Shown here: positions 1-30,299 of the stretch, in pieces
Layout: each line of letters opens with the position of its first letter
How positions within the stretch are numbered: the first letter of the stretch is position 1
Virus record (IMG/VR): IMGVR_UViG_3300009095_000049
Coordinates: 1-30,299 of that record
Direction: 5' to 3' (one strand)
DNA: 30,299 nucleotides
DNA from: a virus
Taxonomy: Duplodnaviria > Caudoviricetes
The notes under the pieces: generated by a model
Seen by the model: only the letters and a program-made list of their open reading frames with translations
Databases searched by the model: none
Told to the model about the DNA's origin: nothing
Translations under genes and position numbers: made by a program

Positions 1-908
1 CGTACGACCGGTTTGTTCGGTTCGCGCTGCGGTCCACGCCTATGTTCCGCATGATTGCGGACAGTTCTCCGGCTCAACAGGCTATGCCTGGCAGCTCGGT
101 CGTTACGCAGTTCTATAACGACCTTTCGCCGCAGACTGCGGAGCTTTCCGAGACGATCGATCCGGATGCCGTTGGTGTGCCGTCTACGAGCAGCGTCACC
201 ATTACTCTTCGCGAGTATGGCAATGTTGTTCTGAAGACTCGGAAGCTTCAGCTCTTCTCGCTGTCTGACGTTGATTCCGGTATCGCCAACATTCTCGCCT
301 ACAACATGCGCGATTCGCTGGACGAGATTGTCAGGCCGACCCTGGTTGGTGGCACCAATCAGGTCCGCATGAACAATGGTGCCCTGAAGTCTAACCTTCT
401 GGCCGGCGCCAGCGCCGGCACTGTCGGTGGGATCAAGGCTACCGACATCTTCAACTCGAAGATGGTTCGTTTCGCGGTCGCGAAGCTCCGCGCCGGCAAG
501 GTCATTCCTCGACAGGGCGACCTTTACGCTTGCATGCTTCACCCTGACCAGTCGCACGACCTTCGGGCCGAGACTGGCGGCGCTGCGTGGCGTGACCCGC
601 ACAACCTTGGCGGCCCTGACTCGATCTGGCAGGGCAACATCGGTATCTACGAGGGCGCTTACTTCGTTGAGTCTCCTCGCATCTACACCAATACCGATGG
701 CGAAGGTTCGGCTACCGTTTACCGGTCGCTGTTCTTCGGTCGCGAGGCGCTTGCCGAAGCGGTCGCCGAAGAGCCGCACACCGTCATCGGTAACGTCACT
801 GACAAGCTGATGAGGATGCGTCCTGTCGGCTGGTACGGCGTTCTCGGCTGGTCTCGCTTCCGCGAGGCCGCGCTGATCCGTGGCGAGTCGGCTAGCTCCA
901 TCAGCTAG
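1..908 (+). CDS. Major capsid protein (N4-gp56-like family), 5'-truncated by the window edge
   Basis: The frame is open from the window start (YDRFVRFALRSTPM...). Motifs VTITLREYGN, LHPDQSHDLR, GNIGIYEGAYFVES and DKLMRMRPVGWYG resemble this capsid family. It is followed by a hairpin and structural genes. Confidence 0.85.
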   Translation, partial: YDRFVRFALRSTPMFRMIADSSPAQQAMPGSSVVTQFYNDLSPQTAELSETIDPDAVGVPSTSSVTITLREYGNVVLKTRKLQLFSLSDVDSGIANILAYNMRDSLDEIVRPTLVGGTNQVRMNNGALKSNLLAGASAGTVGGIKATDIFNSKMVRFAVAKLRAGKVIPRQGDLYACMLHPDQSHDLRAETGGAAWRDPHNLGGPDSIWQGNIGIYEGAYFVESPRIYTNTDGEGSATVYRSLFFGREALAEAVAEEPHTVIGNVTDKLMRMRPVGWYGVLGWSRFREAALIRGESASSIS

Positions 909-920
909 GCGCGATTCTAA

Positions 921-940
921 GGGCTCGGGAAACCGAGCCC
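921..940 (+). terminator. Hairpin after the capsid gene
   Basis: GGGCTCGG-GAAA-CCGAGCCC, a perfect 8-bp stem with a GNRA loop, 13 nt after the stop. No strong U-tract. Confidence 0.6.
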
Positions 941-1028
941 TACCCTTCTCTACCCCCACGACCTAAAAGGCCGTCAGATTCTTTCCCCTTCAGCGGGGAG
1001 AGGCTATCTGGCGGCCTTCGGTATCTTC

Positions 1029-1442
1029 ATGGCTAATGCACTGTACGACTCCGCTCGCGAGAGCTTCCTATCGGGCAACCTCGATTGGCTGACAGACAAC
1101 ATCAAGGTTGTGCTCGTGGAGGGCTACACGCCCGACACCGCGACGCACGACTTCCTTGACGATGTGACCGGCGCCGGAGGCGGCACCATTGCCGCCACAA
1201 GTGGCAACTTCGCCAACAAAACCGCTACCGCGGGCGTCGCTGACGCCGATGATGTCACCCTTTCCGAAGTGCCCGCGGGTGATCCTTGTGACCATCTGGT
1301 CATCTATAAGGACACCGGCACCGACAGCACCTCTGACCTTATCGCGGTTATCGACACTGCCACCGGATTGCCTCTCACGCCCAACGGCGGCGATGTGACC
1401 ATCCAGTGGGACGAAGGCGCGAACAAGATTTTCAAGCTCTGA
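1029..1442 (+). CDS. Virion structural protein
   Basis: 137 aa, acidic and G/T/A-rich. MANALYD...PNGGDVTIQWD...KIFKL resembles a common phage structural family. Located in the structural operon. Confidence 0.65.
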   Translation: MANALYDSARESFLSGNLDWLTDNIKVVLVEGYTPDTATHDFLDDVTGAGGGTIAATSGNFANKTATAGVADADDVTLSEVPAGDPCDHLVIYKDTGTDSTSDLIAVIDTATGLPLTPNGGDVTIQWDEGANKIFKL

Positions 1443-1447
1443 TATAG

Positions 1448-2812
1448 ATGGCGACTTACGCCGCTTCCAGTCAGGCATCAAGCCAAAGCTCCCCTTACAA
1501 CATCGCCCGCCCTTCAGGCGTTGTCGAGGGCACCTACATGGTTGCCGCCATCAACAACGATGTTGGCAATAATGGCAGCGGTATCGGCATCTCCGGCGGG
1601 ACCACCTGGCAAAGTCTGACCTCTGGCGTATCAGGGGAAACCGGCTATCGTCTTTTCTGGAAGATCGCTGGACCTTCCGAGCCTGCGAACTATTCGGTCA
1701 GCTATAACTCGGCAAGCACTGCCTACTCGACGGCTCACATCATCACCAGCAATGACGCTGGCGAGGATGCGCCCGTCTGGCAGATCACCACCACTACAGG
1801 CCAGGGCACTAGCGGCCCAACTCCCGGCATTACTCCTCCGGACCCCACGACACTTGAAGTCCGTCTCATCCTGGCGTCGAATGACACCAACGAATCGCGG
1901 TCTTGGAGTCCGCCGTCTGGTCTCACGGAGAGAACGGATAGACAGGAGAGCGGATGGCCTAGCGGCTCGTCTGCTACTCGCACCCTTTCGTCCGGTAGCG
2001 CCACAAGTAGCCTGAACTTCACGGCTAATGGCCAAGTTCTGGACCGGGTGGGCATCACCGTAGGTATCCCTTCGGCGATCACTGATCAGGACATCCTTCC
2101 CACGGGCATTGCCAGCGAGGAAGCGTTCGGCACGCCGAACGTGGTCCTGGTCATCAGCCCTTCGGGGATCGTCTCGGGTGAAGAGTTCGGCGGGCTGATC
2201 ATCAGCACGCCGCAACCGCAGTTCATCGAAGCCGAAGGCGTCGCCTCCGGTGAAGCGTTCGGCGACCTGACGACGAAGCTCTACCTTGGCCCTTCGGGTA
2301 TCCCGTCAACGACGGTCTTCGGCGCGCCCCGCTTGGCGGCCCTGATCGGACCTGTCGGCATCCCATCAGCCGAGGCTTTCGGGCTCACGAACGCGGCGAT
2401 CGAACAGTTCATCAACCCTTCGGGGGTCGTCTCTGGAGAGGCGTTCGGCGGAACCTCGCTCCAGCTCGGCTACCCGCAGACGATCGAGGTAGTCGGCATC
2501 CCGTCTCACGAGCTAGTCGAAGATCCGACAGTGAAGCTCGTGCACCGCCTAGTGCTCGACAACCCTTCCATTCAGGAGACGCCGGCCGCGTGGGACCGGC
2601 TGAACATCAGGTTCGACATCCATCGCGGAATCACGATCATGAAGGACGCTGACGGCATCTGGTCGTCGGTGCGGTATCCCGCACAGACCGAGATCGAGCA
2701 GGCGATGAAGGTCTATCTCGGCGGTCGCCGGCACACGCTGAGCGTGGCCGAGGCGGAAGAACTCATGGACGCCGGCTACGGCTCCTATATCTCTCTGGAA
2801 GTCATCGAATGA
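1448..2812 (+). CDS. Putative minor tail/virion protein with internal PxGIxSxEAFG repeats
   Basis: 454 aa. S/T/G-rich N-terminal domain followed by about 7 repeats of ~19-21 aa. Confidence 0.6.
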   Translation: MATYAASSQASSQSSPYNIARPSGVVEGTYMVAAINNDVGNNGSGIGISGGTTWQSLTSGVSGETGYRLFWKIAGPSEPANYSVSYNSASTAYSTAHIITSNDAGEDAPVWQITTTTGQGTSGPTPGITPPDPTTLEVRLILASNDTNESRSWSPPSGLTERTDRQESGWPSGSSATRTLSSGSATSSLNFTANGQVLDRVGITVGIPSAITDQDILPTGIASEEAFGTPNVVLVISPSGIVSGEEFGGLIISTPQPQFIEAEGVASGEAFGDLTTKLYLGPSGIPSTTVFGAPRLAALIGPVGIPSAEAFGLTNAAIEQFINPSGVVSGEAFGGTSLQLGYPQTIEVVGIPSHELVEDPTVKLVHRLVLDNPSIQETPAAWDRLNIRFDIHRGITIMKDADGIWSSVRYPAQTEIEQAMKVYLGGRRHTLSVAEAEELMDAGYGSYISLEVIE

Positions 2813-3081
2813 CGTGCATCTCCGCATGCGTGACGAAGGATCACGAATCGTGGGGCGCCTGCCGGCGCGCCCACGGCATCAAGGTCGGTTACTGCCGATC
2901 GGCCACGAACGAGCGCCACGACTACACCGCTGACAAGCGATGGAATCAAGAGCTGGACCTGTATGAGTCCGCTCGCAAGCAGGGCATCCAGCCGGACGGC
3001 ACGCAGACGCGGGCGATCCGCCACGCCCTAGACGAGTCCGATCGGGTCGGCAAGCCGTACGGGGTGCGCGATGCCGCTTGA
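2809..3081 (+). CDS. Hypothetical protein
   Basis: ATGA overlap with the upstream stop. Cys/His-rich N-terminus and an ELDLYESARKQGIQP motif. Confidence 0.65.
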   Translation: MTCISACVTKDHESWGACRRAHGIKVGYCRSATNERHDYTADKRWNQELDLYESARKQGIQPDGTQTRAIRHALDESDRVGKPYGVRDAA

Positions 3082-3319
3082 TCTTCAAGGCGAGCTGAAC
3101 AGACTCGCCGGCACATCTGGCCTAGGTGCCGCAGCCGCGGCCAACGCATGGGCAGGTACGACCGGCCTGGAAGTGGTGGGCGCTCTCAACGCGAAGGCGC
3201 GTGACGATCTCGACTCGTGGCCTTTCGACCAGGACCTACAGGGCGTGTGTAACGCACTGGCCGGCACTGACGGCCTGGCGCCTCCTGGCGCCCTCTCAAC
3301 TATCCCGGACCCCGAATGA
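3071..3319 (+). CDS. Hypothetical virion protein
   Basis: 82 aa, Ala/Gly-rich with an internal (C/L)NxLAGTxGL repeat. Overlaps both neighbours. Confidence 0.6.
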   Translation: MPLDLQGELNRLAGTSGLGAAAAANAWAGTTGLEVVGALNAKARDDLDSWPFDQDLQGVCNALAGTDGLAPPGALSTIPDPE

Positions 3320-4209
3320 ACCTTTCCCAGCTCGCAGAGCGAGTCATTGCCTATCTACAGGGCTTCAGCCGAGACCAGGAAGAGAAGACCTGGATTCTCT
3401 CCGGCGTCGCTGACAGCGATCTCACATTCCGTGTGAACGACCCGAAGATGGTCAGCGGTGGCATGTGTGAGATTGAAGACGAACTTGTATGGGTTTCGCG
3501 CGTCGATAACTCGACTGGTGATGTGACGGTGGCGCCTTTCGGGCGCGGCTATCTAGGCACGACCGCGGCGGCGCATGACGCTAACGCCTGTATCACCAAC
3601 AGCCCGAAGTATCCGAAGAGTCAAGTCAAGCAGGCGATCAACGATGCCATTCGGGGCGTCTATCCCGATCTGCACGTGCTAGGAAGTCACGAGTTCAACT
3701 ATGTGGCCGCTCGCACCACGTACGAGCTGCCCGAAGACGTTGACCTCGTTCACTCGGTGACGACGGAAACGATCGGCCCAACAAGGCGTTGGGCGAACCT
3801 CGTTCGCTGGCGCTACAACCCGCAAGCCGACACCGACCGATTCCCCTCCGGGAAGAGCCTCGATATCTATCAAGAGCCCGTCGCAGGCCAGAAGGTTCGG
3901 ATCACCTACCTGAAGCCGCCGGCACCATTCGAGGATTCGACTACAGAGTTCGCCACGGCTACCGGCCTGAACGCGACCGCGGAAGATTGCATCGTCTACG
4001 GGGCTTGTTTCCGCCTCGTCGGCCTGCTTGAAACTCCCCGCCTGCAAATCTCGGCTATCGAGCAGCAGCTAAGAAGTCAGGTGGTCCGTCCCGGCGAGAC
4101 GCAGCATGCGGCGCGGCACTTCCTTCAGCTCTATCAGCTCGCTCTCATGAGCGAGCGCGAGCGTCTGCATCGAGCCAACCCCGCCTCTAGCCACTTTAGG
4201 TATCTGTAA
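3316..4209 (+). CDS. Putative tail adaptor / tubular protein A-like
   Basis: 297 aa. RGYLGTTAAAH and INDAIR motifs, and position between capsid and tail genes. Function inferred from synteny. Confidence 0.5.
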   Translation: MNLSQLAERVIAYLQGFSRDQEEKTWILSGVADSDLTFRVNDPKMVSGGMCEIEDELVWVSRVDNSTGDVTVAPFGRGYLGTTAAAHDANACITNSPKYPKSQVKQAINDAIRGVYPDLHVLGSHEFNYVAARTTYELPEDVDLVHSVTTETIGPTRRWANLVRWRYNPQADTDRFPSGKSLDIYQEPVAGQKVRITYLKPPAPFEDSTTEFATATGLNATAEDCIVYGACFRLVGLLETPRLQISAIEQQLRSQVVRPGETQHAARHFLQLYQLALMSERERLHRANPASSHFRYL

Positions 4210-5223
4210 ATGGCACGCAACTATTCAAACGTCGCCGAAGAGACGACTCTATCGACTGCCATCAACAGCAGCGATACGGCTATCACGGTCGGCTCGAACA
4301 CGGGCTATCCAGCCACTCCCTACACGATCATTATTGATCCCGGTCTAGCCACGGAAGAGGTTTGCGACGTTTCCAGTGTCGCCGGGACCACGTGGACGAT
4401 CGTCCGCGGCGTGGACGGCACGCCGGCCAGCTCGCACGATTCTGGGGCGGTCGTCGTTCACGGCTATTCGGCCCGGGACCTGCGCGACATTCAGGATCAC
4501 ATCGCTGACAGCACGGGCGTTCACGGTCTGGGGTCCGCCTCTAGCGTTGTCGGCACGACCGACACGCAAACGCTTACCAATAAGACGCTCACGAGCCCGA
4601 CGATTTCGGGCGGCACCCTGACGGGTGTCACGTTCGGCTCTGGTCTCACTTTTCAGTCCCCGACGCTGGTCACTCCCACGATCGCCAGTTTCGTCAATGC
4701 GCAGCACGACCACAGTGACGCCGCGAATGGCGGCGAGATCGAGAGCAGCGGCGGCGGAAGCGGTTCTTCCGGGCTGGCTTATCGGCGTTCGTCCACTTCT
4801 GATCAGGAAATCAATCTCAGCAGCCTCAATGACGGTGGTGCGGTCGCCATTTCTTTCGGCACGCTGGATTACAATGTGGGCGGTAATACCACGTGGGCAG
4901 TCAGTAGCGGCAATACTCGCATCACTCTTCCGAGCGACGTAGACGATGCCGTATGGCACGTCTCCGTGTCTGTGCTCGTGTCGGTGGAATCCGAGTTTGA
5001 CGCGCACTACATCAATATCGTTCATCAGGATCACGGCGTGATCGCCAATGCCGGCGACGCTATTGCGGTCACCAGTAACACGGTGCAGCGGCGATACAGT
5101 TGCAGTACGGATTTCCAGGCGAACAGCGGACGATGGATTGAGGTTCGCATTGCCTCCGCCGAAGAGGTCCCCACTAGCGTTCAAATGGAACGCCGTAGCA
5201 TCTCCATTCACAGGGTGGCGTAA
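4210..5223 (+). CDS. Tail fibre / minor tail protein
   Basis: 337 aa. N-terminal TIVRGVDGTPASSH and TDTQTLTNKTLTSPTI motifs typical of fibre N-termini, a Gly/Ser hinge, then a beta-rich C-terminal domain. Confidence 0.65.
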   Translation: MARNYSNVAEETTLSTAINSSDTAITVGSNTGYPATPYTIIIDPGLATEEVCDVSSVAGTTWTIVRGVDGTPASSHDSGAVVVHGYSARDLRDIQDHIADSTGVHGLGSASSVVGTTDTQTLTNKTLTSPTISGGTLTGVTFGSGLTFQSPTLVTPTIASFVNAQHDHSDAANGGEIESSGGGSGSSGLAYRRSSTSDQEINLSSLNDGGAVAISFGTLDYNVGGNTTWAVSSGNTRITLPSDVDDAVWHVSVSVLVSVESEFDAHYINIVHQDHGVIANAGDAIAVTSNTVQRRYSCSTDFQANSGRWIEVRIASAEEVPTSVQMERRSISIHRVA

Positions 5224-7115
5224 TGCCTAGGCCGCACAGTGCCATCACCGGCACTCTACCGAGGCCACTCTTTCGCGCACCGACCGCCGCGAATCCTTAC
5301 CGGGATTATCTCAACACGTTTGATTATGCGATCGGTGGTGTTCCTTTCCGGGCGGACGTGAGTCCGGATAACCCGCTCGTGCGCTCGTCTGCACAGTTCC
5401 GTAAGGATCAGTTCGACAACGGCCTTGAGCCTGGCGAGCAGTCTCTTTCCGGCTGGTGGCTTCGCTCGCAGTCGTCCTGGCATCTCGGCGCCGGCATCGT
5501 CAACAGCGATGTCCGGTTGGACGAGACGGCGGAGTTTCGTTACTCCGATTCAGAGGGCGTCGATCCGTGGGACGAAGGACAGGTAAAGCTTCTGCACAAG
5601 ATGACCAACGTCGCCGCGGGCTCCGGTTCGGTGCTGGCTGTGGGGGTCGTCGGCAACGCCGATGGTGTGCTGTACGCCGATGGTGACGCCCTCTACTTCG
5701 TTGACGACGACGGAGCCGAAGAGATCACCTGGGGCGGATCGTCCACGATTCTGAGCATCACCACCGATGGAGCGAACTGGTATGCCGCCGCGAGCGATGG
5801 CATCTACTCCGGCCCGCTGACCGGAACCACCGACGGCTCAAAGCTCTGGACGATCAGCGCCGCGGCGGCTGTCATCCGGTGGTGCAAGGGGCGCCTGATC
5901 GGCGGCATTAACAACGGCATTTATGAGCTGGTCGCCACGGGCGGCAGTGCCCCCCACGAGCTACCCACCGCCGCATACTCGCATCCTGTCACGTCGTGGA
6001 CATGGACAGGGATCAGCGAGGGACCCGAAGCCATCTACGCCATCGGGCATGGCGGCACAGAGAGCTTCGTCTTGAAGCTGGCGCTGAACACGTCCGGCGC
6101 CCTGCCGACGTTGACGGTCGCCACAGTGGCAGCCGAGCTGCCGCGTGGAGAGCTGGGAACGGCTCTCTATACCTACGTCGGCAAGTTCTTGTGCGTCGGC
6201 ACTTCCAAGGGTGTCCGCATCGCTATCGTCGGCGCGACCGGCGACATCGACTATGGTCCTCTGATCTCGACGCCGGCCGCGGTGCTGGATTTCGTGGCGA
6301 TGGACCACTACATTTTCGCCGGCTTCACCGGGGGCTTCTCCGATGAAACGTCGGGCGCTCTGCGCATCGACCTGGCCGAGCCGCTGGGGACGGGAAGGTA
6401 CCCGTACGCCAAGGATTCGATGGTTCACCTGCCGGGCGACGTGACCGGCGTGACGACGTTCGGGCGTGCCGAACGTCTGGTTCTCGCGGTCGCCGGCCGC
6501 GGGCTCTTCATCGAGTCCACGACGGAGTATGAGCAATCCGGTTGGTTTGAGACCGGTCGCATCCGCCATAACACGTTGTGGCCGAAGCTCTTCAAGCGCT
6601 TCAGAATCAAGGCTGACCTTGACGGCCCGATCGCTGTCGCGTCGGTAGACGACAACGGGAACCGCACTTTGCTGGCCTCCGTCTCGTCGGCTGCGCAGCA
6701 AGACGAAGACTTGCCCATCAACGTGCCGACAACTCCGCAGGAGTTCATTCAGCTTCGCTTCACGCTTTCGACTCCCGCGGGCGATGCGACGAAGACGCCG
6801 ATCCTTCGCGGCTATCAGGTGAAGAGTCTGCCGGGCGGCCCGAGGCCGCGCCGATATGTGATTCCTCTCCGGTGCTATGACAGCGAAATGGATGTCAACG
6901 GGGTGCGCTCCGGATATCCGGGGTTCGGGCTCGAACGCCTCCAAGACATGGAAGCGCTCGACAGCGCCGGCGAAGTGGTCCTCTTCGAGGACCTGGCGGC
7001 CGGCACCGCCGAGCCTGTGACCATTGAGCAGATCGAGTTTCGTCAGCTCGTGTCGCCGCAGCCGCGGGAGTCGTGGGGCGGGGTTTTGACGGTCGAGCTA
7101 AGGACGCTGAATTGA
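5223..7115 (+). CDS. Putative tail nozzle / tubular protein B-like (beta-propeller-like)
   Basis: 630 aa, rich in short beta-strand patterns, with a GEQSLSGWWLRSQSSWHLGAG motif. Last large structural gene. Function inferred. Confidence 0.5.
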   Translation: MPRPHSAITGTLPRPLFRAPTAANPYRDYLNTFDYAIGGVPFRADVSPDNPLVRSSAQFRKDQFDNGLEPGEQSLSGWWLRSQSSWHLGAGIVNSDVRLDETAEFRYSDSEGVDPWDEGQVKLLHKMTNVAAGSGSVLAVGVVGNADGVLYADGDALYFVDDDGAEEITWGGSSTILSITTDGANWYAAASDGIYSGPLTGTTDGSKLWTISAAAAVIRWCKGRLIGGINNGIYELVATGGSAPHELPTAAYSHPVTSWTWTGISEGPEAIYAIGHGGTESFVLKLALNTSGALPTLTVATVAAELPRGELGTALYTYVGKFLCVGTSKGVRIAIVGATGDIDYGPLISTPAAVLDFVAMDHYIFAGFTGGFSDETSGALRIDLAEPLGTGRYPYAKDSMVHLPGDVTGVTTFGRAERLVLAVAGRGLFIESTTEYEQSGWFETGRIRHNTLWPKLFKRFRIKADLDGPIAVASVDDNGNRTLLASVSSAAQQDEDLPINVPTTPQEFIQLRFTLSTPAGDATKTPILRGYQVKSLPGGPRPRRYVIPLRCYDSEMDVNGVRSGYPGFGLERLQDMEALDSAGEVVLFEDLAAGTAEPVTIEQIEFRQLVSPQPRESWGGVLTVELRTLN

Positions 7116-7510
7116 TCGGCGCCGAGATTATCGCCACGGTCGTGGCCGCGGCTGTCATCGGCGCGGGCGCATGGATGTTCCGCGTCTTCAAGCGCGGCCT
7201 GATCGCCTATCTGAATGCGCAGTTCACCCCCAACGGAGGGAACAGCGTCGCTGACCGTATCGACAGACTAGAGAAGTCGGTAAGCCTGCTTACCGAGCGA
7301 GCAAAGGAGACGGGTTGTCTGCCTGGCTGTCCGCGGCTGCACGCATACCAGCCTATGCCGATGGCGGCGCACTCACCGCAATGGACCCACGATGTCTATG
7401 GGTGGCGTCCCATCTCGGAGCCGAGTATTCCGCCCGTCTCACAGCCGAGTATTCCCATGCCTTCGTTCGTTCCCCCCACATCATCTATGACCCCCGAAAC
7501 GATGAGGTGA
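7112..7510 (+). CDS. Membrane protein, holin-like candidate
   Basis: TTG start overlapping the upstream stop. One N-terminal TM segment (IIATVVAAAVIGAGAWMF), then PNGGNSVADRIDRLE, a motif common in actinophage lysis-region membrane proteins. Confidence 0.55.
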   Translation: MIGAEIIATVVAAAVIGAGAWMFRVFKRGLIAYLNAQFTPNGGNSVADRIDRLEKSVSLLTERAKETGCLPGCPRLHAYQPMPMAAHSPQWTHDVYGWRPISEPSIPPVSQPSIPMPSFVPPTSSMTPETMR

Positions 7511-7794
7511 TTCAGATGTTGCCCGCGGACAGGCGGGCGACATGGGTCAAGAGTGAAGGTGTTCAAATCGTCGTGTGCGAGCCGACGCCGGAGGCGCCGT
7601 TCCCGCCGAAGGGGCGGGAATTTGAGAGCCTTTCAGGGCTTCAGGGTGTTCTAGGCTGGCTCCGCGATTTGGGCGTCCCAGATTTCTGCCCTCTCGGCCC
7701 TGCGGTGCCGAGCATGCCGAAGGCGGCCGGCAAGGCTGCCGGCCACTATTCAAGCGAAGGAAAGATTGATGTCTCCAGACTTCTGGCGCGATGA
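7315..7794 (+). CDS. Amidase-like protein, apparently degenerate
   Basis: AAAGGAG SD before TTG. SPHIIYDP...VIQMLPADRRA and VQIVV resemble actinophage N-acetylmuramoyl-L-alanine amidases, but the first Zn-ligand His position reads LWVAS. Confidence 0.45.
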   Translation: MSAWLSAAARIPAYADGGALTAMDPRCLWVASHLGAEYSARLTAEYSHAFVRSPHIIYDPRNDEVIQMLPADRRATWVKSEGVQIVVCEPTPEAPFPPKGREFESLSGLQGVLGWLRDLGVPDFCPLGPAVPSMPKAAGKAAGHYSSEGKIDVSRLLAR

Positions 7795-7882
7795 CGAGTT
7801 CCCCGACGAGTTCCCCGAAGAGGCCGACGTCCCCGAAGGGGTTGAGGGCGAGGAAGAGGAATACGACGATGGCGAAGAGTAA
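7769..7882 (+). CDS. 37-aa highly acidic peptide (not in the ORF track)
   Basis: GAAGGAAAG then ATG. Reads MSPDFWRDDEFPDEFPEEADVPEGVEGEEEEYDDGEE* and overlaps both neighbours. Confidence 0.5.
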   Translation: MSPDFWRDDEFPDEFPEEADVPEGVEGEEEEYDDGEE

Positions 7883-8480
7883 GACCAAGCTCGTCACGTC
7901 GATCGGGAAGAAGCTCGTCGCCCACTACGGGCGACCGAACAAGTTCATCACCTGGTGGTGTGAACCGCGCGGGCTCAAGGGCTCATGGCTGACGGCTCCG
8001 TGGTGCGCCATGTTCGCGAGCTACGTCTACCGCTCTGCCGGCCTGGCGAAGCAGGCAGGGCAATTCGCGTATTGCCCTTCGTGGGTGTCCTGGCTGAAGT
8101 CTAAGAAGCGTTGGGGGAGCAAGCCGAAGGTTGGCGCCCTGGTCTTCTACTCGTGGAAGGCGAACGGCGTCGCCGATCATGTCGGCATCGTGACCGCGGT
8201 CGGCGCGAGCACGATCAAGAGCCTCGAAGGCAACACCACGAAGAGCGGCGCCAAGAATTGGGTAGCCGTGCAGACGCGCCAGCGCGACAAGACGATCCTT
8301 GGCTACGGCTACGTTGACGACGAGAAGCCGGCACGTACCTATACCGTGCGCAAGGGTGACAACCTGTCCAAGATCGCCAAGCTCTACGGGACGACCTGGC
8401 AGAAGCTCTACGCCAAGAACAAGAGCGTGCTTGGAAGTAAGCCCAGCCTTATTAAGCCTGGTCAGGTGCTAGTCGTATAA
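7869..8480 (+). CDS. Endolysin: CHAP peptidase plus C-terminal LysM
   Basis: PWCAMFAS (catalytic Cys), DHVGIV (His), EGNT. LysM domain YTVRKGDNLSKIAKLYGTTWQKL...LIKPGQVL. ATG 7869 follows GAGGA. Confidence 0.9.
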   Translation: MAKSKTKLVTSIGKKLVAHYGRPNKFITWWCEPRGLKGSWLTAPWCAMFASYVYRSAGLAKQAGQFAYCPSWVSWLKSKKRWGSKPKVGALVFYSWKANGVADHVGIVTAVGASTIKSLEGNTTKSGAKNWVAVQTRQRDKTILGYGYVDDEKPARTYTVRKGDNLSKIAKLYGTTWQKLYAKNKSVLGSKPSLIKPGQVLVV

Positions 8481-8753
8481 GGAATCCAGCCACGCCTGCC
8501 GGGCTTCCGCCTGGCGGGCATGTGCTATCGCGTACTCGGCCTTCGCTACAAGGTCGGCGTCGAAGCACGTCGGGTTAGCCGCGACGTAAGTCGCGTAGGC
8601 TTCCCTTCCGGCTAGATCGTCCTGTCTTTCTCCTAACTTTTCGGCTACGTCGTAAACCTTCGCGCATGCGTCGGCGACGGGTTGGGCCGGCGCTGCGCAC
8701 GCCGTTGCGCAAAGCAGCGTGATCAGCATAAGGACTCGCCTGGAACGAAACAT
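8469..8753 (-). CDS. Putative lipoprotein
   Basis: GGAGG SD. MFRSRR plus a hydrophobic stretch plus ATAC (lipobox-like). Confidence 0.6.
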   Translation of the reverse strand: MFRSRRVLMLITLLCATACAAPAQPVADACAKVYDVAEKLGERQDDLAGREAYATYVAANPTCFDADLVAKAEYAIAHARQAEARQAWLDSLYD

Positions 8754-8868
8754 TCGGCCTCCCTGAATCTTGCCTGTGTGTAGCCATGCCTGGTAGCGTG
8801 CGGAAGGAAACATACCGTAATGCACGTTTACGGGAGGCGCTATCAGCCATCAAGGGCTAGAAAAGGGA

Positions 8869-8899
8869 AGGGCTCCCGCCTCTAGAAAGCGGGAGCCCT
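8869..8899 (-). terminator. Intrinsic terminator downstream of the integrase
   Basis: AGGGCTCCCGC-9nt-GCGGGAGCCCT, an 11-bp stem followed on the minus strand by TCCCTTTT. Confidence 0.65.
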
Positions 8900-8946
8900 A
8901 GAAACCATCGCTACCCCCGAGGGGGTTGCTCACGCAATGGTGTGCC

Positions 8947-10152
8947 CTATGCTAGCGCCCTTCGCCCGCGAGCGAAAGCGGAGAAGTTGACCACCTTGGC
9001 CAACGGTTCGTCAGAATCGTCAACCGGGGTTGACTTCACTGCCTCGCCCGCGGGCTGTTTTGTTGTCTCTGGAGCCGGTTCGACAGCGAGTGTGGCAAGC
9101 TCGGGGATCTTCGCCATGGCGTCGATCCCTAGCTCTGGCGTGGCGTTCGCCCACGCCGCATACCTCTCATAATCCTCACGGTCGTTGATGTAGATCCGCG
9201 TGGTCTTCACGTCCTCGTGGTCGAGCGCGATCTGTGCAAGCTCCCACGCGTCCCCGCGGTTCTGGTCGCTGGCCATCTGCTTCCGCTGGTTTGCGAAGGT
9301 TTTACGAAGGATGTGCCAACCATCGCTCCTGCCGCGCCAGAGGCCGGCGCGTTGCAGAAGGGGGCGGATCACCTTGTCGGGGTTGGTTATGACGAAGGTA
9401 GGCGCGAGCACTGTGGGGCGGGTGTGACCCTTGCGGGCATAGCCGGTTGCGGTGACCGCGGGGAAGACGATCCAGTGTGCATGCGGTTCGTCCACGCCTA
9501 GCTCTTTGGCGTACTGGTCCCGCCAGGCTTCCAGCACCGCCCGGAGGCGCGGTGTCAACGGCATCTGCTTGCCGAGCTTGCGGCCCTTGTTATTGTTCCA
9601 CTCAATGAAGCCTTCCTCCCAACGGATGTCGGCCCACACAAGCGGCTCCTGGTTCTCCTTGTCCCCGACGACTTCGCCGATCCGGCGACCGGTCAACCGT
9701 AGGACGAGAAGGAGGAAGTAGTTGCGCCAACACGTCTTGCGGGCGACCGTCAGCAGGTGAAGGAACTCTTCGTCGGTCAGACGCCTGTCGCGCTTGGCCT
9801 TGGCGGTGTGCCGCCGCGGCGGCAGCTCTTCGGCGTAATTCACGTCAAGCGCAAGGTGCCCCTTGCGCATCAGCCACTTGATGATGTGGCGCAGGTTCGA
9901 TCGGCGTTGCTCGTAGGCGCTGGGAGCCTTGACCGCCACGTGGTCGCGGAAGAACCCCTCCACAGCCTCCATGTTGATGTCTGTCGTCAGCGCCTCGCGA
10001 TCAAGGCTGTAGGTGGTTTCGATGTAGGCCGCGAGGGTCGAGTAGACGACCCCATAGTTCTTGACGGTGCCGGGAGCGAGGTTGCGCAGCCCGAAGAGAT
10101 CCTTCTCGTGGCGGGTGAATGCTTCACGGAGCGTGATCGGGGAGAGGTCCAT
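8947..10152 (-). CDS. int: Tyrosine recombinase / integrase
   Basis: 401 aa. Catalytic motifs TGRRIGE (R), NNKG (K), WHILRKTF (HxxR) and LDHEDVKTTRIY (H...Y). Confidence 0.92.
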   Translation of the reverse strand: MDLSPITLREAFTRHEKDLFGLRNLAPGTVKNYGVVYSTLAAYIETTYSLDREALTTDINMEAVEGFFRDHVAVKAPSAYEQRRSNLRHIIKWLMRKGHLALDVNYAEELPPRRHTAKAKRDRRLTDEEFLHLLTVARKTCWRNYFLLLVLRLTGRRIGEVVGDKENQEPLVWADIRWEEGFIEWNNNKGRKLGKQMPLTPRLRAVLEAWRDQYAKELGVDEPHAHWIVFPAVTATGYARKGHTRPTVLAPTFVITNPDKVIRPLLQRAGLWRGRSDGWHILRKTFANQRKQMASDQNRGDAWELAQIALDHEDVKTTRIYINDREDYERYAAWANATPELGIDAMAKIPELATLAVEPAPETTKQPAGEAVKSTPVDDSDEPLAKVVNFSAFARGRRALA

Positions 10153-10267
10153 TGCGTGAGCTTCCTGGGTTTTTGGTTACTCTCTGTATACCCAGGCCAC
10201 GAACGGAATAATCTTGGACGATTGGGAGTCACATCTTATCCCGTGGTGTCGGCCTGATGGGAACAAA

Positions 10268-10297
10268 ACCTTAAGACTCTTTGACGGATCTCGTCAA
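10268..10297 (-). promoter_or_regulatory. Putative sigma70-type promoter for the integrase, with an overlapping inverted repeat
   Basis: Minus strand TTGACG-18nt-TAAGGT. The -35 is one arm of TTGACG-GATCT-CGTCAA (10281-10297). Confidence 0.5.
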
Positions 10298-10588
10298 CCG
10301 ATTCCCGATATCACGCCGAGCGGCGGCGCGGCAAGGGACAACACGGGCGAACGATCGCCGGCTTCGCCGGCTCGGGGCGAGAGGAAAGATAGTCACTCTG
10401 AGCAGCACTAACGTAACGTTACGTAGTCGTGATGTTTAGACCCGATTCGATCGGGTTACTACCTATATAGGCGCCGCAGGCGCCCGAACTGGCCGGCTGG
10501 AGCCGGCCCATCGATCGATGGATGGATGGCAGCCCTAAGAGGCTGCCCGATCGAACGATTTCGAACGTTTAAGGACACTTGTGTCTAT

Positions 10589-10617
10589 GGCGGAGCCTTC
10601 GGGCTCCGCCCTTTTTC
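10589..10617 (+). terminator. Intrinsic terminator-like hairpin
   Basis: GGCGGAGCC-TTCG-GGCTCCGCC-CTTTTT: 9-bp stem, UUCG loop and U-tract. Confidence 0.65.
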
Positions 10618-10910
10618 GTGTCTATGGGCAGGCTCCGCCTGCCGTGACGAACGATCGATTCTTCCCTTACCTCCCTCTCGTCAAACCACGCGAAGCGTGG
10701 TTACTGACCAGTAGAAAAATCTTGACTTCAAGGTCTGGACATCCCGGACATAGCTTGCTTTCTCGCTGGTCACAGACGTAGCATCGATATCACTCGCTTC
10801 GGGGGAAGCATCTCAACCCTGACTGACGGTAACAAAACCGTTACGCAGGGTTACCGATGTCTCGTCGTGGGTAAAACCCTGGTAAATGCTCACATCGGGG
10901 GTTCCCGCCT

Positions 10911-11819
10911 ATGCTCACGCTCGCGCTCGAACGGCTCTCCTATTCGACTTTGGCCAAGCATGACGCTTGCCCGAAGAAGCTCTATCTGACGAAGGCGGCC
11001 GGCTACAAGGGGCTGCCCTCATGGGCGGGCGTCGGCGGTCGCGCGTTTCACAAGCTCGCCGAGGTCTACGACCGTGAGGGTTGCGTCCCGTGGGATGACG
11101 AGACGTGGCGACAGACGGCATCGGCGGTCTTCATGGGAGAGATCGCGAGCGAGATCGACAAGACCGCGGTGCCCTCCGACGAGTGGCGCGTCTCTGGTCG
11201 CGCCTCGAAGGCGTGGCCGAACCGCGAAGACCGCGCATGGTGGGATCATCACCTGCCCGAGATGGGCAAGGCTTACGCCGCCTGGCGGGCGGCACATCCC
11301 GAGCTGTCGCTGTGGATCACCCCCGATGGGGAAGAGGCGATAGAGCTAGAGATCAAGGTCGAGATCCCCGGTGTGGAGGCTCCCTTTCTCGCTTTCATTG
11401 ATCGCATCTTCATGGACTCCTCGCGCGCCGGCTCGCTGCTGATCCGGGATCTCAAGTCAGGCAGCAGGCCGGTTGAGGACCTGTCGCAGCTCGTCACGTA
11501 CGCCTCGCTGACGGAGGTCCGTTACCGGGTTCGGCCCGCCTTCGGTGCCATCTACAGCGCCCGAAAGGGCGCTCTTCAGCCCGTGTTCAAGGACGGGCGC
11601 GAGATCATGAGTCTCGCTCACATTTCGACAGACACATGGATCAAGGGCGTTCAGCAGAGGGAAGCCCTCATTGCGACCGGCTCTTTCCCTTCGCGCCCTG
11701 GTCGTCATTGCTCGTGGTGCGACGTGGCAAAGGCGTGCGTCTGGGGCAAGGGCTCCGAGGCGTATCGCTACGATCCGGATCATCCGGCATATCGCGGTGA
11801 CTTCGCTCTGGCTGTCTAG
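10911..11819 (+). CDS. Cas4/RecB-family PD-(D/E)XK exonuclease
   Basis: LSYS...ACPKK, GRAFH, FIDRI, IRDLKSG, QLVTY and C-terminal CSWCDVAKAC (four-Cys Fe-S staple pattern). Confidence 0.85.
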   Translation: MLTLALERLSYSTLAKHDACPKKLYLTKAAGYKGLPSWAGVGGRAFHKLAEVYDREGCVPWDDETWRQTASAVFMGEIASEIDKTAVPSDEWRVSGRASKAWPNREDRAWWDHHLPEMGKAYAAWRAAHPELSLWITPDGEEAIELEIKVEIPGVEAPFLAFIDRIFMDSSRAGSLLIRDLKSGSRPVEDLSQLVTYASLTEVRYRVRPAFGAIYSARKGALQPVFKDGREIMSLAHISTDTWIKGVQQREALIATGSFPSRPGRHCSWCDVAKACVWGKGSEAYRYDPDHPAYRGDFALAV

Positions 11820-12025
11820 CCGACAATGCCCCTTCCGAGTGAAGGGGCGAGAATTTCAGCCACTTTCACAGGCTTAGTGTATTTCGGTATACCCCGACGC
11901 CTTCAGCGTCTCAGATTTCAGCTAGAAAACACTAAAGGGACAGCTCAATGACTTGGCGGTCGTCCATCCCTCTAGTGATCAACTCGGGAGCCTTCGGCTT
12001 CCTCGTATCATCAGGAGAATATCAC

Positions 12026-12496
12026 TTGGACGGCTTCGGAATCCAGGTAAGTTTCAAGACACCGAATGACACGTTGGTCAACGTAAGGGGTAGCGACCCC
12101 ACAGAGTTCGATCTTCACCTGTCACACGCTGTTGAGAAGGTCGAGCAGATCCACGCGGCGGAGGCCGCGTTCAAGGGGCTGGCTCCGCAGGATCTTCAGC
12201 AGGCCGCGGCCACCGTTCAGGCTGTCATGCCTGGCACAACCGTTGTCGGCGACCAGCCGGCGCCTGGTCCCATTGCTCAGATCCCACAGCAGGTTGCGCA
12301 GCAGTACGCGCCCGTACAGCAGGCGTATCAGCAGACGCATTGCCAGCGCTGCATGCAGAGCCCCGTGTGCAAGACATGCCAGATGCCCGCACAGATCGTG
12401 CCGAGGTCCATCAAGGACGGCCAGTACTACATCCATGACTGCCCTAGCGGCTCGCGAGATCACAAGGGCTCATGGTGCAACGTGCCTAAGTCGTAG
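12026..12496 (+). CDS. Hypothetical replication-region protein with a Cys-rich C-terminus
   Basis: AGGAG SD before TTG 12026 (the track starts it at 11948). Q/A/P-rich linker, then CxxC...CxxC...C...C. Confidence 0.65.
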   Translation: MDGFGIQVSFKTPNDTLVNVRGSDPTEFDLHLSHAVEKVEQIHAAEAAFKGLAPQDLQQAAATVQAVMPGTTVVGDQPAPGPIAQIPQQVAQQYAPVQQAYQQTHCQRCMQSPVCKTCQMPAQIVPRSIKDGQYYIHDCPSGSRDHKGSWCNVPKS

Positions 12497-12498
12497 GT

Positions 12499-13335
12499 TT
12501 GCTCTCACTCCATCGTTCCCTTGATGGAGACCTGTCGGCCGGCGAAGCCCTGCCGACCGTCTATCAGGCGCTAGAAGATCACGACATCCGCTTTCACCGG
12601 TCCACGGTCGCCATGACCGCGGGCCGGCCTGGCGGCGGCAAATCCATCTTCGCGCTTGACCATGCCATCAAGGCTGAAGTGCCCACGCTCTATGTCTCCT
12701 GTGACATGAGCCGCTTCCAGCTCGCCACGCGCGCCGCATCGGCGCTCACTGGCGACCCCATCTCTGTAGTGAAAGAGAACCTGAATGGTACTGGTCGTGA
12801 GAAGTACCGGGCCGCCCTGAAAAAGGCGGACCACCTTTTTTTGGCTCTAGAGAAGCGGCCTGACGCCGAAGCTCTAGAGGACGTGTTGAACGCCTTCCAT
12901 GAGAGATGGGGGATACCCCCGCATCTTGTGGTGATCGACAACCTAATGAATCTCCTATCCGGTGCCGATAACGAATGGGCCGGCCTTCGGGAGATGTCTC
13001 ATGTTGCCGATTTCTTCGCCCATGAGTTGGGCGCCTGCGTTCATTTGCTGCACCACATCAACATCAATGATGCGCTTGATCGTCCTGCCCCCATGAACAA
13101 TGTCAAGGGGAAGGTCGTCGAGCTGCCCTCGCTCATTCTGAGCGTCGCAAAAACAGACGAAGAATTTCGCTTCGCAGCGGTTAAGAACCGGGAAGGGCGG
13201 GAAGACCCTATGGCACAGAGTTACGGACGCTTGAGGCTCGATCCTCAAACCCTGACTCTCTCCGATCTGACACCCCAATGGCCTTACGGCCCGGCTCCCA
13301 ACGCCCCTATGGGCAATTGGTCGCTGGCCGCATGA
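12499..13335 (+). CDS. DnaB-like helicase (RecA-fold ATPase)
   Basis: Walker A GRPGGGKS, SCDMS, Walker B VVIDN, LLHH and VKNREG. Confidence 0.85.
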   Translation: MLSLHRSLDGDLSAGEALPTVYQALEDHDIRFHRSTVAMTAGRPGGGKSIFALDHAIKAEVPTLYVSCDMSRFQLATRAASALTGDPISVVKENLNGTGREKYRAALKKADHLFLALEKRPDAEALEDVLNAFHERWGIPPHLVVIDNLMNLLSGADNEWAGLREMSHVADFFAHELGACVHLLHHININDALDRPAPMNNVKGKVVELPSLILSVAKTDEEFRFAAVKNREGREDPMAQSYGRLRLDPQTLTLSDLTPQWPYGPAPNAPMGNWSLAA

Positions 13336-13583
13336 GGGTCACGTGTGGTGGTTGCTCGAAAGAATGGGGCGGCCTGCGTGCCGCGCATTGTTCGGGCTGC
13401 CATCGAACTTTCGTTTCCCCTAATGCTTTCGATCGACATCAGGCATTCAAGCGCTTTGGCGCGCGGTGTCTGGAGCCTGCGACGGTTGGGCTCGTCTACG
13501 AGAAGGCGAAAGACCTGTATCGCTTCATGACCCCCGAAGAGGAAAGGGATTCCCATGATCTGCGACCCGTGCAAGAGCGGTAA
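13332..13583 (+). CDS. Phage zinc-binding protein (FDxH[R/Q] type)
   Basis: CGGC...WGG...AHCSGCHRTF...AFDRHQ...C. ATGA overlap. Confidence 0.7.
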   Translation: MRVTCGGCSKEWGGLRAAHCSGCHRTFVSPNAFDRHQAFKRFGARCLEPATVGLVYEKAKDLYRFMTPEEERDSHDLRPVQER

Positions 13584-13698
13584 CCACTGCGGCCAGACGG
13601 GCACGTTCTGTACGTGCCAGCACAAGCCGAAGGCGCAAACTCTGAAGCCTGCCGGCATTGAAAGCGGCGAAGTCGTAGGCGATCTCGGTGGTAAGTAG
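13555..13698 (+). CDS. Small Cys-rich hypothetical protein (47 aa, not in the ORF track)
   Basis: MICDPCKSGNHCGQTGTFCTCQHKP...GGK*. AAAGGG upstream; fills the operon gap. Confidence 0.55.
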   Translation: MICDPCKSGNHCGQTGTFCTCQHKPKAQTLKPAGIESGEVVGDLGGK

Positions 13699-14053
13699 GG
13701 CGTACGCCAAGGCCAAGGGTCGCGAGGCTGAAACCCGAGTGGCGCAGGCATACCGAGAAGACGGCTATACGGAAGCCGACAGGCGCGTTCGGAACGGCAA
13801 GTTCGACCGTGGCGACATTGGCGGCGTGCCCTGCGTGGCCACCGAAGTGAAGGCCGAAGCGTCTTACGCCGGCAAGCTCTCGGGCTGGCTCGCCGAGGCC
13901 GAGGCCGAGAGACAGAACGCCGGCGCTGCGCTCGGTGTCGTCTGGCACAAGAGGAAAGGCACCACCGACCCGCGGGAGTGGTACGTAACCATGACGGGGG
14001 CAACGTGGCTGACAGTGCTGAAGGGCTATCTGAGCTTCAACAGCTTGAACTAG
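13688..14053 (+). CDS. Holliday junction resolvase (Hjc-like, actinophage type)
   Basis: KAKGREAET, DRGDIGG, EVK and VVWHKRKG. Confidence 0.8.
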   Translation: MVSRAYAKAKGREAETRVAQAYREDGYTEADRRVRNGKFDRGDIGGVPCVATEVKAEASYAGKLSGWLAEAEAERQNAGAALGVVWHKRKGTTDPREWYVTMTGATWLTVLKGYLSFNSLN

Positions 14054-14070
14054 CCCTAGACGAGGAGAAG

Positions 14071-14361
14071 ATGCCGCCGAACGCGAAGAAGCTTCTCCGT
14101 ATAGCGGAGGAAGAGGATTGGCGGATCGGCCCTGTCTCTCTCGTTGCTCGTCTCGACAAAGAGGGCGCACAGCCCTTTTTCGCGAGGTGGGATTTCAGGC
14201 ATGGTAAATGGTCGTTCGCGATGTGCCGGGCTCTCAGCCCGGTAGGGCATGGGCTCGTCAAACTGACGATTCGTGACGCCTTCATCTACCTGAAAGACCC
14301 GACAGTGATATACCCCGAAGATCCACAAGGCTTGCCAGCGGCAAGCAATGTAAGTGATTAA
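14071..14361 (+). CDS. Hypothetical protein
   Basis: GAGGAG SD before ATG 14071. Confidence 0.6.
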   Translation: MPPNAKKLLRIAEEEDWRIGPVSLVARLDKEGAQPFFARWDFRHGKWSFAMCRALSPVGHGLVKLTIRDAFIYLKDPTVIYPEDPQGLPAASNVSD

Positions 14362-14391
14362 ACGAAGTCTAATCACCAGAGGAGAACGATA

Positions 14392-14649
14392 ATGGCTAAG
14401 GCGGTTGCCGAGACGGTCACCAAGACCGTTCAGAAGGAAGTGGAAGAGAAGGTCATCACCCTTCAGCTTTCCGAGGACGAGGCTCGGAGCATCTTCGCTT
14501 TTGGCGGGGAGATGAACCTAGACGTTGGGGCCGGCAAGCACGTGTTCGATATCCGTCAGGCGCTCGCCAAGCACATTCCCTACACCTATTTTCGCGACCG
14601 TTTCGACATCAGGAACGGCGAGCTTCGCGCCAAGCCCATCAACATCTAG
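14392..14649 (+). CDS. Hypothetical protein, paralog 1 of 3
   Basis: GAGGAG SD. Contains VITLQLSEDEA. Confidence 0.75.
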   Translation: MAKAVAETVTKTVQKEVEEKVITLQLSEDEARSIFAFGGEMNLDVGAGKHVFDIRQALAKHIPYTYFRDRFDIRNGELRAKPINI

Positions 14650-14667
14650 CAGAACCGGAGAATAGAT

Positions 14668-14946
14668 ATGGCTACCGCCAAGCAGGACGTTGTTACCAAG
14701 GTCGTTACCGAGCGGGTTCCGGAAGACGTGATCGTTCTCACCCTCTCCAAGAGGGAGGCGCGAGCGTTGTACGCGCTGGCGCGGTGGGTTTTCGGAGTTT
14801 CGGGGACCTACGCGAGAGAGGTTTACAGCATCCGGAGTGCCCTCGCTTTCACGAACAAGCTCGGCCATGTGAGCCGTCTCGACTTCTTCAAGATCGATGA
14901 AGACGGCGACCTCGAAGCGAAGCCGTACCTTCCCGAAGACAAGTAA
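14668..14946 (+). CDS. Hypothetical protein, paralog 2 of 3
   Basis: GGAG SD. Contains VIVLTLSKREA. Confidence 0.75.
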   Translation: MATAKQDVVTKVVTERVPEDVIVLTLSKREARALYALARWVFGVSGTYAREVYSIRSALAFTNKLGHVSRLDFFKIDEDGDLEAKPYLPEDK

Positions 14947-14975
14947 CTCCCTTCGAAACCCCTCTAAGGAGAATC

Positions 14976-15242
14976 ATGGCTACCGCTATCGCCAAGGTCG
15001 AGACGAAGACCGTTGAGAAGCAGGTTCGGGAGAAGGTTTACCGGCTCGAACTGACCGAGCTGGAAGCGAAGGTACTGCTGTATACGGTCGGTTCGGTCGG
15101 CGGCGACCGGCGCAAGAGCTACCGGCGAGAGACGGACAACATCTTTGCGGCCCTGCGTACGGCCGGCGTGCCCGACGACTATGCGACCAGGTACATGGAC
15201 GGCTCTCTGACGGCTGCCGGCCACAGGGCGGGTGACGCATGA
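14976..15242 (+). CDS. Hypothetical protein, paralog 3 of 3
   Basis: AAGGAG SD. Contains VYRLELTELEA. Confidence 0.75.
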   Translation: MATAIAKVETKTVEKQVREKVYRLELTELEAKVLLYTVGSVGGDRRKSYRRETDNIFAALRTAGVPDDYATRYMDGSLTAAGHRAGDA

Positions 15243-15709
15243 CTCTGGTCGAGATCCTGGAGAAGTCGAAGGCGTTCCTAGAGGCGAACGCCTGGGGCCA
15301 GACGGTTGACAGGGCAGAGGAGAAGGGCGCCCCTGACGGGTTCAAGTACTGCGCACAAGGCGCCATCGCTTACGGCGCCTTCGGCGGTGCCGGGTACTGC
15401 GTGAGCCAAGCCTACTTCCACGAGGGCGACTGCGACCTTGACGAGTACGACGACTGTCTTCGCGAATCTTCAGAGGACCTGACCGAACCGTTCGGGAAGG
15501 CTCGCGAGCTTCTGAGCGAGTTGACGCGAGAAATCACCGGCAAGTCTTACGTTGGCCTCACCTGGTACAACGACCAGCTAGAGCGGACGAAGGAAGACAT
15601 GCTCGCCCTCTTCGATAAGGCCATCGAGCGGGCGCGGGGATCGGAACAGAGTTCCGTCCCTGCCAGTGAGGAATCTGCGATTCCTCCCAGGAAGGCGGAG
15701 CAGGCATGA
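15239..15709 (+). CDS. DUF6197-like hypothetical protein
   Basis: WGQ...YCAQGAI...WYNDQLERTKEDMLALFDKA pattern. ATGA overlap. Confidence 0.55.
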   Translation: MTLVEILEKSKAFLEANAWGQTVDRAEEKGAPDGFKYCAQGAIAYGAFGGAGYCVSQAYFHEGDCDLDEYDDCLRESSEDLTEPFGKARELLSELTREITGKSYVGLTWYNDQLERTKEDMLALFDKAIERARGSEQSSVPASEESAIPPRKAEQA

Positions 15710-16062
15710 CCACTTACGAGCTGATCTCCGGCCATCTGCACCGGAATGTGAACGGCAAAGACTGCTTCTGCGCTCTCGGCATCTACGCCAAGGAAAAGGG
15801 TTACTCGATCGAGGAGATCAACGACAGGCGTTACAACCTCTTCGCTGAGCCGAAGCACAGCGAAGACATTCGCAAGATGAACGAGATCCTAGCGGCCTAC
15901 GTGTCTGAACGCGGTTACGTGGACGACTGCACAGGGGTGCTCATCGCCAACGACAACAACGAGAACGGGATCTACACGACGCCTCCCGAGAAGATCCGGG
16001 AAGCCCTGCGGGCGGTCGGCATCGATGTCGAGCTGATCGACAGGCGGGGCCGTGACTTCTGA
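15706..16062 (+). CDS. Hypothetical protein
   Basis: ATGA overlap. CFCALG and ANDN motifs. Confidence 0.7.
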   Translation: MTTYELISGHLHRNVNGKDCFCALGIYAKEKGYSIEEINDRRYNLFAEPKHSEDIRKMNEILAAYVSERGYVDDCTGVLIANDNNENGIYTTPPEKIREALRAVGIDVELIDRRGRDF

Positions 16063-16243
16063 CGAAGGCGTTCAGCGCTACATCGCGCTAAAGAAGGCTG
16101 TTCTCGCCAACATGCGACGGATTCAAAACGAGTTGGCGCGCATGGACGCCTTGACATCGGAAGGCCGAAGCTTCGCTCTTCGGCGGATTCAGGTCATCCT
16201 TGACGACCCGTTCGCATCCAATGGACCTACGGCCAGTCCTTGA
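16052..16243 (+). CDS. Hypothetical protein
   Basis: 63 aa, coiled-coil-like, fills the operon gap. Confidence 0.5.
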   Translation: MTSDEGVQRYIALKKAVLANMRRIQNELARMDALTSEGRSFALRRIQVILDDPFASNGPTASP

Positions 16244-16643
16244 CGCCTACGACGTTGAGTATCGGGGATCGGGCAACCATGTCATCAGGTGCCCTTTCCC
16301 CGATCATGACGAGCGTAACGCGAGCTTTAGCGTAGATCCCTCTAGGGGGATCTGGTTCTGTCACTCGTGCCCATCGGAGCCGCAAGGCGGCGGGGTGTTC
16401 GACTTCATCCAACGCATGGAGGGCTGTTCTCGTGAGGACGCTAGACGACGAGCGGTTGACCTGGTTGGAGGAGACGTGTCGCGACTACGAGATAGCTCTG
16501 ATGGAGACGGAGGCGGCAGCCTCCTACCTGGATGGGCGAGGCGTAAGCACGGCATCAAGGGACCGGTACAGGCTCGGCGTGGTGGTCGATCCTCCCGCGG
16601 AACATCGCAGCGTCGCCGGCAGGCTGGCTATCCCCACCCTTAA
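16221..16643 (+). CDS. DNA primase, CHC2 zinc-finger part
   Basis: CPFPDHDERNASFSV...WFCHSC...GGVFDFIQRMEG. Confidence 0.8.
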   Translation: MDLRPVLDAYDVEYRGSGNHVIRCPFPDHDERNASFSVDPSRGIWFCHSCPSEPQGGGVFDFIQRMEGCSREDARRRAVDLVGGDVSRLRDSSDGDGGGSLLPGWARRKHGIKGPVQARRGGRSSRGTSQRRRQAGYPHP

Positions 16644-17115
16644 GCGGGTGGGGGTGGTCGGCTTCAAGTTCCGATGCATCCGGGCCGAGTGCATGGGCAC
16701 CGGCGAGGACGACGAGCGTCATGAGGGTCACGGCAAGTACCAGACGTTCGAGCCACAGGCGCTCTACAACGTTGCCGCTCTCGACAACGACCAGGGCTAT
16801 ATAGCCCTGGCGGAGGGTGAGCTTGATGCGATCACTCTTGAGGGAGAGTGCGGCATTCCAGCCGTGGGGCTGGTGGGAGTCAATTCATGGCACTTGCATT
16901 ATTACGGGCTGCTGAAGGATTTTCCTCGCATCTACATTTTTGAGGATAAGGACCCTTCGGGGATTGGCGAGTCATTCGGCGAGTTCCTTGCCGGCAAATT
17001 CGACCAGGCCATTCGGGTACAGCTTCCCGTCGTGGAGGAAGGAAGGAAGTCGGATGTGAACCGTGTGTTTCGCGCCCGTGGGCGCGACTTCGTTCGCGGA
17101 CTGATTGGGCTGTGA
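16432..17115 (+). CDS. DNA primase, TOPRIM catalytic part
   Basis: YLDGRG, GRLAIP, KFR, AEGELDAI, EDKDPSG and KSDVN. Confidence 0.85.
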   Translation: MRTLDDERLTWLEETCRDYEIALMETEAAASYLDGRGVSTASRDRYRLGVVVDPPAEHRSVAGRLAIPTLKRVGVVGFKFRCIRAECMGTGEDDERHEGHGKYQTFEPQALYNVAALDNDQGYIALAEGELDAITLEGECGIPAVGLVGVNSWHLHYYGLLKDFPRIYIFEDKDPSGIGESFGEFLAGKFDQAIRVQLPVVEEGRKSDVNRVFRARGRDFVRGLIGL

Positions 17116-17119
17116 TGGT

Positions 17120-17296
17120 ATGGACAGTGTATGGCACGTCAGTGCAGAGGATTGTACGGGTAATCAATCCTTCAGCCGCTATTACGGTTCCCGTGAATGG
17201 GCGGCACGGAAGGTCTTCCAGCTCAAACGCGATAAGCAAGTCTCCAGTGTCGGGTTCAGAGTTCTACGAGGAAAGTGGGAAGACTGCGATGAGTAA
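17120..17296 (+). CDS. Hypothetical protein
   Basis: Fills the gap between primase and the next ORF; overlaps the downstream start. Confidence 0.5.
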   Translation: MDSVWHVSAEDCTGNQSFSRYYGSREWAARKVFQLKRDKQVSSVGFRVLRGKWEDCDE

Positions 17297-17534
17297 CAAG
17301 AGCATCTATCTCAATCAGGGCGGCGACTTCGACTTCAACGTGTCGAAGGTGATCCTGCCTGACGACACCGAGCGGTTCACGGTCGGTTTCAGGGGTTCCG
17401 TCATCACGCACGAGCGCCCATGGGCTGAGGCTTCCGCCGCGGTCGAGAAGTTCCGCGACGAGCTGGAAACGGCCTTTGAGGCGCTCGTGCAGATTAGCAC
17501 CCTGAGGCCCGTGGGCGTCCACGAGGAGAGCTGA
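17289..17534 (+). CDS. Hypothetical protein
   Basis: GGGAAG before ATG 17289 (MSNKSIYL...). Confidence 0.6.
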   Translation: MSNKSIYLNQGGDFDFNVSKVILPDDTERFTVGFRGSVITHERPWAEASAAVEKFRDELETAFEALVQISTLRPVGVHEES

Positions 17535-17537
17535 TAC

Positions 17538-17843
17538 ATGGCTAAGGGTGTTGTGCTGGACGTCGAGACGGCCCGAGAGCTGGCGTGGACTAGCGCCGAA
17601 CCAGGAGTGCCTAACGAGGTCGAGGGCTGGACGGTCGTCTCAAACGAGCAGATCGACCGCGCTCGCTGGGAGTCCATTCACAGCCTCGTCATCAGGAACG
17701 AGGCCGGCGAGCACTATGCGGCAACCTATCGCCGCGGGTTGACGGAGAATCAGGACACGAAGCCGTTCGAGTACGACGAGACGGTCACTTTTGCGCAGGT
17801 GTTTCCGAAGACTGAAACGGTGGAGGTAGTGAGTTATGTCTGA
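17538..17843 (+). CDS. Hypothetical phage protein
   Basis: GAGGAG SD. RWES...YRRGLTENQD...PFE motif. Confidence 0.75.
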   Translation: MAKGVVLDVETARELAWTSAEPGVPNEVEGWTVVSNEQIDRARWESIHSLVIRNEAGEHYAATYRRGLTENQDTKPFEYDETVTFAQVFPKTETVEVVSYV

Positions 17844-18489
17844 GGTGGAGTTCAGGGCGTGGCCAAAGACGCCACGCCTGTTCAAGGATGTTGTCATTAC
17901 CGAGAAGATCGACGGCACGAACGGTGCTATTCACATCACCGAAGATGGCGATGTGGTCGCGCAGTCGCGCAAGCGACTCCTGTCTCTGGAGGCCGACAAC
18001 TTCGGCTTCGCCAAATGGGTCTATGACAACAAGGCAACCCTTGCCGAGACGTTGGGCGTCGGTACCCATTTCGGGGAATGGTGGGGGAATGGTATCAACC
18101 GCGGATATGACTGCAAGCCGGGAGAGCGATACTTCAGCCTGTTCAATGTCAACAAGTGGGGGTACTTGCTCGATTCTTCCCCGCTGGCTTCCCTTTCCGT
18201 TGTGCCCGTACTGTGGACGGGGACGATGGATACCGCGGCTGTCCTGGACGTAGCCGAGAAGCTTCAGATCAACGGAAGCCATGCGCGGCCCGGCTATATG
18301 CGCCCCGAGGGAATCTGCCTCTATCACTCGGCGAGTAACGCTATTTTCAAGTATCCGTTCGACAAGGAAGGCGCCCCTTTGAAGGCGCCGAAGGTCGATT
18401 ACTGGGAAGTGCGGATGGCTGACGAGCCTCTTCCGAGGCCGAAGACCTTCCGCGAGTGGGTTCGAGAGATGTTCTGGCTGGCGGCGTGA
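17836..18489 (+). CDS. RNA ligase family protein (nucleotidyltransferase domain)
   Basis: Motif I TEKIDGTN, QSRKR, HFGEW, FSLFN, PEGI and IFK. Confidence 0.8.
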   Translation: MSEVEFRAWPKTPRLFKDVVITEKIDGTNGAIHITEDGDVVAQSRKRLLSLEADNFGFAKWVYDNKATLAETLGVGTHFGEWWGNGINRGYDCKPGERYFSLFNVNKWGYLLDSSPLASLSVVPVLWTGTMDTAAVLDVAEKLQINGSHARPGYMRPEGICLYHSASNAIFKYPFDKEGAPLKAPKVDYWEVRMADEPLPRPKTFREWVREMFWLAA

Positions 18490-18689
18490 CCTACGAGTCA
18501 CGCGAAGCACTCGCCGGCAAGATTTCATGGGAAGGCGGTCTTTGGGCGTGGGCGACTAGCTACGGGTTCGACCCTAGCGACATGCCTGACGAGGAGACAG
18601 CCGAGGTTGCGGTGCACTTGAGGCCTCACCTCGATATCGCCGGCTTCTACGCTAATCGGTTTATTCAACTGCTACCGGATGTGGAGTGA
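18486..18689 (+). CDS. Hypothetical protein
   Basis: GTGA overlap. Contains KISWEGGL...YG. Confidence 0.6.
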   Translation: MTYESREALAGKISWEGGLWAWATSYGFDPSDMPDEETAEVAVHLRPHLDIAGFYANRFIQLLPDVE

Positions 18690-18702
18690 ATAAGAGTTGG
18701 CG

Positions 18703-18840
18703 ATGATGCTCGGGCGTGCGGCGTATTGGCGTTTCCCTTGTAAGTGCTGTTATCCGCTCGCCTGGCATCCCCTTTATAAGCGGACGCGCAAGCGTCGAGA
18801 AGAACGGGCGTGGAAACGTGACTACAGGGACAACCCGTGA
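18703..18840 (+). CDS. Small basic hypothetical protein (45 aa, not in the ORF track)
   Basis: MMLGRAAYWRFPCKCCYP...KRREERAWKRDYRDNP*. The stop overlaps the next GTG. Confidence 0.55.
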   Translation: MMLGRAAYWRFPCKCCYPLAWHPLYKRTRKRREERAWKRDYRDNP

Positions 18841-19661
18841 CCGCGGACAAGGTTGAAGAAGCGCATCGCATCGTAGACGAGGCGATCGAAGAGCACTTCA
18901 CGAGCACAGGCCATGCCTTGGCTGCGGTATGCCTCCTTTTCTCGGGAGGCAATGACAGCACGACCCTTGCGCACATTTTCAAGGAACGAGCCGACTATGC
19001 GGTGCATGTGAACACCGGTATCGGTATCGAGAAGACGAGAGAGTTCGTTCGAGACACGTGCAAGACGTGGGGACTGCCCCTCATTGAGGAGTCGCCCCCA
19101 CCGGGGTCAACCTACGAAGAGTTGGTGATCGACCAAGGGTTTCCAGGGCCGGCGCAGCACTGGAAAATGTATCAACGCCTGAAAGAGAGGGCTCTTCGCA
19201 ACGTGCGCCGGCGCTTCGTGAAGAACCCGCGGAAAGAACGCATCCTGTTCATCGCCGGCCGGCGCCGGCAGGAATCCAAGAGACGGGCGGACATCCCCGT
19301 GAGCGAGCGTGAAGGCTCGACCGTGTGGGTTTCTCCTCTCGTCAACTGGAGCAACGCCGACCTCAACGCCTACCGCAAGCAACACGACGTGCCGCGGAAC
19401 ATGGTCAGCGACCTGATCCACATGTCGGGGGAGTGCCTGTGTGGAGCGTTCGCCAAGCAGCAGGAGCTAGAAGAGGTCGGGTACTGGTTCCCCGAGGTTC
19501 GCGAACACATTGAAGGGCTGGAAAAGAAGGTTCGCGCCGCAGGCCATCCCGAACAGCGATGCCATTGGGGTTGGGGTGCGTACAAGAACCTGAAGCCGTC
19601 AAGGTCGGGGCCGATGTGCTCGACATGTGCGGTAAAGAACGACTTGGAGCTGATTGCCTGA
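18837..19661 (+). CDS. PAPS reductase family protein (PP-loop)
   Basis: LFSGGNDS, HVNTGIGI, GFPGP, LKER, GRRRQES..R, SPLVNWS and SGECLCGA. Confidence 0.82.
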   Translation: MTADKVEEAHRIVDEAIEEHFTSTGHALAAVCLLFSGGNDSTTLAHIFKERADYAVHVNTGIGIEKTREFVRDTCKTWGLPLIEESPPPGSTYEELVIDQGFPGPAQHWKMYQRLKERALRNVRRRFVKNPRKERILFIAGRRRQESKRRADIPVSEREGSTVWVSPLVNWSNADLNAYRKQHDVPRNMVSDLIHMSGECLCGAFAKQQELEEVGYWFPEVREHIEGLEKKVRAAGHPEQRCHWGWGAYKNLKPSRSGPMCSTCAVKNDLELIA

Positions 19662-19882
19662 TGAAGAAGATTACTGTGATGCTGGCGGGTGGCCTGCCAA
19701 TGGCGTTCCTTGCGTCGTTTGAGCAGGTGGGATATTTCCGTGAGGCTGTGAGAAAGAAAAACCTTTACGTCTTTGATGACACGGGCATCGCGTGTGACCA
19801 CGTGATGGCGTACTACGTCGAGGATGCAGACGAGAAGGAAACTCCGGCGACGGAGCCGGACGAGCCGGATTGCAACACCTAA
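19661..19882 (+). CDS. Hypothetical protein
   Basis: TGATG overlap. 73 aa with an acidic tail. Confidence 0.55.
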   Translation: MKKITVMLAGGLPMAFLASFEQVGYFREAVRKKNLYVFDDTGIACDHVMAYYVEDADEKETPATEPDEPDCNT

Positions 19883-19919
19883 CCGTTTCAAGGATCGGGA
19901 AATAGGGTAATTACCCTGT

Positions 19920-20768
19920 GTGACTGAGAAGACCGTCCTGATTGTGTCGGACATTCAAGCACCGCTCCACGACGGGGCGGTGCTCGACAACGTTCTAGCC
20001 TTCGCTAAAGACCTGAAACCCGATCGACTCGTGAATGTGGGCGATGATTGGGATGCCCATGAAGTAAGCCAATACAGCAGAGGCAGGGCCGGCGAGTACG
20101 CCGGCACATTGCAGGCTGGCCTTGATGTCGTCGCCTCCATCCATGCGCGCTTCCGCGAAGCGGTGGGCGACATCCCCTATGACCTGTCTCGCTCGAATCA
20201 TGGCGACAGGTTGCGGAAGTATCTCGCGCAGTACGCGCCGGCTCTGTCGAGCCTGCGCAGTCTCGATATCGAAGAGCTTGCCGGCTACAAGGCCGCGGGC
20301 ATCGCCTACCATTCGGAGCCTTTCGAGGTCGCCCCCGGATGGGTCGCCTGTCATGGCGACGAGGGGAGCCTTAGTCAGATCGCCGGCCGCACGGCCTCTC
20401 TACTCTCGGCGAAGTGGGGGGTGTCCGTCGTGTGCGGGCACACGCACCGGGCCGGCCTCGTGCCCACGTCGAGCGGCTTCGCCGGCCGCGTGACTTCAAC
20501 CCGCTGGGGGTTCGAGGTCGGGCATCTCATGGACGTGTCGCAGGCCACCTATCTCAAGGGCGGCTCGTGCGACTGGCAGCAAGCTTTCGGTCTGCTGCGT
20601 GTCCGCGGCGATCGTGTGCATCCGGAGTTGATCCCGATCAACGATGACGGGTCGTTCTGTGTAGATGGCCAGTGGTACCCACGAGCGCGGGAGCGCTCAA
20701 CGAAGTTCGAGCTTGCCGCCCGCGGCTACGTGGGCGTGACCCCGAATTGGTCGGGGCGTGCCGCATGA
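19920..20768 (+). CDS. Calcineurin-like metallophosphoesterase
   Basis: SDIQ, VGDDWD, SNHG, CHGD and GHTHR. Confidence 0.85.
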   Translation: MTEKTVLIVSDIQAPLHDGAVLDNVLAFAKDLKPDRLVNVGDDWDAHEVSQYSRGRAGEYAGTLQAGLDVVASIHARFREAVGDIPYDLSRSNHGDRLRKYLAQYAPALSSLRSLDIEELAGYKAAGIAYHSEPFEVAPGWVACHGDEGSLSQIAGRTASLLSAKWGVSVVCGHTHRAGLVPTSSGFAGRVTSTRWGFEVGHLMDVSQATYLKGGSCDWQQAFGLLRVRGDRVHPELIPINDDGSFCVDGQWYPRARERSTKFELAARGYVGVTPNWSGRAA

Positions 20769-21025
20769 GCATAGGGTCAGTCCTGCGAGAGATGATTGAG
20801 AGAAGCGACGACGTGAAGACTTCAGATATCACCGATGAGGCGTTTCTTGCCGTCGTCCACCAGGTGCGCGAACGCGAGCAGCGTTGGACGCACGTGGGCG
20901 ACGTGATGGAGGCGCTAGGGGCGCCTCGCAGGGTCGTCTTGTCAAAGGCTCGCAAGCTGATCGATCGCGGGTTGCTCGACGGGTGCGCCTGCGGTTGCAG
21001 GGGCGACTTCGAGGTGACCCCGTGA
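20765..21025 (+). CDS. Hypothetical protein
   Basis: ATGA overlap. C-terminal GLLDGCACGCRGDFE. Confidence 0.7.
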   Translation: MSIGSVLREMIERSDDVKTSDITDEAFLAVVHQVREREQRWTHVGDVMEALGAPRRVVLSKARKLIDRGLLDGCACGCRGDFEVTP

Positions 21026-21729
21026 GCGACGACGACCTGTTGACGTACGCCCGAACCATCGCCGGCGTGCTGTGGCGCCGATGGCCAACCATCGACCCCG
21101 ACGACATCGCGCAGGAAATCTGCCTCTACATCCTGTCCACGCCGAAGGTCCTGGAGGAGTGGCAGAACTTCCGGGAGGGCGACTTCACGGATGCCGAGGC
21201 AGAGAAGTACGCGGCCCGGAGAATGAGGATGATCGCCCGCCGCGCGGGCGCCCGGTACTGCCGGCGAGAGATCGCCGGGCAGCTCGGTTATAAGCCGGAA
21301 GACGAGGCTTTCTATTCGATCAAGCAATTGCAAGAGCTGGTCGAGCACTTCTATGCGCTGGGGATCACGGAGCGGCCTCCGGTCAGCCGCGGCGAGTCGA
21401 TCACTCGTTCGGTGTCCGACCCTTCCGCGGGTGGTGGCTGGCTCGTGTCGCTCCTGGACGTCGAGCGAGGGCTTCGGGAGCTGCCGCAGAAGTATCGGGC
21501 TCGCTTGAAGATGCGTTTCAAGGACCTTGGCGAGTACGACCTGAAGCAGATCGCTGCAATGGTCGGCAATCTGGCGGTCGCTCCCGGCAAGCGCCGGCGC
21601 ATCGAGAAGCATCTTGGAACGGATGAGAAGCAGATGGGGATGCGGGTCCATCGTGCCCTTCGCCGGCTACAAGACGTGCTCGGCGGCCCGACACCGTACG
21701 TGCGGGAAGACCTCGAACAGGCGGCATGA
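21022..21729 (+). CDS. RNA polymerase sigma-factor-like protein
   Basis: Region-2-like IDPDDIAQEICL and region-4-like LLDVERGLRELP...KQIAA...RVHRALRRLQDVLGG. GAGG SD before GTG 21022. Confidence 0.7.
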   Translation: MSDDDLLTYARTIAGVLWRRWPTIDPDDIAQEICLYILSTPKVLEEWQNFREGDFTDAEAEKYAARRMRMIARRAGARYCRREIAGQLGYKPEDEAFYSIKQLQELVEHFYALGITERPPVSRGESITRSVSDPSAGGGWLVSLLDVERGLRELPQKYRARLKMRFKDLGEYDLKQIAAMVGNLAVAPGKRRRIEKHLGTDEKQMGMRVHRALRRLQDVLGGPTPYVREDLEQAA

Positions 21730-21732
21730 CGA

Positions 21733-21768
21733 AACCCCTCCCCTCACCAGAGGGGAGGGGTTGCTTTT
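21733..21768. terminator. Bidirectional terminator between convergent arms
   Basis: AACCCCTCCCCTC-ACCA-GAGGGGAGGGGTT, a 13-bp perfect stem between convergent stops. Confidence 0.8.
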
Positions 21769-21772
21769 GGTG

Positions 21773-22087
21773 TCAGGCGCCGCGCGTCAGGAAGACATCG
21801 AGCCGATAGACAGGGATGTCCAGGGCGACGGCTGTCGCCATCTCGGCGCGAGCGCCGCGCGAGGTGTCCGATCCTGGCAGAAGGATCAGCGCGTCCGCCT
21901 GCGTGGCGATCCATTGAAGGCAATGACCGAAGGCGGGGCGGATGTCGTCGGTAGAGAACCCGTCGCCGGGGTCGGCAGGGTTCATCACCTCATGGCCGAG
22001 GTGGCGAAGGATGCCGGCCGCGGCGAAGAACGCGGGGAAGTTCATTTCTGGTCTGCCTCGCATCGGCCCGGCGATGTAGAGCTTCAC
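21773..22087 (-). CDS. DUF4406 / nucleoside 2-deoxyribosyltransferase-like protein
   Basis: LYIAGPMRG, NFPAF, VMNPA, ADALILLPG and SRGARAE. GTG start overlapping the upstream stop. Confidence 0.78.
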   Translation of the reverse strand: MKLYIAGPMRGRPEMNFPAFFAAAGILRHLGHEVMNPADPGDGFSTDDIRPAFGHCLQWIATQADALILLPGSDTSRGARAEMATAVALDIPVYRLDVFLTRGA

Positions 22088-22302
22088 TTCTTGACCTTCC
22101 CCCATCCGCCCTTTTTGAGGACTTTGTTTCTGAGTACGAGACAGACGAAGCCCCAAAGGAGCCATGCCGGCCAGGTGATGAGGAATTGCGCCAATGGCGC
22201 CCAATCCTGCTCGTGCGTGACGAAGAGGATGCCGGCCCATCCAATGGCGACGTAGGCGCCACAGATGATGTTGACGAGTTTTCGGGTGGTCTCGGCTTTC
22301 AT
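22084..22302 (-). CDS. Small membrane protein (2 TM)
   Basis: Two hydrophobic segments and a basic tail. Confidence 0.65.
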   Translation of the reverse strand: MKAETTRKLVNIICGAYVAIGWAGILFVTHEQDWAPLAQFLITWPAWLLWGFVCLVLRNKVLKKGGWGKVKK

Positions 22303-22790
22303 AGATAGAACCCCGGTTCCCGGCTGTCGCCTGGCTTGACGTAGGTGATCGGCATGCTCTGCCTGTTATGTCTGCCTTCGTACTCCGCGATCACAACGTC
22401 AGCGATGATGTCGAGCTGCGCTCGGCAGTCGCCGGCGCCTTCGCAGCATGGAGCCACCACGAACGCAGAGTTGGCGATCGTGATGCCGCCCACCCTTGGT
22501 TGGCTCGCCAGGAAGGAGTCGCATCCTTCGGCGGCCATCGGGAAGACCTTTTTGAGGTCCCTCAACGATTCGGCGATCTGACCGTGTGCGGCTTCCACGG
22601 TGTCGAGCGCTTCCGTGTGGTGGATCTTGATCGGGTCACGGTCGAGCCCCACCATGATGAGCGCGTGAAAGTGGTGCTTGTGGTCTCGCTCGTGCTCGGC
22701 TGCGGCCCGATACTCGGGATCGTGCGCCAGGCGCCACTGCTCGCATTTGTCGCATGGGCAGCCGATCGGGTGCTGTGAGATATCAGTCAT
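22299..22790 (-). CDS. Hypothetical protein
   Basis: ATGA overlaps at both ends. Contains HPIGCPCDKC. Confidence 0.7.
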   Translation of the reverse strand: MTDISQHPIGCPCDKCEQWRLAHDPEYRAAAEHERDHKHHFHALIMVGLDRDPIKIHHTEALDTVEAAHGQIAESLRDLKKVFPMAAEGCDSFLASQPRVGGITIANSAFVVAPCCEGAGDCRAQLDIIADVVIAEYEGRHNRQSMPITYVKPGDSREPGFYL

Positions 22791-23047
22791 GACGCGAGCG
22801 CCTTAGCTTTGGTTTCGGCGTGAATCATGATCCAAAGCCACTTCCAGCGCAGGCATGCGCGGCAGTCGCAGCCGACTTCGTGGCGACGGACGATTGACCA
22901 CAGGTCGCGCCGGCCGAGGCGCGAGGGGTCCTCTTGTACGATCATGAATCGTTCGGCCAACGCCCGATCGTATGGGCATGGGCATGTGCGCGGGTGCCCC
23001 GCGCGCTTGTCGCCTAGCTCGGCGATACTGAGGTATGGGAATAGCAT
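22787..23047 (-). CDS. Hypothetical Cys/His-rich protein
   Basis: GAAGGA SD plus GCTCACGCAATG start box. Contains HPRTCPC and HEVGCDCRAC. Confidence 0.7.
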   Translation of the reverse strand: MLFPYLSIAELGDKRAGHPRTCPCPYDRALAERFMIVQEDPSRLGRRDLWSIVRRHEVGCDCRACLRWKWLWIMIHAETKAKALAS

Positions 23048-23072
23048 TGCGTGAGCATTTCCTTCGTCGGGG

Positions 23073-23714
23073 TTATCCGAGATTGCGCCATCCCTGGCGC
23101 CGATAAAACTCCTCCCATGCTCGGAACATCATTTTCGTTAAGGGCTGCTCCGGGGGCGTCCCCATGAGGGTCGCCCATGCCCGCGTCTTGGCTACTCGTG
23201 CCGGCTGGTCGTCGTTACTCGCCGGCGCATGGGGCGCCCATTCTTCGGGCGTCCTTTCGGGCGCCTGGCGCGCCTCGTTGGCCTCGCGAACCTGCGGCCC
23301 GAAACCGAGATTAGAGGCGTCGGAAGGTTCGTCGGGTACTCGGGTACCCTCCGGCTCTGTTCGCGGCTCTACGCTCTGCCCCTTCTCTGAAATGGGGGCA
23401 TTCTGCGGTTCACTCTCGGGCTCGCTCGCGCTCTCCGCGGGTGGCGAGACAGGAACGTCAGGCACGGCCTTCAAATGACGCTCCCTCTTCGGGAGCGTCG
23501 CCAGGACCTTGCTCTTGCTGGCCGGCCTGGCGGCCCGAACGAACGGAGCCATCGCCTCGCGGAACGCGGTAGCGTTCTCGTCGGACAGGTCAATGACGAG
23601 CGCCTGGCCATCGAAGGCGAAGGCCATCTCTTCCAGCTCTTCGGGGAGATGCGTCTCCCCCGTCAGGTCGTCCCAATACTGGCGACCCTTGTACTTACGG
23701 CACCCCATAGCCAC
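23073..23714 (-). CDS. Lsr2-like protein with a divergent C-terminal domain
   Basis: DDLTGE...FAFDGQALVIDLSDENATAFREAMAPFVRAAR matches the Lsr2 dimerisation domain. A long P/E-rich linker leads to a C-terminal TRAWA..G without RGR. Confidence 0.75.
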   Translation of the reverse strand: MAMGCRKYKGRQYWDDLTGETHLPEELEEMAFAFDGQALVIDLSDENATAFREAMAPFVRAARPASKSKVLATLPKRERHLKAVPDVPVSPPAESASEPESEPQNAPISEKGQSVEPRTEPEGTRVPDEPSDASNLGFGPQVREANEARQAPERTPEEWAPHAPASNDDQPARVAKTRAWATLMGTPPEQPLTKMMFRAWEEFYRRQGWRNLG

Positions 23715-23793
23715 AACCTCATTGCGTGAGCATTCGCAGAGTGATCACTATATAGGGATCGGAAGATCCCTATGCGTGAGCATGCGCAGAGAG

Positions 23794-24015
23794 TCAGTCG
23801 ATCTCGCGCAGGGAGATAATACGCTTAGGCAGCCCTTCGCGGCGGCAGAACGCCCGAACTGCGCTCCATGGATACGCGACGCGCTGGCGGCCAGACCTGA
23901 CGACCGAGACTCCTTCGGGCCAGCCGGGTTTCTTCGTCCATCGGCGAACCGCCTCTTTGTTGACCTCTAGCCGTCTCGCGATCTCGGTAATCGTCAAAAG
24001 TTCGTCGTTCATCAT
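23794..24015 (-). CDS. Small HTH DNA-binding protein (excisionase/MerR-like)
   Basis: LLTITEIARRLEVNKEAVRRW...WP...YPWSAVRAF. GAGG SD. Confidence 0.7.
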   Translation of the reverse strand: MMNDELLTITEIARRLEVNKEAVRRWTKKPGWPEGVSVVRSGRQRVAYPWSAVRAFCRREGLPKRIISLREID

Positions 24016-24142
24016 GCCGCCTCGCATGTCTGCCTGGCTCGTGGCTCCACAGTCGCAGCAACGCCACCGCCAGAAGCGACAGAATGACGCACTGCAAAAG
24101 CAGGGTGGCCGCGAGCATGGTTTGAATTTCGGTGGAGACCAT
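23825..24142 (-). CDS. Putative membrane protein
   Basis: GAAAGGA SD plus GCTCACGCAATG box. N-terminal TM segment; the 3' part overlaps the HTH gene. Confidence 0.5.
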   Translation of the reverse strand: MVSTEIQTMLAATLLLQCVILSLLAVALLRLWSHEPGRHARRHDERRTFDDYRDRETARGQQRGGSPMDEETRLARRSLGRQVWPPARRVSMERSSGVLPPRRAA

Positions 24143-24228
24143 TGCGTGAGCGTTCCTTTCGGAGTGATCAACCGCCATCAACAGGCGGAAAGGCCGAGCG
24201 AGCCTTTCCGCCCGAAGAAGACGGCAGA

Positions 24229-24483
24229 TCACTCCCGCGTGCTCTCCTCCAAATGCACCCGGTACGCCTCCGCGAAAGCGAGGACGTAATTCAGATGCAT
24301 CTTGAGCGCATAGTGGAGAGCGTCAGCTAGCAGGCCAGTATAGAGGTCCATCGTGGACGTACCGAGCTGGTCACCCGCGACGCCCTTCATTCTCTTGTAC
24401 TCGGCAAGCAGCTCGCCGAAGCGGTCGGTGCCTGCCTCTACCTTCTCCGTGACCGAGAGGTCACGGGATGTGGTTATTCCCAT
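24229..24483 (-). CDS. Hypothetical protein
   Basis: AAGGA SD plus box. Contains LLADALHYA. Confidence 0.7.
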   Translation of the reverse strand: MGITTSRDLSVTEKVEAGTDRFGELLAEYKRMKGVAGDQLGTSTMDLYTGLLADALHYALKMHLNYVLAFAEAYRVHLEESTRE

Positions 24484-24682
24484 TGCGTGAGCAGCTTCCT
24501 TGGAGAGATGATCACATAGTGGCGGATCGACTGGTCACGGCGTGTCGCACCTGCGACACATGGCCCAATGTCCGCCCCGCCCGTCACACCAGGCGTACAG
24601 CTTGTGGCCACAGACCAGCACAGCCGGGCGGTCTTGCGAGGCTCGCGATCCCAGAAGAGCGGCCGGCCTTCGTCCTTCGTGG

Positions 24683-24928
24683 TCACGGCTTGAGCGTCGG
24701 GGGGAGCGTCGTCCCGTCCGCGGCGATGACCTCGTAACCGCACTCGCGAAGTACGCGCGTCACGGCCTCGTGAGAGATGCGGGGGCGCCCGCCGATGGTA
24801 CGCATGGGCGTGCCGAACCGACCGGCCTTGACGTGACGGGAAGCGCTCTTCGGGTTGATGTTGAAGATTCGACCGATGTCCGCGGTCGAGAGGGGATCAG
24901 GGTAGTGCCTCAGATCGATGGTTGGCAT
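24683..24928 (-). CDS. BldC-like / MerR-type HTH DNA-binding protein
   Basis: LSTADIGRIFNINPKSASRHVKAGRF..MRTIGGRPRI parallels the BldC pattern (PKT..RW.KAG.L...RT.GG.RR). Confidence 0.65.
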   Translation of the reverse strand: MPTIDLRHYPDPLSTADIGRIFNINPKSASRHVKAGRFGTPMRTIGGRPRISHEAVTRVLRECGYEVIAADGTTLPPTLKP

Positions 24929-25027
24929 TGGTACCTCTTGCGTGAGCAGTGGTGCGGGTGAGCGGCCCGCGATGTGTGATCGCTCTGAACGGCGCCCCCG
25001 TTACGTCGGGGGCGCCAGACACAACGA

Positions 25028-25198
25028 TCAATCGAGGTCTATGCCTAGCCTCTCGACTAGCTCTTCGGTCATGGAGACTTCTCCCGTGCCGAACGCATCC
25101 GGATCATCAGCCAGCGTGGCGGCGATGGCTTCGCCAACGCACGCACCACAAGTGAGGTACTGCGGTTCCTCGTGTAGGTCACAGCCCATGATCGTCAC
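25028..25198 (-). CDS. Small acidic hypothetical protein (56 aa, not in the ORF track)
   Basis: GTGA overlap. Reads MTIMGCDLHEEPQYLTCGAC...LGIDLD*. Confidence 0.55.
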   Translation of the reverse strand: MTIMGCDLHEEPQYLTCGACVGEAIAATLADDPDAFGTGEVSMTEELVERLGIDLD

Positions 25199-25290
25199 TT
25201 CCCGGTGATGTACGCGAGAATGACGATGACCAGGAGCAGCGCCAGCACCACGATAACGGCACTGATGATCATGTTCGCTTCCGTGCTCAT
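25195..25290 (-). CDS. 31-aa single-TM peptide
   Basis: MSTEANMIISAVIVVLALLLVIVILAYITGK*. ATGA overlap. Confidence 0.55.
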   Translation of the reverse strand: MSTEANMIISAVIVVLALLLVIVILAYITGK

Positions 25291-25478
25291 AGCCATCCCG
25301 CCACTTCGGCGAGCTGCCGCAGGTCGAAGGCGAAGAAGAAGGCCGCGAGCGGGATGGCTACAGCGAAGAGAAGCCGCAACCTCATGGCCTGGTTCGCCTT
25401 GATGGCCTTGATCAGGAGATACGCGGCGCCTGCCGTGGCGGCGCCCGACATGAGTGCGTTGGCGACGACCCAGATCAC
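25287..25478 (-). CDS. Small membrane protein (2 TM)
   Basis: Two hydrophobic stretches. GTGA overlap. Confidence 0.6.
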   Translation of the reverse strand: MIWVVANALMSGAATAGAAYLLIKAIKANQAMRLRLLFAVAIPLAAFFFAFDLRQLAEVAGWL

Positions 25479-26038
25479 GGCAGCCTCTTGACACTGGCGA
25501 CGACCGCGCGAAGCTTAACGCCTTCGGGCACGGCCATACTGAAGTCTTCCGGGATGCTGTACTTCGTGCCGTGAAGCTCGAACGTGTTCCGAACGATCTC
25601 CTGGCTACCGGCCCGAACGCGATAGGAGACCTCGTAACTGTCGTCGCTACGCGCGTCCATGTCGAGAAGCGTCACCTCCACTTCGTAGGTGACGTTGCAG
25701 CCCGCCGAACCGAAGCACTTGCGACGCTTCTCGATCACGTCAAGACGCAAATCGTTCTTCGTGAGCCGGCGTGCAGGCGAAGGGGAAGGGGCCGGGGAAG
25801 GTGTGCGAGTCTTCTTCGGCACGGAAGCGGAGACGGCAGTGTCGGCGCCTCGCTCACCGGCCTTCTCAACTGCGGCGCCCATAGCGAACCCGGTCGGCCC
25901 GGCAAGGATGGCGCCTCCGAGGAGACCGAGCATGATGAGACGGAAGCTACGGCCGGCCGCGGCCGGCGACGGGGGCGGCGTGGGCATGGGCGGCGGCGGG
26001 GGTGGCTGATAGCGATGCCTGCCGGGCATGTCGTTCAT
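25475..26038 (-). CDS. Membrane-anchored proline-rich protein
   Basis: Poly-Pro N-terminus, one TM segment, a PS linker, and a beta-rich domain with KCFGSAGCNVTY. Confidence 0.7.
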   Translation of the reverse strand: MNDMPGRHRYQPPPPPPMPTPPPSPAAAGRSFRLIMLGLLGGAILAGPTGFAMGAAVEKAGERGADTAVSASVPKKTRTPSPAPSPSPARRLTKNDLRLDVIEKRRKCFGSAGCNVTYEVEVTLLDMDARSDDSYEVSYRVRAGSQEIVRNTFELHGTKYSIPEDFSMAVPEGVKLRAVVASVKRLP

Positions 26039-26607
26039 GACGAGTGTCCTTTGCGTGAGCGTATTTCGCGAATGATGAGATCCAGCATGTAGGGCGATAG
26101 GGCTCGCCCTGTTTGCAGCTCGTAAGCGGCAATGACCGTAGCACGGTCAATGACTCGCGTCGGCCCTTTCCGGTGTTCGTCAATGAGCTGCGTGAGCAGA
26201 GCCCGATCATGTTTTCTCGGATTAGTGCTCGGGCTGTCCTCTCCTCTCTTGCGTGCGCTGATCCTGGCCAGAATATAGTTCAGTACACCGGGCGAGATAT
26301 GTAGGCCGGTGATCTCCTGGTATCGGCGCCGAACCGCATAGCGATCGACGTACTGAACGCCGGCACGATGCTGCATCGAAAGCCTTTCGATCAGCTCATA
26401 ATCGTGGCGTACCTGCTTCGTCCATTTCTTGCCAGGGTTGCGCCGAAGCTGCAAAAGAATGCTTGCAAGGCTGCTATCCGGCAAGGGGATTCCGGTCTGC
26501 TTCTCGTACGCCTTGCGAAGCGCCACCCGATCGACGGTACCCCTGGCAGGGGTACGCATCTTTTGGGCTAGACGCTCCACAAGCGCGTAATCATGCTGCG
26601 GTTTCAC
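26035..26607 (-). CDS. Basic protein with three tandem ~60-aa repeats
   Basis: Three copies of HD..L...L......G...(V/I)DR......Y...TG........L..I. GGAAGG SD. Confidence 0.75.
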   Translation of the reverse strand: MKPQHDYALVERLAQKMRTPARGTVDRVALRKAYEKQTGIPLPDSSLASILLQLRRNPGKKWTKQVRHDYELIERLSMQHRAGVQYVDRYAVRRRYQEITGLHISPGVLNYILARISARKRGEDSPSTNPRKHDRALLTQLIDEHRKGPTRVIDRATVIAAYELQTGRALSPYMLDLIIREIRSRKGHSS

Positions 26608-26728
26608 TGTTCCTTCCCTTTGACTGATCGTGAGCGCGGAGCGTTCACGTCTGGCAGTGAATCTGCGATTCCCTGCTGATCACTCCATTGCCGGGCCGGC
26701 GCCCCGAAGCCGGCCGTTGATGCAACGG

Positions 26729-27082
26729 TCAGGCGGTAAGGGTCTCCCAATCCATCCGATACATGGCGATCGTGGGAAGCCCTTCCTTGCGTGCCTCTTC
26801 GATGCACGATTCGGCGCCATCCACGAAGAACCGCATGGCGACCTCGGCGCCATGCTTGTCGTCCCTGGCGTACTTGTAGTCCGGGTGGCTGATAGGGATG
26901 GGCCTGTTCGGGTTCTGCTTCAAGACCAGGAACATGGTGGTGTCGAGAAGCCAAAGGCTTTGCTGGTCCTGCCGATCCTTGAGACTGTGAATCTCTTCGA
27001 AGTACGTGCCGGCGATCGTGCGACGGATACGAACGCGCATGGTGTTGCCGTCTGACAGCTTGTGAGGCTTGGATAGAGCCAT
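26729..27082 (-). CDS. Hypothetical protein
   Basis: Box followed by GGAGG SD and ATG 27082. An alternative in-frame ATG lies at 27097. Confidence 0.7.
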   Translation of the reverse strand: MALSKPHKLSDGNTMRVRIRRTIAGTYFEEIHSLKDRQDQQSLWLLDTTMFLVLKQNPNRPIPISHPDYKYARDDKHGAEVAMRFFVDGAESCIEEARKEGLPTIAMYRMDWETLTA

Positions 27083-27119
27083 TGGAAGAACCTCCATTGC
27101 GTGAGCCTGAAACCGGAGC

Positions 27120-27175
27120 TGGTCTCATTAATGGGCCGGCGGCGCCCCGTCGCCGCTTGCCCAATGACAAGATCA
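27120..27175 (-). ncRNA. Conserved intergenic hairpin element, copy A
   Basis: TGATCTTGTCATTGGGC-AA-GCGGCG-ACGGGG-CGCCGC-CG-GCCCATTAATGAGACCA. Confidence 0.7.
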
Positions 27176-27496
27176 GACGAGACTCGCTGCGTAACGGTTG
27201 TCACCCTTACATGCGCGACAGATGCAGCCGTCCCGGTGAATCTCGTACGGATGGAACAGTTGTTCGCGCTCACCAGGAACGCTCTCCCATTCGAATCGCA
27301 CTAACACCATGTCGCCGATGGTGTCGAAGACCCTACCCGCGTAGGCGTACTCGGATTGAACCGGCGTGGTCGAACTGGGAGAGCTGGGAATCTGGTAGAA
27401 CGGGCATGCCCGAACCGATCCGATGCCAGCTTGCGTAAGTTCGTACGCCTTTCGGTCGAAGAAGGTCTTTGGCATGTTCTGGTTTCGAAGTTCCAT
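27173..27496 (-). CDS. Hypothetical protein
   Basis: AGAAAGG plus GCTCACGCGATG. C-terminal HRDGCICRAC. Confidence 0.65.
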   Translation of the reverse strand: MELRNQNMPKTFFDRKAYELTQAGIGSVRACPFYQIPSSPSSTTPVQSEYAYAGRVFDTIGDMVLVRFEWESVPGEREQLFHPYEIHRDGCICRACKGDNRYAASLV

Positions 27497-27530
27497 CGCG
27501 TGAGCCTTTCTGTGGCGGGAATCTGAGCAT

Positions 27531-27590
27531 TGATTCCACTCCAGAGCCGGCGCACCTCGCGAGAGGTGCGCATGCCCTAGGGCAGGATCA
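27531..27590 (-). ncRNA. Conserved intergenic hairpin element, copy B
   Basis: TGATCCTGCCCTAGGGC-AT-GCGCACCTC-TCGC-GAGGTGCGC-CG-GCTCTGGAGTGGAATCA. Confidence 0.7.
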
Positions 27591-27776
27591 CACGTAACCG
27601 GCGATCTCCAGGTCATGAACGAGGTCCGCCATTTCGCTGCGCATGCGCACGGCGTCGAACTTGTTCACCGCGAACAAGTCGCCGGCTCGCTGGTAGGCGG
27701 ACATCATGCGCGCGTGGAGCGCGTCCGCTTCATCGATCGTGAGGACATTGAAGAGCGGGTTGCGGAGGTAAACCAT
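27588..27776 (-). CDS. Hypothetical protein
   Basis: Box then GGAAGG SD then ATG (MVYLRNPL...). Confidence 0.65.
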   Translation of the reverse strand: MVYLRNPLFNVLTIDEADALHARMMSAYQRAGDLFAVNKFDAVRMRSEMADLVHDLEIAGYV

Positions 27777-27867
27777 GGTGATCCTTCCCATTGCGTGAGC
27801 GTGAGCATTGTCCGGAGAATCTCCACACTTCCCCTCCCCGATAGGGGAAGCATGGGCTATCGCCGGC

Positions 27868-28170
27868 CTAGGCGCACTGAAGGCAGTTGCAGCCGACCAA
27901 CGGTGCAAGGTGTTCGCACTTACCATTCTCTTCGGAAACGGAACACTCACGACCGTCGTTAGCCTCGCAGATAGGCTCATAGCCGTGATAGATGTCCGTG
28001 AGTCCCGTGCAGTGCTGTGCGTCGCCGCCATCGCTGGCCACGTACTTTTCGATCCCTTCCCGGTAACCGGGAACGCGCTGCCACGTACCCCCGCACGTAA
28101 GGCAAGAGTCTTGCTGCGGTTCGTCGGTGCTCTGGAACGTGTGGCCGAGCGACGATTCGATGACGAGCAT
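27868..28170 (-). CDS. Cys/His-rich hypothetical protein
   Basis: Box plus AAAGGA SD. Multiple Cys residues including CLTC and GCNCLQC. Confidence 0.65.
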   Translation of the reverse strand: MLVIESSLGHTFQSTDEPQQDSCLTCGGTWQRVPGYREGIEKYVASDGGDAQHCTGLTDIYHGYEPICEANDGRECSVSEENGKCEHLAPLVGCNCLQCA

Positions 28171-28216
28171 GGGGAACCATCCTTTGCGTGAGCTGTGATG
28201 TCTGAAGCCTGAGCAT

Positions 28217-28271
28217 TGACTTCATTAGTGGGCCGGCGCGCGAACGCGCGCTTGCCCTGCTGACAAAGTCA
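28217..28271 (-). ncRNA. Conserved intergenic hairpin element, copy C
   Basis: TGACTTTGTCAGCAGGGC-AA-GCGCGC-GTTC-GCGCGC-CG-GCCCACTAATGAAGTCA. Confidence 0.7.
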
Positions 28272-28514
28272 GATGCCCTCGATACCGAGCGTCTCCGCGA
28301 TGCCAGAGAACAGGCTCTCTGCGCGGTCGCGCATGTCCTCGGGGATGTCGTCAAGAGAGACGAATCCGGCCGGCGTGGAGAGAATCCAGATCAGGGCTTC
28401 CATGTCCTCATGGTTGAGAACCATAGGGTAGCTCTCAGTGGAGGCGTTGTTCGCGTCGATCATGGCGCGAACCATTTCGGGAGTACCCATCGTGAACGAA
28501 GCGGAGTAAGCCAT
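28269..28514 (-). CDS. Acidic hypothetical protein
   Basis: AGAAAGG plus GCTCACGCAATG (MAYSASF...). Confidence 0.7.
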   Translation of the reverse strand: MAYSASFTMGTPEMVRAMIDANNASTESYPMVLNHEDMEALIWILSTPAGFVSLDDIPEDMRDRAESLFSGIAETLGIEGI

Positions 28515-28550
28515 TGCGTGAGCCTTTCTGGACTGGAGATCGGTGAGCAT

Positions 28551-28606
28551 CGATCTCACTAGGCAGCCGGCGCGCCCCCGTGCGCGCTTGCCACCTGGCA
28601 AGATCA
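28551..28606 (-). ncRNA. Conserved intergenic hairpin element, copy D
   Basis: TGATCTTGCCAGGTGGC-AA-GCGCGC-ACGGGG-GCGCGC-CG-GCTGCCTAGTGAGATCG. Confidence 0.7.
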
Positions 28607-29017
28607 AATCCATCCATAGCCACGGTCGGGACGCTCAGGAGACCGTGCGAACGAGGCACGCGGAGCGTGCAGCACTGGCGAACCTTCGGGCGTCGTGAAC
28701 GTGTCCGCGCGATCGGCGGACGGGTTGTAGGTGGCTTTGGTGAGCTGGTCTGTGGCCACGGGCTGATCGATGCTTTCGACCACACCCACGACCCATGCGT
28801 GAACGGTGCGCTTACCGAGTCTGTGGCAACGCGCGCGGCCGGCCGCACTCACCTTGAAATCGACGTTGGTCAAGGTAATCGTGTTCACGTTCGCGATCAC
28901 GCGGCCGGCGTGTTCGCCACCGATAGCCGTGATTGACCAGAGGTGCGTGTGAAGGTTGAAGTGCACCTTCACCTTGACCCCGATCAGCGTTTGGGGGTCA
29001 ACTCGATTCGTTGGCAT
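28604..29017 (-). CDS. Conserved phage hypothetical protein
   Basis: AAAGGAG SD. VHFNLH..WSI...GRVI...FKVSAAGR.R.....KRTVHAWVVG resembles a widespread phage family of unknown function. Confidence 0.75.
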   Translation of the reverse strand: MPTNRVDPQTLIGVKVKVHFNLHTHLWSITAIGGEHAGRVIANVNTITLTNVDFKVSAAGRARCHRLGKRTVHAWVVGVVESIDQPVATDQLTKATYNPSADRADTFTTPEGSPVLHAPRASFARSPERPDRGYGWI

Positions 29018-29041
29018 GATCTTCTCCTTTCCTCGCTTAGC

Positions 29042-29095
29042 TGGTCTCACTAGGAAGCCGGCCGGCGTGAGCCGGCTTGCCTCCTGGCAAGAGCA
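29042..29095 (-). ncRNA. Conserved intergenic hairpin element, copy E
   Basis: TGCTCTTGCCAGGAGGC-AA-GCCGGC-TCAC-GCCGGC-CG-GCTTCCTAGTGAGACCA. Confidence 0.7.
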
Positions 29096-29110
29096 GAGAT
29101 GCGAGGCGGA

Positions 29111-29248
29111 CTACTTGTTGCGACGCATCTTGGCCAGCGTGCGAATGTGCATCCCAATCGCGGTCAGACCGGTACCCACGTAGGCCACGAAGACGCCGGC
29201 GATAAAGAGAGCGGCGACGTCGCCCGCGATGAGAAGAACGTCCTTCAT
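29111..29248 (-). CDS. 45-aa membrane peptide (not in the ORF track), first gene of the leftward arm
   Basis: GAAAGGA SD. Reads MKDVLLIAGDVAALFIAGVFVAYVGTGLTAIGMHIRTLAKMRRNK*. Confidence 0.65.
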   Translation of the reverse strand: MKDVLLIAGDVAALFIAGVFVAYVGTGLTAIGMHIRTLAKMRRNK

Positions 29249-29286
29249 GTCTTTGTTCCTTTCAGCTTGTTTTTGTGTATGCATCC

Positions 29287-29316
29287 ATCATGGCGACATG
29301 TAGCCATGCTCGTCAA
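29287..29316 (-). promoter_or_regulatory. Putative sigma70-type early promoter with a palindromic operator
   Basis: Minus strand TTGACG-18nt-CATGAT. A 20-bp near-perfect palindrome CATGGCGACATGTAGCCATG lies at 29289-29308. Confidence 0.6.
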
Positions 29317-30299
29317 GGGGTCTGGCCAAGATTTTTTGGATCAGCCGTCGTGCCAGGTCAACCATCATGATCGTTGGCAAAGGGGTTCCCGTAGCGCTAG
29401 CGAAGGGGTTCTCGCGGCAGCCATACGGCGCCGAGCCGGCGCCAGAGGGACCAAGATCAACTAGCCTCAGTGTGGAGGCAGGATCGAACGGGGGCGCATA
29501 CCAAGCGGTTGCTTGGTATGGACTGTCAACGTCCGTTGACGCTAGAACGCGAGGATTGCTCGTGTTTTGGTACCCGATGGAGCCGCAATCATGGCTGTGA
29601 CCTGCACAAATGCGATGGGATGCGATCCAACACCCTAAGATCCACAGCTCGCGAGCGTGCCGGCGTCGCCGGCCGCGCCGCTGGTCTGTGGCATCGTTGC
29701 AGGTGGGAGCCCTAGGGGCGCCTCGCGTCCCCTGGTTCGACCCCACCCTTTTAAATCCGGCGACGGCCCTACGCCCTACTATCCACCCCCGAATCTGTGT
29801 AAAATTTACTAGAACCTTGTTCTGTTTCGTGGTAACAGTTTGATAAAGCGCCCCAGCTCGAAGGGGGTATATCAAATCGTTACCATCTTTGCGCGTTACC
29901 GGGTTCGTTTCCACATGCATTCTTATATATAGAGGGGTTTTAAAGAAAGGGGGGAGGCTTCGGCGTTCCCGCCTCCCCCGAACGAAGGGCGGCCTCGACG
30001 GGCCGCCAGAACGAACGAAGGCGTAAGGGCTCTAAAGCCCGTCGCCCTTACTAGATAGAAAGGGCTCCGCTTTTCGGCGGAGCCCAGAGAAGGGGAAGGC
30101 AAACCGGAGGTTTGCACACCAACACCCACGATAGTCGGACCTTCGCCTTACCTTCCCCTTCGTCTGGCGCGCTCTTGGCGCGCCCTATCTATCTGGCATC
30201 GTCCGCTTGATTGCTCGGACGATGCCCTTTCTCTACGCGCACGCGCGTAGAAGTTCGGTTAACCGTCTCGGGTAATAGGTCCATTCGAGAGCGCGGCCA

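Follow-up and report, generated by a model that had tools for sequence, protein, structure and literature searches.

Hairpins repeated at stop codons in the early region of an actinophage are probable RNase III-type processing sites with a predicted self-capping downstream product

Five related hairpins, referred to here as class I, lie on the minus strand between the early genes of an uncultured phage, and our analysis indicates that they probably act as T7-like RNase III processing sites, with a downstream product that is predicted by folding to cap itself. The window, i.e., the whole 30,299-nt stretch of DNA analyzed, is a temperate actinophage related to Streptomyces Beephvirinae.

A sequence-only reading of the window had described the five elements, and most of that description was reproduced by our pair ladder. 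The elements are present on the minus strand at the positions given (Table 1), with a 17-position lower stem in A to E (1 extra base in C) and with U7·G, G8·U, and C10·A in all 5 copies. The base-pair swaps reported at positions 4, 5, 6, 9, and 11 were likewise recovered, position 9 being C-G in B, D, and E and U-A in A and C; further lower-stem mismatches are found in A (3, 12), B (5), C (13), and E (3). The 2x2 internal loop AW/CG occurs in 5 of 5 window copies but is not a family-wide feature, as 3 copies of another phage, G003, have a paired upper stem there. Overall, the class I stem is irregular and comprises 21 to 26 stacked positions. A coincidence of the hairpin start with the TGA of the upstream open reading frame (ORF) was claimed for 4 of 5 copies and holds for A to D, and the absence of a U-tract is borne out by a U-tract terminator scan, which placed none of the 5 class I hairpins among its 8 terminator-like sites.

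Table 1. Coordinates of hairpins, predicted cap partners, and neighboring early-region features in the window
Feature	Position	Strand	Remarks
Class I hairpin A	27120..27175	-	Starts at TGA stop of upstream ORF
Class I hairpin B	27531..27590	-	Starts at TGA stop of upstream ORF
Class I hairpin C (1 extra base)	28217..28271	-	Starts at TGA stop of upstream ORF
Class I hairpin D	28551..28606	-	Starts at TGA stop of upstream ORF
Class I hairpin E	29042..29095	-	15 nt past TAG stop; GCTCACGC across top; without cap partner
Cap partner of A	27108..27114	-	Predicted to pair with 27127-27121, 7 bp
Cap partner of B	27518..27523	-	Predicted to pair with 27537-27532, 6 bp
Cap partner of C	28203..28209	-	Predicted to pair with 28224-28218, 7 bp
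Cap partner of D	28536..28542	-	Predicted to pair with 28557-28551, 7 bp
Candidate sigma-70-type early promoter (TTGACG, 18 nt, CATGAT)	29287..29316	-	Upstream of first early ORF; putative function
Early ORF, 137 aa, mycobacteriophage L5 gp82 family	28604..29017	-	PF25735, E 5e-27
Start-associated motif GCTCACGC	28516..28523	-	Between SD and ATG of 81-aa ORF (28269-28514)
Start-associated motif	28186..28193	-	Just 5' of SD of 100-aa ORF (27868-28170)
Two overlapping start-associated motifs	27793..27806	-	Before 62-aa ORF (27588-27776)
Start-associated motif	27498..27505	-	Between SD and ATG of 107-aa ORF (27173-27496)
Start-associated motif	27099..27106	-	Before 122-aa ORF (26729-27097)
Class II hairpin	27808..27870	-	Starts at TAG stop; central mismatch loop with C·A, tandem U·G/G·U
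Class III hairpin	26677..26731	-	Starts at TGA stop
Long imperfect hairpin, not class I	24161..24235	-	Over stop of 84-aa ORF, then start-associated motif; z -8.1

Folded as RNA, the trimmed copies reached z-scores of -4.3 to -5.5, and none of 200 shuffles equaled any copy. A structural descriptor, built from the same 5 window copies, returned 6 matches on the minus strand (the 5 hairpins and 1 in a late gene) and none on the plus strand, compared to a mean of 0.6 matches in 20 Markov controls. The earlier argument that the wobbles pair only on the minus strand proved weaker than proposed, since the plus strand turns C·A into G·U. Furthermore, 3 of 5 window copies fold better as RNA on the plus strand, and folding-energy asymmetry was therefore dropped as an argument for the sense strand. 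Support for the latter comes from the orientation of the element in all 5 genomes and from the other lower-stem positions, at which the pair ladder gives 20 G·U versus 7 A·C oppositions.

The 5 genomes include 4 other uncultured phages, which contributed 11 further class I copies (n = 16). All 16 are located on the sense strand of early genes, at or shortly past stop codons; in g4a, g2b, and g2d the foot is the same, and the start lies a few to 15 nt past a separate TAG stop. In an alignment based on sequence alone, which included 15 of the 16 copies, 92% of cells were paired, a value reached by 0 of 500 shuffles, while slid partners in the same alignment gave 33% to 48%. Two-sided changes were found in 15 of 20 pairs. 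G8·U is invariant across the aligned copies and C10·A is near-fixed, while neighboring pairs swap. This covariation supports the earlier suggestion that structure is under selection. It should be noted that both invariance and covariation are overstated to some degree, since the search patterns and model contained the invariant letters and the copies are related.

A metagenome pattern scan for the element yielded 88 loci, 2 of which were the window itself, with a significant model match in 1 of the 86 others (L024, the same phage as G001). In a second, viral pattern scan (17 loci, 16 of them scanned), the real ones were G001 and G003 only. Model R1 gave nothing significant in FlowerPower, Immanuel3, G005, G006, G007, phiC31, and CRB1, and blastn of the early arm, copy D, and 1 G003 copy against GenBank phages returned no meaningful match. 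The five copies had no match in Rfam at E values up to 10, and the 6 weak Rfam matches in the window are all located outside them. The proposed novelty thus stands as far as Rfam is concerned and is qualified by the fact that the layout is partly in print for cluster M mycobacteriophages, as the accessible text of one report indicates (PMC7953290). No published description of the class I element was found in a search that covered the subscription literature thinly.

A second pairing, overlooked by the sequence-only reading, supports a processing function for the class I hairpin: the 3' arm also pairs with a segment just downstream, which we call the cap partner and which is present in 4 of the 5 window copies (A to D). 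The summed duplex energy was -134.7, compared to -73.5 +/- 7.3 for shuffled downstream sequence, with -100.2 as the best of 2000 shuffles. Individually, 13 of 16 copies were significant against shuffles (p<0.05), a level not reached by g1A and g4a, while E has no cap partner. Moreover, copies pair better with their own downstream segment (-8.4) than with the segments of other copies (-6.5), and in 11 of 16 copies the cap helix begins at the partner of position 8 or 7. When a cut was modeled at the U of G8·U, bases 2 to 5 of the product were paired at a level of at least 0.99 in A to D. According to these models, cap pairing would form a 6- to 7-bp hairpin whose first base is the U of the G·U pair or its neighbor, with the ribosome-binding site (RBS) remaining free; the RBS and the start-associated motif lie outside both folds.

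For the processing reading, we envisage one long early transcript starting from a single promoter candidate. This candidate is the sole promoter-like site in 20000-30299, where about 2 would be expected by chance, and similar -35/-10 boxes are found at the same place in G001, G002, and G004. The 3' arm would be cleaved close to the G·U/C·A patch by a nuclease specific for double strands, probably RNase III of the host, and the 5' end so created would fall on the U of G8·U or the next G, or immediately ahead of these (e.g., 28558/28557 in D). On the upstream product, the retained upper stem would protect the 3' end from PNPase. The downstream piece is predicted to form a short hairpin that begins with its first base, and the pairing of its 5' end would protect it from RNase J. 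The repeated junctions may, as a side effect, mark sites at which early genes are exchanged between strains.

RNase III substrates consist of about two helical turns of irregular duplex with at least 11 bp to one side of the cut, and loops can restrict the enzyme to one-strand cleavage that leaves 3' hairpins (PMC1540722, PMC3867540). The 21 to 26 stacked positions of the class I stem agree with this length. From what is accessible of the respective report, the RNase III of Streptomyces coelicolor favors duplexes rich in G-C, with cleavage at an internal loop (PMC10126417). In Escherichia coli, the box preferences are A-U at D/D' and U·G in the distal box, and no class I register fitted a matrix derived from double cuts in this species in vivo. 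The best register (C1 between positions 9 and 10) had a mean of 6.2; random G+C-rich stems gave 9.7, true sites would be expected to reach 13.2, and D/D' in class I is not A-U. These are E. coli rules, under which 4 of 5 T7 early hairpins also scored only -4.2 to 1.6. The cut site is not uniquely placed, since the cap starts above the mismatch, and not below it, in two cultured phages, Izel and FlowerPower.

The closest known counterparts are the early RNase III sites of T7 (R1.1 and its neighbors), single-strand cuts at which mature the early mRNA (PMC8708148). In both systems, the small early genes of a podovirus are separated by long irregular stems with G·U pairs, which lie downstream of host-type promoters and close to the next RBS on its 5' side, and an upstream product would retain a 3' hairpin (PMC8708148, PMC1540722). 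The two share no sequence similarity, and the class I host is an actinobacterium in which cleavage is a prediction. Furthermore, the T7 stems, as folded here, have an asymmetric internal loop beneath a 9- to 11-bp upper stem; class I differs in its single mismatches and 2x2 loop, in the inclusion of the stop codon, and in a second, downstream partner. A comparison by description with S. coelicolor rpsO-pnp shows a similar intergenic hairpin of a polycistronic mRNA, cut at an internal loop by the GC-preferring RNase III; there, in contrast, both sides of a 4/4 loop are cut and messages are destabilized, according to the accessible part of the report (PMC10126417).

A similar layout is also found in cultured actinophages. 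In the cluster M mycobacteriophages, stem-loops are located upstream of the conserved repeats CR3/CR4 between many right-arm genes, and single genes have been inserted together with a repeat, as far as the accessible text describes (PMC7953290). Izel, by its size and gene content apparently a cluster M phage, shows this order of hairpin and repeat between genes together with a cap partner. We folded 8 Izel and 3 FlowerPower fragments, chosen by motif, and in both early arms found imperfect hairpins anchored at stop codons, with a G·U that recurs next to a purine mismatch and with the same type of downstream partner. The layout is the same as in class I, whereas the sequences differ: Izel represents another sequence family, in which model R1 reaches only E 0.014, and that on the antisense strand, with sense-strand matches at 0.2-1.4, and a pattern search of Izel gave no matches.

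Additional hairpins overlooked by the sequence-only reading are located in the same early region. The class II hairpin, with counterparts in G001, G002, and G004, has a z-score of only -2.0. Class III has well-conserved counterparts in G001, G002, G004, G006, and G007; its window copy is no better than shuffles (z -0.14), compared to -3.2 in G007 and -4.0 in G006.

Among the three options raised by the sequence-only reading, RNA processing is best supported, by the cap pairing, by hammerhead ribozymes (see below), and by the layout in unrelated actinophages; the attC-like option is poorly supported. Translation control is weakly disfavored by folding models, because RBS exposure is nearly equal between folds in 4 of 5 copies (full/ribosome-opened/cut: E 0.64/0.68/0.75, D 0.56/0.63/0.63, C 0.52/0.46/0.46, A 0.48/0.43/0.43 with the start off by 3 nt; the fifth is B with 0.33/0.67/0.66).

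A rather unlikely alternative is a two-state stability barrier without a dedicated cut, in which the lower stem is melted by a ribosome that has reached the stop codon and the cap forms; the resulting pair of short hairpins would hold back exonucleases from either end, 3' and 5', after unspecific decay events, like a REP-type stabilizer. In 4 of 5 copies, the stop codon is part of the stem, and keeping the stop region unpaired in the folding model gives the upper hairpin plus the cap in A to D. The lack of a clear cut site in the E. coli matrix fits as well, with the low scores of 4 of 5 T7 hairpins to be kept in mind. However, the barrier leaves the fixed G8·U and near-fixed C10·A amid swapping neighbors unexplained, and E, g4a, g2b, and g2d have the same foot yet start past a separate TAG. 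In addition, the hammerheads that occupy the same slot are cutters.

We regard as improbable that the hairpins are U-less terminators or pause sites in phiC31-type "terminator-promoter units", with GCTCACGC(A) as a phage promoter or repressor site that restarts each gene. Such units have a precedent in an actinophage early region: Ingham, Hunter and Smith (1995) reportedly described phiC31 early-region terminators without poly-U tails, and phiC31, like the window, has U-less hairpins between early genes that are followed by a conserved motif. GCTCACGC(A) is moreover polar and start-associated, with 17 of 19 octamers oriented with local transcription. In being asymmetric, transcription-oriented, and located in translation-start regions, it resembles the start-associated sequences of clusters K and EF and the cluster A stoperators, as defined in the accessible parts of PMC7302621 and PMC4351075, a likeness that concerns the companion motif and not the hairpin. 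Domain and relative searches identified no repressor for this motif in the phage; the 190-aa ORF 26035-26607 was considered and rejected as a repressor, having no relative, family, or usable look-alike. Against termination, ordinary U-tract terminators are used elsewhere in this phage (21733-21762, 30085-30062, and about 10590-10618), and mycobacterial RNA polymerase passes U-less hairpins in vitro, according to the accessible text of PMC3993855. The best model match in phiC31 has an E value of 2.4 and its gap hairpins are mostly near-perfect, while fixed mismatches and a second partner are not needed for termination.

The hammerheads mentioned above were found in G003 as two Hammerhead_II matches (61 and 53 bits, gathering score 37), the only ones to reach the gathering score when six related loci were searched against Rfam. 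Each lies between a stop codon and the start-associated motif, i.e., in the slot of the three class I hairpins of that phage, and this swap suggests protein-dependent and protein-free routes to the same product architecture. The shared slot could also indicate that class I is self-cutting, or cut or bound by a phage protein (as a self-cleaving RNA, a phage endonuclease target, or a put-like antitermination signal), as could the lack of a known family for most early ORFs and a short GCTCA motif displayed in hairpin loops of G004; we hold this to be as improbable as termination. The specific version, a small self-cleaving RNA of an unfamiliar class (or phage-enzyme target) that is interchangeable with hammerheads, has both products hairpin-protected, and is switched by the ribosome on the stop codon, appears more improbable still. 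Class I matches no ribozyme family in Rfam and has few invariant unpaired bases. Furthermore, phages that differ in their gene sets and hosts have this layout in common, an observation in favor of a host factor.

Unlikely, and given very little credence, are attC-like or REP-like folded single-stranded DNA sites for site-specific gene-cassette exchange. Strains in 2 of 4 sequencing runs, from different studies, lack or replace genes between junctions (28599 to 29102/29110, 27176 to 27494, and 27770 to 28512), and genes follow different orders in the window, G001, and G002. Integron attC sites have a fixed crossover point and always move with their own cassette; here, there is no fixed crossover, the hairpin goes with the downstream or the upstream gene depending on the swap, and some joints lie at the start motif. 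Folded as DNA, the copies give weak structures without strand preference (z -1.7 to -3.6), and cap pairing would have no role. The integrase matched only generic PF00589 and the PHROG integrase, and its search in species genomes found only distant Acidobacteria recombinases. A Y1_Tnp HUH transposase (REP/RAYT) was found in 0 of 5 records, one of them complete, in a search whose control was positive in 6 of 14 genomes.

The RNase III-type reading is open to experiment in cultured phages that have the same layout, with Izel on Mycobacterium smegmatis and FlowerPower-type phages on Streptomyces, and short cut-and-cap parts could serve expression in Streptomyces. If the reading is true, class I would provide natural covarying substrates for the recognition rules of actinobacterial RNase III, as well as a function for the stem-loops beside start-associated repeats that the accessible literature describes in cluster M phages without naming one. 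Actinophages would thus punctuate their early message with sites that cut and cap.

Reexamination of the class I hairpins (copies A-E), the minus-strand elements between the early genes, reproduced all five coordinates, the lower stem with its tandem U7·G/G8·U, the C10·A mismatch, the compensatory swaps and the overlap with stop codons. As RNA, each copy folds better than 200 of 200 shuffles. The sequence-only reading also held that the wobbles pair only on the sense strand; folding energy gives no preference for that strand, and 3 of the 5 copies fold better on the opposite strand. No ladders like class I were found at plus-strand genes of the window, where the best score over 20 stops was 20, versus 27-30 for A, B, and D. 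The suggested Rfam scan returned no match for the five copies, while a covariance model built from them, likewise suggested, identified 11 further members of class I, distributed over four uncultured phages (G001, 3; G002, 4; G003, 3; G004, 1), all on the sense strand and at stop codons or just after; one extra match in G001 belongs to another hairpin class. The window capsid is shared with G001 (99%) and G002 (85%), and no match to it was found in G003 and G004, both incomplete records.

The 2x2 AW/CG loop is present in the five window copies as described but is not a family invariant, since the G003 copies keep the lower stem and have fully paired upper stems; their start motif also differs from that of the window. 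Of the 16 copies, 15 were aligned with MAFFT (g2c, with a 2-nt bulge, was excluded); in this alignment, 92% of cells are paired, two-sided changes occur at 15 of 20 pairs, G2-C and G8·U do not vary, and C10·A is found in 15 of all 16 copies (14 by pair ladder, g2c by inspection; absent from g2d), these counts being biased upward by search patterns that held invariant letters and by kinship of the copies. Class I is a real sequence family, for which we found no description in the literature.

The five-copy description had overlooked a second pairing: in most copies, the 3' arm has another partner a few bases downstream, which covaries with it and forms a second hairpin, the cap (see table). For copy E, a downstream partner was sought and none was found. 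Summed over 16 copies, cap duplex energy is -134.7 versus -73.5 +/- 7.3 with downstream sequence shuffled, and the pairing reaches p<0.05 individually in 13 copies (exceptions: E, g1A, and g4a). In 11 of 16 copies, the cap helix begins with the base that pairs with stem position 8 or 7; cap helix and lower stem are mutually exclusive. A cut in the 3' arm near the G·U would be predicted to give a downstream RNA with a paired 5' end and an upstream RNA retaining the upper stem. PNPase and RNase J have roles at paired RNA ends. Since RBS exposure is nearly equal in both folds in 4 of 5 window copies, the modeled folds point to end protection more than to translational gating.

Under the E. coli in vivo RNase III matrix (PMC6212723, Table S4), applied here to elements with an actinobacterial host, the best class I register places cuts around positions 8-10, near the cap start, with D/D' positions that are not A-U. 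By this matrix class I scores 6.2 versus 9.7 for random G+C-rich stems, and 4 of 5 T7 early hairpins score worse, so that the matrix speaks neither for nor against RNase III. The position of R1.1 follows PMC8708148, and the other T7 early sites go by their usual names. S. coelicolor RNase III prefers G-C duplexes and cleaves at an internal loop (PMC10126417). We consider class I to be probably a host RNase III-type cut-and-cap site with putative cleavage. It would most likely work like the T7 sites, with predicted cleavage and an added self-cap.

That class I is instead a passive two-state barrier appears unlikely. Terminators without poly-U tails were reportedly described in the phiC31 early region by Ingham in 1995. 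For class I, a U-less terminator is rather improbable, as ordinary U-tract terminators exist elsewhere in the window phage and mycobacterial RNA polymerase fails to stop at U-less hairpins in vitro (PMC3993855). We give a self-cleaving or phage-factor site an equally small chance. Genes are lost or replaced between hairpin junctions in contigs from 2 of 4 sequencing runs, and gene order is reshuffled among the window, G001, and G002. The terms attC, REP, and put elements are used in their usual definitions. An attC-like site is very improbable, since hairpin linkage is mixed (some swaps carry the downstream gene with the hairpin, others the upstream gene), DNA folding of the copies is weak and strand-neutral, and no HUH transposase was found in five phage records, one of them complete; we regard the swaps as a by-product of having repeated junctions at which ordinary exchange occurs.

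Cut-and-cap aside, the junctions hold further elements. Class II and III hairpins, overlooked in the sequence-only reading, occupy other early-gene junctions, and class IV occurs in relatives only. Class III, also found in G006 and G007, has a sequence well conserved in at least six phage records, two competing pairing registers, one resembling bulge-helix-bulge, and commonly a 3' arm ATG-GAG-TGA. In most early genes of the window, the polar motif GCTCACGC(A) lies in the region where translation starts; it also occurs at the integrase and exonuclease starts, and 17 of 19 window copies follow local transcription. Polar and start-associated, it resembles stoperators/SAS; no binding protein for it was identified. 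A tandem near-repeat (~50 nt period) upstream of the Lsr2-like gene has copies that each end in the start motif. Second hairpins with GCTCA in their loops lie downstream of long hairpins in G004. In the G003 early operon, two type II hammerhead ribozymes scoring over the Rfam gathering threshold each lie after a stop codon and ahead of the start motif ACCCACACAAG, a slot held by class I hairpins at other junctions of this phage; because hammerheads replace class I there, we infer a cutting slot.

The record, linear and about 71% complete (G+C 60.7%), has a capsid protein ~50-55% identical to those of Streptomyces Beephvirinae, e.g., FlowerPower and Immanuel3. Its genes for a tyrosine integrase, Lsr2, and a homologue of L5 gp82 make a temperate actinophage the simplest reading. 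Sixteen relatives of the integrase were found in uncultured contigs, the largest of which measures about 47-48 kb. The right arm of the record, where the hairpins lie, carries small leftward ORFs without known role downstream of a single promoter candidate. Non-coding blocks upstream of this promoter, kept in relatives and containing an inverted repeat, may be a small RNA, an origin, or a signal for packaging. One ORF with three internal repeats, each starting HDY/HDR, possibly encodes a DNA-binding protein; its start resembles that of an ORF in G004, and a search for its family and relatives found none. The DNA primase spans a pair of overlapping ORFs that are read in different frames, an arrangement also annotated in Immanuel3.

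Features of the early arm and related loci (window coordinates unless a locus is named)
Feature	Position	Strand	Detail
Class I copy A			3' arm TGAGACC / downstream partner GGTTTCA
Class I copy B			3' arm GGAATC / downstream partner GATTCC
Class I copy C			3' arm TGAAGTC / downstream partner GGCTTCA
Class I copy D			3' arm GAGATCG / downstream partner CGATCTC
Class II hairpin	27870-27808	minus	
Class III hairpin	26731-26677	minus	
Class III hairpin	L149, L150 5001-5057		
Class III hairpin	L002 ~7011-7070, 7351-7403, 8086-8168		
Promoter candidate	29316-29287	minus	sigma-70-type; heads right-arm early ORFs
Conserved non-coding blocks	~29370-29530, 29760-29890	minus	
Inverted repeat	near 29520-29495		
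Start motif, 19 sites	mainly 23056-29072	minus	also 10161 minus, 10913 plus
Tandem near-repeat	23731, 23781	minus	
ORF with internal repeats	26035-26607	minus	
DNA primase	16200-17115	plus	
Type II hammerheads, G003	L003 7475-7541, 9221-9287		
Second hairpins, G004	L117 ~1310-1345, 1590-1620, 2245-2280		
Stop-anchored hairpins with invariant G·U, G-C, A·G, G·U patch	Izel L152 2465-9404; FlowerPower L005 ~39600-41200		

Among cultured actinophages, the early arm of Izel carries imperfect hairpins anchored at stops and followed by a start motif, and those of FlowerPower and Immanuel3 carry similar, less regular ones. A G·U next to a purine mismatch recurs in all three, and a covariance-model search found no sequence homology of these hairpins to class I. 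The hairpin-plus-start-motif layout is already known, since stem-loops upstream of repeats CR3/CR4 of cluster M are in print, with no function named in the accessible part of PMC7953290. A cap like that of class I is predicted in 8 Izel and 3 FlowerPower fragments selected by motif, and the hairpins of these two phages with cap partners offer ready-made test cases in cultured phages.
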